Notes: generated from the sequence alone by a model not told the origin. A stretch of DNA of 64,000 nt from an uncultured Planctomycetota bacterium (GCA_963823665.1 CAWGMQ010000006.1:1312001-1376000), one strand, 5' to 3'; counted from the stretch's first letter, positions 1 through 64,000 are shown. Made by a program: numbers and translations.

Positions 1-70
1 CGATGAAGAAACCAGCAACGGTCGTGCATGCGGACGTCGCCGAACACCGACTCATCAGGGAGCAGCAAGC

Positions 71-688
71 ATGACGGGACGCCGCCGAGCCGTGAGGATG
101 ATCTCGTTCGTGATGCTGATCGGCGTCCTGCGGCCGGCTCTGCCCGCATCGGCGACGCAGAAGCGTGCGCCGGAGCGGGAACTCAGGGTCGCCGGTATCA
201 TGTTCGACTTCGACCGGAAGAACAACTGGATGACCGTCAAGGCCGACGGCGAGGATGAGCCCGTCAAGTATCTCATCGATCCCGAGAACCGGAAGCTGGC
301 CGAGCGGCTGCAAACCGTCTTCAATGCCAGTCGGGTGAAATTGACCTACAAGGCAGAGGGCGACTCGCGGCGATTGGTCAGCATTCAGAGGCAAATCCTC
401 AAGGAATCGGGGACAGTGACCGGCGTTGTCGTGAATGTTCACAATGACTTCTGGATAGAGGTGAAGCCCAAAAAGGGCGTCGCCGATGCGTTCGCTCCCG
501 GTGCCAACTACAACGACGAGGCTTTCATGGCGAAACTCAAGGCGCTGCAACCGGGCGACTCGGTGACAATTCGATTCACGACCGACTTCGAGCGGCATCG
601 CATCCTGGCACTCAGGAAGAATCTCGCCCAGGCCAAACCCAGTCCCAAGGCGAAGCAGCAAAGTGGTCCCGTCAAGGAGAAAGACTGA
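71..688 (+). CDS. hypothetical exported protein
   Basis: 205-aa ORF with a signal-peptide-like N-terminus and two short beta-rich segments; no family recognised. Confidence 0.65.
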   Translation: MTGRRRAVRMISFVMLIGVLRPALPASATQKRAPERELRVAGIMFDFDRKNNWMTVKADGEDEPVKYLIDPENRKLAERLQTVFNASRVKLTYKAEGDSRRLVSIQRQILKESGTVTGVVVNVHNDFWIEVKPKKGVADAFAPGANYNDEAFMAKLKALQPGDSVTIRFTTDFERHRILALRKNLAQAKPSPKAKQQSGPVKEKD

Positions 689-1097
689 GGACTGTCTCCG
701 ACCCGGTACAAAGCCTGTTGGCGGTACCCAGATCTTCCGACTGATGCGACCATGACCCCATGTGGCAGTCTGGGGGAATGATCACAGGGCGTCGAGGAGT
801 CCGGATTGTCGCGTCGAGGGCCAGTGGCTCCGGATCGAGGCGAGGAGCAGAGAACGGAAGAGCGGCATCATCGGATCGGTAGCCACGGCCATCTCAGTGC
901 TTTGGATCCGTCGTCGAGAGCCGAGAAGATCCACGTCTTGCCACGAAATCGGTCTTGCACGGTGTTTACCTTGACGAATCCATCGACTCGCTGGAGCGAG
1001 TGCGATCGGAGGTCTGCGTTGTTTGAGCTGGTGCCGAATGATAAGCCGCGATCCGGTTTGGGCATATGCGGACGCCACGGAAGGGTTCTGCGGGCCC

Positions 1098-1125
1098 TTG
1101 ACATATTCCCACACGGGAATATAAT
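1098..1125 (+). promoter_or_regulatory. sigma70 promoter overlapped by a palindromic ArsR-type operator
   Basis: TTGACA (1098-1103) N16 TATAAT (1120-1125); perfect inverted repeat ATATTCCC-acac-GGGAATAT (1103-1122); ATG at 1132. Confidence 0.8.
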
Positions 1126-1131
1126 TGGCAC

Positions 1132-1503
1132 ATGCCTCGAGCAGCGACGACGACTGATGTATTCAACGCGATTGCCGAGCCCAGGCGGCGGGAGATCATC
1201 GACGTGCTCGCGCGCGGTCAGGAGCACGCCGTGGGCGAGCTCGTCGCGAAACTCCAGATCGCGCAGCCCGCGGTGTCGAAGCACCTTGCGGTGCTTCGCA
1301 AGGTGGGCATCGTGTCGGTGAGCAAGCGCGGTCAGCTCCGATTGTATCGACTCAATTCGGCCGGGCTGAAGCCCGTGTACGAATGGGCAAAGAGTTTTGA
1401 GAAGCTCTGGGCCCATCAGCTTGACCGAATCAAGGAGCGTGCGGAGCAACGAATGCGGGAACGACTTGATTCCACAGATCAACCGAAACCCAAGAAAGGA
1501 TAG
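1132..1503 (+). CDS. ArsR/SmtB family transcriptional regulator
   Basis: DVFNAIAEPRRREII...VSKHLAVLRKVGIVSVSKRGQLRLYRL winged-HTH motif. Confidence 0.92.
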   Translation: MPRAATTTDVFNAIAEPRRREIIDVLARGQEHAVGELVAKLQIAQPAVSKHLAVLRKVGIVSVSKRGQLRLYRLNSAGLKPVYEWAKSFEKLWAHQLDRIKERAEQRMRERLDSTDQPKPKKG

Positions 1504-1505
1504 TC

Positions 1506-1958
1506 ATGACACTCGAAACGAAGACGCCCGATGCGGTTCAGGCATTTGACATTCGCAACGAGATCGAGATCGCGGCTTCGATCGAAGTAACGTTCCAGGC
1601 GGTGCTCGACCAGCTTGGACCGAGTGGCGAGATGCCCGATGGCACGCCGTTTCCGTTCAAGCTCGAGGCGTGGCCCGGCGGCCGCTGGTACCGCGACCTG
1701 GGGAACAACGCGGGGCACCTTTGGGGCCACGTGCAGGTAATCAAGCCGCCAACGCTGCTGGAGATCGTGGGTCCGATGCCCATGTCGTACCCGGCGATCA
1801 ATCACGTGCAGTATCGGTTGAAGGCGGAAGGAAGCGGGACGCGGCTGACTTTACACCACCGCGCCATGGGTCTGATCACGCCGGAGCATCGCGACGGGAT
1901 GCCCAAGGGCTTTGAATTCTGGCTGCAGGCCATCAAGAAGCGTGCGGAGCGAAAGTGA
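1506..1958 (+). CDS. SRPBCC/AHSA1 domain protein
   Basis: IEIAASIEVTF...LEAWPGGRWYRD...GTRLTLHH; typical partner of ArsR genes. Confidence 0.88.
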   Translation: MTLETKTPDAVQAFDIRNEIEIAASIEVTFQAVLDQLGPSGEMPDGTPFPFKLEAWPGGRWYRDLGNNAGHLWGHVQVIKPPTLLEIVGPMPMSYPAINHVQYRLKAEGSGTRLTLHHRAMGLITPEHRDGMPKGFEFWLQAIKKRAERK

Positions 1959-1983
1959 AACGCCAAATGCGCGACGAGTGTGT

Positions 1984-3565
1984 CTAGTCCGCTGGCCCGA
2001 ACACTGCCGCTAGCAGGCTGCTCATCGCAAACTGGATCACTTCTCGTTCCAGCTTCATGGCCTCCCGTTCGGCCGGCGGAGCCTTTTCCTCGCATGTGTA
2101 TTCCCACGCGACGAAGACCTTCAGCTCTTCTTTGTCGTCAATTCGCTTGGTTTCGACACCATACTTGAATTTGAGCCGTGCGAGCCGGCGAATTGCGAGC
2201 AAAACGTCGGCAGTTGCCGGAAGCCAAGCTGTTTTCTTGCCGCGAACGTACGTGCGCAAGAGATACGGAAGTGCAAAGTTCGGCTCACAAGCGATCGCAC
2301 GATCAAAGCTGGATAGTGCGCGGTCGAGGTCTTGCCGGCTTATCAGCGTCAGCACTCCAGCGCAGATCGGCGTGCGCACGAACGCGGCTGAAGTTGCCCC
2401 ATCCGATCGATGTCAGCGAGCGCCCCGGTCGTATCCCCCTGTCGCCATCGGACGAGCGAACGTCGGAAGTAGGCATCGGCCTCGGCTGGTCTGAGTTTGA
2501 CTGCTTGGTCGTGATCGGCAAGAGCGAGGCTTAATTCACTTTTCTTGACGTAGACATCAGCTCGGTATTGGTAGCCACGGTGTTGCTTCGGGTGCCGCGA
2601 GATCAGAGTCGTGTAGTCGGAGATCGCACGTTCAAGTTCGCCCAGCTCCATGTAACAACGAGCACGCTTCCAGAGGATCGTAGATGGGGTCGGAATCGAG
2701 CCGTAAAGGCCGGCGGCGCGACCGAGATCTCGAAGTGCGTCATTGTACGCATTCATCTGCATCGACGCGGCGGCGCGATAGATATATGCGTCGTTCCATT
2801 GCGCCCCATGCGCAATTGCAAATGAGAGCTCATCGATTGCACCTTTCGCGTCCCCTTCCATGCCAGCGATCACCCCGCGGAATGCGCGTGCTGCCGGTTC
2901 GGCCGGTGCGAGCTCGAGAACTTCGGATACCGCGTTCTTTGCATCTGCGACAGATTCTGTATTGCCGGTCAGAATTCGCTCTAGAAGACAACTCGCCCGC
3001 TGTAACAGGACGTCGACGTTGTCGGGCTCGCGAGCGACAACATACGCGAGATCGTTGAGCGCGTCGTCATAGCGGTCCAGAGCCTGGAATACGCGGCGCG
3101 CATGCGCCGTGCGTCGCGGCTATCGGGATCGCACGTGAGCGCACTTTCGCATTCGGCCAGAGCCAACGTGTTCGCCCGGGCCCGGAGATGCGCACTTGCT
3201 CGCTGCATGTGTTCGAAGGCGCGACGGTCGGCGTCAACAAGCTCCCGGACGCGGTTTGAGCGAGCAGGTGTCGGTGCGTCAAAAATCAATTCGGCGCCGT
3301 CAACATCCAAAAAACGGGTACGTTGGGTAGGTCGTGGATCGTCCAGGAAGCCCGGGGGTGATCCACCGACGAGGTCCGGAATTACCGTTTCGCCGACTTG
3401 CGGTTTGCTGGGTTGGAAGTCCGGAGGCGCAGGTACAAGATCCTGTCCGTGCGCGTTCGAGGCAGCCGCATTGCTGAAGATCGCTGCCGCTAGCACCGCC
3501 TGTCGGACGACGGATACCGCGGACTTCAGGGAGCACCATTCCCAACGAGACACAAACTGTGCCAT
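1984..3565 (-). CDS. TPR-repeat protein (split by two frameshifts, ~3075 and ~2390)
   Basis: TPR motifs in successive ORFs 2981-3565, 2349-2873 and 1984-2379 (e.g. AISDYTTLISRHP, ALADHDQAVKLRP). Confidence 0.75.
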
Positions 3566-3836
3566 TGTTCACCCCCGATGCGGGATCGGTCGCGAGATCT
3601 TCTAACAAATTGCCGGTATTTCACAAGCTCGGTGTATTGAAACGGTTACGAAACGAGAGCTCGTCATATTGTCATCGACAGTTTAGTGAAAACCGCAGAC
3701 GGCCCAGAATCGTCCTTGTCGCATCGCCAGGCGTTGGGACGGCCGATGCTATTGACCCTCCTTCGGCTAGCCGTGTGTGAGCCGTTATGATAAATCGAGC
3801 GAACGGACATCGGCCCTCTGCTCAAACGAGGCCGGC

Positions 3837-4905
3837 ATGAACGATCAAGCCAAACCTGTCCCGCGTCTCCGGCGAAGATTCCTGCGCTTTAGCGTGAGGG
3901 GGATGATTGTCCTTGTGCTCTTGATCGGGGGTGGGCTCGGATGGCTTGTCCGGTGTGCGCATTCGCAACGGGATGCCGTTGCGGCGATCCGAGCGGCCAG
4001 TGGCGCGGTCCAGTACGAGTGGGAATGGAAGAATGGGAAGGCGATCGACGCAGGAAGTCCGCCGACACCGAAATCGCTAATCGAACTGCTGGGAATCGAC
4101 TTCTTCGGTGACGTCACAACCGTGAGGCTCAACTACGCGACAATTTTGGGCCTCAATCACACGAAGGTCGATGCAGCGATCATGCGCGTCGGACTTCTGC
4201 CACGGTTGGAGAAGCTTGACCTCGAGGCCTCGACTATTGACGATGCGAAGCTGGCGAACGTGCAAGGGCTGACGGGCCTGGTGGAACTCAACTTGGTCAA
4301 CACGCGCGTCACCGATACGGGCTTGGCGCATCTGAGGCATCTGACCAAGCTCTCGAAGCTCCGTCTCGCCGGTAGTGACGTCAGGGACGCCGGACTGGCA
4401 CATCTCGGGAATCTAACCAATCTTTCAGCGCTCGGACTCCAGCTCACAAAGGTTCTCCGACGCTGGTCTTGCGCATTTGGAGAAGTTGACAAATCTCGAG
4501 GATCTTGACCTGTGGGACACCAAGGTTACCGGCTCTGGACTGGTGTACTTGAGGAAGCTGACCAAACTCTCGAAACTCAACCTCGGCCTTAGTCAAGTGT
4601 CCGACGCCGGCCTCGAGCATCTGAACGGTCTGAATCGGCTCTCAGAACTTGACCTTTCCTTCACTCAGGTCACCGACGCCGGTTTGGTTCATCTGGAAGG
4701 ATTGAGCAATCTCTCCGAACTCAAGCTCATCGGCACGAAAGTCGGCGACTCCGGGCTGAAGCATCTGGCGGGTCTGACGAACCTCGCTAAACTGGACCTG
4801 CGCGACACTCGGGTCACCGACGCGGGTTTGCCGCATCTGCAGAATCTTCCCAAGCTCCGGTACCTGCGCGTTGAAGGCTCAGATGTCACCGACCGCGGCA
4901 GATGA
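3837..4905 (+). CDS. membrane-anchored leucine-rich repeat protein (frameshift ~4455)
   Basis: RRFLRFSVRG-TM N-terminus followed by 24-aa LRRs (LxxLxLxxTxVTDAGLxHL). Confidence 0.85.
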
Positions 4906-5270
4906 ACTCAAGCAAGCTCGGCCGAGTCCGGTTGGTGGTCTGGACACGGGTCGTCGACCTGGGACGAGACGCAGACCACGCGGAGCGTCGCCCCCGGAAC
5001 GATCTCGTCGGACGGCGAAAGGATCACAGCGGAGTGCGGCTTGATGTTTTGAGGTCCTCGACCAACTCTGAGAGCTCGTCGTGCTCAATAACAAGACGGG
5101 GCTGCTCGGGAACCAAGGCCCGAAATCGACCACCTTGCGTACGGTCGATCGTGATCGTCAGCGACATGCCTCAACTCCGAATCAGCCAGTCGACCGATAT
5201 CCACTCAGTCTGTGGTAACCAAGTTCCTGGTCAGCCGGCGTCCCAATGACGGGAGGGGCGGAAAAGGAGC

Positions 5271-5321
5271 GGAGGCAGACGCCCACCACTCGGGTGTCTG
5301 GCTCCTTGGGTGTCTGGCTCC
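5271..5321. repeat. REP-like cluster GGGTGTCTGGCTCC x2 plus one inverted copy
   Basis: GGAGGCAGACGCCC (5271-5284) is a near reverse complement of GGGTGTCTGGCTCC at 5292 and 5308. Confidence 0.6.
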
Positions 5322-5661
5322 TCTGTAATCCCCTGACAAAGCGCGGGGGGACTTTGAGCGGAGTCGTCTTGCCGAGACGCTGGCATAGACTCTCGGAGAC
5401 CTGTTTTTGGAGCGAAGCGCTTCCGATTGCAACCGAGCAAGAGACAACGATCTTCGTAAAACCCTCGGGACATGGTATTGTCGGAGAGTGGCTCTGGCTG
5501 CGGGTACGAATGTTTGGCGATCACCAGAAGGGGACGTTCCAAGCGTCCGATGTGTAAAGGGTGAATATGCCCCGCGGATCAACGAACACTTGACCGTCGA
5601 ATAACGACTTACGTCAGATCCGATGTGAAGAGTTCGGACTAGAACTCAACTCTTACACTGG

Positions 5662-6218
5662 ATGTCCATCCGGGTTCACATGGAATCACGGCAGCCCCAA
5701 TCCGCTTGGAACTCGATCTCCCGACGGAGCTGGCTCTTGGGTGCTCTGGCCGGGTGGGCCTCTGCATCAGTCAAGGCCGAAGGGAACGACGTCCTCGACG
5801 CCATTCGCACCCGAGGCAGGAACGCCGGACTCGGGGCATTCGGCATCAACAAGTCGGATCACTTCTCCGTTATCGGTGATGCACCCGAGGTCAGGTCAAT
5901 CGTTACTGGTTGGAGGTTTTCGCGCTGGATCGCGGCAGGATCAAGAATTGGGTGCCCATCCCGAAGCTGATAGTTGACGACGATTTATTCGATAAGGAAC
6001 AGACGAGAAACATCGCGTACGCTGAGAGTTGGGCGACCGTCAAAGTGCTGCTCAGTACCAAGGCCAGGCTCCCCACATTTCGCCGTTACCTGGAGACCAT
6101 CCGTTTGCGGCGCGTACCTGCTGAGCGGCTCAAGGATGTCAGGGACACGTTAGGAGATCTCGATGAGCTAGACAGGGAGGTCAAGCATTACGCGGAAACG
6201 ATGATCAGGAAGCTGTAG
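5662..6218 (+). pseudogene. internally deleted planctomycete DUF1570-like protein
   Basis: Tat-like SRRSWL start, SDHFSVIGDAP, then AYAESWA motif in another frame; the middle appears to be missing. Confidence 0.45.
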
Positions 6219-6374
6219 CGTGCGAAGCATCGTTGGCGAGGGGACTTCCGCGCGGGACGGTGTTAGCTAACACGGATGGCGATCCAGATTCGACGGTCGA
6301 TTCATCGATGAGGAGAACTTCCCTGCAAAAGGCGGGATTCTGACTCTGCTGCCCGACCTTGGGGCTGAACTCGT

Positions 6375-7246
6375 ATGTCCACCACCTTTGCCAAACCCGT
6401 CTCGCGTCCCTGGCGAAGATTCTTGCGCTTCAGCGTGCGCGGGCTGATCATCGTCGTGCTTGTGATTGGCGTTTGGCTCGCCTGGATTGTAAGGTGTGCG
6501 CGTATTCAGCGCGAGGCGGTGGCGGCGCTTCAGACCGCGGGAGGCACGGTGCATTACAACGGGGAGCGGCGCGTCCCGTGGGACGGGCCGGACGAATTTA
6601 CGATTTATGGCGCACGGCCGATGGCTCCGCCGTGGCTGATCGATCTCGTTGGCATCGACTATTTCTGCCACGTCAGCGCTGTCGAGCTCTACAGGCCGAA
6701 GTTGGCGACGAACGCAACCCTCGGTCGAATCGCTTGTATGACTCAACTTCTGGAGCTGCATATCTCCGGAGCGAGCAGGATCTATACAAGGGCGAGGCAC
6801 AGCAAAGGGTGGACCGAACTCGATACGATGAACCTCAAGCATTCGCAAATCACCGACATCGGCATGGAACATCTGAAGCGGCTGACCATGCTCTCAAAGC
6901 TTGATCTGAGCAACACCCAAATCTCCGATGTCGGACTGGCACATCTGAAAGCGCTTACTGAACTTACTTTTCTCGATTTCAGCGATAACGAAATCACCGA
7001 CTCGGGCCTGGCACGTCTTAAGCCACTGTCGAGCTCTCCGAGCTCCGGCTCAACGGCACCAAGGTCACCGACGCCGGGCTGAAGCATCTGACGGGGCTTA
7101 CCAATCTCGCGGAACTCGATGTCAGCGGCACTCAAGTCACCGTCGCCGGGGTAGAAGGACTTCAGCAAGCCTTGCCGAACTTGAAGGTCATCCGTTACCC
7201 CAACTTTTTCCCCGCTGTTATCCATGCCCGCCCGGCTCGTGACTGA
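6375..7246 (+). CDS. membrane-anchored LRR protein (frameshift ~7030)
   Basis: RPWRRFLRFSVRG-TM N-terminus and LRRs; paralog of 3837-4905. Confidence 0.85.
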
Positions 7247-8042
7247 CGATTGCACCCGCGCGAGTTGAGCCCAGAGCCGAGCGGCCATCGACCGGCGTTG
7301 CCGAACTGGCTACATGTGTGGCTAGCCGGTGGGGTTCGACGATGGAAACCGAGCGAGCGAAGCGGCTGGCGGAATTTGTCGCTAGGGTTGGTGCGAACAT
7401 CCAAGGCGATGAGAAGGAAAGCCAGCCACGGATCGCTTGAACCCGCCAAAACGCTGGGTGTCTTTGCGTCAGGAAAAGCTCGAGAAAGGAGGAAGTGCCT
7501 CGAAACACAGAAACCTTTCATCGCGACCCTGCGGGTTAACGAATCCCGCCCGGCAGAGCCTGGCCGGCAGCCGGAAGCAAGTCTTGCGTGGGGAGGGGTG
7601 ACCCTCACTGCGAAGCGTAGACAGCGAGTCTCCATGCCATGCTATCGAGCCCCGAAATACTCATCGTGGGAGCCTCCGTTGTAGACACAAGCGGGGGCCG
7701 TGTCGACACGCCGCAATGGCCTGGCGTGTTCGGTCCTGCCGGGGTCCAAGAACATGGCGCAGGGACGCGAGGGTTGCTCGGGAACCTGAGAGCCCCATCC
7801 GTCTCCACTGACATTTCCGGCTCGGGATCCGGAATACCAACTCCCCGGCCCACGACCTCGCGTCGGGTCGCTGGGAGCGAACAGGACGCAAGGGTGGTAT
7901 CGCCACACGAAGGCAACGAAGTGCGGCGAAAGGGGCGGATGGGAGTCGGAGCGTCTCGTAGTACCGTTGAAGCCGGGGAACCACTCCGAGGGACCCGGTG
8001 GAGGGAAGGAGACGCCATGTCACACAACCGTTGGAGGGAAAC

Positions 8043-9395
8043 ATGGCGGGTGCATCGGAACCCGTGGACGTGTCCACGAAACAACAACGGATAGCGGAAC
8101 TCGCTCGGCGAAGCCCGGAGATGGGATTCACATCCCTGGGGCACTTCATCGACCTCGATTGGCTGCTCACAGCTTACTACCGGACCCGCCAAGACGGGGC
8201 GGTGGGCGTAGACGGACAAGATGGCGAGGCCTACGCAGCGAACCTGGTCCCGAACCTACGGTCGCTGCTGGAACGAGCCAAGTCCGGTACGTACCACGCA
8301 CCGCCTGTGCGGCGAGTGCATATCCCCAAGGCAGGCTCAGCGACCGAAACCCGGCCACTGGGAATCCCGACCTTCGAGGATAAAGTGCTCCAGCGTGCTG
8401 TCGTGATGGTTCTGGAGGCGATATACGAGCAGGACTTCAAGAACTGCTCGCATGGCTTCCGGCCCGAGCGATCGGCACACACTGCGTTAGAGAGCCTGTG
8501 GCAACAGACGATGAACATGAAGGGCGGATGGGTAGTGGATGTGGACATTCGTAAGTTCTTTGACACGATTGACCACGGCCATCTACGCGACTTCCTCAAG
8601 CGTCGGGTGCGAGACGGAGTGCTGCTCCGGCTCATCGGCAAATGGCTCAATGCGGGCGTCTTCGAGAACGGGTGCGTTACGCACCCCGAAATGGGGTCGC
8701 CACAAGGGGGTGTGATCAGCCCGATCCTTTCGAATATCTTCCTGCACTACGTGCTGGACGAGTGGTTCGAGCGGGAGGTTCAGCCTCGGATGATGGGCAG
8801 ATCGTTCTTGATCCGCTATGCGGACGACTTCGTCATGGTCTTCTCATGCGAGTCCGACGCACGGCGTGTGATGAATGTGTTGCCCAAACGCTTTGAGAAG
8901 TACGGCTTGACCATCCACCCGGACAAGACGCGGCTGGTGCCGTTCGAGCGGCCATCGGACCGTCCCAAACCGGAAGGCAGACCCACACGAACTCCACCAG
9001 GGACTTTCGACCTGCTGGCGTTCACCCATTACTGGGGTCGCTCCCGGCAGGGTCGCTGGGTGGTGAAGCGCAAGACGTCCAAAAGTCGATTTCGCCGCAG
9101 CCTGCGAACGTTGGCGGATTGGTGTCGCAAAAATCGCCATCAACCGCTCAAGGTGCAGCACCGGATACTAGGTCAGAAACTGCTAGGCCACTATGCCTAC
9201 TACGGAATCACCGGCAACTCCAAAATGTTGTCACGGTTTCGCAGTGGTGCCACCTGGCTCTGGCAGCACTGGCTGTCGCGCCGCGGGCGCGGCCGTCGGA
9301 TGACGTGGGATCGGTTCGCTCGTTTCCTGAAGCATAAACCGCTTCCGGCAGCGATCGCGATCCACTCGGTATGCCGTCTCGTAGCGAACAAGTGA
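8043..9395 (+). CDS. ltrA: group II intron reverse transcriptase/maturase, no HNH domain
   Basis: GVDG, RPLGIPTFEDK, GSPQGGVISP, RYADDF, maturase domain X; GGAGGG RBS before ATG 8043. Confidence 0.93.
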   Translation: MAGASEPVDVSTKQQRIAELARRSPEMGFTSLGHFIDLDWLLTAYYRTRQDGAVGVDGQDGEAYAANLVPNLRSLLERAKSGTYHAPPVRRVHIPKAGSATETRPLGIPTFEDKVLQRAVVMVLEAIYEQDFKNCSHGFRPERSAHTALESLWQQTMNMKGGWVVDVDIRKFFDTIDHGHLRDFLKRRVRDGVLLRLIGKWLNAGVFENGCVTHPEMGSPQGGVISPILSNIFLHYVLDEWFEREVQPRMMGRSFLIRYADDFVMVFSCESDARRVMNVLPKRFEKYGLTIHPDKTRLVPFERPSDRPKPEGRPTRTPPGTFDLLAFTHYWGRSRQGRWVVKRKTSKSRFRRSLRTLADWCRKNRHQPLKVQHRILGQKLLGHYAYYGITGNSKMLSRFRSGATWLWQHWLSRRGRGRRMTWDRFARFLKHKPLPAAIAIHSVCRLVANK

Positions 9396-9442
9396 CATGA
9401 CGAGCCGGGTGCCTGAATTGGGCAAGCCCGGATCTGTGGGAG

Positions 9443-11862
9443 TCGCGAAACGAAGCTGCGGATGAGTCTGTTATGACTGGATTTGCAACCAGGACATAAC
9501 CCGATGTACGACCACCGGAACCCTACCAGGACGTGCGGCCGGAGCAATCCGACCGTGCGAAGCTCTTGGGACAACGTAACCTCACCTTCGGGTGGTTGGA
9601 TATCCCGTGAGGGAATCCGGCGACTGCGAACGCCAATGCGGTCGGGGGCCAGGGGTGGATGGCATGGCTAATCCAGGTGAACTGCCGATAAACGTCGTGA
9701 GATCCAACAAGCCAAAGGCGCTGAGAGGCTTGAACCAAAAAGGTACGTGGCCAGGTACAGTGGGATTTCCCATCCCCTGTCGTCGTCATCCGAGCCACCG
9801 GCGGAGAGGCAGAGCCTAAACCATCCGTGATTCATCCGTGGAACGTGGTAAGCCCGTCGCCCTCCCTTCGGGGTAGGACCGTCGTAAGGCGTCGCCGATG
9901 GGGCGGCGGGTGGAGGATGAGGGAGCAAGCCAATGCCGTTCGGTAGTCGATCGGATAGAGGGTGAGTCCTCCCACGGACGACATCCCCTCACCGCGAAAG
10001 CGGTGCCGACTTCCCTCAGGTGTTCCGTCACGAGAGAACCTTGGCCAACCGACTCAGGGAGACAAGCAGATATGTCGGCGGCAGAAATGCTTGCTGGTGC
10101 GGCTCCCGAGCTTACGCCCGACTGGCACTCCATCGAATGGAAGAAAGTCTGGCGCACAGTCCGTCGGCTCCAGGCGCGTATCGTGAAGGCTGTTGCGGAG
10201 GGCAGATGGAATAAGGTCAAGGCTCTGGTTTATCTGCTCACGCACTCGTTCAGTGGCCGGGCCCTGGCCATTTTGCGAGTCATCAGTAATTCGGGTGCGA
10301 AGACTCCCGGTGTGGACGGAGTTCTCTGGAACACACCGGAAGCCAAGTCGGCTGCTTTCAGCACTCTGCGTCGGCACGGTTACCAACCGCAACCGCTCCG
10401 CCGGGTGTACATTCCCAAAAGCAACGGCAAGCGACGTCCTCTCGGAATTCCCACCATGTCAGATCGAGCCATGCAGGCATTATACTTGCTAGGCCTCGAT
10501 CCCATTGCGGAATCTCGAGCCGACGGCCATTCCTATGGCTTTCGGCTGGAACGTCGTTGTGCCGACGCCCTGGAACAATCTCATATTGTCTTGGGTAATC
10601 GGAGCGGTCCAGCATGGATTCTCGAAGGGGACATCAAAGCTTGCTTTGATCGCATCAGTCATGACTGGCTCTTGACGCACGTCCCCATGGACCGGCAGTT
10701 GCTCGGGCAATGGCTGAAAGTGGGTTTCCTGGAGAAGCACGCCTGGTTCGCCACCACGGAAGGAACACCTCAAGGCGGGATCATTTCACCCGTCCTGGCG
10801 AATTGGACTCTGGATGGACTGCAACGGCTGTTGGCGGAACAGTTCGCCGAGAAGCACGGGCGACAACGGAAGTTTAAAGTCCACCTGGTCCGCTATGCGG
10901 ATGACTTCTTGATCACGGGCATCTCAAAGGAACTCCTCCGTGACCAAGTGCAACCTCTCGTGGCTCATTTCTTGAAGGAACGCGGCTTGGAACTTTCCCA
11001 CGAGAAAACCCAGATCACGCATGTGGAGGATGGCTTCGATTTCTTGGGGCAGAATGTGCGACGCTATCGCTGCGGCAAGGTGTTCACCAAGCCGTCCTTG
11101 CGAAACGTGAAGACGTTCTTGAACAAGATACAGGAAACGATCGACGGCTCGGGCAGCCTAACGGCAGGAGAGATGATCTGGCGTTTGAATCAGCAGATCA
11201 AGGGCTGGACCATGTACCACCGTTACGCGGCGAGCAAGCGCACTTTTACGTACGTGGATCACCGGATTTTCCAGAAATTGTGGCGTTGGTGTCGACGACG
11301 GCACCAGAACAAAGGCCGGAGGTGGATCAAGGAGAAATACTTCCAGCAAGACGGTTACCGCCACTGGGTCTTCACCGGTACGCTGTTTGACCAGAAAGGC
11401 CAAGGCCGGCCGATCCAGTTGATGGAAGCAGCCAAAGTGAAGATCATTCGTTATGTGAAGATCCGGAGCGACGTGAATCCCTACGATCCGAAGTGGGAAC
11501 TGTACCTGGAAGCACGACTGGGTTGGCAACTGAGCCAAACGCTGGCAGGTCGGGGTCGGATCGAATACTTATGGAAGGAACAAGAGGGACGATGCGTGGT
11601 CTGTGGTCAACCGCTGCGGATCGCAGAGGAAGACTTGCATCTCCACCATCGCATCTGGCGCAGCCGGGGCGGTTCTGGCACAGCCGACAACCTGGAGTTG
11701 TTGCATGCCAACTGTCATCGGCAGATCCATGTCCAAGAACGACTGACGAAAGCGGCCGCGTCCTGCGAGGGGCGTTCGTGAAGGCTTGAGCTGCATGAAG
11801 GGAAACTTTCACGTGCAGTTCTGAGGGGAGGGGGTGGCGGTAACGTCACCTCCTTACCCGGC
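9443..11862 (+). mobile_element. group II intron B (inner; chloroplast-like class, HNH-bearing) nested in intron A (twintron)
   Basis: 5' TCGCG; DV GAGCTGCATGAAGGGAAACTTTCACGTGCAGTTC 11788-11821; DVI ending TTACCCGGC; removing it restores GTGGGAG|CCTTGGGGGA-GCGA-TCCCCCAAGG of intron A; EBS1 9767-9772 and EBS2 9700-9705 pair with the 5' flank. Confidence 0.9.
10072..11781 (+). CDS. ltrA: group II intron RT/maturase with C-terminal HNH endonuclease
   Basis: WHSIEW...[11 protein letters not shown] (RVT_N), [16 protein letters not shown], CxxC...HLHH...NL..LH..CH HNH. Confidence 0.95.
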
Positions 11863-12113
11863 CCTTGGGGGAGCGATCCCCCAAGGCGACCCGGCGAAAC
11901 CCGTGGCGATCCTCGAAGCGGTCGACGCAATGAGCGTCGAACAAATCGGCCCGATGTCGGCGGAGACAGTTGAAGCGGGGTTGGATCACAAGCGATTCAT
12001 TGAATCACCAGGCGGATGGTCCGTCGGACCAAGCGCTTTTTTTGGTATGATGGCGGTCGCAGTAGTTATCCAACCAGCACCTTCGACGCGTCCCTCTCTC
12101 AGGACCTTCAACG

Positions 12114-13651
12114 ATGCGTCCGATTTTACAAGCGCTTTCGTGCTGTCTTGTCGCTTTCGTGCAGCTCTGGCCGTCGTCAGCATCTGCGACGACGATCGAC
12201 TGGATGACATTCGAGGAGTTGGTGCTTGGGGCGGATTTCGTCGGCATCGTTGAGTGTAATCGAGCGGGCGGTATCGTTGCCGGATACTCGGTGCTCGAGT
12301 CGTGGAAAGGGCCAAGGCCCGGTAGTCACATTACCATTCGCGTCGCGGTGAACTACTGGGAGCCCCAGTTCCCGATCGCCCTCTGCGGCGAGCGATTCTT
12401 TGTTACGGCGTTCAAGCGGGCTCCGTTCCGAGTGACGAGCACAACCTCGGGCGAGCCTGTGCCACTCTGGTGGCGGAATATCCCCGCCGACTATAGCTTG
12501 CCGCTCTTTCAGGGCCGCAAGCGCCTCGCGCCCGGCGAGAAGAACGGCGCCGATTTCCAGAAGATTCGGAACGCGGCCCAGAAGCTGCTGGCCGTCGAAC
12601 CCGCGGAGCAGGACGCGGCCCTGCTGAAGTCGGTCATCGAGAAGGAGCTCAACGCCACGAGATGGGTGCTCGACCCCGACGCGGCGGATGCCAAAAAACT
12701 CCGTTTAAGACTGGCGAAGCTTAACAGCGCGGACGAGTTGGTGAGCGAACTGATTCGAACGATCGACGAGAGACCTCTCTGGGCGCACCGGGCACCCCGT
12801 AACATCCTCAGGAAGGCTGGGGGAAAGGCTGCCCTGGCGTCTCTGGAGAAGCTGCCAGTCGATCGATGCCCTTGGCAAAAATACGAGCTCGACGAGCTCA
12901 TCGCGGAGATCAGGCGGCGTGTGGAAGGGAAGGACGCCAATTCGTCGGTGGCCGTCGACTCCGACACGAAGGAGCAAGCTCCTTTGGCCCAGGAGCTGGC
13001 AGGCCTGAGAAACGCCCTGGCACAAGGAGCAGACGCAAAAGGATTTGGCGAGGCGCTCGCGACCCTCTCTCGATACGATCCCGAACCGGTCGTGAGATAC
13101 CTTGTTGCGTGGATCAATCCCAACCAAGGCTGGCGTGACAAGGACCGGGGTTACGTGCTGGGGTCGTACTTTGGCGTGCGTTGCGGCAAGGATCGGAAAA
13201 CACACTTTGCGGCTCTCACAGAAGCCAAAGACCCGTTCGTCCGAGTCGCGGGTGCAGTCTACCTGTGCTTCGAGGACGCCATTGCTGGGACGGCCGCACT
13301 CAAGCGGATGACCGCAGCCGACGGCGACCCAGGGGTGTGGGCCGCGCTGACGCTGGCCAGGCGCGGTGACAAGGACGCTGTGCCTCGCGCCCTCGAGGTG
13401 TTCCGGAGTCCTGCGCCCGGGCGCAGTCGTCGCAAGCCCCTATGGCGAGAGTCCCACACAGCAACTTGCGGAAGCGGGTGCTCGTTCTGCTCTCGAACTC
13501 AGCTCATGCAAGCGGCGCCCCACGGCCGGAGAAGACTATGGACGCAGCGAATTCCTTCGAGTCTCTCCTGACTTGGTGGAAAACACACGGCGACAAGTTG
13601 GTCCTGGACGACCCATGGCTGCCGATCTTGGAGAAACGAAAGGTCGATTGA
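12114..13651 (+). CDS. hypothetical secreted alpha-helical protein (frameshift ~13420)
   Basis: signal peptide, HEAT-like C-terminal helices, continuation in ORF 13442-13651. Confidence 0.6.
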
Positions 13652-13703
13652 TCGCGCCTTGAAACATGGCGACATATCGACGTCACACCCACATGAGGCC
13701 GCT

Positions 13704-14173
13704 ATGTCCAGTCAAGCCAAACCCACCTCACGTCCCTGGCGAAGATTCGTGCGCTTCAGCGTGCGGGGGATGATAGTTTTGGTGCTGGTGATTGGCGTTT
13801 GGCTTGGTTGGATCGTGCGCAGGCGCGGATTCAGCGCGAGGCGGTGTCGGAGATCACACGACTCGATGGCCGGGTTGCGTATAGCTTCGAATCGGTGGAC
13901 GGGCACTGGGATACATCAGGCAAACCATGGGCTCCTGCTTGGCTTACTGATCGGCTCGGAATCGACTACTTTGGTCACATCACCGACGTGTTGCTCTACG
14001 ACAATCGAACCGGTGTCGCGGTGGCGCAGGTCGAGCATCTCACCCGACTGCAGCGACTGTCGATTGCGGACTCGCGCGACGGCGATGCCGTACTGGCGCA
14101 TCTCCGCGGGCTAACTGGTCTGTGGACGTGGGAGCGACATGGTTGGGACCGTCAATCCCTTCAGGCGAAATAA
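13704..14173 (+). pseudogene. truncated third LRR-protein paralog
   Basis: RPWRRFVRFSVRG-TM, WLTDRLGIDYFG, then only about two LRRs before similarity ends. Confidence 0.7.
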
Positions 14174-14240
14174 AGCGTGTTCTCAAGACAGGCGGCTCTT
14201 GGTACGACAACGGAACTCTCGTATATCAGAAACCGTGACT

Positions 14241-14663
14241 ATGTTTCGTGAACTGTTAGACAACGCGGGACGCCTCGAAGCGGGTCCGTTGCAATCTGCT
14301 GCTCGCCAGCAGTTCCCATCAATCGTCGAGAAAAGCCACCTGGAACGTCGTGTGGTCGGCGACCCCGTCCCACGTGATGGCAGATACGGCATTATTGGAA
14401 TAGCTAGTTATTCACTGCGTGATCTGGGACTTCTTGATGACGTAGACGCAGCCTATGCGCTCTAGAAGGATGCAGCCAAGGTCGCCGTGTTTGATCTCAT
14501 GGAATGCAGTGAAATGAATGACGTGGGGAGATTTTTGCTGAACGCTGTGGATGTAAGGCAGACGCCGGTCGTCGAAATCTGGGACGACGGACAACTCGTT
14601 ACGTTCCAGACCGGATTGCCCATGACGCACAAAGTTTTGCAGAATGCGGGTCTCCTGAAGTAA
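14241..14663 (+). pseudogene. small hypothetical protein with internal in-frame TAG (14463-14465)
   Basis: the frame continues after the TAG with protein-like sequence (VAVFDLMEC...QTPVVEIWDDG) to TAA 14663; lower GC. Confidence 0.45.
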
Positions 14664-14729
14664 TGGACACCATGAGGTTGCTTCGCATTTTGAACGCCGT
14701 GCTCGTGGCGTTCGTGCTGGTCTGAATGA

Positions 14730-15090
14730 GCAAAATCACCTTGACCCCAGCGACCGGCAATCCTTGGCGATCAACAACCCGCCCGTGGAATGGTTTGCCC
14801 GGCGTCAGGCTGAACTCCAGAGGTTTGGAGTCAGGCGATGTGATCTTCCACGTCGGAGCGAAACCAGTGGCCCCGGCGTTCACGGTCCAGCGCCCAAACC
14901 GAGGCTTCTCGTTCACATGAGGAAAGACGAACCGCCCCGTCGCGTCCGTCTTGGTTTCAAAAAAGTCCGCGGAATCGGTCGAGTATCCCACTACAATCCT
15001 GGCACCGGGAACAGGTTTTCCCTGGCTGTCGCGCACCTGTCCGGCGACGCTCACTCCCGGCTTCATCACCAGCACACTCGTCATTGCGCG
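14730..15090 (-). pseudogene. fragment of a carboxypeptidase-regulatory-like (beta-sandwich) repeat protein
   Basis: VAGQVRDSQGKPVPGARI...TDATGRF...GRVVDRQGLPVAGVKV, with no proper start or end. Confidence 0.6.
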
Positions 15091-15217
15091 AGCTGTCCGG
15101 AGGCTGAGCTGACGTCGGAGGCTCGGGACGATCTGGAGCCGCGTCCGCGAACAGTTGATCGTTCTCGATGCCCATCGCTCGTGCCGTGTCGAACACCTGA
15201 GTGGTCGGCTGAATTCA

Positions 15218-15360
15218 GGGATGTCAGACACCCACCTTTTGCGGAGCGTCGGACACGCGCCGTGTGCGCGTTCGAAATGACCAGAGGCCGTGGTTCTGCG
15301 CCGAACGTTCGAGGCGCGAATGAAAGGATGCGGGGGACCGTGACAAAAGGGTGGGTGTCT
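15218..15360. repeat. inverted pair of REP-like AAAAG(G)TGGGTGTCT motifs; the right arm is the target of the ORF-less intron
   Basis: GGGATGTCAGACACCCACCTTTT (15218-15240) vs AAAAGGGTGGGTGTCT|GGCAAACCC (15345-15360|16093-16101). Confidence 0.7.
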
Positions 15361-16092
15361 TTGCGTCAGGAAAGCTCGAGAAAGGAGGAAGTGCCTCGAA
15401 ACACAGAAACCTTTCATCGCGACCCTGCGGGTTAACGAATCCCGCCCGGCAGAGCCTGGCCGGCAGCCGGAAGCAAGTCTTGCGTGGGGAGGGGTGACCC
15501 TCACTGCGAAGCGTAGACAGCGAGTCTCCATGCCATGCTATCGAGCCCCGAAATACTCATCGTGGGAGCCTCCGTTGTAGACACAAGCGGGGGCCGTGTC
15601 GACACGCCGCAATGGCCTGGCGTGTTCGGTCCTGCCGGGGTCCAAGAACATGGCGCAGGGACGCGAGGGTTGCTCGGGAACCTGAGAGCCCCATCCGTCT
15701 CCACTGACATTTCCGGCTCGGGAACCGGAATACCAACTCCCCGGCCCACGACCCCGCGTCGGGTCGCTGGGAGCGAACAAGACGCAAGGGTGGTATCGCC
15801 AAACGAAGGCAACGAAGTGCGGCGAAATGGGCGGACGGGAGTCGGAGTGCTCCGTAGTAGCAGTGAAGCGGGGGAATGGGCCCTCCCAGACCCTGTGGAG
15901 CGAAGGGGGTACCGTGTCGCGGACTGGAAGCCGGAACCACGCCGAGGGCATTGGACCTCAGAGCGCGTCACCGCGAGGCGACCAGATCGTGTGAGGGACA
16001 GCGACGCCGCGACATGACGAGCCGGATGCCTTAATTGGGCACGTCCGGATCAGTGGGAGCCCTGGCGGAGCGATCCGCCAGGGCGACCCGGC
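15361..16092 (+). mobile_element. ORF-less group II intron C (732 nt)
   Basis: TTGCG start after GTGTCT; EBS1 AGACAC 15579-15584; DI-II nearly identical to intron A; short DIV (GTGTCGCGG...CCGCGACAT); DV ~16019-16051; DVI ending GACCCGGC with A at -7 (16086). Confidence 0.88.
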
Positions 16093-16109
16093 GGCAAACC
16101 CATCCGCAG

Positions 16110-16726
16110 CTCTTGATGGCCTGGGGCGTCGAGAACGGGAGCCCATCGAGCGTAAATAAAAGCTTGACCAGCGGAATTGGCGGGGGCTCCGCGGGCGGAT
16201 CGCTCGTTCCATCCGTCGCCTGCCGTCTATGTTTACGCCCAGCCCTGCCATAGGGATCGTGGCTGATCGAGTAGATGACGGGGACAGGAATTGTCGCCAG
16301 ACGGACGAACAACTCCCGAGTCGACGTCACCTCCGAGAACGTCAGAGCCTGACCGCTCCATTCCAAGAGCCCGTGGCGGGTTTGCGCGAATGCCGAGAGC
16401 TTGGCGAGCGAGTTTCGCAGCTCGGAGGCTCGGGCGCGGGCGGCCTGGAGGTAGCGTTCGGAACCGGGATTCGCCCGTCGCGTCGACGTCACCCACTTCG
16501 ACAAGTAGAAACAGACTGCCAACGCCTCTGCGATAAGGCGTACGGCGGTAGATTCTGGAAGTCCGGCGGTTTTCTTGGCGACGCCCCTTAGCTCGGACAC
16601 CAACGCGCGCAGTTCACCTGCCCGGCTCGCGACCTGCCGGTCCGAGTTCGGCGTCAAGACCTTGAGCATGCGACCTCGAAGCGCCAACATCGAGACGAGC
16701 ACATCCCAGTCGAAGCGACGGTTCAT
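16110..16726 (-). pseudogene. hypothetical protein, apparently 3'-truncated at the repeat/intron junction
   Basis: start overlaps the upstream gene stop (ATGA); after PQAIK the frame runs into the repeat and antisense intron sequence. Confidence 0.55.
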
Positions 16727-19323
16727 GTTGACGCTCCTGGGTCGCGCTGATCGGCGCTGTTGACTCTTGCCTCGATCATTCTCGCGGCGTTGCGAGCACG
16801 CCCTTGGGCTAGCAGAATTTCGGCCTCCTCCGCCGTCTGTATCACGGCGTAAGCTTCGCGCGCGAAGGCGCTCGCTTTCACGTCCGGCACCAGGCCGAGC
16901 GCTTCCTCGGCGAGCGCGGCCGCTTCGGCATGAAGTTCGTGGAACGAGAGGATTTCAAGCAAATGAATCACGTCGAACGGATCTCTTGCGGCTTTTAAGC
17001 GGACGATGTCCCGTACCTTATCAATCTCGGCGACAACTGCGGATGACGGGACGTCGCGGAGGCGTTCTCGAATTCTTCCCCGGTCTTTACCGATGTCATC
17101 GTCGTATCGGTCGCGTTGCGTTTTTTGCAGATGGTCCAGAGCTGCCCGGACATACGGCGTGGCAAGCTCGGGATAGGCCGCGACCTGGTCTCCCATGAGA
17201 ACCAGCATGTCCTCCGCGAAATGCCGGTCGGGCAAGCGGCTGTATTCGGGAAGCAACTTGACGGCGATGTATCGCCTGACCTCCGGCCAGTCGCGGAAGG
17301 ACCGCCTCAGCGTGCTCAACAAATCGCGGAGGAAGGCGGTCTCCTTGGGTTGTTGCCGGTAGTATCGCTCGAACTGAATCAGGCATGTCAGCACCTTGTT
17401 GCCGCGTTCATCCCTCTGGAATCTGTAAGAAGCCAAAGCCCGGACAGCGTTCTGGTGGATGATGTAGTAATCATCGGTCAGGTATATGGTGAGCAACTCA
17501 ACGATGTCGTCGGGAATGCTTTCCGGGATGCGCGAGAGCAGTTCGCCGGCTACGCGGATCGCCCTCGACCGAACCAGCCGTGATTCGAAATTGACCAGGT
17601 GCTTGTAAAGTTGCCGAATGACGAGCGGAACCATTTCATAGGTCTCGGCGAAGCTGGTCAACGTCGTGACCATCTGCGCTTTGAGTTCGGCTTCCGCCTC
17701 GTCCTTGCTGCTCAGGCGATCGAGAAGATCCCGGACAGCACCCAGTACCGGTGCCGGGCTCAGCCTGGCCAGTTCGTCTACGATCTCGGTCAGAACGCGC
17801 TTGAGGGCTCCATAGGACGAATCCCGGTTCATTGCTTCCAGAGCGGCCATTGTACCGGCAGCGGGCGGAGGCGCGTTACGAGATTCACGGACCGTCATGG
17901 TCAGCCGGCCCAGGATGCGATCGATCCTAGCCATCCCTTCCCCGGGATAGCACTTGATAAGATCCTTCAGCTTATTGCAAATCTCGAAGCGGTGATCCGG
18001 CGAGATGTCGAGATCGCCGACTGCCAGCAACATCCGGTCGATCGCCAAGGCGGCATGCGTGGCGTAGAGGGATCGATCAAATCCGACGAAAATGCGCCGG
18101 CCTGGCCACCGCTCTCGCTCTTCATCGACACCCAGGAGCGCGAGCCTGGAATACACGTCGAGGACGACAACACGGGCCTCTACCGATGCCCCCGTCAGGA
18201 ATCCCTCAATCCTTGCCTCGATCTCCTGCGGGGAATAAGCGTACAGATGGGCAAGAAGCTGGCACGCGGCGCCATCGGCCGAGCCCCCATCGTAAAAATC
18301 GTCAGGCAATTCGAGCGAGCGCAGAAGTTCCTCTGCCAGCGGCAGGATTTGCTCAACCTCTCCTGTAAGCAGGTCCGTGGCCAGCCTGATGGCGTTGAAT
18401 CTAACCAACTTCTCCTGGCTTCTCAGTCGCGTGACAAGAGCCGCCCTTACCGCGCCGGCGTCGATCTTGAAGAGTCTGCCGAGCAGTTCGATCGTGCCGG
18501 GATAACGCGGACGCTCGTGCAGGCCGCCGATCATCGTATGGAAGCTTCCATATCCGGCGAGGGCGATGATCGAGGGCAGCGCGGAAAGCGTTGAAGTGAC
18601 TTCCTGGCCGTAGCCGATTGCGTCGGACAGCAGACCGCACGCCGTGTCGATCCCGCCCTCGACAGCTTTCAGCGCCGCCGTCATCAACTCGCTCGACACC
18701 CGTCCCCGGTGTCGGCATATCATGCGGGCGGCTTCGATGCATGAGCCGACGTAGGGACCGGCGAAGGCGTCCGCCACGACCCGGAGCGCGGCATCTGAGA
18801 AGAAGTCCGATGCCAGGTCCGCCGCCTGGACGAGCAGACCCTTGGAACGCTCGCCCTCCTGCTCAGTCCCAAAAAGGTCCAGGATGAAGCGGTTGACGGA
18901 CTCCTCGCTGGGCTGGCCGGTCTTCAATGCAATCGCTGCCGCCTCGTATTCCTGGGCCTTCAGCTCCCTTCGGCGGCCCTCGGCGGCCGCCTCCTCTTGA
19001 TCCCGCCGGTCCTTCTCGGCGAGCACTTCCCGTCCATAGTTGTCGGGCGAGATTTCGTCGTGATGCGGACAACCAATGCAGTTGCGGAGGATAAAGCTAC
19101 TCGCCTCCCAGCTCAGATGCGCCGATTCACTGAGCGTAACTCCATGCGGACAGATGACTTGAAGGTGCCCGATCGGGAGCCCGATGGCTGGGCCGAGCAA
19201 ACCCTGGGACGTCATTTCGACGCCGATGTGCCTGCACCAACGCTTTACTCGTGGCAGAAGCCGTTGATTGGCCTGCCCGATCTCGACACTCTCCGAGAAC
19301 ATCCGGTCATTATGCTCGACCAT
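16723..19323 (-). CDS. large hypothetical protein: N-terminal Cys/His cluster, coiled coil, HEAT/ARM-like solenoid
   Basis: long ORF (~866 aa from ATG 19323); WCRH..CPHG..CIGCPHH; VRSRAIRVAGELL-type helical repeats. Confidence 0.75.
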   Translation of the reverse strand: MVEHNDRMFSESVEIGQANQRLLPRVKRWCRHIGVEMTSQGLLGPAIGLPIGHLQVICPHGVTLSESAHLSWEASSFILRNCIGCPHHDEISPDNYGREVLAEKDRRDQEEAAAEGRRRELKAQEYEAAAIALKTGQPSEESVNRFILDLFGTEQEGERSKGLLVQAADLASDFFSDAALRVVADAFAGPYVGSCIEAARMICRHRGRVSSELMTAALKAVEGGIDTACGLLSDAIGYGQEVTSTLSALPSIIALAGYGSFHTMIGGLHERPRYPGTIELLGRLFKIDAGAVRAALVTRLRSQEKLVRFNAIRLATDLLTGEVEQILPLAEELLRSLELPDDFYDGGSADGAACQLLAHLYAYSPQEIEARIEGFLTGASVEARVVVLDVYSRLALLGVDEERERWPGRRIFVGFDRSLYATHAALAIDRMLLAVGDLDISPDHRFEICNKLKDLIKCYPGEGMARIDRILGRLTMTVRESRNAPPPAAGTMAALEAMNRDSSYGALKRVLTEIVDELARLSPAPVLGAVRDLLDRLSSKDEAEAELKAQMVTTLTSFAETYEMVPLVIRQLYKHLVNFESRLVRSRAIRVAGELLSRIPESIPDDIVELLTIYLTDDYYIIHQNAVRALASYRFQRDERGNKVLTCLIQFERYYRQQPKETAFLRDLLSTLRRSFRDWPEVRRYIAVKLLPEYSRLPDRHFAEDMLVLMGDQVAAYPELATPYVRAALDHLQKTQRDRYDDDIGKDRGRIRERLRDVPSSAVVAEIDKVRDIVRLKAARDPFDVIHLLEILSFHELHAEAAALAEEALGLVPDVKASAFAREAYAVIQTAEEAEILLAQGRARNAARMIEARVNSADQRDPGAST

Positions 19324-19429
19324 GATTTTCGGGCGCTCAACGAAAATGGTTGCCAAGAACCTTAGTGAACTATTTTCCACTTGATCTTTCTGACCTGCAA
19401 GCCATCTCTTCTGCCTCGTCCAGCGCCCG

Positions 19430-19600
19430 GAGGTGCTGGTGATGCTACGCTCCGAGGAATACGCGGCCATCAAGATGGATTATGATCGGATCAGCACCGC
19501 GCATTTCGCCAGGAGCTACGTGCCACCGCCCGAGATGAGCTTTGCCAAGAGCGATGCCCTGTTCCCGCCTGCGGAACTCCGCGCCGCGATCGCCGAGTTG
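19430..19600 (+). pseudogene. possible C-terminal fragment of an AbiEii-type nucleotidyltransferase
   Basis: PEVLVMLRSEEYAAIKMDYDRISTAHF...SDALFPP resembles AbiEii-family C-termini (recalled, not searched). Confidence 0.4.
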
Positions 19601-19725
19601 TCAGGAAGTGGCAGGCGCTGTCTCGGTCAATTCGATCGAGGAAACCGAAACTGAATCGGCGATCCGGCTGCGGAGCCTTGGGATGTTCTTTTTACGTTCG
19701 TGGTGCCGGGTCGTCTTGTGCAGGA

Positions 19726-20301
19726 TCACAGGCGGTGCGCGAAAGCTCGCAAGCGAGCAACCGTCTTAGCAAGCCCAACCGCTTCCAAGGTCGCAAGGAA
19801 TTCCTCGACAGTCCTCGGCGGGTTTTTCAGGCCCTGTCTTTGCAGCCGGGCAGCCTCACCGAACTCGTCCACGGCCGCGTCAAGTAGTTCGGAGAATATT
19901 TCGTCGGGATGCCGGACATCCACGCCGTACCGTCCAAGTGCTTCAGGCGGGAAGTCCGAGATGTTGAAGGTAATGATCAACTCAGCCTCCCCGTGGATCG
20001 CGGCGGCCAATACGTGGCGATCATCCGGATCGGGCAGAGTCAACGACGGAACCAACGCCGCGTAGCCCGTCACGAGGCAGTCTCGAACGGCACCGTCCAT
20101 GAGGGATCGGGTCCGCTCCAGGCGCTCTCGACTGAGTTTCGGGTTGTTTTTCAGGACGTTCCGCATCCACTCATCATGAATCTCGTCTGTCCACCGTGCC
20201 TGGATCAAGCTGGCCTGAGCCAGACGAACAATGAGGTCGCGTAGCGGGGCGGAGTAGAGGACGCAGGCGTCGATGATCGCCGTCGAAGGCGTGTCCATCA
20301 A
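19726..20301 (-). CDS. PIN domain protein (VapC-like toxin)
   Basis: AIIDACVLY...DEW...PDPDDRHVLAAAI...IITFNISDFP. Confidence 0.92.
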   Translation of the reverse strand: MMDTPSTAIIDACVLYSAPLRDLIVRLAQASLIQARWTDEIHDEWMRNVLKNNPKLSRERLERTRSLMDGAVRDCLVTGYAALVPSLTLPDPDDRHVLAAAIHGEAELIITFNISDFPPEALGRYGVDVRHPDEIFSELLDAAVDEFGEAARLQRQGLKNPPRTVEEFLATLEAVGLAKTVARLRAFAHRL

Positions 20302-20759
20302 TAACCCATGCCCAGTTCCTGGGCTTCCGCCGTCAATTCGTCGGCGATCCGGCGGCGGGCGTCGTCATCCTTGCGTTTGTAAGCCATGAGATCGTCCAGC
20401 CGCACGCGACGGTGCTGGCCGACGAGGCGGAATGGGATCTTCCCGTCCTCCAGCAGACCGATCAGGAACGGCCGTGAGACGTTAAGCAAGTCTGCGGCCT
20501 GCTGGGTCGTCAACTCGGCCCGGACGGGGAGAAGAGTCACGCCGTGGCCCTTGGCCATCTCCGCCAGGATGTCCTTCAGAAGGCGAAAGGCAGGCATGGG
20601 CAAGGTGATATCCTCGCCCGGCTGCTCGTCACCCTGGATGTGGATTCTCAGGTCGGATTTATCCGCGCCGAGAATATGGGATAACCGTTGCAGGGATTCC
20701 CTGGCTAGCACGGTATCGGCTTCGCTCGGCGTAGTGGTTTCATGGGTCTGGGAAGTCAT
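20298..20759 (-). CDS. excisionase-like HTH_17 DNA-binding protein (putative antitoxin)
   Basis: ELTTQQAADLLNVSRPFLIGLLEDGKIPF..VGQHRRV; overlaps the PIN start. Confidence 0.92.
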   Translation of the reverse strand: MTSQTHETTTPSEADTVLARESLQRLSHILGADKSDLRIHIQGDEQPGEDITLPMPAFRLLKDILAEMAKGHGVTLLPVRAELTTQQAADLLNVSRPFLIGLLEDGKIPFRLVGQHRRVRLDDLMAYKRKDDDARRRIADELTAEAQELGMGY

Positions 20760-20783
20760 GGCATCTCCTTTCGGCTCTGAAAG

Positions 20784-20829
20784 ATGTTACCATGAAACCG
20801 AAGCAAACGCAATAAGCGAAATAAGCGAA
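20784..20829 (-). promoter_or_regulatory. putative promoter of the HTH-PIN operon with four 9-bp direct repeats
   Basis: extended -10 TGGTAACAT on the minus strand (20784-20792); + strand GAAACCGAA GCAAACGCA ATAAGCGAA ATAAGCGAA (20794-20829). Confidence 0.55.
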
Positions 20830-21191
20830 GGCTTTCCCGGATATAAAACTTCCCGGTCGATCCTCGTTGGCGCGTGATGGTGCGTCTAGCGCCGGAGGTC
20901 GACGAATGATCCCGATGATGAATGTCGTCGCCTGGAACAACGTCGTTTCTTGGGTCGGGGATTCGTCGCGTGGAGCAAGATCCGGCTCGCGTGGGACCCT
21001 CACATCAACCATGGATACTGCGCCTTAAGACCCGTCCGAAGCGATCTGCTCTAAGGGACACCCGTATAGAATTCCCAGAATCGGCGGCGTCAGGCAAAAT
21101 AAACTAAGACGGGTGCCCAACACAGGTTAGAATGAAGGCGAAATCACGGCTAGCCCCGGTGGAGTGCGTCCCGAGCTAGGCGAAGCCCGAT

Positions 21192-21950
21192 TTGGATCAA
21201 CGGTGTGAAAGGTTGTTGTCTGTGAGCATTGGCGACCTGATCCGGGGGCTCTTCGTACCGCCTGGATATCAAGATGATCAACCGAGCGAGAGTCCCTTAG
21301 CCGCGCAGCGGCAAGCGCTTAAGCGAGTTTGGTCAGGCGAAAAAAAATCAGTTGGACTCGAACGCCTTCTCAGATTGAGCCTCGCCGCGATGGTATTCTT
21401 GTTGCCCTCCATCTACGTGCGGCAACTTTACGGTCGTCGCAGTTTACTCGGTCGTAAGATTGGCAGCGATTTGCTCGTAGTGATGAAGATGCTCTTGCCC
21501 TCGCTTCTGCTACTCTTTCAAACCCGCAGCGTCTTCGGGGCCGTTGTTGTGAGCTTGTTGCTCCTAGAAACGATCATTTAGGTGGCGGGAAATTTGATGC
21601 TGGCGGATATCTATGGGCACCAGTTCTCCGATCGGCGAACCTTCGTGCTATTGCTTGTGAATTATTGGGAAATAACCATTTCATTCGCTTACTTATATTT
21701 TCAAGCCGGAGTCGTGGGCAACTCCATGGCTGGAGTCCGTGCTAGCTCGACATTCATCGAAGCAATTTACTTTAGTACGGTGGTGTCAACGACCCTTGGG
21801 TTTGGCGATGTTTTTCCAAAGACCGACCTGGGCCGGATGATGCTCACTGTCCACGTATGGATGGTAGCAATTGTAATCATGACGGTCGTGAGCAGCGTCC
21901 TCGTGGATGTGCGAAAAGTCCCCCAGGATTCGTCGAACCAGACAGTCTAA
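21192..21950 (+). pseudogene. potassium channel family protein with in-frame TAG (21579-21581)
   Basis: AIYFSTVVSTTLGFGDVFP selectivity-filter motif; two in-frame ORFs separated by one stop. Confidence 0.75.
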
Positions 21951-22179
21951 CTCCTCGCCCAATACGGGCGCCGACCAGTGCCGTCAAAATTGTCACCGGG
22001 CGCTTCAAAACCAGCCAATTATGGGCGCTTATCGGTAGTTCAAAACCAGCCACCCCGTTCGGGTAGTTACATTGGTCAATTCAATACAGCTCTACGGTAA
22101 TCACGACTGACTGAGAACTTGCTTTGCTTGGCCGAATCGGTCTTTGACTTTTCCGGCGGAGCCGAATTGGCTCCTCATT

Positions 22180-23103
22180 TTAACGCTTCGTTGTGGTCTT
22201 GCCTCCTCCCTTTCCGCTGGCGTTGGAGCCAGATGGCGCCTTGGCTGGTTTTGAATCTGGTGGGTTCTCTTCCGACCCGGAGGGCGCTTTGGCTGGTTTT
22301 GAATTCGAACCACCATGCTCAGAGCCGGAGGGCGCTTTGGCTGGTTTTGAATCTTCAAACCCGTTTCCGCCCGAAGCCGATTGGTGCCGCAGGCGGTAAC
22401 TTCGGCCCTCCAATCGCACGAGCTCGGCATGATGCAGGAATCGATCCAAGATCGCCGTGGCACTCGGCACATCCCCGAGAAGCTTTCCCCAATCCTCGAG
22501 CGGACGGTTCGATGTCATCATCGTTGACCGTGTCTCATACCGCCGCATCACGACCTCGAAGAGACATTCACCGGAACGCCTCGGCAATTGCTTCATTCCC
22601 ATGTCGTCGATGATCAACAACTCGGGCTTCAGGTACATCGTCAGCATCTTGTCCTCCTGCCCCAACACCTGATCATGCAGGAAGTCCCGGACCAGGTCGA
22701 AGACCGAGCGGTAAAGAACCGTGTAACCGGCCTTGACGGCTTGATACCCGATCGCTTGTACGAGATGGCTCTTTCCGAGGCCGGGCGGTCCCAGCCAGAG
22801 CACGTCGCGCCCTTCGCGGAGGAACCGACAGCTCGCCAAGTCGTACACCTGCTTGCGGGGGATCGACGGGTTGAACGACCAGTCGAAGTCTTCCAACGAC
22901 TTCCGCTCGCGAAACTCAGCCGCTTTGAACCGTCGCTGGAATTGGCGATCGGCTCGCACCGCCAGCTCGTCTTGAAGGATCAGCTCAAGGAACTCGCTGT
23001 GGCTGAGGCCGTGGCCAGCGGCCTCCTGTAGGCGAATCTCCAGGCTCTCCAAGAGTCCGGAGAGCCGTAGTTGCCTCAATACATTTCTCAGTGGTTCATT
23101 CAT
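22180..23103 (-). CDS. istB: IS21 helper ATPase with repetitive C-terminal extension
   Basis: GPPGLGKSHL Walker A, LLIIDDMG Walker B, TSNRP, AILDRFLHH. Confidence 0.95.
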   Translation of the reverse strand: MNEPLRNVLRQLRLSGLLESLEIRLQEAAGHGLSHSEFLELILQDELAVRADRQFQRRFKAAEFRERKSLEDFDWSFNPSIPRKQVYDLASCRFLREGRDVLWLGPPGLGKSHLVQAIGYQAVKAGYTVLYRSVFDLVRDFLHDQVLGQEDKMLTMYLKPELLIIDDMGMKQLPRRSGECLFEVVMRRYETRSTMMTSNRPLEDWGKLLGDVPSATAILDRFLHHAELVRLEGRSYRLRHQSASGGNGFEDSKPAKAPSGSEHGGSNSKPAKAPSGSEENPPDSKPAKAPSGSNASGKGGGKTTTKR

Positions 23104-23393
23104 GGAGAAAACTCCTGGTGTGGTGTGGAAAATGTCGTGCTCGATCTCGATCGCCGATCACAGAATCAAAATGTCATCTCCGTCCCTCCCGCCTTCGCCA
23201 TCGCCTCGCCCTCACTTGAACTGGGCGAGGCGATGGCGAAGGTGGGAGGGAGCATCCCTCTTGCCGAGCCGGAGCTGAGCCCCGTCCCCTCTTTTTCGCC
23301 GGAAACTCGGTAGCCACTGCAACGTTGTTTGCACCGTGACCGGCGGAGGTCTGCCAAGTCGATTCAGGCACTCCCGCTCAAAGCAACTCTGAT

Positions 23394-24974
23394 TCATGAG
23401 TTGTTCCCCTCGTATCGAGATTGGAATGCGTCGCGGACAAACTGGCCATATTCACTCATTGGTCGGATCATAGGATGCTCGTTCATGAATGGCAGCAACT
23501 CTTGCTTGGGTCCCTGGCGCTTCAGGAGCGCACGGATTGTCCGGAGGCGATACTCGCCGTAACCGTGCGCAATTTCGCAAGCGTGATCGATTGCCGAGGC
23601 GAGATGCCGGCTGGAAAGGTTCAAAAGGCCGATCAACACTCGCACTCCCTCGACTCCGCGGGCTCGGATCATCGCCTCTGCCCAAGCGGTGCTCTTGGGT
23701 CCCAGCCGAGTGGTCACTCTGCGCAGAAGCCAGGCTGCCCCTTTCTCGACCCCGCTGATCTTATTGGGGTGAATCAGTTCAGGCGGTGTGCTGAAACGAC
23801 CTGGTTCCTTCCTGAGATGCACGGCGATCTTCTCCATCCGATCGTTGTAGATCGACACCAGGCGGCTGTCCCAGCGCACCCAGACGTCCCGGTCCCGGTA
23901 TTCCGGCGGCACCGCATAGTAGGCCCGCTTGACCTCAACATGGCCATCGCGGTGGACAGTGCGGCGGCCCTCGTGGAACGACGGGAATAGACCCAATGGC
24001 AACGGTACCAGTGCCTCGCGCTCGACCTCGGCGAAATGCTTGCCGACCTGGCGACGGGTGGTGCCATGGATCCGGGTGTCAGCGACGGTCAGCTCCCAGT
24101 TCAGTAGGAAAGCATTCTGCTCCTCCAGGCTGGGGAATCGCCGTGCCTTGAGAGCGTTGCTCTGGACGTAGTCGACGCTTTTTTCGACCTTTCCCTTGTG
24201 CCGAGGTGTCCGGGGTCGCGTGGGCCAGAAGACAAAGCCGTAGTGCTCTCCGAAGGAGCGGACCTTGGGATTGAGCTCGGGATCAAACCAGTCGGCCTTC
24301 GTCACGGCGGCCTTCAGGTTATCCAGAACCAACCGTCTCGGTACGCCACCGAAGTGGCGAAAGGCACTTTCAATGCAGCGAAGGAATTCATCGGTGGTCT
24401 GGCGATAGACGGCCTCGGAGTAGGCCTTGCGAGAGTGGGACAGCACGATGCGGAAGACATGGGTTCTGCGGCGCTTGCCGTCGGTTGTGTAAACCGGAGC
24501 ACCAGTGCCGAAGTCGACCTGGGCCTCCTCCCCTGGCTCACACTCAAGGCGCCGGAAGGGAAGCTCTTGTACCGGCTCGAGGCGGCGAACAAAGCGACGG
24601 ACGGTGTAGTAGCTCCCCTGGAAGCCGTGTTCGGACGAGAGATCCTGGTAAATGCGTTGGGCGCTCAGGCCCTGGTTAAGCTTGGACTGAATGATGTCTC
24701 GCCAAGGCTCGCAATCGCTGAGTCGACCGCGAGCTTGGCTGCCGCGGTCGCTGGCCGAAGCGAGTGTCGGGACAGCCGCGCTTGCTGCAATTTCAGGGCC
24801 GCTCGAGCCGGAGGGCGCAATGGCTGGTTTTGGCGCCTCTCTGGCCTGCTTGAGGTAGCGAGCGACCGTCTCACGATTGATGTCCAGCTCGATGGCGATT
24901 TGGCGCTGGGACCATCCCCTGCGATGCAGGGACAAGATAGCGTCTATCATGGCCACTTTGAGGCAATTCGACAT
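23394..24974 (-). CDS. istA: IS21 DDE transposase
   Basis: N-terminal HTH, PGEEAQVDFG, LVLDNLKAAV, KGKVEKSV. Confidence 0.95.
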   Translation of the reverse strand: MSNCLKVAMIDAILSLHRRGWSQRQIAIELDINRETVARYLKQAREAPKPAIAPSGSSGPEIAASAAVPTLASASDRGSQARGRLSDCEPWRDIIQSKLNQGLSAQRIYQDLSSEHGFQGSYYTVRRFVRRLEPVQELPFRRLECEPGEEAQVDFGTGAPVYTTDGKRRRTHVFRIVLSHSRKAYSEAVYRQTTDEFLRCIESAFRHFGGVPRRLVLDNLKAAVTKADWFDPELNPKVRSFGEHYGFVFWPTRPRTPRHKGKVEKSVDYVQSNALKARRFPSLEEQNAFLLNWELTVADTRIHGTTRRQVGKHFAEVEREALVPLPLGLFPSFHEGRRTVHRDGHVEVKRAYYAVPPEYRDRDVWVRWDSRLVSIYNDRMEKIAVHLRKEPGRFSTPPELIHPNKISGVEKGAAWLLRRVTTRLGPKSTAWAEAMIRARGVEGVRVLIGLLNLSSRHLASAIDHACEIAHGYGEYRLRTIRALLKRQGPKQELLPFMNEHPMIRPMSEYGQFVRDAFQSRYEGNNS

Positions 24975-25835
24975 GGTGCGGCTCCAGGAAAGGGGTCTCC
25001 CGAAAGCCTACATGTCGAATCCGCGTCTCCTCATTAGTGGCTGGTTTTGAAGCGCCCCATGGTGGCTGGTTTTGAGCGCCCGCTGTCATGCTACAAATGA
25101 GGCTTCACTATGAGCGATCAATCCGCTGGCGGACTTTCGTCTGTGATTTTTCCTTGCTGGAATCAGCTCCCCACGGCGCCTGCGCCGTGCGCACATACAG
25201 AATGAATTCTGTCGATTGATCGATATTATCGCTGGAATCGGGAATCTTTGTGAAGATATCCCGGTCGACGGCGCGTCCAGTCTGCAAAGTCGTCGCATAC
25301 TGTAGATGAGCGGGTGCGCGGCGCCGCGGCGCCATTTTGCCGCGCGCGGTCAAAAGGCTGACGGCACCTCTGTCGTGTTTCGGAGGCACCGCCAAAGTCC
25401 CGAGGGATTCCTTAACTCGGGATCGGGTTCTCGGAGTCGGAACGATATATGAGAGTCAGATCAAGATCTGAATTTGGATTTCACCGCCGCCAGTTTACAC
25501 TAGTGTACGGATGCTGGACGACCCCCTAGATATTGCCACTTATTGCCATTTTTTTCGAGGAATGCGGCGATTGCTTTGGGTGGTGTGGCTGCTCTGTAAG
25601 TGCAATAAGCGTAATCAAATCGGAATAGCGCGAGGCGTTCTTACTCGATGGCGAAATTCTCATGGCAAAGGTCAGCAAGAATTGCCATTCTCAATCGCGG
25701 GTGTTGTTCACTATGTTTTTGGGCTGTATTTTCACTGCAGTCGGAGGGAGATTCTCGGTGCCTGGTGGGGATGGAATTCCCCTCGCGCAATCCCCCCTCC
25801 GCTGCGTTCGGGGGCTGTGGGGCTGGGGCTCGCGC

Positions 25836-27399
25836 CTTTGTCCTTACCATCATTTTCTGGTGGTCATAGGTGCGCTTCCCCGGCCTTTTCCCGGCTTTTC
25901 TCGCTTCGCACCTGGTAATATCAAGCCAAGCCACACGCTGAGGTGGGGGGGAGGGATCGCGTTTCAACCGCCGGAGCCTCGGATGGACGCCTTTCTTTCA
26001 GATGCGCAGACTTGGGCCATGACCCAATTCGCCACCACTGATCTTCATGACGAACGCCGTACCAAACGACTCGTTCTGTTGGCAACGCAGATCGCCGCAG
26101 ATCCGTCCGGGAGTTTTCCTCAGCAAACCGAATCCTGGAATGATCTGAGGGCCGCATACAATTTCTTCGATTGTGAGGACGTCACCTTTCAAGCGATCGC
26201 CAGTCACCATTGGGAGCTTACCAAGAAGACAGCAGGTGAGCGTCAATTGATCATCGCAGACACGACCGAAATCGATTACGGGCCGTGCCGACAGGTCACA
26301 GGTCTTTCGCCGGTTGGTTCGGGTATCGGACAAGGCTTTCACCTTCACTCGGGTTTGATGGTTTCCCCCGAAGACGACCGGGTTCACGGCTTGGCCGGAC
26401 AACTGATCTATCATCGTCAGCGCGTTCGTAAGGGGGAGACGCGGACCGAACGGTTGCAGCGTGACGATCGCGAATCACAGATCTGGGGTGATCTTGTCAT
26501 CCAAATGGGATCCCCGCCGTCGGGAACCTCCTGGATTCACGTAGTTGATCGTGGCGCCGACGACTTTGAGTTTTTCTATCACTGCCAGCAGACAGAAACC
26601 GAATGGGTGGCGCGAGCCAAGAGCCTGATCCGGATCATTATCACGCCGGAGAGCGGGGAAACGCCGCTGAAAGCCTACTTAGGGACCCTGCCGCGGGCTG
26701 GATGTTACACGCTCAATCTGCGGGCTCGCCCCAAAGCACCGGCTCGGACGGCCAAGCTGGTGGTCGCCATCGGGGCCTTACGGATGCCGACGCCGAAACT
26801 CAAAAGCCCATTTCTGAAGCAGGTCAAGCCCGCGGCGATCCCCATGTGGGTCGTCTGGGTGCGCGAGGTAGATGCTCCCGACGGAGTGGAGGCGATCGAG
26901 TGGGTGCTTTACACTTCTTTGCTGGTGGAGGATTTTGAAGATGCTATGGCGATCGTGGGGTACTACGGGAAGAGGTGGCTAATCGAGGAGTGGCACAAGG
27001 TCCTGAAAACAGGCTTTCAGGTAGAACGTCGCCAGCTCAAGACGTGCGATCGTCTCGAAGCCATGATGGGATTGATGTCTGTGGAAGCACTGCGGTTGTT
27101 CCAGTTGAAGGGAATGGCGCGGACAGCTCCCGAGCAGCCTGCGACCGAGGTGGTACCGCCCAAATACGTGATGATGCTGAAGGTGGTGCGCAGATTGACG
27201 CCCACGACAATATTAACTGCGGGAGGATTTTTTCGGGAGTTGGCCAAGCTGGGAGGGTTCCTGGGCCGCCGCCACGATGGGGAGCCAGGTTGGATGACGA
27301 TCTGGCGGGGTTGGGACAAGCTGCAGATCATGATCCGGGCGCCGAGGCTATCATCGACGTATCTTCATCGGTATGATGAAGATGATGGTAAGGACAAAG
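25836..27399 (+). mobile_element. IS4 family (IS50/Tn5-like) insertion sequence
   Basis: IRs CTTTGTCCTTACCATCAT / ATGATGGTAAGGACAAAG; 8-bp direct repeat GCTCGCGC (25828-25835, 27400-27407). Confidence 0.9.
25983..27376 (+). CDS. IS4 family transposase (frameshift near the 3' end, ~27338)
   Basis: WAMTQF..DL.D.RRTKRL, IADTTE, VVDRGAD, Y..RWLIEEWHKVLKTG, AKLGGFLGR..DGEPG. Confidence 0.92.
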
Positions 27400-27624
27400 G
27401 CTCGCGCCCCAGGCTTTATGATGTCGCCCCGGTTCGGGGCTGGGGGAGAACGCGGCGGGATTATCCACAGTTGCGCCGCGTCCGGCCATTTCGTTGCGGG
27501 CCGCGAATGAAGATCGATCAGTCGTTTGCGCTCGGTTCTTCCGGAGGAAACATGCACGATTCTACACGGATTAACTGTTTTTCGATCATTGATTGATTTT
27601 GGGATGATCAAGTGGCACAGGTAG

Positions 27625-27755
27625 CGATTATTCCTGCGCCACACGGATCGAGAAGGGCGGCAACGGGTTGCGATTGAATCGTGCGCGCCCGATTATTCCT
27701 GCGCCACACGTAAACCCAATCGCCGCAAGGCTGTGGCGCATGTGGCGCAGAAAAT
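27625..27755. repeat. 21-bp direct repeat plus inverted TGCGCCACA cores
   Basis: CGATTATTCCTGCGCCACACG at 27625 and 27690; TGTGGCGCA at 27732 and 27741. Confidence 0.7.
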
Positions 27756-27918
27756 GGGGTGTCGCAAAAGTTTTCAAGCCCGCTGCCGGCGTGCGATCAG
27801 GTCATGTGCTTCGTAAGGAAGCCCACATCGTGGTATGCTCGATGACATTGTCATGCGTCTGTGAGACGATCTTTTCGCCGCGTGAGCACCGTTTCGACCT
27901 GCCCGGAAGGGATTGGCG

Positions 27919-30900
27919 ATGAGCGGGCCTGATCCCCGTCGAGATTTTGCTGAAGAGGCGACAGGGGTGGTGGACGCGCCGGATCGGGCCGGGGGCCCTC
28001 CTTCGACTGACCCTGCCTCGGATGCCTCCGTTTCGCGGGCGGTTCCGCCGACGGCTGCCGGCTCTGCGTTAGCCGGCTCGGGGCCGGGCCCGGGTCAGGA
28101 CCAGACGATTGCTCTGAGTGGCGACGAGATCGGCCAGCGCACGCTGATCGGTCGGCTGGGAGAGAACACCGGGATCGCGGCGGAGGAAGTCAGCGTTTCG
28201 TTCGGGGATTATTCGCTGATCCGGAAGATTGCCAGCGGCGGGATGGGTGCGGTGCATCTCGCGCGGCAGAACAGTCTGCATCGGACGGTTGCCCTGAAAA
28301 CGATCCTCGCGGGGCAACTGGAGTCGGATGAGCACGTTCACCGTTTTCACCAGGAGGCTGAGCTGGCCGCGCAGCTCGACCACCCTGGGATCGTGCCGAT
28401 TTACGAGGTCGGGGAGATCGCGGGGCAGCATTACTTTTCGATGGCGTACATCGAAGGGGGCACGCTGGCCGATCGGATCAAGGATCGGCCGCTGCCGTGC
28501 CGGGAGGCCGCCGAGCTGGTCCGGCAGGTGGCGCTGGCGCTCGGGTATGCCCATCGCCAGGGGGTCATCCACCGCGATTTGAAGCCGAGCAATGTGCTGC
28601 TCGATCGAGACGGGCATCCCAAGATCGCCGACTTTGGGGTGGCGAAGCTTGTGAGTGGGATCAGCCAGTTGACGCTGACCGGGCAGGTGCTGGGCACGCC
28701 GAGCTTCATGGCACCCGAGCAAGCCGGCGGCAAGACAGACGACATTGGTCCGCCTGCCGATCTCTATGCGCTCGGGGCGCTCCTGTATTGTCTGGTCACG
28801 GGCCGTCCGCCGTTTCAGGCTGCCACGCCGGTCGAGACGCTCAGGCAGGTGATGGAGCAAGAGCCGGTTTCGCCGCGGCAGCTCAATGCGGCGGTCGGGC
28901 AGGACCTGGAGACCATTTGTTTAAAGTGCTTGCAGAAAGAGCCGGGCAAGCGTTACGAGAGTGCCGAGAGCCTGGCCGACGACCTGGGGCGATACCTGGC
29001 TGATGAGCCGATCCGGGCTCGTCCGGTGGGGAGCATCGAGCGGCTGTGGCGCTGGTGCGTGCGCAACCGGCTTGCGGCTGGGCTGCTCGGCGGCCTGGTG
29101 CTGTCGTTCGTCATGGGCTTCATGGCCGTGTCGTTTTTCGCATTCCGGGCTGGGCGAGAGGCGGCGAGCGCGCGAGCAAGTGAGCGACGGGCCAAGGATG
29201 CGCAGGAATTCAGCGAACGGCGGTGGTACGCGGCCGAGTTGGGTCTTGCCCAGCAGAACTGGGAGAATGGCGAGACGACCAGACTGCGGAGCCGGCTGAA
29301 GGCGCTGCGGCCGGCTTATCCGACTGCGCCGGACTGGCGCGGCTTCGAATGGTACTACCTGGATCGGCTCGGTCGCCTGGAGCTGCGGAGGCTCTCCGGG
29401 CATGGCGAGCCGGTCCACAGCGTGGTCTTCAACCCTGACGGCCGCCTGCTGGCCTCGGCGGGCGGCGGGCTCAATCGCGGCGAGGCGGGCTCGCTCCGGA
29501 TCTGGGATTCGACAACCGGAGCAGTAATCCACGCGTGGGCTGGGCATACGGAAAGCGCCAATTGCGTGGCGTTTTCCCCCGACGGCGGGCAACTCGCCTC
29601 CGCAAGTGGGCTCTGGAACGGCCCCGGCGAGGTCAAGCTGTGGGACACTCGCACCGCGAAGGAGGTCCGCTCGCTGGCTGGTCAGACGGCACCGGTCTGG
29701 AGCCTGGCCTTCAGCTCAGACGGCCGGCGGCTGGCTGCGGGCACCGGCGCCTATGGCGAGGGCGGACGGCCGACTGCGGGTGACGTATTGATCTGGGACC
29801 TCGCCGGTGACGCGCACGTGGTCTGCTTGCGCGGGCATACGTCCGTTGTAAAAGGCGTTGCTTTCAGCCCTGATGGCCGATGGCTGGCAACGGGGGACGC
29901 CGATGGTGCCGTGAAGGTTTGGGACGCCGCGCAGGCCAAGGTGGTGCTGTCGCTCGAGGAGGCCAAGGCAGACGTTCTGTGCGTTGCCTTCAGCCCGGAC
30001 GGCCGGCAGCTTGCCGCGGCGAGCGTGGATCGGACGATCCGGGTGTGGGATGCGAGTCTGTGGAACACGCAAACTCCTGCAGGAACCAAGCCGCGTTTCG
30101 CGTTGCAGCACAAGACCCGCGTGTACAGCCTGGCGTTCAGTCCCGATGGCCGGCGGCTCGCTGCCGGATGCCTGGATCACTCCGTGCACATCTGGGATGT
30201 GACGGCCCAGACGGAGAGTCTGACGTTTTTCGCTCATGGGGACGCCGTTCTGGGTGTGGCGTTCAGCCCGGATGGCTGGCGGCTGGCGACGGCGAGCATG
30301 GACCAGACCGTGAAGATCTGGGACGCGACAACCGATCGAAAGACAGTTCCACTGCGCGAGCATAAGGAATATCCCGCTGCCGTCTCGGGCATCGCGTTCA
30401 GCGCCGACGGCAAGTGGCTCGCGAGCGCCGGGAACGACCGGGTGGTCAGGGTGTGGGACATGGCCAGTGCCCAGTTGAGCCAGACGCTGCAAGGGCCAGC
30501 CGACACGGTCAATAGCGTGGCGTTCAGCCCTGACGGGCGGTGGCTGGCGTGTGGGAGCACGGACCGAATCGTCCGGGTATGGGATCCCGCCACCGGGCGC
30601 CTGGTGCGGACGTTTGACGGTCTCGAGTTTTCAGGCAACGGCGTGGCATTCGCGCCCAACAATCGCTGGCTTGCCTGCGCCTCGGGCGAGTGGAAGAAGG
30701 CTGGAGCGGTCACGGTGTGGGACCTCGCGACCAACCAGGAAGTGCTTTCCATGCCCGCGCGCGGCGACCCTGGCGAACGTCTGGGATACTATTCGGTCGC
30801 GTTCAGCGGCGACGGCCGGTGGCTCGCGGCCGGCTGCTACGACGCGAGCGTGAAGTTGTGGGACCTATCCACCAAGAAACTCGCGCGGGCGCTTCGCGGC

Positions 30901-32004
30901 CACACCGCAGCCGTCTTTGGGGTTGCCTTCAGTCCCGACAGCCGCCAGCTTGCCTCTGCCGGCGACGACCGGCAGGTGAAGCTCTGGGATGTCGGGACAG
31001 GCGAGGAGATCAACACGTTCGTGGGCCACGTCGACCGGGTCATGACGGTGGCGTTTTCGCCCGACGGCCGGCGCCTGGCGTCCGCCGGCGCCGAGCGTGT
31101 GGTGAAGCTCTGGGATCCGCGCACCGCGCAAGAGGTGTTCAACCTCGAGACACCCTGGACCAACGCTCATGTCGCCTTCGCGCCCGGCGGCCGACAGCTT
31201 GCAATCGGCGGTGCTCCGGAATCGTCCGATCATTCGCTGGCGATCTGGGACGCCAGGGACCGTTCGCCCGATCTGGACCTTCAGGATGAGGCAGAGAGCC
31301 GAGTTGCGTTTCTGTTCGCTCGGCCGTTGTCTGCATTCGAGGTGCGCGATGTGCTCGCGAACGACGCTTCCGTGAGCCCGGAAGTGCGGAAGCGAGCGCT
31401 GGCACTCGTCGATGGATATGGCGAAGCTCTCGCGAGACGTGAGGCCGAGGATGTGATCCAACGTGTGCATATGACCGGACTGTTTCGTTCCGAGCTCGTG
31501 GAATGGCTTCGGAGCGATCAGAGCCTACGAGAGCCGGTGCGGCGCCAGGCGCTGGCGCTGGCCGCCTCCTGGGTCGACTGCGCGTGGCATCTCGAGCTTG
31601 CGAGCCGGGCTGTCGCGCGGCGGAGAGACGCTCCAGAAGACGCCTACGGGCGAGCGTTGCAGCAAGCGGAAGTGGCGAACCGTCTTGCCCCGCACCGGGC
31701 GGCAATGCGGACAACGCTCGGAATGGCGCAATATCGCACGGGCAAGTATCGTGAGGCGGTGCGGACCCTCTTCCGCACCGGCGCAACATTGTCTGACCGC
31801 TCGACGCCGGCCGACGTGGCATTCCTGGGAATGGCCCATGAGCGGTTGGGGCAGGCCAACGAGGCACACGCTGTCTTCGAGCGCCTGCGCACGCTGCTGC
31901 GGGAACCGGCGTGGATCAATGACGGCGAGGCGAAGGAGTTCTTGCGCGAGTTCGAGGAGATGGGCAGGAACGCGGACCCGCCAGTGGGCCCCAGGCTCCG
32001 CTGA
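27919..32004 (+). CDS. Ser/Thr protein kinase with TM helix, WD40 repeats and C-terminal TPR
   Basis: GGMGAV, VALK, HRDLKPSN, DFG, GTPSFMAPE; many GH...VAFSPDG...WD repeats. Confidence 0.95.
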   Translation: MSGPDPRRDFAEEATGVVDAPDRAGGPPSTDPASDASVSRAVPPTAAGSALAGSGPGPGQDQTIALSGDEIGQRTLIGRLGENTGIAAEEVSVSFGDYSLIRKIASGGMGAVHLARQNSLHRTVALKTILAGQLESDEHVHRFHQEAELAAQLDHPGIVPIYEVGEIAGQHYFSMAYIEGGTLADRIKDRPLPCREAAELVRQVALALGYAHRQGVIHRDLKPSNVLLDRDGHPKIADFGVAKLVSGISQLTLTGQVLGTPSFMAPEQAGGKTDDIGPPADLYALGALLYCLVTGRPPFQAATPVETLRQVMEQEPVSPRQLNAAVGQDLETICLKCLQKEPGKRYESAESLADDLGRYLADEPIRARPVGSIERLWRWCVRNRLAAGLLGGLVLSFVMGFMAVSFFAFRAGREAASARASERRAKDAQEFSERRWYAAELGLAQQNWENGETTRLRSRLKALRPAYPTAPDWRGFEWYYLDRLGRLELRRLSGHGEPVHSVVFNPDGRLLASAGGGLNRGEAGSLRIWDSTTGAVIHAWAGHTESANCVAFSPDGGQLASASGLWNGPGEVKLWDTRTAKEVRSLAGQTAPVWSLAFSSDGRRLAAGTGAYGEGGRPTAGDVLIWDLAGDAHVVCLRGHTSVVKGVAFSPDGRWLATGDADGAVKVWDAAQAKVVLSLEEAKADVLCVAFSPDGRQLAAASVDRTIRVWDASLWNTQTPAGTKPRFALQHKTRVYSLAFSPDGRRLAAGCLDHSVHIWDVTAQTESLTFFAHGDAVLGVAFSPDGWRLATASMDQTVKIWDATTDRKTVPLREHKEYPAAVSGIAFSADGKWLASAGNDRVVRVWDMASAQLSQTLQGPADTVNSVAFSPDGRWLACGSTDRIVRVWDPATGRLVRTFDGLEFSGNGVAFAPNNRWLACASGEWKKAGAVTVWDLATNQEVLSMPARGDPGERLGYYSVAFSGDGRWLAAGCYDASVKLWDLSTKKLARALRGHTAAVFGVAFSPDSRQLASAGDDRQVKLWDVGTGEEINTFVGHVDRVMTVAFSPDGRRLASAGAERVVKLWDPRTAQEVFNLETPWTNAHVAFAPGGRQLAIGGAPESSDHSLAIWDARDRSPDLDLQDEAESRVAFLFARPLSAFEVRDVLANDASVSPEVRKRALALVDGYGEALARREAEDVIQRVHMTGLFRSELVEWLRSDQSLREPVRRQALALAASWVDCAWHLELASRAVARRRDAPEDAYGRALQQAEVANRLAPHRAAMRTTLGMAQYRTGKYREAVRTLFRTGATLSDRSTPADVAFLGMAHERLGQANEAHAVFERLRTLLREPAWINDGEAKEFLREFEEMGRNADPPVGPRLR

Positions 32005-32093
32005 TTGACTGCGAACAGCGCGGGCGGTACCTTGGAACTTTACCGTACCAAGTTGACGAATTTGCTGATTTGTGAAACTGGGGAAGATCTATC

Positions 32094-33380
32094 GTGGGTT
32101 CGACGTGTGTGGTGGGATTGCAGTGGGGTGACGAGGCGAAGGGGAAGATCGTGGACCTGCTTTGCGACCGGCACGACGTCGTGGTGCGGTACCAGGGCGG
32201 GGCGAATGCGGGTCATACGGTCGTCGTCGATGGGGCTACATACAAGCTCTCGCTGGTGCCGACGGGGATTTTGCGGAGCGGCGCTCATGCGGTGATCGGC
32301 AATGGGGTGGTGATTCACCCGCCGGCGCTGCTCAAGGAAATTGATACGTTGCGTGGGCAAGGGGTGGAGATGGGCGACCGGCTGCACATCAGCGACCGCG
32401 CCCATGTGATTCTGCCTTATCATCTGGAAGAGGAGCGATTGACCGAGGAATCGGCGTCGTCGGCGGACCACCTGGGAACGACGCGGCGAGGGATCGGGCC
32501 GTGCTATCGCGACAAGGTGGGACGGGTGCATGGCGTGCGGGTCGCTGATCTGTATCGGCCGGAGGCGTTCACCGATCGGCTGGCGCGGATCATCGACTAC
32601 AAGAACCGGCTGCTGGCGGCGATGCTGCCGGATTTCCGGCCATTCGACGCGGACGCGGTTGCGGCGGAGTATCTTGAGTATGCGGAGCGTTTGCAGCCTC
32701 ATGTCTGCGATACGACGGTGTGGCTGCATCAGGCGATCGAAGCTGGGAAGCGGTTGTTGTTCGAGGGGGCGCAGGGGTCGCTCTTGGATGTGGACCACGG
32801 CAGCTATCCATATGTGACTAGCTCCAATTCCAGCACATGCGGCATTCCGGCGGGCTCGGGTGTGCCGTCGCGGCATATCGATCGCTGGATTGGCGTGGTC
32901 AAGGCGTATACGACGCGGGTTGGAGGGGGGCCGTTTCCGACGGAGCAGGACAACGCGATTGGAGAGCGGATCCGGCGCGTGGGCAAGGAATATGGGACAG
33001 TGACCGGCCGGCCGCGTCGATGCGGGTGGTTTGATGCGGTTGCGACCCGGCATGCGGTGCGGGTGAGTGGCTCGACCGAGCTGGCGGTGATGCTGCTTGA
33101 CGTGATCTCCGGGATCGAAGAGCTGAACGTCGCGGTGGCCTATGAGTGTGAAGGCCGCCGGATCACCGAGCTTCCCAGCTCGGTCACGACATTTGAACAA
33201 TGCCAGCCGATCTACGAGACCTTGCCGGGATTCGCCGGCGACATCACGCGAGTGACCACCTGGGCGGGTTTGCCTCCGGCCGCGCGGCGGTACGTGGAAT
33301 TCATCGGGCGGAGTGTGGGCGTACCGCCGGCGATCGTGTCGGTCGGCCCTGAACGCGGCCAGACGATCATGATTGATTAA
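32094..33380 (+). CDS. purA: adenylosuccinate synthetase
   Basis: GLQWGDEAKGK, GGANAGHT, EGAQG, TGRPRRCGWFD. Confidence 0.98.
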   Translation: MGSTCVVGLQWGDEAKGKIVDLLCDRHDVVVRYQGGANAGHTVVVDGATYKLSLVPTGILRSGAHAVIGNGVVIHPPALLKEIDTLRGQGVEMGDRLHISDRAHVILPYHLEEERLTEESASSADHLGTTRRGIGPCYRDKVGRVHGVRVADLYRPEAFTDRLARIIDYKNRLLAAMLPDFRPFDADAVAAEYLEYAERLQPHVCDTTVWLHQAIEAGKRLLFEGAQGSLLDVDHGSYPYVTSSNSSTCGIPAGSGVPSRHIDRWIGVVKAYTTRVGGGPFPTEQDNAIGERIRRVGKEYGTVTGRPRRCGWFDAVATRHAVRVSGSTELAVMLLDVISGIEELNVAVAYECEGRRITELPSSVTTFEQCQPIYETLPGFAGDITRVTTWAGLPPAARRYVEFIGRSVGVPPAIVSVGPERGQTIMID

Positions 33381-33402
33381 GTAAGTAAAAGTAGAATAAA
33401 GA

Positions 33403-34177
33403 ATGGCGATTTCACAAGAAGGGTTGGAGCGGATCGAGGCTTACGGCCTCAAGCCGGAGCAGCTTCCCCGGCACGTCGCGGTGATCATGGATGGCAACGG
33501 GCGGTGGGCGCAGCGCCGGCGGCTGCCGCGCGTGATGGGGCATCGCAGGGGAATTCAGAGCGTGCGCGCGGTGGTCGAGGAGGGATGCAGGCTGGGGCTC
33601 GAGCAGTTGACGCTCTACTGCCTTTCGGTCGAGAACTGGAAGCGGCCGCCGAGAGAGCTGACGTTTCTGATGCGGCTGCTGCGGCACTTCCTGGTGGTCG
33701 AGCGCCGGGAGCTTTGCGAGCAGAACGTGCAGCTCAGGATGATCGGGCGCACGAGCGGTCTGCCGCCGGAGGTGCTGGACGAGTTCGAGCGTACGGCCGA
33801 GCTGACAGCGTCAAATGATGGCATGATCTTGTGCCTGGCCGTGAATTATGGCGGCCGTTGCGAGATTGCGGACGCGGCTCGCCGGCTGGCGGAGGACGTG
33901 CGGGCCGGGCGGCTCGATCCGGAGCAGGTGGGCGAAGAGACCGTGGCGTCATATCTGTACACGAGCGGAATGAGCGATCCGGACCTGCTCGATCCGCACG
34001 GCCGGCGAGATGCGAATCAGCAACTTCCTGCTCTGGCAGATTTCGTATTCGGAGATGTGGGTCACTCCCACACTCTGGCCCGACTTTCGCGGCGACGACC
34101 TGATGCAGGCTTGCCTGGCGTTCGCGGCCCGGGAGCGAAAGTTCGGCGGGCTTGCCGAAGGTGCTCTACTCGGATGA
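33403..34177 (+). CDS. uppS: undecaprenyl diphosphate synthase (frameshift ~33990)
   Basis: HVAVIMDGNGRWA, ENWKRP, NYGGR; IRTAGEMRISNFLLWQ in the shifted frame. Confidence 0.93.
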
Positions 34178-34217
34178 AACGATTTCAATAGCATTCAGCG
34201 AATATAACAACAAATTC

Positions 34218-35129
34218 ATGCTCGGAACGCGAGTTGTTTTTGGGTTCTTGATGGTGGCAGTGCTCGTTCTGGCTCTCTGGGTCGACGAATGGTTTGCTCC
34301 GTGGTATCCGTTCTGGCTGCTGACGTGCGCCGTGGTGATGATCGCCGCTTCGCGGGAGCTCGTGAATCTGCTGTCCAACAGCACGCTACGCCCTTCGGCG
34401 AATTCGGTGTTCGGGGGGGTGCTGGCGATCCTGATTGCCAACTGGGTTCCGCACGTGGCGCTTGATGTCCCCAATAGTGACGGCCTTCCGGCCTTGAACT
34501 ACGACCCCGCGCGCCCTCAGGCTGCACTGAGCTACATCTTCCTGTCGTTTGTGGCTGTGACGCTGGTGAGCTTCGTGGTGCAGAGTGTGCAGTTCGAGAA
34601 GCCGGGCCGGGCGACACTGCGCATCGCCGGGACTTTGTTCGTGCTGGGATACGTGGGGCTGCTGGGGAGCTTCATCGTCCAGCTTCGCTGGTTTGACGGC
34701 CCTCACGAGGGGCTCGTCGCGCTGCTCTTTCTGGTCGCGGCCGCCAAGGGGGCAGACACGGGCGCGTACACGCTCGGGCGGCTTATGGGCCGGCACAAGC
34801 TGTGGCCGGCGCTCAGCCCGCATAAAACCGTGGAGGGTGCGATCGGGGGACTGATCTTCGCGGTTGCGGCCTCGTTGATCGTCGCGGCGATCGCGCGGTA
34901 TGCGCTCGAGACGCCAGTGCTGTCGTGGGGGAAGGCGGTGGTGTACGGGCTTTTGATCGGCGTCGTGGCCCAGGTTGGCGACTTGATGGAGTCGATGATC
35001 AAGCGAGACTGCGAGCGAAAGGATGCATCCGATGCGGTGCCCGGGTTCGGGGGCATCCTTGATGTCATCGACTCGCTCATCTTCGCGGCACCGGTCGCGT
35101 TCGTATTCTGGCTTCGATACGGGCCTTGA
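34218..35129 (+). CDS. cdsA: phosphatidate cytidylyltransferase
   Basis: SPHKTVEG, GDLMESMIKR...KDAS..VPGFGGILDVIDS. Confidence 0.95.
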   Translation: MLGTRVVFGFLMVAVLVLALWVDEWFAPWYPFWLLTCAVVMIAASRELVNLLSNSTLRPSANSVFGGVLAILIANWVPHVALDVPNSDGLPALNYDPARPQAALSYIFLSFVAVTLVSFVVQSVQFEKPGRATLRIAGTLFVLGYVGLLGSFIVQLRWFDGPHEGLVALLFLVAAAKGADTGAYTLGRLMGRHKLWPALSPHKTVEGAIGGLIFAVAASLIVAAIARYALETPVLSWGKAVVYGLLIGVVAQVGDLMESMIKRDCERKDASDAVPGFGGILDVIDSLIFAAPVAFVFWLRYGP

Positions 35130-35138
35130 GCTGCCGCA

Positions 35139-36023
35139 TCAGTTCGAAAAGGCATCCACAAAGTACAACCCGACATCGACGAGCAATACCGCCACGATGA
35201 TGAGCTCGAGTGCGATCTGGAAGGCCAGCGACTGGCAATGATCGAGCGATTCAGAGAGCGAGTCGAGGACGGTTTCGACAGCCTCGATGCGTTCGTCGAT
35301 CTCGCGCCTGAGCCGGCCGAGGCCCAGCCAGCGGCCGAGTCTGCGGTAGAGGTGAACGGCCCGCCTGTTCGCGAAGTGGCCGTGTGGATTGGTGAGCGGA
35401 CTTTCGACCAGAGGTAGATCGAGAATGATCCGTTGCAGCGCACGCCGCTGTGATCGGAGCTGCCGCGACCGCGCTCGCCCGATCACGCTCCGGAAGCTGT
35501 ACTCCGTGGCGAGGTCATGGCGCGACCACTCGGAAAGATCAATGAGCGTTCGATTGATTGCGGCGAACCGCCAGTACTGCGCGACGGCGAAGAGGACTGT
35601 TTCTCCGACGATGATCCAGGTTTCGACATCAACACTGACTCTGGCGACATTCGCGTCGATCTCGATCCGCAGCGGGAGACTCGACCGCCCGGAGCGGCTG
35701 CGGCCCTCCGATGCACGCTTGGCGCACGAACTGTTCCGCCGGTGCTCGACTGGATGCGCCGTTGGCTCGTCGCGCCTTCGCTTCAGTCGATCAGATTCTT
35801 CGAGTGTGACAAACTCGACGCGATGGGCAGGTGCAGGGATTTTCCATGAGGGGGCGGGCGCGAACCAGAATCCGAAAGGGGATGCGAAACCGTCGCCGGG
35901 CAAGTCCGGATGGGTCGTGGCGAAGGAAATCCGGGTGCGACGGCCGGATGGAATCTGGCTCTTTCGCCAGACTGAGTCCATTTCATTCCGTGCGGTCAGG
36001 TCGAGGGCGTACAGGGTGTGCAT
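35139..36023 (-). CDS. hypothetical protein with RMD1/DUF155-like C-terminal helices and TM
   Basis: LRREIDERIEAVE...LELIIVAVLLVD C-terminus; possible compensating indels in the middle. Confidence 0.5.
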   Translation of the reverse strand: MHTLYALDLTARNEMDSVWRKSQIPSGRRTRISFATTHPDLPGDGFASPFGFWFAPAPSWKIPAPAHRVEFVTLEESDRLKRRRDEPTAHPVEHRRNSSCAKRASEGRSRSGRSSLPLRIEIDANVARVSVDVETWIIVGETVLFAVAQYWRFAAINRTLIDLSEWSRHDLATEYSFRSVIGRARSRQLRSQRRALQRIILDLPLVESPLTNPHGHFANRRAVHLYRRLGRWLGLGRLRREIDERIEAVETVLDSLSESLDHCQSLAFQIALELIIVAVLLVDVGLYFVDAFSN

Positions 36024-36037
36024 GGGTCGACTGACCC

Positions 36038-37456
36038 TCAAGGGACGATCGGAACGGAAGTTCCGCTCGGGCTCGAGCTGGCCAGGGCCTGCGCGAGTTT
36101 CGAGCGGCGCGAGCCAACGCGGCGGGTGGAAACCTCCGCCACGGGAGCGGGAAGGATCGGCCGCCGCACCGAGTCGAGCGCCAGGCCCGTCTTGCGAGCG
36201 CAGAGTGCGCCGGCTGCTTCGAGGTAATTCTGGACACGGCAGAACTGGCCCGGTGCCCAGGGCAAAGCGGCGAGGTCGTTGGCCATCAGGTGGTTGGGGT
36301 CGGATACGGCAATGACGGGAATTCCTTGTTCGAGTGCAGCGAGGACAGGCAGGCCGATGCAGCCGTCGGGGATAACCAGAGCGGAGACATCGCGAGCGGT
36401 GAGGCAATCGGAGTGATGCAGCAGAGCGGGGTCGGTCTCGATCCTGGGACTGGATTTCAGCCCCTTCAGGATCGACTGGAGGAACGTGAGCGAGACGGCC
36501 TCGGCCGCCATTCTGGGATCGACAATGCCGGGATCGATCGATTCGATTTCTTCCGATTCGATCATGGGCGAGTGGGCTGTGGGCAAGCCGTAGAGGAGCG
36601 AAAGCGAGTGAGTGAATATGGCCTCGACGCCACCCCAGGGGTTGACCATCGCCCCGTCACTGTCGAAGTAGTCCTGATGGAATTCCGGCGGCACTGCGAT
36701 GACCGACGAGACTGCGATTGCGTCGGCTTCCGGAAGATAAGGGCGAAATCCCCTGAAGAAATTCCGAGAGGTTATCGACCCGGCCGGCGGCACGGCCGGT
36801 GGAGGTATACTCCGAAACGAGCTTGACCGGCGGGTCGAGCATGACAATTCGCGGGCAATCGAATCCGTAGCAGGCACGGGCCGCATTGACGGCGTTGATC
36901 GCGGCGTTCGAATAGGCGATCTCTTCGTGGCGATCGATCACCACCAGTACCCGGTTGTTGCGCACGCGATGCAGACCGGCTGTCCCCATCAGGAGGCGGC
37001 AGATGACACTGCCCTCGACATACAGGGCGTTCTCGGGCATCTCGTTGATATCGGAGGCGTTGACCACATTCGGGTGCACGATCAAGGTGTCGCAAACTGT
37101 CGATAAGAGCCGAGCCACCGGTCCGGCATCGCCGGCGTGGCCGCCGATGGTCGCATTGATACCAGTCGGGACCAGGAACACGACGTTGAAGCGATTGGCG
37201 TTCTCGAACGGCCGCTTGCGAAACTCGAAAATGGAGGGAACGGGCGCCGTCCAACCCGGGGCGGAGCCGCGGGCGCGCTCAGAATGCCGACCTCGCAGTG
37301 TCAGCGCCCTGCGGCGAGATCACTCGAGCAGACGACGAACCGAACCGGGATTTCGCCCTCTGCGAGGCGCTCCTGCACCATCCCGCCGAAATGGCCGAGA
37401 GCATCGCGTGGGCTGCTCGGCCAGGGAAAGTCCCATTCGTGCTCATACAACCGCAT
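36038..37456 (-). CDS. DUF3326 domain protein (two frameshifts, ~37310 and ~36750)
   Basis: VPTGINATIGGHAGDA, HPNVVNAS, YVEGS, NPWGGVEAI, PTAHSP, NYLEAAG. Confidence 0.85.
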
Positions 37457-38627
37457 CAGGGCAGGCTCCGAAGCGAGAGAAAAAATCTTCATATGTAAAT
37501 TGCCGGCGAAGCAGCAGGTCGCCCGTCGGGCCGACCGAGTAAATCGAAGGCAGGTTGATCCCATTGAACATGTGGGCCTTGACGATCGAATAGGCGCCGA
37601 CATTTGCAAATACGATGCGCGAGCCGATGCTCAAGCGGCGATTGAATGCGTAAACGCCGAGCACGTCGCCGGCCAGGCACGAGCTGCCGGCCAGAACGTA
37701 CTCAAAGTCACCCTGGTCGTCGTGGTCCTCTACATCGGGCTCGAACTGATATTCGAACGCCTCGGGAACGTGGTTCACGGTGGTATCGAGCACTGCGGTT
37801 GTGGTGCCGCGGTAGCGGAACATATCGATCACCGACGCGACCAAATAGCCCGCCTTGCGAACCAGGGCGGCGCCGGGCTCGATAAAGACGCAGAGGCCAT
37901 GACGCGACTGGAGCAGCTCGACCGATCGGGCCAGAAGGTCGACGTGCTCGGGCTCGTCCAGGAGATAGCCGCCGCCCAGGTTGATCCAGCTCAAACCGGC
38001 GAGCTTTTCTCCGAGCACCGTCTCGACGTGCATGACAGTGCGATAGAGTGGCTCGAAGCTCGTCGAGTCGCAGTTGTTGTGAAAGAGCAAGCCCGAGACT
38101 CGCTCGAAGAGCTCGGGCTCTCGATCCCAGCGTCTGGCAAGGGAGTCGAGCGGCACACCCAGCTTGGAAAGCGGCCGGCAGGGGTTATAGCGGTCGTCTG
38201 CGACGAGCGAAAGCTGGGGATTCAAGCGCAGCCCGACCTGGCCGGGTTTCTCGAGTGGGCCGGAGGAGCGGCGCAACTGCGACAGCGAGTTGAACGAAAT
38301 GAAATCGCAAAGCTCTCCCAGCTCGAAGAGCTCATCATCGCGGAGGCCGGGCGTTGTCAGATGGACCGTGCCGCGCGAGTCGAGTACCTCGCGGGCCAGT
38401 CGCGATTCGAAGAGCGAGCTGACCGCGAAGCCGTCCACCTTGCCGATCATCCACTCCAAAACGAATTCGCAAGACAATGGCTTGAGCGCATAAAGAACCT
38501 TGCACCCGCACTGATCGCGCAGCACGAGCGCGGCCTCGAGATCGCGGCGAACTTGCTGTTCGTCGAGCACGAGCGCGGGGGTCAGAACGCTCCGTACCAC
38601 GCGGGCATTCAGCGGCATCGTCGTCAC
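37443..38627 (-). CDS. nspC: carboxynorspermidine decarboxylase-like PLP enzyme
   Basis: LYALK, RYNPCRPLSKLGV, INLGGG, FIEPG, GSSCLAGD, YSIVKAHMFNGINLP. Confidence 0.8.
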   Translation of the reverse strand: MTTMPLNARVVRSVLTPALVLDEQQVRRDLEAALVLRDQCGCKVLYALKPLSCEFVLEWMIGKVDGFAVSSLFESRLAREVLDSRGTVHLTTPGLRDDELFELGELCDFISFNSLSQLRRSSGPLEKPGQVGLRLNPQLSLVADDRYNPCRPLSKLGVPLDSLARRWDREPELFERVSGLLFHNNCDSTSFEPLYRTVMHVETVLGEKLAGLSWINLGGGYLLDEPEHVDLLARSVELLQSRHGLCVFIEPGAALVRKAGYLVASVIDMFRYRGTTTAVLDTTVNHVPEAFEYQFEPDVEDHDDQGDFEYVLAGSSCLAGDVLGVYAFNRRLSIGSRIVFANVGAYSIVKAHMFNGINLPSIYSVGPTGDLLLRRQFTYEDFFSRFGACPDAVV

Positions 38628-38897
38628 TCATCGATAGCTTGACCGGACGAAGTGGAGTCGAATATATCCGACCCGGATGAGCCGAGCCAGATTTTGCCGG
38701 AGCCCGGCCCGGCAAATCCTGGGAGGTCCGGCAGGAGTTACTTGCGATCGACCACGTGGCATGAGTACGTTTACAGGCGGCGCATGGGATCTCAGAGCTT
38801 GTCGGGCGGGGAATCTCGTGATTGTGTTCTATGGATTCTTGCATGCCGGGTGTTCTCGGCTCAAAAGGCGTACCCAGGGCTGAAGGGACAATTCCCG

Positions 38898-39818
38898 ATG
38901 AATCACAGACGCGAGCTTCGGGTCGTCTCGTCCGTGCTAGCGCGGTTCCTGGCGGTGGCGGTCGGGGTGGTTTGGGCTGCCGTCGTCGCGGAGGGTGCTC
39001 AGGTTCCGCAAGGTCCGGGGCAGACGGCGACGAATCCGCTGCGGTACCAGGTCAATTACCGCGCGTCTGCGACGGATCCCTGGCAGCTTTATGCATCAAC
39101 GCGGAACCTTAATAATGCGAACGCGATCGCGGCTGAAGTGAAGAGCGCGGGTTACGAGTCGCAGGTTGTGAACAGCCAGAGCCCCGCAGCCCAGCTTTAC
39201 CCGGATGCGGAGGAGACGAGTGCGTCGAGATACTATCCCACGTCGAACTGGGCACAGGATTACAACTACTACGTGGTTCCCGGCGGGAACTACAACTATG
39301 GAACGTATGCAGGCTGGTATCCGTGGTACGGCTATCGCTCGTATCCAAATTACTGGTGGAATGGAGGCCGGTCGTTCTATGGAACGGGTTGGGGAGGGCA
39401 TTACTGGGGTGGTGGTTGGCGGCGAGGCGGCGGCTGGGGCGGCGCCGGGTGGGGCGGCGGCGGTTGGAGCAGTCATCATCGAAACTGGAACATGAGCCAC
39501 GCCGATCGGGCCACCCACAGTGCCCACGGTGAGCAGCACAGCGAGCAGGCGCATCACCAGTATCACCCGCACCAGGCTACGGCGGGCCATCACCAGCCCG
39601 GGCATCACGCGGCGGCGCGGCATGCGAGCCAAGCCTCGGCCGAGCATCGCGGCACGGGTCATCGGGGCAACGGTGCGCGCACGGCGGGCCATCGCGCGGG
39701 CGGGCACCGTGCGGCTGGGCATGCCGCTCGCGGACACGGCGCGCGAGGAGGGGGCGGGCGCGGGAACTCACCGGGGCGCCACGCTGGCGGCCATCACGCG
39801 GCCCATCACGATCCATGA
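38898..39818 (+). CDS. secreted low-complexity protein (Tyr/Trp/Gly-rich middle, His-rich tail)
   Basis: signal peptide, small folded domain, then YNYGTYAGWYPW..GGGW.. and GHH/AGHR repeats. Confidence 0.7.
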   Translation: MNHRRELRVVSSVLARFLAVAVGVVWAAVVAEGAQVPQGPGQTATNPLRYQVNYRASATDPWQLYASTRNLNNANAIAAEVKSAGYESQVVNSQSPAAQLYPDAEETSASRYYPTSNWAQDYNYYVVPGGNYNYGTYAGWYPWYGYRSYPNYWWNGGRSFYGTGWGGHYWGGGWRRGGGWGGAGWGGGGWSSHHRNWNMSHADRATHSAHGEQHSEQAHHQYHPHQATAGHHQPGHHAAARHASQASAEHRGTGHRGNGARTAGHRAGGHRAAGHAARGHGARGGGGRGNSPGRHAGGHHAAHHDP

Positions 39819-39868
39819 GAAGAAGCAAGCGAATTTACTGAACCTGGTCCTTTGCAACAGGCACGACT

Positions 39869-41326
39869 ATGGACAACGTCAATCGTCGAACGAGTATCGT
39901 GCAAATCGCTCTGGTGGGAATGCTCATGGTCTCGTCCGGGAGATTGTGCACGGCGCAAGACGCGCGTTCGAAGCCTCTGGAGCAGTGGCTGGCCCAGTTG
40001 AAAGATCCCGATGGGGCACAGCGGCGAGCAGCCGTGGTGGCCCTGGGGGCATTCGGTCCCGATCTGACCAAGGCGATGATCTCGCAGGTCGGCGAATTGC
40101 TGAAGGATCCCGATCAAAGCGTCCGTCACGCCGCAGCCCTTTCGATCGGCAATTTCGGCCCCGCAGCGAAGGCGGCGCTGGCGAACGTTCGCGGCGCCGT
40201 CAAGGATGAGGCGGCGGTTGTAAGGCGGGCAGCGGTCTTTGCCCTCGGCAACATGGGGACGTCCGCGCGGCAGGCGGTGCCGGAGTTGATCGTGGCGCTC
40301 GGCGACGGCAACGAGACGGTCCGTCACGCCGCAGCATATGCTCTCGGAAGCGTAGGTGAGGAGGCCAAAGCCGCGGCCGCCGCGCTGGGCAAGGTGCTGG
40401 CAAGCGACGCCGATCCCGACGTCCGGCAGGCTGCGGCGTTTGCGCTTGGCGAGATCGGGTCTGACGCGGCGGAGGCCGTTCCCGCCCTGACGCAGGCGCT
40501 TGCTGACGGGGATGAAGCCGTGCGGAAATCCGTGATCGAGGCGCTGGGGGCGATGGGCCCCGAGGCGAAGCCGGCGGTGGGAGTGCTTGCCAAGATCGTG
40601 ACGGATGATCCGGACTTTGTGCTCAGGCGATCGGCCGCGTTCGTACTCGGCGAGATCGGGCCGGAGGCCCGCGGCGCGGCCGTTGCCCTTGGCCAGGCGC
40701 TCAAGGACGCGGACGCATCCGTTCGTTACGATGCGGCACAGTCCCTTTCGACGCTCGGCCCCGAGGCCAAAGAGGCGCTTCCCGCGCTCACGGCGGCTCT
40801 GAAGGAAGAGGACGTTGAAGTGCTCAAGAAGGTGATCTACACGCTCGGTGAGATGGGCCCCTCGGCAGACCCCGCCGCCCATGCGCTTGGCAACTTGATG
40901 GGCAATGAGGATGAAGATGTGCGAAAGGCGGTGGCTTACGCGCTGGCCTCGATGGGGCCGGGCGCGACCCCGGCCGTGCCGGGCTTGATCAAGGGACTGC
41001 ACGACAAGGTCATGACCGTTCGGCTCGCGTCAGCGTATGCCATCGGCGAGCTTGGTCCCAACCACCCTCGGGCCTTGCAGGCGCTGCTCAACTCGATCAA
41101 AGACGCGGATGACGACGTGCGCGAGGAGGTCGTCTTCGCGATCGGGGAGATCGGGTCCGACGCCAAGCCGGTTTTGGATGCACTCCAGCAAGCCCTCCAG
41201 GATGCGTCCCCCACCGTGCGCGAAGCCGCGAAGGAAGCGATTGAGAAACTCACGGAGGACGACGACGACGACGAGGAAGAGCCGAAAGCGAAGAACCAGC
41301 CCGCGACAAAGAAACCCCAACCCTGA
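39869..41326 (+). CDS. exported HEAT-repeat (PBS lyase-like) protein
   Basis: repeated VR.AAA.ALG.IG..A..AVP.L units. Confidence 0.92.
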   Translation: MDNVNRRTSIVQIALVGMLMVSSGRLCTAQDARSKPLEQWLAQLKDPDGAQRRAAVVALGAFGPDLTKAMISQVGELLKDPDQSVRHAAALSIGNFGPAAKAALANVRGAVKDEAAVVRRAAVFALGNMGTSARQAVPELIVALGDGNETVRHAAAYALGSVGEEAKAAAAALGKVLASDADPDVRQAAAFALGEIGSDAAEAVPALTQALADGDEAVRKSVIEALGAMGPEAKPAVGVLAKIVTDDPDFVLRRSAAFVLGEIGPEARGAAVALGQALKDADASVRYDAAQSLSTLGPEAKEALPALTAALKEEDVEVLKKVIYTLGEMGPSADPAAHALGNLMGNEDEDVRKAVAYALASMGPGATPAVPGLIKGLHDKVMTVRLASAYAIGELGPNHPRALQALLNSIKDADDDVREEVVFAIGEIGSDAKPVLDALQQALQDASPTVREAAKEAIEKLTEDDDDDEEEPKAKNQPATKKPQP

Positions 41327-41624
41327 ATCACGGAACTCTTTCTGGCAACACCAACGCGGATCTTCCGCGAGCGATTGTTCGCGGTGGAATCGCCGCCGGC
41401 CACTTGCGTAAGTGCAATCTTCGTAGTGGGTTGTGCAATTCAAGCCGCAAAGTCATCGTCAGTTTTCCTGAATCGACACCATGTTGCTTTTTTGGGTTTC
41501 GGAATTCCATAATGGTGGGTAGGTTTGAGGTCGCTTTCACGCTGCGGTCGGGAATTCGCGGGAAGCCCGCGACGGTGTCGCGGGCGGGAGTCTTGCTGGA
41601 AACTGGGGCGGCGAAAGGTCGGGC

Positions 41625-42680
41625 ATGCCGGAAGTGACAATCAGCCTGGAGGGTCATGCCGAGGAGCTCGCCGTTTTCGGCAGTCGGGACCAGTATCTCA
41701 GGCAGGTTCGCGACGCGGTAGGCGTGAAGGTTCTGGCGCGGCATGGCGAGGTCCGGATCGAAGGAGATGTCGCCCGAATCGAGCAAGCGAAGCGCATTTT
41801 CGAGGGCTTGCGGGCGATTTATCGCGCGCGGCGGACGATTGCCTCGGGTGATGTCAGCGACCTGATCGACGCCACGCTGGGCAGTCAGCAGGCGGATCAA
41901 TCCGGCGAGCTCGAGATTCGCGAGGGCGCCCGGGCCGTTCGCCCGCGTTCGGACGGGCAAGCGCGGTACATGAAGGCGCTCCAGGAGAACGAGCTGGTCT
42001 TCTGCATCGGGCCGGCGGGGACCGGGAAAACTTACCTGGCGGTGGCGACGGCGGTTTCGTTCTTGCGGCGCGGGCGAATCAAAAAGATCGTTCTGGTACG
42101 GCCGGCCGTCGAGGCCGGTGAGCACCTGGGCTTCCTGCCCGGCGACCTGGAGGCCAAGATCAATCCTTATCTCCGGCCACTCCTGGACGCGCTTCACGAC
42201 TTGATGGACTACGATCAGATCCGGCGCTACATGGACAACGATCTGATCGAGATTGCACCGCTGGCATACATGCGGGGCCGCACCTTGAACGACGCAGCGA
42301 TCATCCTCGACGAGGGACAGAACGCAACAGTTCCTCAGATGAAGATGTTCTTGACTCGAATGGGCCAGAACGCCAGGATCGTGGTCACCGGCGACATCAC
42401 GCAGGTGGACTTGCCGGTGGCAACCAGGAGCGGACTTGCCGACGCGATCGATCGACTCAAGGACATCCCCGGCATCGGGACGGCGTTCCTTGATCGATCG
42501 GATATCGTGCGGCACCCACTGGTGCAGGCGATCGTCGATTGTTATGAATCTACCGAGATAGCGCCGGAGCGCGACGGGCGGGCTGAGCTCGCCGCGGCCG
42601 AGCCGTTCTCGAACCTTCCTACCCCAAAACCGCCCCGGAGTGAAGGCGCAGCGACACCGCCCAGGAGCACGATCGCGTGA
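41625..42680 (+). CDS. phoH: PhoH family ATPase
   Basis: GPAGTGKTYLA, RPAVEAGE.LGFLPG, YMRGRTL, LDEGQN. Confidence 0.96.
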   Translation: MPEVTISLEGHAEELAVFGSRDQYLRQVRDAVGVKVLARHGEVRIEGDVARIEQAKRIFEGLRAIYRARRTIASGDVSDLIDATLGSQQADQSGELEIREGARAVRPRSDGQARYMKALQENELVFCIGPAGTGKTYLAVATAVSFLRRGRIKKIVLVRPAVEAGEHLGFLPGDLEAKINPYLRPLLDALHDLMDYDQIRRYMDNDLIEIAPLAYMRGRTLNDAAIILDEGQNATVPQMKMFLTRMGQNARIVVTGDITQVDLPVATRSGLADAIDRLKDIPGIGTAFLDRSDIVRHPLVQAIVDCYESTEIAPERDGRAELAAAEPFSNLPTPKPPRSEGAATPPRSTIA

Positions 42681-42701
42681 TCATGAACAACATGACGCGT
42701 C

Positions 42702-45044
42702 TTGGTGCGGGACGAGCCGCAAAAGCCTGGGCCGCGTGGCCCTGGCACACTTCCGCGCGGAACGGCAGGAAAAAAGCCGGCTGCGTCGCTCCGAGAACGA
42801 TCCATGAGTATCGGCCGCCGTCGTCCTAAACTCGCCCGGGTGCAACTGCGCCCGGCGCAATCAATCTCGCTTACGGAGAACCGCGCGGCCAGGCAGCGTG
42901 CGCGGTTGGTGCTCCTCTTCGGCCTGACGGTCGCGGTGGTGATGACCGCGCTCTTCGTGCACGGCTCGGGGCCGCCGTTCACGTTCCGCCAGGGTGAGCG
43001 GCCCACGCGCGAGCTCAGGGTCAATGTCTTCGAGTTCAAGCTTCGCAATCAGACCAAGACGAGCAGCGAGCGCCGGGCGGCAGCCGAGCAGGTCGCACCC
43101 GAGATGGTCAACGATCCGGGGCCGCTGCGCGAGCTGGCCAAGAATCTGGACGACTTGATCTCGGTCGTCGCCCGATCGAGCCGCTTCGAGGATGTGCGTG
43201 AGAACCTCCGCTCGAGCTGGAAGCTCAAGCCCGAGAGCTACCTCGACCTCAAAGCGGCTACGGACACCCCGGAGCGGCGCGATAACTTGCACGCCAAGCT
43301 GGCTCTCGCGTTCGAGCCTCTTCTTCGCGATGGCGTGCTCGGCCCAGGCACGCTCCCGACGAACGAGGAAACGGTACGCGTGCTCTCTGTGCGGAATGCC
43401 GACGAGCCCCGCTCCGCAAGCAGGTCCGTGCCGAGAGACCGTGTGGTCCCCGAACGAATCATCAAGCCGGACGGGGCGGTCGCCCAGGAATTCAAATCGG
43501 CCTTCACGACCCCGCAAGTCGGCCAGATCCTGTTCGACCTGGTCGCCGGCAAGCTGGATACGCTTGCGACCCTGACATATGAAGCCGACGCGACCGCGAA
43601 GCTTCGCGACGAGGCACGCACCCGCGTCCGTGACGTTTACGATACTTACAGCCGCGGCGACGTGCTGGTCGAAGCCGGCCGCAGGATCGGCCAGGAGCAG
43701 CTCATCCTGCTTCGCCGCGAGCACGAGGCCGCGATGCGAGAGCTCACTCTCGGCGATCGGGCCAAGCGCGGCCTCGGCATCCTGGCCCTGGTCGCCGGGC
43801 TCTATTTCCTTGCGGCGCTTTTGATCGTCCGGCGTGAGCCGCGATTCGCCCAAGATTATCGCCGCATCGCCATGCTCTGCGGCCTGTTGATTGTGGCTTT
43901 AGCACTGATCCGCCTGCTCGGAGCGCAGACCTGGAACGCCGAGATCGTGCCCGTGGCCATCGTCGGGATGATCGTGGCGATCGCCTTCACACCAAGCTTT
44001 GCGATGATGGTCACGTTTGCACTTTCCATCCTGACGTGCATCACGCTCGGCACCCAGATACCGCACTTCCTGGTCGTGATGGGCGGGACTTCGGCGGCCG
44101 TGCTCTCGCTCCGCGAGGTTCGCACTCGGACCAAGCTGATCAAAGTGGGTGCGGCCGCGTCGGCAGCCTACTTTCTGATCACCTGGGCGACCGGGCTCTG
44201 GCAGGATCAACCACTCGATGTCGTGCGCGACGACAGCTTCTGGCGCGCAGGCTGGGGACTCATGTCCGGCTTCCTGCTGGGAGGAAGCCTGCCGTTCATC
44301 GAGAACGCGCTCGGAATCGTTACCGGCATCAGCCTGCTCGAGCTCGGCGACAACACTCATCCCCTTCTCCAGGAGCTCGTCCGCCGTGCGCCCGGCACGC
44401 ACAACCACTCGATCACCGTCGGCGCGATCGCCGAATCGGCGGCCGAGCGCATCGGCGCCGACGGCTTGCTCGTTCGCATCGGCGCCTATTTTCACGATAT
44501 CGGCAAGATGCTCAAACCGCACTATTTCGTGGAAAACCAGGTCGGGTCGACCAGCCGCCATGCGAAGCTCGCACCGGCGATGAGCACGCTCATCATCATC
44601 GGCCACGTCAAGGATGGTGTCGACCTCGGCCGCCAGCACCACCTCCCCGAGCCGATCATCGACTTGATCGAGCAGCACCACGGGACGACTCTTGTCGAAT
44701 ACTTCTATCACGAAGCGAACAGGCGCAACGGCAACAATCCGGATGCGTCACCCGTCGCCGAGAGTTCCTATCGCTACCCGGGCCCCAAGCCGCAGACCCG
44801 CGAGGCAGCTATCCTCATGGTCGCCGACGCCGTCGAGAGCGCCAGCAGGACATTGTCGGACCCGGCTCCCGCCCGGCTCGAAGGGCTCGTGAGCGACCTG
44901 GTCGACAAGCGCCTGCGCGACGGCCAGTTCGACGAGTGCGGCCTCACCCTCCGCGAGATCGCCGAAATTCGCGAGAGCCTTATCAAGTCCCTGATCGGTA
45001 TCTACCACGGGCGGGTGAAATATCCCGAACATCGAACCGCTTGA
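42702..45044 (+). CDS. 7TM-HD phosphohydrolase (PgpH-like)
   Basis: extracellular domain, several TM helices, APGTHNHS, YFHDIGK, HHGT, ADAVES. Confidence 0.92.
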   Translation: MVRDEPQKPGPRGPGTLPRGTAGKKPAASLRERSMSIGRRRPKLARVQLRPAQSISLTENRAARQRARLVLLFGLTVAVVMTALFVHGSGPPFTFRQGERPTRELRVNVFEFKLRNQTKTSSERRAAAEQVAPEMVNDPGPLRELAKNLDDLISVVARSSRFEDVRENLRSSWKLKPESYLDLKAATDTPERRDNLHAKLALAFEPLLRDGVLGPGTLPTNEETVRVLSVRNADEPRSASRSVPRDRVVPERIIKPDGAVAQEFKSAFTTPQVGQILFDLVAGKLDTLATLTYEADATAKLRDEARTRVRDVYDTYSRGDVLVEAGRRIGQEQLILLRREHEAAMRELTLGDRAKRGLGILALVAGLYFLAALLIVRREPRFAQDYRRIAMLCGLLIVALALIRLLGAQTWNAEIVPVAIVGMIVAIAFTPSFAMMVTFALSILTCITLGTQIPHFLVVMGGTSAAVLSLREVRTRTKLIKVGAAASAAYFLITWATGLWQDQPLDVVRDDSFWRAGWGLMSGFLLGGSLPFIENALGIVTGISLLELGDNTHPLLQELVRRAPGTHNHSITVGAIAESAAERIGADGLLVRIGAYFHDIGKMLKPHYFVENQVGSTSRHAKLAPAMSTLIIIGHVKDGVDLGRQHHLPEPIIDLIEQHHGTTLVEYFYHEANRRNGNNPDASPVAESSYRYPGPKPQTREAAILMVADAVESASRTLSDPAPARLEGLVSDLVDKRLRDGQFDECGLTLREIAEIRESLIKSLIGIYHGRVKYPEHRTA

Positions 45045-45048
45045 GACG

Positions 45049-45474
45049 ATGCCCATCGAGATCCAGATCAGCGACACCCAGGGTCACCTGAAAATCAACC
45101 AGGCGACGATCGCCCGGATCGCCGAGACTGTCCTGGTCGCCGAAAATCGGCAGACCGCCTCGATCTCGATTGCCCTGGTCGACAACGACACGATTCATCG
45201 GCTGAACCGGATGCACCTCGGCCACGACTGGTCGACCGACGTCATCACGTTCCCGCTCTCGGACCCCGATGACGAGGAACTGTCCGGCGAGCTGGTGATC
45301 TCCACCGAGATGGCCGTCGCAACCGCCCGCGAGATGGGGCACGATCCGCTCGACGAGCTGGCCCTGTACATCGTCCACGGGCTGCTGCACCTCTGCGGAT
45401 ACGACGATTCGAACGAAGAACAGTCGGCCGCGATGACTCGCCGCCAGACGGAAATCTGGAGAGCCCTCCCCTGA
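45049..45474 (+). CDS. ybeY: rRNA maturation endoribonuclease YbeY
   Basis: TDVITF, HGLLHLCGYDD. Confidence 0.96.
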   Translation: MPIEIQISDTQGHLKINQATIARIAETVLVAENRQTASISIALVDNDTIHRLNRMHLGHDWSTDVITFPLSDPDDEELSGELVISTEMAVATAREMGHDPLDELALYIVHGLLHLCGYDDSNEEQSAAMTRRQTEIWRALP

Positions 45475-45496
45475 TCAATGCAAGGGCGATCGTGCT

Positions 45497-48400
45497 TCAC
45501 GCACCGGCATGCCTGCCGAATCGTTCGCCCCTGGCCAGTAGTGCGTCGATCAAATGCGGATACCCCTCCGGCGCTGCCGTCGCGCGCGCCAGTTCCACGG
45601 CCGAGAGTTTCACCCCTCCACGAGACAGGATCGCGATCGCGTTTCCGCCTGGCTGGCCGTCATGGTTGCCGTCGATTAACCGGCCGATGCTGTCAACCAG
45701 TCCTGACGGCGCCACCCCATCGATCAGCAGTTGGACCGGCTTGGTGAGTGCGAACGGCTTCTTCGGGATGAGCGTCACAGAGTGGGTCGAATCCGTGTAC
45801 GTGGCCGATTTGAGTTTGATCACTGCCGCGTTCTTCGCGGTGTAAGACCCGTGTTTCCCCGGAGTCGCCAGGCGATAGATGCCTGTCGTCATATCGGCCT
45901 GGGTGGAATTGACCGACCCGCTGAAAACGACAGTTACTTGCGTGACTTGGTGTTTCTTGTTCGTCTTGTCCGTGACGCCGTTCACGGTCACCAGGGGCGG
46001 CACCACGACGATCGTCTGAATGATGCTCGGACTGCTCACGTCGCCGTACTTGTCAACCACCTCAACCTGGTATGAATACGATCCGGGGGAAAGCGGACCT
46101 TGCAACGTGAACTGGTAGTTGCCGGACCCATCCGCCGTGGTCGTGCTGATCGTAGTCGGCGGAGACCCGGCGATCCTGCTCGGAACAAGAAGCTGTGCGG
46201 TCGCTCCAGGAAACGTCGTACCGACGACCTCGGGACTCGTCGAGATGGTGGTCTCGCCCCCCGTCGCTCCGGTGCTTTCGGATGGCAAGAGCGTTGGCGG
46301 GCTCGGCCTGGGCGGTGCCGCCACGATTGTCAAGCTGAACGGCAAGCTGGCCGCGCTGCTGCCGTAGGCGTTCATTGCGACGACACGGAAGCTGTACGTG
46401 CCGGGGCCCAGCGGTGCGCCCGGCACCGGCAGGATGTACGTGCCGCTTGGGCCGGCGGTGGTCGAACCAACCACGGCGTTCAGATGGTCGAGAAGCTGGA
46501 CGGTCGCGCCGGGCTCGGCTGTACCGGAAAGGCTCGGCGACTCGACATCCGTGATGCCGTCACCCTTCGTTCCACTGTCGTCGTCAGCGAACAGCACCGG
46601 TGCCGGCGGCTGCGCCGGCGGCGGTCGGTGAATGGTCAGCGTGTTCGAGCTCGGGCTGCCCAGCTCCGCCCCGCTGCCGGGGCTGCTCAAGACCACGTTC
46701 ACCGTCAAGTCGGCAATGAGGCCGGCGTTCAGGAGCGGGATGCTGATCGTCTCGCTGTGCTGGCCTGCGGGGAAATTCAGGGTTGTATTCACCGCGGTGT
46801 AGTTTGTCCCGGCCACAGCCGTTCCGCCGGATGTCCCGATATTAACGCTCACAGCGCCCTGGTACCCGCTCGCCCGTTCGATCTCGATCGTCGCGCTGCC
46901 GGTGGTCTCGTCCACGGATTCAGAGGCCGTGGCAAACTCGAGAGCCGCCGCCGCGGCCACGGTGAAAGGGGTCGTCGTCGCCGCGAACCCGTTGCTGCCG
47001 GTCGCCCGCAGCGTGTAGCCGGTGTAGGCGGTCGCCAGCGTCAGATCCGCGAATGCGGCGACCCCGTCCACAGCATTGACGGTCTTGGTCCCGCCCAGAA
47101 CGGCGCCCGTCGGCCCGGTCAAGATCGCGATCGAAAGCGGTTGCGTGAACGATTGATCGATGTTTCCAAAGGGATCGAGGGCGCTGACGTCCACCTCGAA
47201 TTCGGTGTTGCCGGTCACGCTCGTGGTTGGCTGACTCGCAATGCTGAGCTTCGTGGCTGCTGCTGCGGTCACGCTGATCGAGCTGCTTGTCGCGGAAGTG
47301 AGACCAGCGTAGGCAGCGGTGATCGTGTACCCGCTGCCGGCCTGTTCTAGTGACACGTCCGTGAACGTCGCCACTCCCGCTACCGCCGCTACCGTGAACG
47401 TGCCGTAAAGCGTGCCCTGCCCCCCACTGTTCGCGACTGACAGCGTGACGTCCTCATTGAAGTTGCTGATGACGTGTCCTTGCGGATCCGTTGCCTCCAC
47501 GGTGAGCGGAAACGCCACTCCGGCGACGACCGCACTTGGTGGCTGCGCCGTGATGTTGAGCGACCCGACAAAGATCTTGACCGCGAAGCTGCCGATGCTG
47601 CCCACCGTGACGGCATTGCCCGCCAGGTCGGTCGGAGCCCCGCTCACCAGGTTGACGCTATACGTTCCGTCGTCAGCTTCACTCCACGATCCGCCCGGAG
47701 GCGTGATCTGATACGTGACGACAAATCCTTGTGCGTCGCCGGCGGCGTCCGTCGCACCCTGCGGCGTGGTGCTGACCACAGTCGTCACGATCGGCGATCC
47801 GATCCCGGGCGGCATCACCTGCACGACCGTCGCCGCCAAGCTCGATTTCTTGACGGCGAGATTGTCCGTGTAGGTGATGCTGAACGTGTACGGATTGAGC
47901 ATCGACGCATTCGAAACGTTGACCGCCGTCGCTTGCAGCGAGGCCGTCGGAGGGATCGTGTCGACCGCCGGCCCGATCTGATACGCACCGATGTCGGTCA
48001 CGCCGGCGACCGTCCGCGGCGCCCCGCGCTGGTCCGTCAGAACGTTTTGCGGATTCGCGCCGGCGCCCGCGGCGGGGCTCCCCGATTGCAAGGCAATCGT
48101 GGCAGTGGTCCCGCCGTTGTTCGCGAGGCCCACCGTCGCAAGCAGCGGATTCACTCCTACCAGGTTTCCGGGTGGGATGACCGTGCCCGCAGGCAGCGTC
48201 TGAAACAGCGAATCATTCGCGGTGATGTTCCCCTGGTAGTCGAGCGACCCATTGCCCGCGAACAGCGTACTGACCGCCGTGACGGTGCCTGCGGGTGCGG
48301 ATACAACTCCTGAGCCGATGTTGAGAGCGATCGTCGTGTTGTCGAGCGTTGCCGTCCCGCCAGCCACCGAAAGCGCGCCGGCGCCGGAGGTTCCCGAATT

Positions 48401-51400
48401 CCCCGCGAGGCCGGCCGCGCCCGGCCCGCCGGCGAGCGCCGCAGATCCGGGCTCGCCGCTGGCTCCTGAGACTCCACTCGTTGCGCCGCGGCCGCCGCCG
48501 ACCCCGCCGACACCAGCCCGGCCGCCCGGCCCGGCCTTGCCGCCGGCGCCGCCGGACCCCGCCACGCCCGCGATTCCGGCCGCGCCGCCCTGCGCGGAGT
48601 TCTTCGCGATGGTGACGTTCAACGTCGTGAGCGACCCGGCGGCCAGATAGATGCCGCCACCGGCTGCAGTTCCGCCGTTGCCTCCGTCTAAGCCACCCCC
48701 GCCCGGTCCCCCGGCACCGCCGTTTCCACCCGCGCCACCATGGCCTCCCACTCCCCCGGCGCCCGCTTTGCCCGCGCCGAGCTGAGCGTTTGACGTGAGC
48801 CCGGTCACACGTCCTCCCGCTCCGCCATCGTTGTAGGTAAATGCGTTGGTTGCCGTGCTGCTGGCGGCGACCAGCCCTCCGCGGCCGCCGTCGCCGCCGA
48901 GTCCGCCTGCTCCACCGCTTCCTCCATTCCCGCCGTCGCCGCCGAGCGCCGCGTTGAACGCCAGAGTGTCTGCGGCCAGCGTGACGCTTCCACTCGTGAC
49001 AAAGAGTGCCCCGCCGCCCGCCATTCCGCCATCACCGGCGCGGCCCCCGTTCCCCCCCGCGGCCCCGAGCCCCCCGTTCGCGCCGGCACCGTCACTGCCC
49101 CCGGAGCCTCCATTGCCGGCGGTGTTCGCATAGACGATAACTTGATTGCCATTTGTTCGCTTGACATCTCCGGCGTTCCCGCCCGCGCCTCCGCCTCCGC
49201 CAGGCCCACCCCTGCCGCTCGAAACTGTAGCGTTCGTGTTTTCGCCGCCGCCGGCACCCCCGCGCCCGCCGGTCCCTCCGGCGCCTCCCTGCGCGCTATT
49301 GCTGTCGAGCGTGGAGCCGGAGATCGCGATCGTGCTGCCGGTCACGAGAATCCCACCCCCGGAAGCCGGTCCCGCTGCACCGCCATCCCCACCGGCACCA
49401 CCGGCCGCCGCCGTCCCGACCGGGCCCGCATTGCCTCCTTTACCGCCTTTCCCTCCCCGACCGGCGTGGGCTCCCAGACCGATGACTCCACCTCCCGCCG
49501 AGGCGCCCGGCGGCCCTGCTGATCCGCCGGCCCCGCCCCCACCGCCCCCACCCCCGATTCCGCCCGCCAGGGCTGCACCGCCGGCTCCGCCTCCGCCCCC
49601 GGCGCCGCCTCGCCCGCCGGCAACCTGGTTGCCACGCACGCTGTTTCCGGAAAACGTCACATCGCCGCCGGCGTACACGGCGCCACCCGAAGCGGAACCA
49701 CCCGGTCCCCCGGCGCCACCGCGGCCGGCGCTGGCGCCGGGGCTCGGCTTGCCGCCGGCTCCCCCGTCGCCGCCGTTTCCACCTGATCCGCCGTTATAAT
49801 GAGGCGTGCCCGCTCCGCCCGCGTGGCCGATTCCGAAATATCCTGCACCGCCGGCTCCTCCGCTTCCGCCGCGGCCGCCATATCCGCCCTCGCCCGTGCC
49901 GCCGGCGCCGCCAGCACCTCCAGCTCCGCCAGTGCCCGCGTTTGCCTGGTTGCTTTCCATGTCGAGGGCCGTGAACACCACACTCGTCGCGCCCTCGCCG
50001 ATATAAACGCCGCCACCTCGCGCGGAACCCCCGGCGCCGCCCGCGCCCCCATCGGAACCGGCCGCACCGGCACCGCCATTGCCGCCTGCACCGCCGGCAC
50101 CCCCCGAGCCTCCTGCCCCGCCCGAAAGCGACGACTGCTCAGATACGGTCCCGTGCCCGCCCGTGCCGCCGCTGGCGCCAAAACCTCCTTCGCCGCCGCG
50201 GCCGCCTTTGCCGCCCAGGCCGCCTTTTCCGCCACTGCCCCCCGCGCCTCCGTTCGCGTCGTTGGACATAAATGTGCAGCCGTCGATGGAAATAGTACCG
50301 GCGGCAATGTAGACGGCGCCGCCGGCAGCGTCACCGCCCTCGCCCCCCTGTCCTGCCAGACCCGCTGCGCCTCCGGCGCCGCCTCGTCCGCCGATCCCGC
50401 CGGCCCCGCCGCCAGCTCCCGCGTGCTTCCCTCTCGCTCCCGCCGCTCCCCGGACGCCGGATCCGCCACTTCCTCCCTGCCCCCCGGCCCCGCCGGTTCC
50501 ACCGCCGCCCGCCGCCCCGCCCGCGCCGCCATCTGCGTTGTTCGATCCAAACTGATCGTTCGACAGAGTGACCGTGCCCGCTCCCAAATACAGGCCTCCG
50601 CCAGCGGCGTTTCCGGCGTTGCCGCCGCCGCCGCCATCACCGCCCGGCTTCCCGGCGACCCCGGTCCCTCCCTTGCCCCCCGCACGTCCATCGCCCATTC
50701 CTGTCGTTCCGTTGCCCGCGGAACCCGGCGCCCCATTCGCACCGCTTGATCCACTCCCGCCAGGGCCACCTACTCCGCCCATTCCGCCACGAGCCACGTT
50801 CGAGCCCAGATCGCTCGTTTTGAGCGTCAGGCCGCCTTCGGAAAGGTCGATGGCACCCCCGGCCGCAGTACCACCATTTCCGCCGGCGCCACCTTGAAGC
50901 CCCAGTCCTCCCGAGCCGCCGAGTGCACCCCGGCCGCCAATGGCCTGATTGCCTGTAAACTGTGAGGCAACCACGATGGCGGATCCTCCGCCGATGAACA
51001 GTCCCCCGCCAGCGGCCGCGCCGCCAGCCCCGCCAGCCCCGCCGTCGTGGTTATTGCCGGCGCCCCCAATCCCGTTTGCCCCCGCCACGCCGGCCCCGCC
51101 ATAGGCCGAGTTATCGTCGACCTTCACGTTATTCAGGGTCAGCGTGCCGGTGGCCAGATAGATTCCGCCTCCCTGTGCCGCAGCGCCGGCCGCACCGCTT
51201 GCGCCTGCCGGTGCCGATAATCCTCCGCCTGCGCTGGAGTTCGTCGGACCGGGGGCTCCCGCGCGATTGCTCTTCACACTCACGCTCGAGAACGTCACGT
51301 CGCCGCCGTCGATGAGGAATCCACCCCCTAAAGCGGCGTTGCCTCCGAGGGCGCCGCCGTCGCCCGCAGCCCCTCCCTGGACCGTCAAGTTCTGGAAGAC

Positions 51401-51784
51401 AACCGTGACCGCCGCCCCCTGGCTGCTCACAATCTGAAAAACACGATTCTGAAGCTGGCTCGCGTCCACGATCGTCGTTCCGGCGCCAGCCCCTACGATG
51501 GTAAACGTCTTCGCCGCCACACCCGCCGCCTGGTCGTTGATCAGCAGGTCGCCGGAGCTCGTATCCGTGAGCGAAAAAGTCCCCGTCTCCAGGTTGATCG
51601 TATTGCTTGCATCGCCGTTCGTATCCGACTGGTCGATCGCGTCGCGCAGGCTGCCGGCCGCACCGTCGGCAGTCGCTGCTGCGACGTTGAACACCGCCGG
51701 GTTGATCCGTATTTCCAGTCCTTCAAGATTGGGAAGCATCCTTCGCTTCCGGGCGACGCGGAACGATCGCGGACGCAATGCCAT
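45497..51784 (-). CDS. large Gly-rich (PGRS-like) surface protein with Calx-beta and Ig-like domains
   Basis: planctomycete export motif LEGLEIR, GGxGGxGG tracts, DQRG..R..DIGAYQ, Calx-beta-like and DDSGTKGDGIT Ig-like domains. Confidence 0.85.
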   Translation of the reverse strand: MALRPRSFRVARKRRMLPNLEGLEIRINPAVFNVAAATADGAAGSLRDAIDQSDTNGDASNTINLETGTFSLTDTSSGDLLINDQAAGVAAKTFTIVGAGAGTTIVDASQLQNRVFQIVSSQGAAVTVVFQNLTVQGGAAGDGGALGGNAALGGGFLIDGGDVTFSSVSVKSNRAGAPGPTNSSAGGGLSAPAGASGAAGAAAQGGGIYLATGTLTLNNVKVDDNSAYGGAGVAGANGIGGAGNNHDGGAGGAGGAAAGGGLFIGGGSAIVVASQFTGNQAIGGRGALGGSGGLGLQGGAGGNGGTAAGGAIDLSEGGLTLKTSDLGSNVARGGMGGVGGPGGSGSSGANGAPGSAGNGTTGMGDGRAGGKGGTGVAGKPGGDGGGGGNAGNAAGGGLYLGAGTVTLSNDQFGSNNADGGAGGAAGGGGTGGAGGQGGSGGSGVRGAAGARGKHAGAGGGAGGIGGRGGAGGAAGLAGQGGEGGDAAGGAVYIAAGTISIDGCTFMSNDANGGAGGSGGKGGLGGKGGRGGEGGFGASGGTGGHGTVSEQSSLSGGAGGSGGAGGAGGNGGAGAAGSDGGAGGAGGSARGGGVYIGEGATSVVFTALDMESNQANAGTGGAGGAGGAGGTGEGGYGGRGGSGGAGGAGYFGIGHAGGAGTPHYNGGSGGNGGDGGAGGKPSPGASAGRGGAGGPGGSASGGAVYAGGDVTFSGNSVRGNQVAGGRGGAGGGGGAGGAALAGGIGGGGGGGGAGGSAGPPGASAGGGVIGLGAHAGRGGKGGKGGNAGPVGTAAAGGAGGDGGAAGPASGGGILVTGSTIAISGSTLDSNSAQGGAGGTGGRGGAGGGENTNATVSSGRGGPGGGGGAGGNAGDVKRTNGNQVIVYANTAGNGGSGGSDGAGANGGLGAAGGNGGRAGDGGMAGGGALFVTSGSVTLAADTLAFNAALGGDGGNGGSGGAGGLGGDGGRGGLVAASSTATNAFTYNDGGAGGRVTGLTSNAQLGAGKAGAGGVGGHGGAGGNGGAGGPGGGGLDGGNGGTAAGGGIYLAAGSLTTLNVTIAKNSAQGGAAGIAGVAGSGGAGGKAGPGGRAGVGGVGGGRGATSGVSGASGEPGSAALAGGPGAAGLAGNSGTSGAGALSVAGGTATLDNTTIALNIGSGVVSAPAGTVTAVSTLFAGNGSLDYQGNITANDSLFQTLPAGTVIPPGNLVGVNPLLATVGLANNGGTTATIALQSGSPAAGAGANPQNVLTDQRGAPRTVAGVTDIGAYQIGPAVDTIPPTASLQATAVNVSNASMLNPYTFSITYTDNLAVKKSSLAATVVQVMPPGIGSPIVTTVVSTTPQGATDAAGDAQGFVVTYQITPPGGSWSEADDGTYSVNLVSGAPTDLAGNAVTVGSIGSFAVKIFVGSLNITAQPPSAVVAGVAFPLTVEATDPQGHVISNFNEDVTLSVANSGGQGTLYGTFTVAAVAGVATFTDVSLEQAGSGYTITAAYAGLTSATSSSISVTAAAATKLSIASQPTTSVTGNTEFEVDVSALDPFGNIDQSFTQPLSIAILTGPTGAVLGGTKTVNAVDGVAAFADLTLATAYTGYTLRATGSNGFAATTTPFTVAAAAALEFATASESVDETTGSATIEIERASGYQGAVSVNIGTSGGTAVAGTNYTAVNTTLNFPAGQHSETISIPLLNAGLIADLTVNVVLSSPGSGAELGSPSSNTLTIHRPPPAQPPAPVLFADDDSGTKGDGITDVESPSLSGTAEPGATVQLLDHLNAVVGSTTAGPSGTYILPVPGAPLGPGTYSFRVVAMNAYGSSAASLPFSLTIVAAPPRPSPPTLLPSESTGATGGETTISTSPEVVGTTFPGATAQLLVPSRIAGSPPTTISTTTADGSGNYQFTLQGPLSPGSYSYQVEVVDKYGDVSSPSIIQTIVVVPPLVTVNGVTDKTNKKHQVTQVTVVFSGSVNSTQADMTTGIYRLATPGKHGSYTAKNAAVIKLKSATYTDSTHSVTLIPKKPFALTKPVQLLIDGVAPSGLVDSIGRLIDGNHDGQPGGNAIAILSRGGVKLSAVELARATAAPEGYPHLIDALLARGERFGRHAGA

Positions 51785-52015
51785 GAAACTCTCCAGGTCC
51801 AGAGCCGGGTGCCTTGGGATCCAAACCCCTCATCGATGACGAGGTAAACTCTTCGGCCATGGCACCGGCGAACTTCACAATATAATGCGATCACGCATTC
51901 GTTTTCCAGACTCCCGCACGCGCGAAGCCTCCCGAATGCTAGAATCGAACCCAGGCGATCCCTTTTCGACACCCGGCTCATCCGCTCACAAGCATGGGGT
52001 GGGGACTGAACTTCC

Positions 52016-52762
52016 GTGCCGGCAATCCGAACGCTAGCTCTGGTTCTGCGAACGGTCGAGGTCTTTGAAACCAGCTCGGTCGCAACGCTTTTCACGCGCG
52101 AGCTGGGAAAGGTCTCGATCCTGGCGAAGGGCGCCCGGCGGCTCAAGTCGCCGCTTCAGGGTGGCCTTGACCTGCTCGGCGTTTCGGATATGGTGATCTT
52201 CACGAAAGCGGGAGAGGCGCTCGAGTTGTTGGCCGAGGCCGCCCCCGTCGAACGATTCCCATCTCTTCGCCGCAATCTTGCGGCCCTCTATGCCGGCTAC
52301 TACATCGCCGAACTGCTGTCTGACCTGACCGACATCCACGATCCGCATCCCAAGCTGTTCGACGCGGCGACGGTCACGTTGCGGCATCTGGGGGACGAAG
52401 GATTGCGCTCGGGGCGGGTTCTCCGGTTCGAGCTGGCGTGCCTGCGTGAGCTCGGAATCATGCCGTCTCTCGACCAGTGCGCTCAATGCGGTGGCGATGC
52501 CGCCTCGGAAGGGGGAAAGGTGTCCTTCGGGCTCTCGAGCGGCGGTGTTCTCTGTGAGGCCTGCCGGCCTGGCCAGCCGCACGTCGTAAGATTACCGAAC
52601 AGCGACCTCCAGGCGATCCGAATCCTGGCCAGTCCGGGCAGCGCCTGGCGTGAGCTCTGCTTTCGCCCGCGACACCTCGTTGCGGCGCGAGACGCCATCG
52701 GCGCGGTCGTCAGCCACGCTCGGGGCCGTCGTTCCCAACTTCGGCCCTTGCTCGGAGTTTGA
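52016..52762 (+). CDS. recO: DNA repair protein RecO
   Basis: LFTRELGKV..LAKGARRLKS, CxxC...GG.LCxxC. Confidence 0.95.
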   Translation: MPAIRTLALVLRTVEVFETSSVATLFTRELGKVSILAKGARRLKSPLQGGLDLLGVSDMVIFTKAGEALELLAEAAPVERFPSLRRNLAALYAGYYIAELLSDLTDIHDPHPKLFDAATVTLRHLGDEGLRSGRVLRFELACLRELGIMPSLDQCAQCGGDAASEGGKVSFGLSSGGVLCEACRPGQPHVVRLPNSDLQAIRILASPGSAWRELCFRPRHLVAARDAIGAVVSHARGRRSQLRPLLGV

Positions 52763-52766
52763 CTTG

Positions 52767-54188
52767 ATGCTTCGGGGTGATCGAATTCGTCAAAACACGC
52801 CTGCCAAGCCTGCGCCCCGCACGCATCGCTCCGTCCCATCCCCGCTCCTTCCCGGACCGCCCTGTCCCCCCGCTCCTTTCGCTCGCACGGGTCTCCTCGC
52901 CATCACCCTCGCAACGTTATTCAGCCTCACCGGCTGCCAGAACTTCGTCAGCCCTCTCGCAACCCTCAGAGCGGCTTACGACGGAGGCCTCGTCCGCGGT
53001 CCGACCAAGGAGGAAATGTCCGACTCCAGTTCCTCGATGAGCACCGATAACTTGCGCGACCGCTGGCTCACTCCGCGCCGAAGTCCCACTAACGCGGGTA
53101 GCGGCTCGTCCTCCACGCTGGTCCTCGGCTCCGACGGCTGGAAACCGATGACCAAGGCAGCCGCCGATCCGGCCGCCGAGGCCGAGTTCAATGCCGCCCA
53201 CACCCTCTTCCAGCAAGGCAAGCTCGACGAGGCTGAAAAGGAATTCGCCAGGATCGCCAAGAAGCGAAAAGGATCCCCCGTCGGCGAAGACAGCCAGTAC
53301 TATCTCGGCGAGACTCAATTCCAGCGCCAGAACTACTCCAGGGCTCACGACAGTTTCGAGTTGCTGCACAAAGACTATCCCGCAAGCGACTACATCGACA
53401 AGGCAGTCGCGCGCGAGTACGAGATGGCCCAGCTCTGGTTTGCCCAGGCTGACTCCAAAACCCCCAAGGAGAAGCTCCTCCCCTGGTACGGTCGCTTTGA
53501 CGGCCGGCTGCCGCTAATCGACATTCAGGGCAATGCTCTCAAAGCCCTCGAACACGTTCGCCAGAACGATCCCCTCGGCCCGCTGGCGGAAACGGCAACC
53601 AGAGGCATCGCTGAATACTATGTCCGCCACCGCGACTACGATTCTGCCGTCCAATATTACGACCAGTACATGCAGGAATACCGCAAAAGTCCTCATCTCT
53701 ACGACGTCCAGCTCGCCGCCATCGACGCTCACTTGAAAGGCTATCTCGGGCCCGATTACGACGCCTCCGGCCTCGGCAAAGCTCGCACCCTGGTCAGAAG
53801 GACCATGGAAGACCATCGCCAGATTCAAGTCGGCGAAGGGCTCTATCATACCCTCGACGTGATCAACGAGGCCGAGGCCGAAAAGACCTACAAGGTCGCG
53901 GCTCACTACAAGAAAATCGGCAAGGTCGCTTCCGCCGAATACTACTTCGGAAAGCTCCCCAGGCGCTGGCCCAATAGCCCCTGGGCCGTGAAGGCCAAAA
54001 CCGAGCTCGCCGAGCTCGCCAAACTCCCGCGAACACCCTCCAAGCCCAGCCGCATCATCATCCCTCCAGGCGGCACCGACATGTCCGGCGGCGGCATGGG
54101 CGGCATGGGTGGCATGGGTATGGGCGGGATGGGTATGGGCGGCATGGGTATGGGCGGCATGCCCATGGGCGGCATGGGAATGATGTAA
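52767..54188 (+). CDS. BamD-like TPR lipoprotein with GGM-repeat tail
   Basis: lipobox LTGC, TPRs, position between recO and lptE. Confidence 0.75.
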   Translation: MLRGDRIRQNTPAKPAPRTHRSVPSPLLPGPPCPPAPFARTGLLAITLATLFSLTGCQNFVSPLATLRAAYDGGLVRGPTKEEMSDSSSSMSTDNLRDRWLTPRRSPTNAGSGSSSTLVLGSDGWKPMTKAAADPAAEAEFNAAHTLFQQGKLDEAEKEFARIAKKRKGSPVGEDSQYYLGETQFQRQNYSRAHDSFELLHKDYPASDYIDKAVAREYEMAQLWFAQADSKTPKEKLLPWYGRFDGRLPLIDIQGNALKALEHVRQNDPLGPLAETATRGIAEYYVRHRDYDSAVQYYDQYMQEYRKSPHLYDVQLAAIDAHLKGYLGPDYDASGLGKARTLVRRTMEDHRQIQVGEGLYHTLDVINEAEAEKTYKVAAHYKKIGKVASAEYYFGKLPRRWPNSPWAVKAKTELAELAKLPRTPSKPSRIIIPPGGTDMSGGGMGGMGGMGMGGMGMGGMGMGGMPMGGMGMM

Positions 54189-54206
54189 CGAACGGGAGAG
54201 AGCGCT

Positions 54207-54845
54207 ATGCTACGATCCGACTCTCCGAGTCCCACGCGTGCAGCCCCCGGCATCCGATCCTCGTTCACCTTGCGCCTGGTCCTGGCCCTGATGACGGCTT
54301 GCTTCGCCGGCTGCGGCTCGCTGAGAAACACCAACGCGAACGGCGACCACGACGGTTTCTTCGGCTGGCATTTCCACGCACCTTTCGATACCTCCGAGGT
54401 CAAGACCGTCGCCATCTTTTTCAAGTCAAACGTCTTCCGCCGCGACCTCCAGCAGATGCTCACCGAAGCCGTGATCAAGGAGATCAACCTCCGCACGCCT
54501 TACCGTGTCGTCGCCAATCCCGAAAACGCAGACTCCCTCCTTACCGCCAGCATCACGTCCGACAACAAGAACCTGGTTGTCGAGTCCCCCACGAACTTCG
54601 CGCGCGAGCTCAACGCCACGATCGTCGTGCAGGCAAACTGGACACACAACCCTGCTACCGACATCGAAGTCGCGCGAACACCGACACTGATCTCGGAAAC
54701 CCTCAACTTCGTCCCCGAAGTCGGCCAGACCACCCTCTCCGCCTACAACCAGGTGATTCAGAGCATCGCCAAGCAGTTAGTTGATATGATGGAAGAGCGC
54801 CTGGTACCTGCCTCAGGACCTGGAATAATCAAACTGCGTTCCTGA
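54207..54845 (+). CDS. lptE: LptE-like lipoprotein
   Basis: FAGC lipobox, VKTVAI, LTEAVIKEINLRTPY, ADSLLT. Confidence 0.75.
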   Translation: MLRSDSPSPTRAAPGIRSSFTLRLVLALMTACFAGCGSLRNTNANGDHDGFFGWHFHAPFDTSEVKTVAIFFKSNVFRRDLQQMLTEAVIKEINLRTPYRVVANPENADSLLTASITSDNKNLVVESPTNFARELNATIVVQANWTHNPATDIEVARTPTLISETLNFVPEVGQTTLSAYNQVIQSIAKQLVDMMEERLVPASGPGIIKLRS

Positions 54846-54917
54846 TCGAGGCGTTCTCCAGGCAATTCATCGCATCGGCTGTTCCGATCTCCCTGATTCG
54901 ACCGATCGAGTGCAAGA

Positions 54918-55787
54918 TTGAGCCCCCGGTCCACCACACTCTGGGAAGCCCGCGGCCGCACGGTCTTTAGCCCGTCGGATCCCGTTCCCAAAGTGATGGG
55001 CATCCTGAACCTGACGCCGGACAGCTTCTCCGACGGCGGCGAGATCGAAGATCTTCTCGAAGCGATCGCTCTCGCGAAGCGCCTGGCCGCACAGGGCGCC
55101 GACATCCTCGACGTGGGTGGCGAATCGACCCGCCCGGGTGCAGAGCCTGTCTCCCTCCTGGAAGAAGCACGACGAATCATCCCGGTCGTGGAGGCAATCG
55201 CCGCGCAGCTCGAGATCCCCATCTCGATCGACACCACCAAGGCCGAGGTGGCCCGCCTGGCCTTGGCCGCCGGTGCCTCGATCATCAACGATACCAGCGC
55301 GCTGGCCGCCGATCCCGCCATGGCGCCAGTCGTCGCTGAATCCGGGGCCGGCGTCGTCCTCATGCACATGCAAGGCACCCCCGCCACCATGCAGGCTAAT
55401 CCTTCTTATCAGGATGTTGTCATCGAGGTGTACGACTTCCTCGCTCGCCGCATAGAGTGGGCCCAGAGCCACGGCATCCCGCGCCAGCAAATTGCCATTG
55501 ACCCCGGAATCGGCTTCGGCAAGACCTTCGAGCACAACCTCGAGATCTTGCGGAATCTTGAACGTTTTGACACGCTGGGGTGTCCCATCCTGGTCGGCCT
55601 GTCGCGCAAAGGGTTTCTCGGTTCGATCACGGGCAAGCCGGTTTCCGAGCGCACCGCGGCGACCGTCGCCGCCTCGCTCGACGCATGCCGCCGTGGTGCC
55701 CGGATCGTCCGCGTTCACGATGTCGCCGCAATGGTCGACGCCATCCGCGTCTGGACCGCCTTGAAGAACTGGGAGGTTCGCACATGA
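54918..55787 (+). CDS. folP: dihydropteroate synthase
   Basis: MGILNLTPDSFSDGG, GGESTRPG, DPGIGFGK, SRK, RVHDV. Confidence 0.97.
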   Translation: MSPRSTTLWEARGRTVFSPSDPVPKVMGILNLTPDSFSDGGEIEDLLEAIALAKRLAAQGADILDVGGESTRPGAEPVSLLEEARRIIPVVEAIAAQLEIPISIDTTKAEVARLALAAGASIINDTSALAADPAMAPVVAESGAGVVLMHMQGTPATMQANPSYQDVVIEVYDFLARRIEWAQSHGIPRQQIAIDPGIGFGKTFEHNLEILRNLERFDTLGCPILVGLSRKGFLGSITGKPVSERTAATVAASLDACRRGARIVRVHDVAAMVDAIRVWTALKNWEVRT

Positions 55788-57087
55788 GCGCGCAAGCGGA
55801 AATCAAACCGAATCCGGAATCATATGCACTTGCGGAAACCAGCCTCTGCCGCACCATGGCCGAAGCCGCCAAAGCCGCCTCGCGCCGGCTCGCCATCACC
55901 CGGGGTGAGATCCGGAACACCTGGCTGCGCAAGTGCTGCTGCCTCGCTTCTCGAGCGCCGTCACGAAGTCCTCGCCGCCAACGCCCGCGACATCTCCGAG
56001 GCCAGGACCGCGGGTCTCTCCGCCGCCGCCATCGAGCGATTGACCCTGACCGATACCCGCTTGGGCGACATCGCCCAGAGCCTCCTGGACGTCGCCGCAC
56101 TCCCCGACCCGATCGGCGAGGTTGTCACCGCGAGCCGGCGGCCCAATGGACTCGACGTTCGCCAGGTCCGCGTTCCGCTCGGCGTCATCTTCATGATCTT
56201 CGAGAGCCGGCCCAACGTCACAGTCGACGCCGCCGCCCTCTGCGTCAAGAGCGGAAACGCGGTCATCCTCCGCGGCGGCAAGGAAGCGATCGGCACCAAC
56301 AGTATGCTGCACCGCGTTCTCGCCGATCAACTGGTGCCCTGCGGCCTGCCCGAGGCCTCCGTTCAGCTTGTCGCCACCGTCGATCGCGCGGCCGTCGCTG
56401 AGTTCCTGGCCCTCTCGGATCTGATCGACCTCGCCATCCCGCGCGGTGGCGAAAGCCTGATTCGCCGCGTCGTCGCCGAGGCGACCATGCCCGTCCTGAA
56501 ACACTACCAGGGCAATTGCCACGTCTACGTCGACTCACGCTGCGACCTCGATCTGGCCGTCAAGATCATCGTGAACGCGAAGGTCTCCCGCCCCGCAGTC
56601 TGCAACGCCGCCGAAACGCTCCTGGTGCATCAGGCGATCGCGCCCCGAGTTCCTTCCCCTCGCCGCCGAGGCACTTTTCCGCGAGGGGGTCGAGCTCCGC
56701 GGTGATGCCGCGGCCAGACAAATTGTCCCGGCCATGAAGCCCGCGCACGTCACGGACTGGGATACCGAGTATCTCGACAAGATCCTGGCAGTCGCCGTCG
56801 TCGATTCCCTGGACGATGCCATCGCCCATATCACGCGACATGGCTCCGGTCACACCGACGCCATCGTCACCCTCGATCTGCCCTCCGCCCAGCGCTTCAT
56901 CGCCGAAGTCGACAGCTCGGCCGTGATCGTCAACGCCAGCACCCGCTTCAACGACGGCGGCCAGCTCGGCCTGGGCGCCGAAATCGGCATCAGCACCGAC
57001 AAAATCCACGCCCGCGGCCCCTGCGGATTAAGAGAGCTGACGACCACAAAGTGGATCATCTTCGGCGAGGGCCAAATCCGCGAATGA
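55784..57087 (+). CDS. proA: gamma-glutamyl phosphate reductase (frameshifts ~55930 and ~56645)
   Basis: [53 protein letters not shown]. Confidence 0.94.
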
Positions 57088-57104
57088 AACAGGCCTGTCG
57101 TGCT

Positions 57105-57182
57105 CTTAATCTTAATCCTAATCCTAATCTTAATCTTAATCTTAATCTTAATCTTAATCTTAATCCTAATCCTAACCCTAAT
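57105..57182. repeat. (CYTAAT)13 hexamer tandem repeat
   Basis: 13 units of CTTAAT/CCTAAT (one CCTAAC) between convergent proA and VWA genes. Confidence 0.95.
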
Positions 57183-57207
57183 CTCCTATCCATCTCCCCG
57201 CCTGTTC

Positions 57208-59955
57208 CTACTTCCCCTCCAAACCCCGATTCCTGATATCCCGCGCCTTCTTCACCAACCCGGTGAATTCCTTCCTGTACCCCGACTCATCCCCCTCACT
57301 CACCTGCCCCGCAATCTCCAACACCCCATCAAACGTAATCGTCCCCTTATACTTCGAATCTCGCAGCAACATCCCGAACCCCGCAACCGCCGCCGCAAAC
57401 TTCAGGTCCCCTGAAGCCCGGCCAAAATCAACCCCTTCATCCACAACCGGGTACACCAAAGGCACGCTCTTATCCTCATTCGGCTTCTTGTACCGCAGAT
57501 TGACGACGAACGAGTTCGCTCGCCTGGGTTCCTTGCCGCTCTCGGTTTTCTTCGCGGCATCCTTCAAGGCGACCTCTCGCCCCCGTTCGCCCACCTTCGC
57601 CGGCACCAGCTCGTAAAGCGCCGTCACGTGATGCCCCGCCCCGATCTCCCCCGCATCCTTGGCATCATTATCGAAGTCTTCGTTCGCCAGCGCCCGATTT
57701 TCATAACCGATCAGCCGATATTCGGCCACTTGCGCCGGATTGAAGTCGACCTGGATCTTCACGTCCTTCGCGACCGTGACCAGCGTCGAGCCCATCTCCT
57801 TCACGAGCACCCGATAAGCCTCGTGCGGCGAGTCGATATACGCGTAGTGGCCATTGCCCTTGTCGGCAAGCTGCTCCAGCTTGGCATCCTTGATGTTTCC
57901 CATACCGAAGCCGAGCACGCTCAGAAAAACGCCCGATTTCGCCTTTTCAGTGATCAGCTCCATGAGCTTCTTGTCATCGGTGATCCCGACGTTGAAATCA
58001 CCGTCGGTGGCCAGGATGACCCGATTGGTCCCATTCTTGATGAAGTTCTTGACGGCGACGTCATAAGCGAGCTGAATGCCCTCGCCGCCATTCGTCGAGC
58101 CGCCGGCCTTCAGCCGGTCGATCGCCGTCATGATCTCGGCCTTCTTCTGGCAAGACGTCGACGGCAGAACGAGCCCCGCTGCTCCCAGGTAGACAACGAT
58201 CGCCACGCGATCATTTTCGCCGAGCTGCTCGACCATTCTCTGCAAGCCCCACTGCACCAGCTTTAGCTTGTCTGGCTCGTCCATCGACCCCGAAACATCC
58301 ACCAGGAACACGAGATTGCTGGCCGGTCGGTTGGCCTGATCAATCGGTTTGGCGGCAATGCCGATGCGCGCCAGTCGGTGCGCAGCATTCCACGGGCACC
58401 CGCTCACCTCGACGTGCACCGCAAACGGCTGATCGCTCGCATCGGCCGCCGGCGAATCGTGATAAGGGAAGTAGTTGAGCATCTCTTCAATGCGAACGGC
58501 ATCACGCGGCGGCAGCGATTCCTGGTTCAAGAACCGCCGGATCATCACGTAGCTCGCCGTATCGACGTCAATCGAGAACGTCGACTGCAGCGCCTTGGCG
58601 GTGAGCAAGAACGCGTTCTCGACGATCGGCGCAAACGCCTCTGCATCGGCGACGACTTCTTGCTCGATCCTCGCTTCGACTTGCTGCTCGGGTGCATTCT
58701 GGGCGAGATTCTGTTGCACATCCTTGACTTCCTTGTCGGTCGGTTTCGGCAACGCGGCATTGCCTTCGTTTGCCGGCGGAGTGAACCCCAGTTGAGTCTT
58801 CTGGCCAGCCCGCGCGGGATCACCGCCGTTTTGCATTTGCCCGGCAGGTGCCTTCGCGAGCGTCAGGTCCTCTCGAAGCTCCGCACCAGGCGCCCGAGCG
58901 GCGGGTGCCGCGGCCGCCGGGGCTGCCTCGGTTGCCTTTCCGGTTGCTCCGGCCGATAGCGGGCTCGCGCCTTGCTTCGCTTCTCCCGCCAATCGCTCAT
59001 CAGTCGGCGCCGCGGTCGGCGTCGGACGTGACGGAGCGCCTTGCTTGGCCTTGGCATCGAGCGGCGCTTCGAGGTCGTTCAATTCCGCCAGGCGCTTTCG
59101 CCGGCGGAGAGCAAGCGAGTCTGCCCCCGGTGCGGCCGCAGCCGGGTACACTGAACGCTCGGCGGGCGCCGAAGCTCCCGTCACCACGGTAGCGCCTGGT
59201 GCCGGCGGCATCGCCGGACCAGAACCGCCCGCTCCGGTCTGGCTCACTTTCCCGAGTTTCCTGGCGACCAGCGCGCGCTGCTCGCCACGGTCAGTTGCTC
59301 CGCCCATGCCGCCGCGCCGACCCTCGGGGGCAATCGCCGTCACATCCGCCTCCTCTCCGTATGCATCGACAAACCCTTCTCCCGCCGGCTTGTTCGCGGC
59401 GCCCTGGCTCACTCCGAGATCTCGAGACACGCCCTCGCCCGTCTCGGTGGAGGCGCGTAAGGCCACCGCCGCCGGCGCCGCAGCCGCCGTCTTTTCCGAA
59501 ATACGATTCCGGACACGCTTCGCCTGCGGGGCGGGCGCGGTCGATCGTTCGCCCGGTTCTGCGAGGGCAATCCGATCCAATTCTCGGCGCTGCTTCACAT
59601 CCACACGAACAAACGGCACGACCGCCAGCCCCACAAGCGCCAGCACCGCCGCCGCGATCAAATTCATCCGGATTGCGGGCCGTCCCCACCACCGCCGTCG
59701 CGGCGCATCCGAATTCGCCACGATCTCGCCGGCAACATGATGGTTGTTGATCCCGGCCTTCTCCACCGGATGATGCGCTCGACTCTCCGCTTGAAGCTGT
59801 TCGGAGAGCCACCGCGTCGTCAACCGGATCTCTTCGACCGCCTCGCGACAGTCGGCCGAATCGATGAGATTTGCCTCGACCACCGCGCGCTCGGTGGGAT
59901 CGAGCTCGCCAAGCACGAATGCCGTCAGCCGGGGATCGTTGGGGTCAATGTTCAT
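57208..59955 (-). CDS. anti-sigma-like N-terminus + TM + linker + YfbK-type VWA domain (copy 1)
   Basis: [58 protein letters not shown]. Confidence 0.92.
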   Translation of the reverse strand: MNIDPNDPRLTAFVLGELDPTERAVVEANLIDSADCREAVEEIRLTTRWLSEQLQAESRAHHPVEKAGINNHHVAGEIVANSDAPRRRWWGRPAIRMNLIAAAVLALVGLAVVPFVRVDVKQRRELDRIALAEPGERSTAPAPQAKRVRNRISEKTAAAAPAAVALRASTETGEGVSRDLGVSQGAANKPAGEGFVDAYGEEADVTAIAPEGRRGGMGGATDRGEQRALVARKLGKVSQTGAGGSGPAMPPAPGATVVTGASAPAERSVYPAAAAPGADSLALRRRKRLAELNDLEAPLDAKAKQGAPSRPTPTAAPTDERLAGEAKQGASPLSAGATGKATEAAPAAAAPAARAPGAELREDLTLAKAPAGQMQNGGDPARAGQKTQLGFTPPANEGNAALPKPTDKEVKDVQQNLAQNAPEQQVEARIEQEVVADAEAFAPIVENAFLLTAKALQSTFSIDVDTASYVMIRRFLNQESLPPRDAVRIEEMLNYFPYHDSPAADASDQPFAVHVEVSGCPWNAAHRLARIGIAAKPIDQANRPASNLVFLVDVSGSMDEPDKLKLVQWGLQRMVEQLGENDRVAIVVYLGAAGLVLPSTSCQKKAEIMTAIDRLKAGGSTNGGEGIQLAYDVAVKNFIKNGTNRVILATDGDFNVGITDDKKLMELITEKAKSGVFLSVLGFGMGNIKDAKLEQLADKGNGHYAYIDSPHEAYRVLVKEMGSTLVTVAKDVKIQVDFNPAQVAEYRLIGYENRALANEDFDNDAKDAGEIGAGHHVTALYELVPAKVGERGREVALKDAAKKTESGKEPRRANSFVVNLRYKKPNEDKSVPLVYPVVDEGVDFGRASGDLKFAAAVAGFGMLLRDSKYKGTITFDGVLEIAGQVSEGDESGYRKEFTGLVKKARDIRNRGLEGK

Positions 59956-60504
59956 GATAGGCTCTCCTCTCGATCGGCACCGGACCTGGCAGCTTCGCCG
60001 GCAAAGAGTTGAACACGAAGCGCCTTGACCCCGGCATGAATCAAGTAGCCCACGTTGGACACGCTATGTCCGCTGATCCGGCTGATTTCCTGGTAGGAAA
60101 ACCCGTTCTGAAACTTGAGGCGAATGACCTCGCGCTGATTGACGGGCAAGACCTCGAGCAAGTCGAGCACCCGCGACGCCAGGTCTCGCCTGACCGCGGC
60201 CTCGAGTGGTCCCGGATCCGGGCTGAGGCAGCGCTGCACCTGCTCTTCGTGCAACTGAGTCATCCGATTCTCCTTCCGCAGCACATCGAGCGCCCGGTTG
60301 CGGCAGACAGTGAACAGCCACTCGGCCAGGTGCCCGTCGATCGATTCAAACTCGGAGGCGCACAGCTTGAGGAACGTATCCTGCACCACATCTCGCGCAG
60401 CCTCGGCATCTCGCAGCAGGCGCGGCATACAACAAGAGCGGCCCCTCAAACCGGGCCACCGCATCCCGTACCCATGACTGCTGCTCGCCCATTACTTGCA
60501 ACAT
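59952..60504 (-). CDS. ECF sigma factor (copy 1; frameshift ~60422)
   Basis: [30 protein letters not shown]...SYQEIS. Confidence 0.9.
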
Positions 60505-60542
60505 CAGCCCACTCGAAAGGAATTCCAGTTCCGTCAACCCAT

Positions 60543-63314
60543 TCACGGCATGTCTCGCACCGTTCGTTCCCGGATTTCCTTCGCTTTCCTCACCAACCCC
60601 ATGAACTCTTTCCGATACCCCGATTGATCACCCTCACTCACCGTCCCCGCGATCTCCAGAACCCCATCAAACGTAATCGTCCCCTTATACTTCGAATCTC
60701 GCAGCAGCATCCCGAATCCCGCAACGGCCGCCGCAAACTTGAGATCTCCGGATGCCCTCCCAAAATCAACTCCGTCATCCACAACCGGGTAGACCAGAGG
60801 TTCGCTCTTATCCTCATTCGGCTTCTTGTACCGCAGATTGACGACGAACGAATTCGCCCGCCGCTGCGCTTTCCCCTCTCGCTTCACCGCGACATCCTTC
60901 TGTGCAACCTCCTGCCTTCCTCCGTCCGCCTTCGCCGGCACCAGCTCGTAAAGCGCCGTCACGTGGTGCCCCGCTCCGATCTCCCCCGCATCCTTGGCGT
61001 CGTTGTTGAAGTCTTTATTCGCGAGAGCCCGGTTTTCGTACCCGATCAGTCGATATTCGGCAACCTGATCGGGAATGAAGTCGACCTGGATCTTCACGTC
61101 CTTGGCGACCGTGACCAGCGTCGCGGCCATACCAGTCACCAGCACCCGGTAAGCCTCGCGGGGCGAGTCGATGTAGGCAAAATGACCGTTCCCTTTGTCA
61201 GCGAGCTTCTCCAGCTTGGCGTCCTTGACGCCCATCCCAAACCCCAGCACGCTCAGAAAAACGCCCGATTTTGCCTTCTGCGTGATCAGCTCGACAAGCT
61301 TGTCGTCGTCGGAAATGCCGACGTTGAACTCGCCGTCAGTCGCCAGGATCACCCGATTGGTCCCATTCTGGATGAAGTTCTTGGTCGCGATGTCATAGGC
61401 GAGCTGAATACCCGCCCCGCCGTTCGTCGAGCCTCCGGCCTTGAGCCGGCCAATCGCCGCCATCACCTCGGGTTTCTTCTGACAGGAAGTCGACGGCAGA
61501 ACCAACCCCGCGGCCCCCGCATACACGACGATTGCCACCCGGTCATTCTCGCCAAGCTGCTCCACCAGCCTTTGCAAGCCCCACTGCACCAGCGGCAGTC
61601 TGTCGGGCTCGTCCATCGACCCCGAAACATCCACCAGGAACACGAGATTGCTGGCCGGCCGATTGGCCTGATCAATCGGTTTGGCCGCAATGCCGATGCG
61701 CGCCAGCCGGTGCGCAGCATTCCACGGGCACCCGCCCACCTCGACGTGCACCGCAAACGGTTGATCGCTCGCATCAGCCGCCGGCGAATCGTGATACGGA
61801 AAATAGTTGAGCATCTCTTCAATGCGAACGTCTTCACGCGGCGGCAGCGAGTCTTGCTTCAAGCACCGCCGGATCATGGCGTAGCTCGCCGTATCGACAT
61901 CGATCGAAAACGTCGACAACCGCTCCTTGCTCGTGAGCTGAAACGCGTTCTCCACGATCGGCGCAGCCTCCTCGTCGGCAACGATTTTTTCTTTCTCCTC
62001 GCCTCCGACTTGCTGCGCGGGTAGTTTCCGGGCCAGCTTTTGTTCGAGATCGGCAAGTTCTCCGTCTTTTCCTTTACTGGGCGGAGCGCCACCCGCTCCG
62101 GCCGCCGGAGCCTTGAACGCGAAGTCTGGCTCGCCTTCTCGCCCGCGAGCACTGCCTTTTTGCAGTTCCCCCAGCGGCGCCTTCCCGGCCGCCATTCCAT
62201 CATGCAGCCCCTCCGCGATCCGCGCCTCCTGGCCACGCGAGGCATCTGCCGGCATGGGGGCTGGCACGGCTGCTGCCGAGCTCTCGCCCCGCTGCGGTTC
62301 GCGGGAAAATCCCTCAGCAGCCTTGGTCGCGCCCGGCACCGCACCTGCCGGAGCGTCTTTCTTATCCTCCGGTGCCGCACCTCGCATAGCGCCTTTGATA
62401 TTCTTTGGCTGCGGCTGCCCTCGTGAGTCGCGCGATTCCATCGCGCGACTCTGCGTGCGCAGGGCAACCAACGCTTCCCGCCGTGCAGCCGGAGCTGACC
62501 TCTTGGCCGCCTCGCCGGACGGTTGTGCTCCCGCCGCAACAACCCGTGGTGCCGGCGGCGTCGCCGGCGCGGATCCGCCCGCGACCGCGAGTTTCTTGCC
62601 GGTCATCGCGGGCTGCTTGCTCCTGTCAGCCCCTCCGCCCATGCTCCCGAGCTGACCTCCCCGGGCAGCAGCCGGCGCATCCACGTCCTGAAATGCAAAC
62701 TCGGCCGGTTGGGCCGCCGGCTTGTTCGGGGCGCCTCGGCTGAGTCCAAAACCTCGGGACACGCCCTCGCCCCTGTCGTCCGCGGTCGATAACGGCACGG
62801 CCGCCGGTGCCGCGGCCAGAGGCGACGCAGGAGCAGCCGCCGGAGCGGGCGCCGCCTCGCCGAATCGATCATAGTCACGATTCGTCTGGTCCTCGATGGC
62901 TCGTTTCCCACTCTTCTTGAGGTGCGCAACGCGCTCGAGTTCTCGGCGCGGCTGCACATCCACACGAACAAGCGGCACGACCGCCAGCCCCACAAGCGCC
63001 AGCACCGCCGCCGCGATCAAATTCATCCGGATTGCGGGCCGTCCCCACCACCGCCGTCGCGGCGCATCCGAATTCGCCACGATCTCGCCGGCAACATGAT
63101 GGTTGTTGATCCCGGCCTTCTCCACCGGGTAATGCGCGCGACTCTCCGCTTGAAGCTGCTCGGAGAGCCACCGCGTCGTCAACCGGATCTCTTCGACCGC
63201 CTCGCGACAGTCGGCCGAATCGATGAGATTTGCCTCGACCACAGCACGCTCCGTGGGGTCGAGCTCGCCAAGCACGAATGCCGTCAGCCGGGGGTCGTTG
63301 GGGTCAATGTTCAT
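60543..63314 (-). CDS. anti-sigma-like N-terminus + TM + linker + YfbK-type VWA domain (copy 2)
   Basis: paralog of 57208-59955 with the same motifs. Confidence 0.92.
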
Positions 63315-63866
63315 GATAGGCTCTCCTCTCGATCGGCACCGGACCTGGCAGCTTCGCCGGCAAAGAGTTGAACACGAAGCGCCTTGACCCCGGTATGAAT
63401 CAAGTAGCCCACGTTGGACACGCTATGTCCGCTGATCCGGCTGATTTCCTGGTAGGAAAACCCGTTCTGAAACTTGAGGCGAATGACCTCGCGCTGATTG
63501 ACGGGCAAGACCTCGAGCAAGTCGAGCACCCTGGACGCCAGGTCTCGCCTGACCGCGGCCTCGAGTGGTCCCGGGTCCGGGCTGAGGCAGCGCTGCACCT
63601 GCTCCTCGTGCAACTGAGTCATCCGATTCTCCTTCCGCAGCACATCGAGCGCCCGGTTCCGGCAAACGGTGAACAGCCACTCGGCCAGGTGCCCGTCGAT
63701 CGATGCAAACTCGGAGGCGCATAGTTTCAAAAACGTATCCTGCACCACATCTCGCGCAGCCTCAGCATCTCGCAGCAAGCTGCGCGGCGTACAACAAGAG
63801 CGGCCCCTCAAACCGGGCCACCGCATCGCGTACCCATGACTGCTGCTCGCCCGTTACTTGCGACAT
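63311..63866 (-). CDS. ECF sigma factor (copy 2; frameshift ~63781)
   Basis: near-identical to 59952-60504. Confidence 0.9.
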
Positions 63867-63904
63867 CAGCCCGCCCGAAAGGAATTCCAGTTCCGTTCAT
63901 TCTA

Positions 63905-63931
63905 TAAGACGGGTGTCGGGCGAGTTTCTTA
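63905..63931 (-). promoter_or_regulatory. candidate ECF-type autoregulatory promoter
   Basis: minus strand TAAG-N16-CGTC(TTA) about 40 bp upstream of the sigma ATG; not present upstream of copy 1. Confidence 0.35.
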
Positions 63932-64000
63932 GATTTGGAAGCGCATACCTGCCCCCAGCGTGGGCGAGGTGCCGCCGCAGGCGGCGGTGGGGGGCCGGCG

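Follow-up and report, generated by a model that had tools for sequence, protein, structure and literature searches.

A mobile group II intron of soil bacteria appears, from the sequences of its copies, to insert repeatedly beside the catalytic centre of other introns. The 64,000-nt stretch analysed, here called the window (GCA_963823665.1 CAWGMQ010000006.1:1312001-1376000, from an uncultured Planctomycetota bacterium), holds a host intron (A) interrupted by a second, complete intron (B), together with an ORF-less relative of the host, C, that serves as an internal control (table 1). We consider it likely that B is an active retroelement homing to the DV/DVI region of class E/F-like introns lacking an endonuclease domain, with B probably splicing first. 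That B represents a site-specific, DV/DVI-targeting lineage is very probable.

Table 1. Coordinates of the nested introns, their pairing elements and the control intron in the window.
Feature	Position	Strand	Basis or remark
IBS1 of host A, in a short near-palindromic genomic repeat targeted by A and C	7458..7463	+	Complementary to 7683-7688
5′ portion of host intron A, from DI through DV to the 5′ strand of the basal DVI helix	7464..9442	+	Rfam D1D4-6 at 7540-7754, 138 bits
Predicted EBS1 of A	7683..7688	+	Perfect complement of 7458-7463
Intron-encoded RT/maturase of A, 450 aa, YADD at 259, without endonuclease domain	8043..9395	+	
DV of A, with AGC triad, 5-nt loop and GGAUC at the end of its 3′ strand	9402..9434	+	Fold, sequence
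IBS2 for B: 3′ strand of A's DV and first linker base	9430..9435	+	6/6 pairing with 9700-9705
IBS1 for B: 5′ strand of A's basal DVI helix	9437..9442	+	6/6 pairing with 9767-9772, including one G-U at -1
Invading intron B, 2420 nt, CL/IIB1-like, RT and HNH	9443..11862	+	Seven identical copies; Rfam
EBS2 of B	9700..9705	+	In register with EBS2 of relatives
EBS1 of B, in ID3-type stem-loop	9767..9772	+	Hairpin 9755-9785, z -3.2; in register with relatives
IEP of B, 569 aa, RT, maturase and HNH, YADD at 275	10072..11781	+	RVT_N, RVT_1, GIIM, HNH
B's own DV (11788-11821) and DVI, branch A 11856	11788..11862	+	RF00029, 63.4 bits; fold z -7.0
Rest of A's DVI, with the distal hairpin (11863-11886) intact, the branch A (11889) and the 3′ end	11863..11895	+	86% match to C's DVI end; fold
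Intron C, 732 nt, related to A but without ORF; DV/DVI not invaded, with A in place of T at -8	15361..16092	+	Internal control

The coordinates that a preliminary description of this locus gave for A, B and the DV and DVI domains hold. That description placed B 8 nt past A's DV inside A's DVI, a position that we confirm and refine: B follows the 5′ strand of the basal DVI helix and precedes the distal DVI hairpin, which is whole on B's 3′ side, and DV itself is unsplit. Removal of B in silico leaves a DV-DVI of 74 nt, equal in length to that of intact C (16019-16092), and the two fold alike, as had been proposed (-47.7 kcal/mol for B-free A vs. -48.3 kcal/mol for C, the latter folded with one extra base). 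The arrangement is a twintron, one complete intron nested in another that is restored when the inner one is taken out. The RT of A was also correctly described as intact, its frame being whole in the window copy, and a domain search found RVT_1 as its sole domain. Sequence comparison gives a 95% match between A and C. The lack of an endonuclease domain in A's IEP agrees with class E/F. Introns of that class have a 5-nt DV loop and measure 450-700 nt without an ORF according to the available text of PMC3753933; A has such a loop, and C at 732 nt lies slightly above the range. We call A and C class E/F-like by resemblance, not by a tree; a search of A's protein family gave 7999 matches with generic names only and no class label.

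Six RT-bearing copies of A are present in the source genome along with 14 ORF-less C-like copies (the one in the window and 13 at other loci), the latter presumably mobilised in trans by A's RT. The 5′ flank containing IBS1 is the same in all six RT-bearing copies and in 13 of the 14 ORF-less ones, the remaining one differing at -1. Empty copies of the near-palindromic insertion repeat (window 7456-7463 and 11896-11903) number 58 in the genome, against none for the control, and cluster near intron loci. No gene-sized frame runs across A's empty site, where the longest stop-free stretch is 126 codons. Because the hosts lie in a short non-coding repeat without a gene frame, the nesting concerns introns and not a cell gene, and an effect on cell genes is not evident. 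The window also contains a PIN-domain gene (19726-20301), an IS21-type istA/istB pair and a Tn5/IS4-type transposase (22180-27596), and duplicated long ORFs (57208-63896).

The invader has the features expected of a group II intron, with Rfam matches to D1D4-7 (9500-9649) and RF00029 (11786-11862), an AGC triad in DV, a bulged A in DVI 7 nt from the end, and an IEP in DIV carrying RT, maturase and endonuclease domains. At the sequence level its ORF, triad, branch A and EBS pairing are all intact, which sets it apart from the inner introns of 'zombie' twintrons. We also considered a circularly permuted group II intron and rejected it; B has its own DV/DVI downstream, and the DV upstream belongs to A. 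All seven copies have the ends UCGCG...GC, without a G1-U2 start, and so depart from the canonical GUGYG...AY; since close relatives start GUGCG or UUGCG, we regard these ends as a derived variant. First and penultimate bases tend to covary in B, A and relatives (U-start with a GC end, G-start with an AC end), L175 and L217 being exceptions. The best PDB match of the IEP, far above all others, is 6me0_C (E 7e-181, residues 3-556), which we take to be T. elongatus T.el4h of class CL/IIB1. By this resemblance, and not by a class-labelled tree, B is CL/IIB1-like.

Seven full copies of B occur in the genome with 0 differences over 2420 nt, plus one 3′ fragment. Each full copy sits at DV+8 and is followed by the rest of a DVI, and a DVI tail likewise follows the fragment. 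Their hosts are four RT-bearing A copies, one ORF-less C-like variant and two members of a third family. The base preceding B is G in four copies and A in three, and the 3′ flanks differ, so that B's boundaries are fixed independently. Seven identical copies imply recent mobility. The invaded A copies fall into two SNP haplotypes, and a single gap separates the window's A from an empty copy, as one would expect had B homed independently into hosts that were already dispersed. At two loci (L002, L003) an A-type DVI tail stands behind a non-A body, a sign either of recombination through B or of mixing in the assembly. Single-base indels, either real or sequencing errors, shorten the RT in four of the six A copies (L024-L027). 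Other group II introns of the genome (L017-L021) have different DV ends, and none carries B.

The preliminary description had B's EBS1 and EBS2 pairing with two stretches just upstream of its insertion site, and both pairings stand (6/6 each, with one G-U). The 13-nt target has 11 matches in the genome; eight are intron DV/DVI sites, seven of them occupied, and none of the three elsewhere is occupied. A pattern search returned 25 matches, 24 of which are host DV/DVI sites, and B occupies 7/8 host sites with a full EBS2 and EBS1 match vs. 0/16 other host sites; the Fisher p of 2.3e-5 is overstated because 13 of those 16 empties are near-identical C copies. One perfect target site in this genome is thus found empty. 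Introns of other lineages confirm the EBS register, since they pair at their own sites, each with its own sequence: among 13 with both EBS read, EBS1 pairs at 5/6 or better in ten and EBS2 in nine, after four of 26 rows without a readable 5′ end or EBS were dropped, and with L110 and L095 pairing poorly. All nine DV-targeting rows share one EBS2 and nearly one EBS1; L078 has a C-A mismatch at -1. Of the predicted recurrent insertion with covarying EBS, the recurrence was borne out, whereas covariation is weak within the lineage, because EBS and target are both nearly constant there, and is visible only against lineages with other targets.

The suggestion that B uses a site the host cannot easily mutate proved overstated. 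Across 23 distinct host sites the target varies at -8, -6, -2 and -1, and an A copy that is intact and empty carries a change at -11; conservation is circular at the positions of the search pattern and informative only at -11, -8, -6, -2 and -1. The A at -8 carried by C is suggestive of host escape and no stronger than that; it is not a proven barrier, because the EBS2 base facing -8 is mismatched in 8/13 other-lineage relatives and L216 sits behind an A at -8. A second signal concerns B's own class. EBS2 of B reads an A at -11 of the host DV, where CL-type DVs have T in 21 of the 21 read, and no copy of B in this genome lies inside another B. Together these suggest self-avoidance, B seeming to avoid its own class through the base at -11.

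Relatives were collected by protein, 5′ RNA and tail pattern, sets that overlap and are not summed. A protein search with the B IEP gave 66 loci. L078, with 98% IEP identity in a record titled Actinomycetota (binning unchecked), is at DV+8, and DVI tails follow the 3′ ends of L125, L104 and L135. Most relatives at 81-89%, largely from Planctomycetota MAGs, differ from B in EBS sequence and in insertion site. Two relatives at 53% in records titled Acidobacteriota (L127, L128) have B's EBS2 with a different EBS1 and a repeated target that is not a DV. In metagenomes, a locus with 96% DNA identity (L175) lies at DV+8 of a fourth host family; it is the only B-like case among seven matches to a DVI marker, the other six being introns with other EBS or targets or fragments, and the marker was therefore rejected as a lineage-specific tag.

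A search of 121 genomes of the order with B's 5′ RNA gave matches that extend to the 5′ end in G461, G438, G405, G403, G406, G443 and G487. G461 carries a second intron of this type, B2. Of its 5′ ends that can be read, 6/7 are at DV+8 (L235 lacking one G), and of the readable 3′ ends 10/12 are followed by a DVI tail; off-target copies there are L237 and L244, and a pattern search of G461 located five host DVs, every one of them occupied. In G405 an ORF-less B-like intron (L217) sits at DV+8 of an ORF-less host, the sole invader found in a genome where 4/14 host sites are perfect yet empty; one such site is present in G438. L222 follows a DV-like hairpin and was counted at DV+8, L219 is an off-target fragment (it and L237 being insertions at look-alike sites), and L218 and L220 belong to a sister type whose target is different, L218 having ~83% identical 5′ RNA and other EBS. 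A deleted ORF-less B-like intron in G438 (L216:2990-3760), with an inverted DVI tail and a palindromic end of DV in front of it, is ambiguous, as is L221 in G443. The combination of intron end and DVI tail occurs in 7/121 genomes (25 matches, control 1); five new B-like matches that we examined are 5′-truncated relics or interrupted, and L327 is not B-like. The claim that B recurrently invades the DV/DVI of other introns is thus upheld by all seven copies here and by G461, L078, L175 and L217, while homologs at unrelated sites, named beforehand as evidence against it, are relatives with other EBS in addition to the off-target L237, L244 and L219. The lineage is rare, its EBS2-region pattern occurring in two of 401 genomes of the class (G000 and G405; G461 is outside that sample). 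A loose junction pattern matched 143 of 401 phylum genomes and was discarded, since the matches listed resemble GC-rich noise; the junction pattern had no match in viral contigs, and a junction query of plasmids returned 292 records, none covering 80% of the query.

Comparison of B with B2 indicates that B is a mosaic, joining a DV/DVI-targeting domain I (about nt 1-450) to an IEP of a different lineage. Nucleotides 1-450 are 87% identical to B2 and 62-64% identical to L079, L082 and L093, and the ORF reverses this relationship (62% to B2, 87-88% to the other three); the IEPs of B and B2 are 58% identical. Four DV-targeting introns form one clade in the domain I tree (99/99), a grouping that the ORF tree lacks. 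The presence of the same domain I on two divergent proteins argues that specificity travels with domain I.

In group II retrohoming, a lariat-IEP particle reverse-splices into DNA, the endonuclease cuts the opposite strand and the RNA is then copied by the RT. B's lariat-IEP particle would accordingly reverse-splice into host intron DNA at the DV/DVI site, its HNH domain would cleave the other strand and its RT would copy the B RNA, and B would ride on the host's transcript. The hosts are multi-copy and located in intergenic repeats, and B would therefore gain many harmless landing sites. In precursor RNA, EBS1 and EBS2 of B are predicted to pair with strands that A needs for DV and DVI; splicing of B first would restore A, and A's lariat could then spread without B and make new empty targets such as L024. 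The EBS-IBS duplexes of B are computed at about -7 kcal/mol each vs. -5.3 kcal/mol for A's basal DVI helix alone. Because these duplexes would occupy strands of A's DV and of its weak basal helix, B probably splices first, and we lean toward this order as the main pathway. Two RNA runs (X9, X11) yielded only contigs of relatives and no splice product. A joint in X11 from 9442 to a different DVI tail was rejected as a splice product and is possibly an empty DNA copy; cofolding of the two halves of A's DVI gave alternative mispairing and was not used.

The preliminary description went further in stating that A cannot branch until B has spliced, which is firmer than these sequences allow. Since the distal DVI hairpin is whole, DVI might fold around B, and there may be no obligate order at all: the basal helix would close around B as a three-way junction, A would splice or hydrolyse its 5′ site with B inside, and A::B would move as a unit. 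B's position between the basal strand and a whole hairpin fits this, as do the invaded A pairs L023/L025 and L026/L027, whose members hardly differ from each other. For 'zombie' twintrons, the available text of PMC7049729 describes splicing as a composite, and that of PMC3753933 reports that group IIE introns hydrolyse in vitro and that DI and DV suffice for hydrolysis. Even so, a single weak basal helix would have to compete with two stronger duplexes, B is intact where zombie inner introns are not, and if A::B moved as a unit, the presence of one and the same B in three host types would be unexplained, all of which leaves this a doubtful alternative. It is unlikely, too, that the host is only a landing pad, most invasions disabling an A that then decays without a productive cascade. 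Frameshifted RTs in three of the four invaded A copies (284, 375 and 375 aa), many B-like 3′ ends with DVI tails that represent 5′-truncated relics, and the full occupancy of the hosts in G461 would be consistent with such decay, but one of the two empty A copies is frameshifted as well, the single-base indels may be sequencing errors, the window's A keeps an intact RT, and A's RNA would be regained if B spliced out precisely.

Two further explanations question the specificity or the existence of the nest. B's EBS may simply happen to match a frequent repeat, the DV/DVI position being a recent accident, and the insertions at look-alike sites and the sister intron with other EBS are the kind of observation this would predict. 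It is nonetheless improbable, because the same EBS2 and site persist while domain I differs by 13% and the proteins by 42%, the 13-mer is unoccupied at its three places outside introns, no fewer than four host families have been entered, and the present majority of EBS2-matching relatives are at DV/DVI. An assembly artefact from collapsed repeats could account for the two chimeric flank combinations, and the 3′ junction is bridged by just 7 bases, too few to count as independent bridging. A contig from DNA run X2, possibly related to the source material, spans 9369-9682 with 0 differences, so that of the two junctions for which read support had been proposed as a check, 9442/9443 is bridged and 11862/11863 is not. 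Since the base-exact site with a restored DVI also recurs in other assemblies and in a metagenome contig, we regard an artefact as extremely improbable, and active homing of B to DV/DVI remains our preferred explanation.

Several further nests came to light among these loci. In G461, an RT intron without endonuclease domain (L331:4427-6415 and L332; Rfam D1D4-4, class C-like by the resemblance of its 3′ end) occurs with two 5′ ends of identical sequence, each placed a single base ahead of the DV end of a CL-type intron, and L331 is a three-level nest consisting of an A-like host, B2 in its DVI and the third intron in B2's DV. In G406, a 621-codon RT intron lies mid-DV of a B-like intron (L328, ~186-2624, reverse strand), and a relative is found in G461 (L338). 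Another intron lies at the YADD codons of L104 (3216-5160), where the order of an A-like 5′ half, the YADD-site intron, a B-like 3′ half and a DVI tail looks as if a deletion had occurred between two such copies; the B2 copies L240-L243 in G461 break at the position matching this insertion. A joint reading that we put forward tentatively, and would not call probable, is that group II introns offer, at their catalytic end, a general ecological niche. A domain I module reading DV/DVI would have been swapped between proteins, would separate host from own class by one DV base and would place an obligatory splicing gate on host mobility, while at least two further unrelated introns of the same bacterial family would enter the DV of CL-type introns, including the invader, giving three-level parasite chains.

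Such hosts are easily missed, as RF00029 at its cut-off leaves the DV/DVI of A and C uncalled and two survey pipelines drop or miss twintrons by their own statement (PMC4028801; PMC8919778, available text). The literature compared, which was accessible in part and also included PMC3534033, PMC12584367 and PMC3552965, yielded no mobile bacterial lineage aimed at DV/DVI, though coverage is incomplete and the intron database or supplements may list one. The preliminary description's statement that it knew of no such lineage stands to that extent, but a nest in DV was already known from Euglena. The psbF group II twintron of that organism resembles ours in having the inner intron in the catalytic end (DV) of the outer; B is multi-copy, whereas the available text of PMC8393795 presents psbF as a single chloroplast insertion in a protein gene and does not describe it as a mobile, multi-copy, EBS-aimed lineage. 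In Eutreptiella an inner intron lies 3 nt from the outer 3′ splice site (PMC5572947, available text), and in Porphyridium intron-in-intron insertion is reported in DIV (PMC4476101, likewise).

The closest solved relative of B's IEP, the maturase RT of PDB 6me0, has a different target site, and B's domain I comes from another lineage. Nested introns of Methanosarcina acetivorans were reportedly the subject of work by Dai and Zimmerly in 2003. These nests resemble ours in repeated site-specific intron homing, in intergenic locations, balanced by recombinational deletion (Zimmerly and Semper 2015, PMC4424553, available text), and similar nests and deletions occur here in L104 and L331; the Methanosarcina homing is into intron ORFs, however, and that of B is into ribozyme 3′ domains, leaving the host ORF untouched. 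Trichodesmium Tr.e.I7/I8 is likewise a bacterial group II twintron in an RNA domain, for which sequential splicing was shown, but its inner intron is in domain I and its host interrupts a protein gene (PMC4649490, available text), unlike A and B. A further parallel is TeI3-in-TeI4 of Thermosynechococcus elongatus, as described in the available text of Mohr et al. (2010, PMC2882425). It too is a case of bacterial homing to a fixed site in a group II intron, with identical inner copies in diverged outer copies that were read as independent insertions. TeI3 inserts in DIV of TeI4 between two start codons, in contrast to B's site in DVI beside DV, and is an ORF-less relative using the outer IEP, where B is autonomous and of another class than its host.

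Intron-into-intron homing is thus already known for DIV and the RT ORF, and B adds homing to the DV/DVI of the ribozyme. This extends intron-on-intron parasitism from expendable DIV and ORF sites to the ribozyme catalytic end, where function constrains host escape, and offers a compact natural system for ordered splicing, for competition between EBS-IBS pairing and DV/DVI folding, and for target specificity that moves with domain I.
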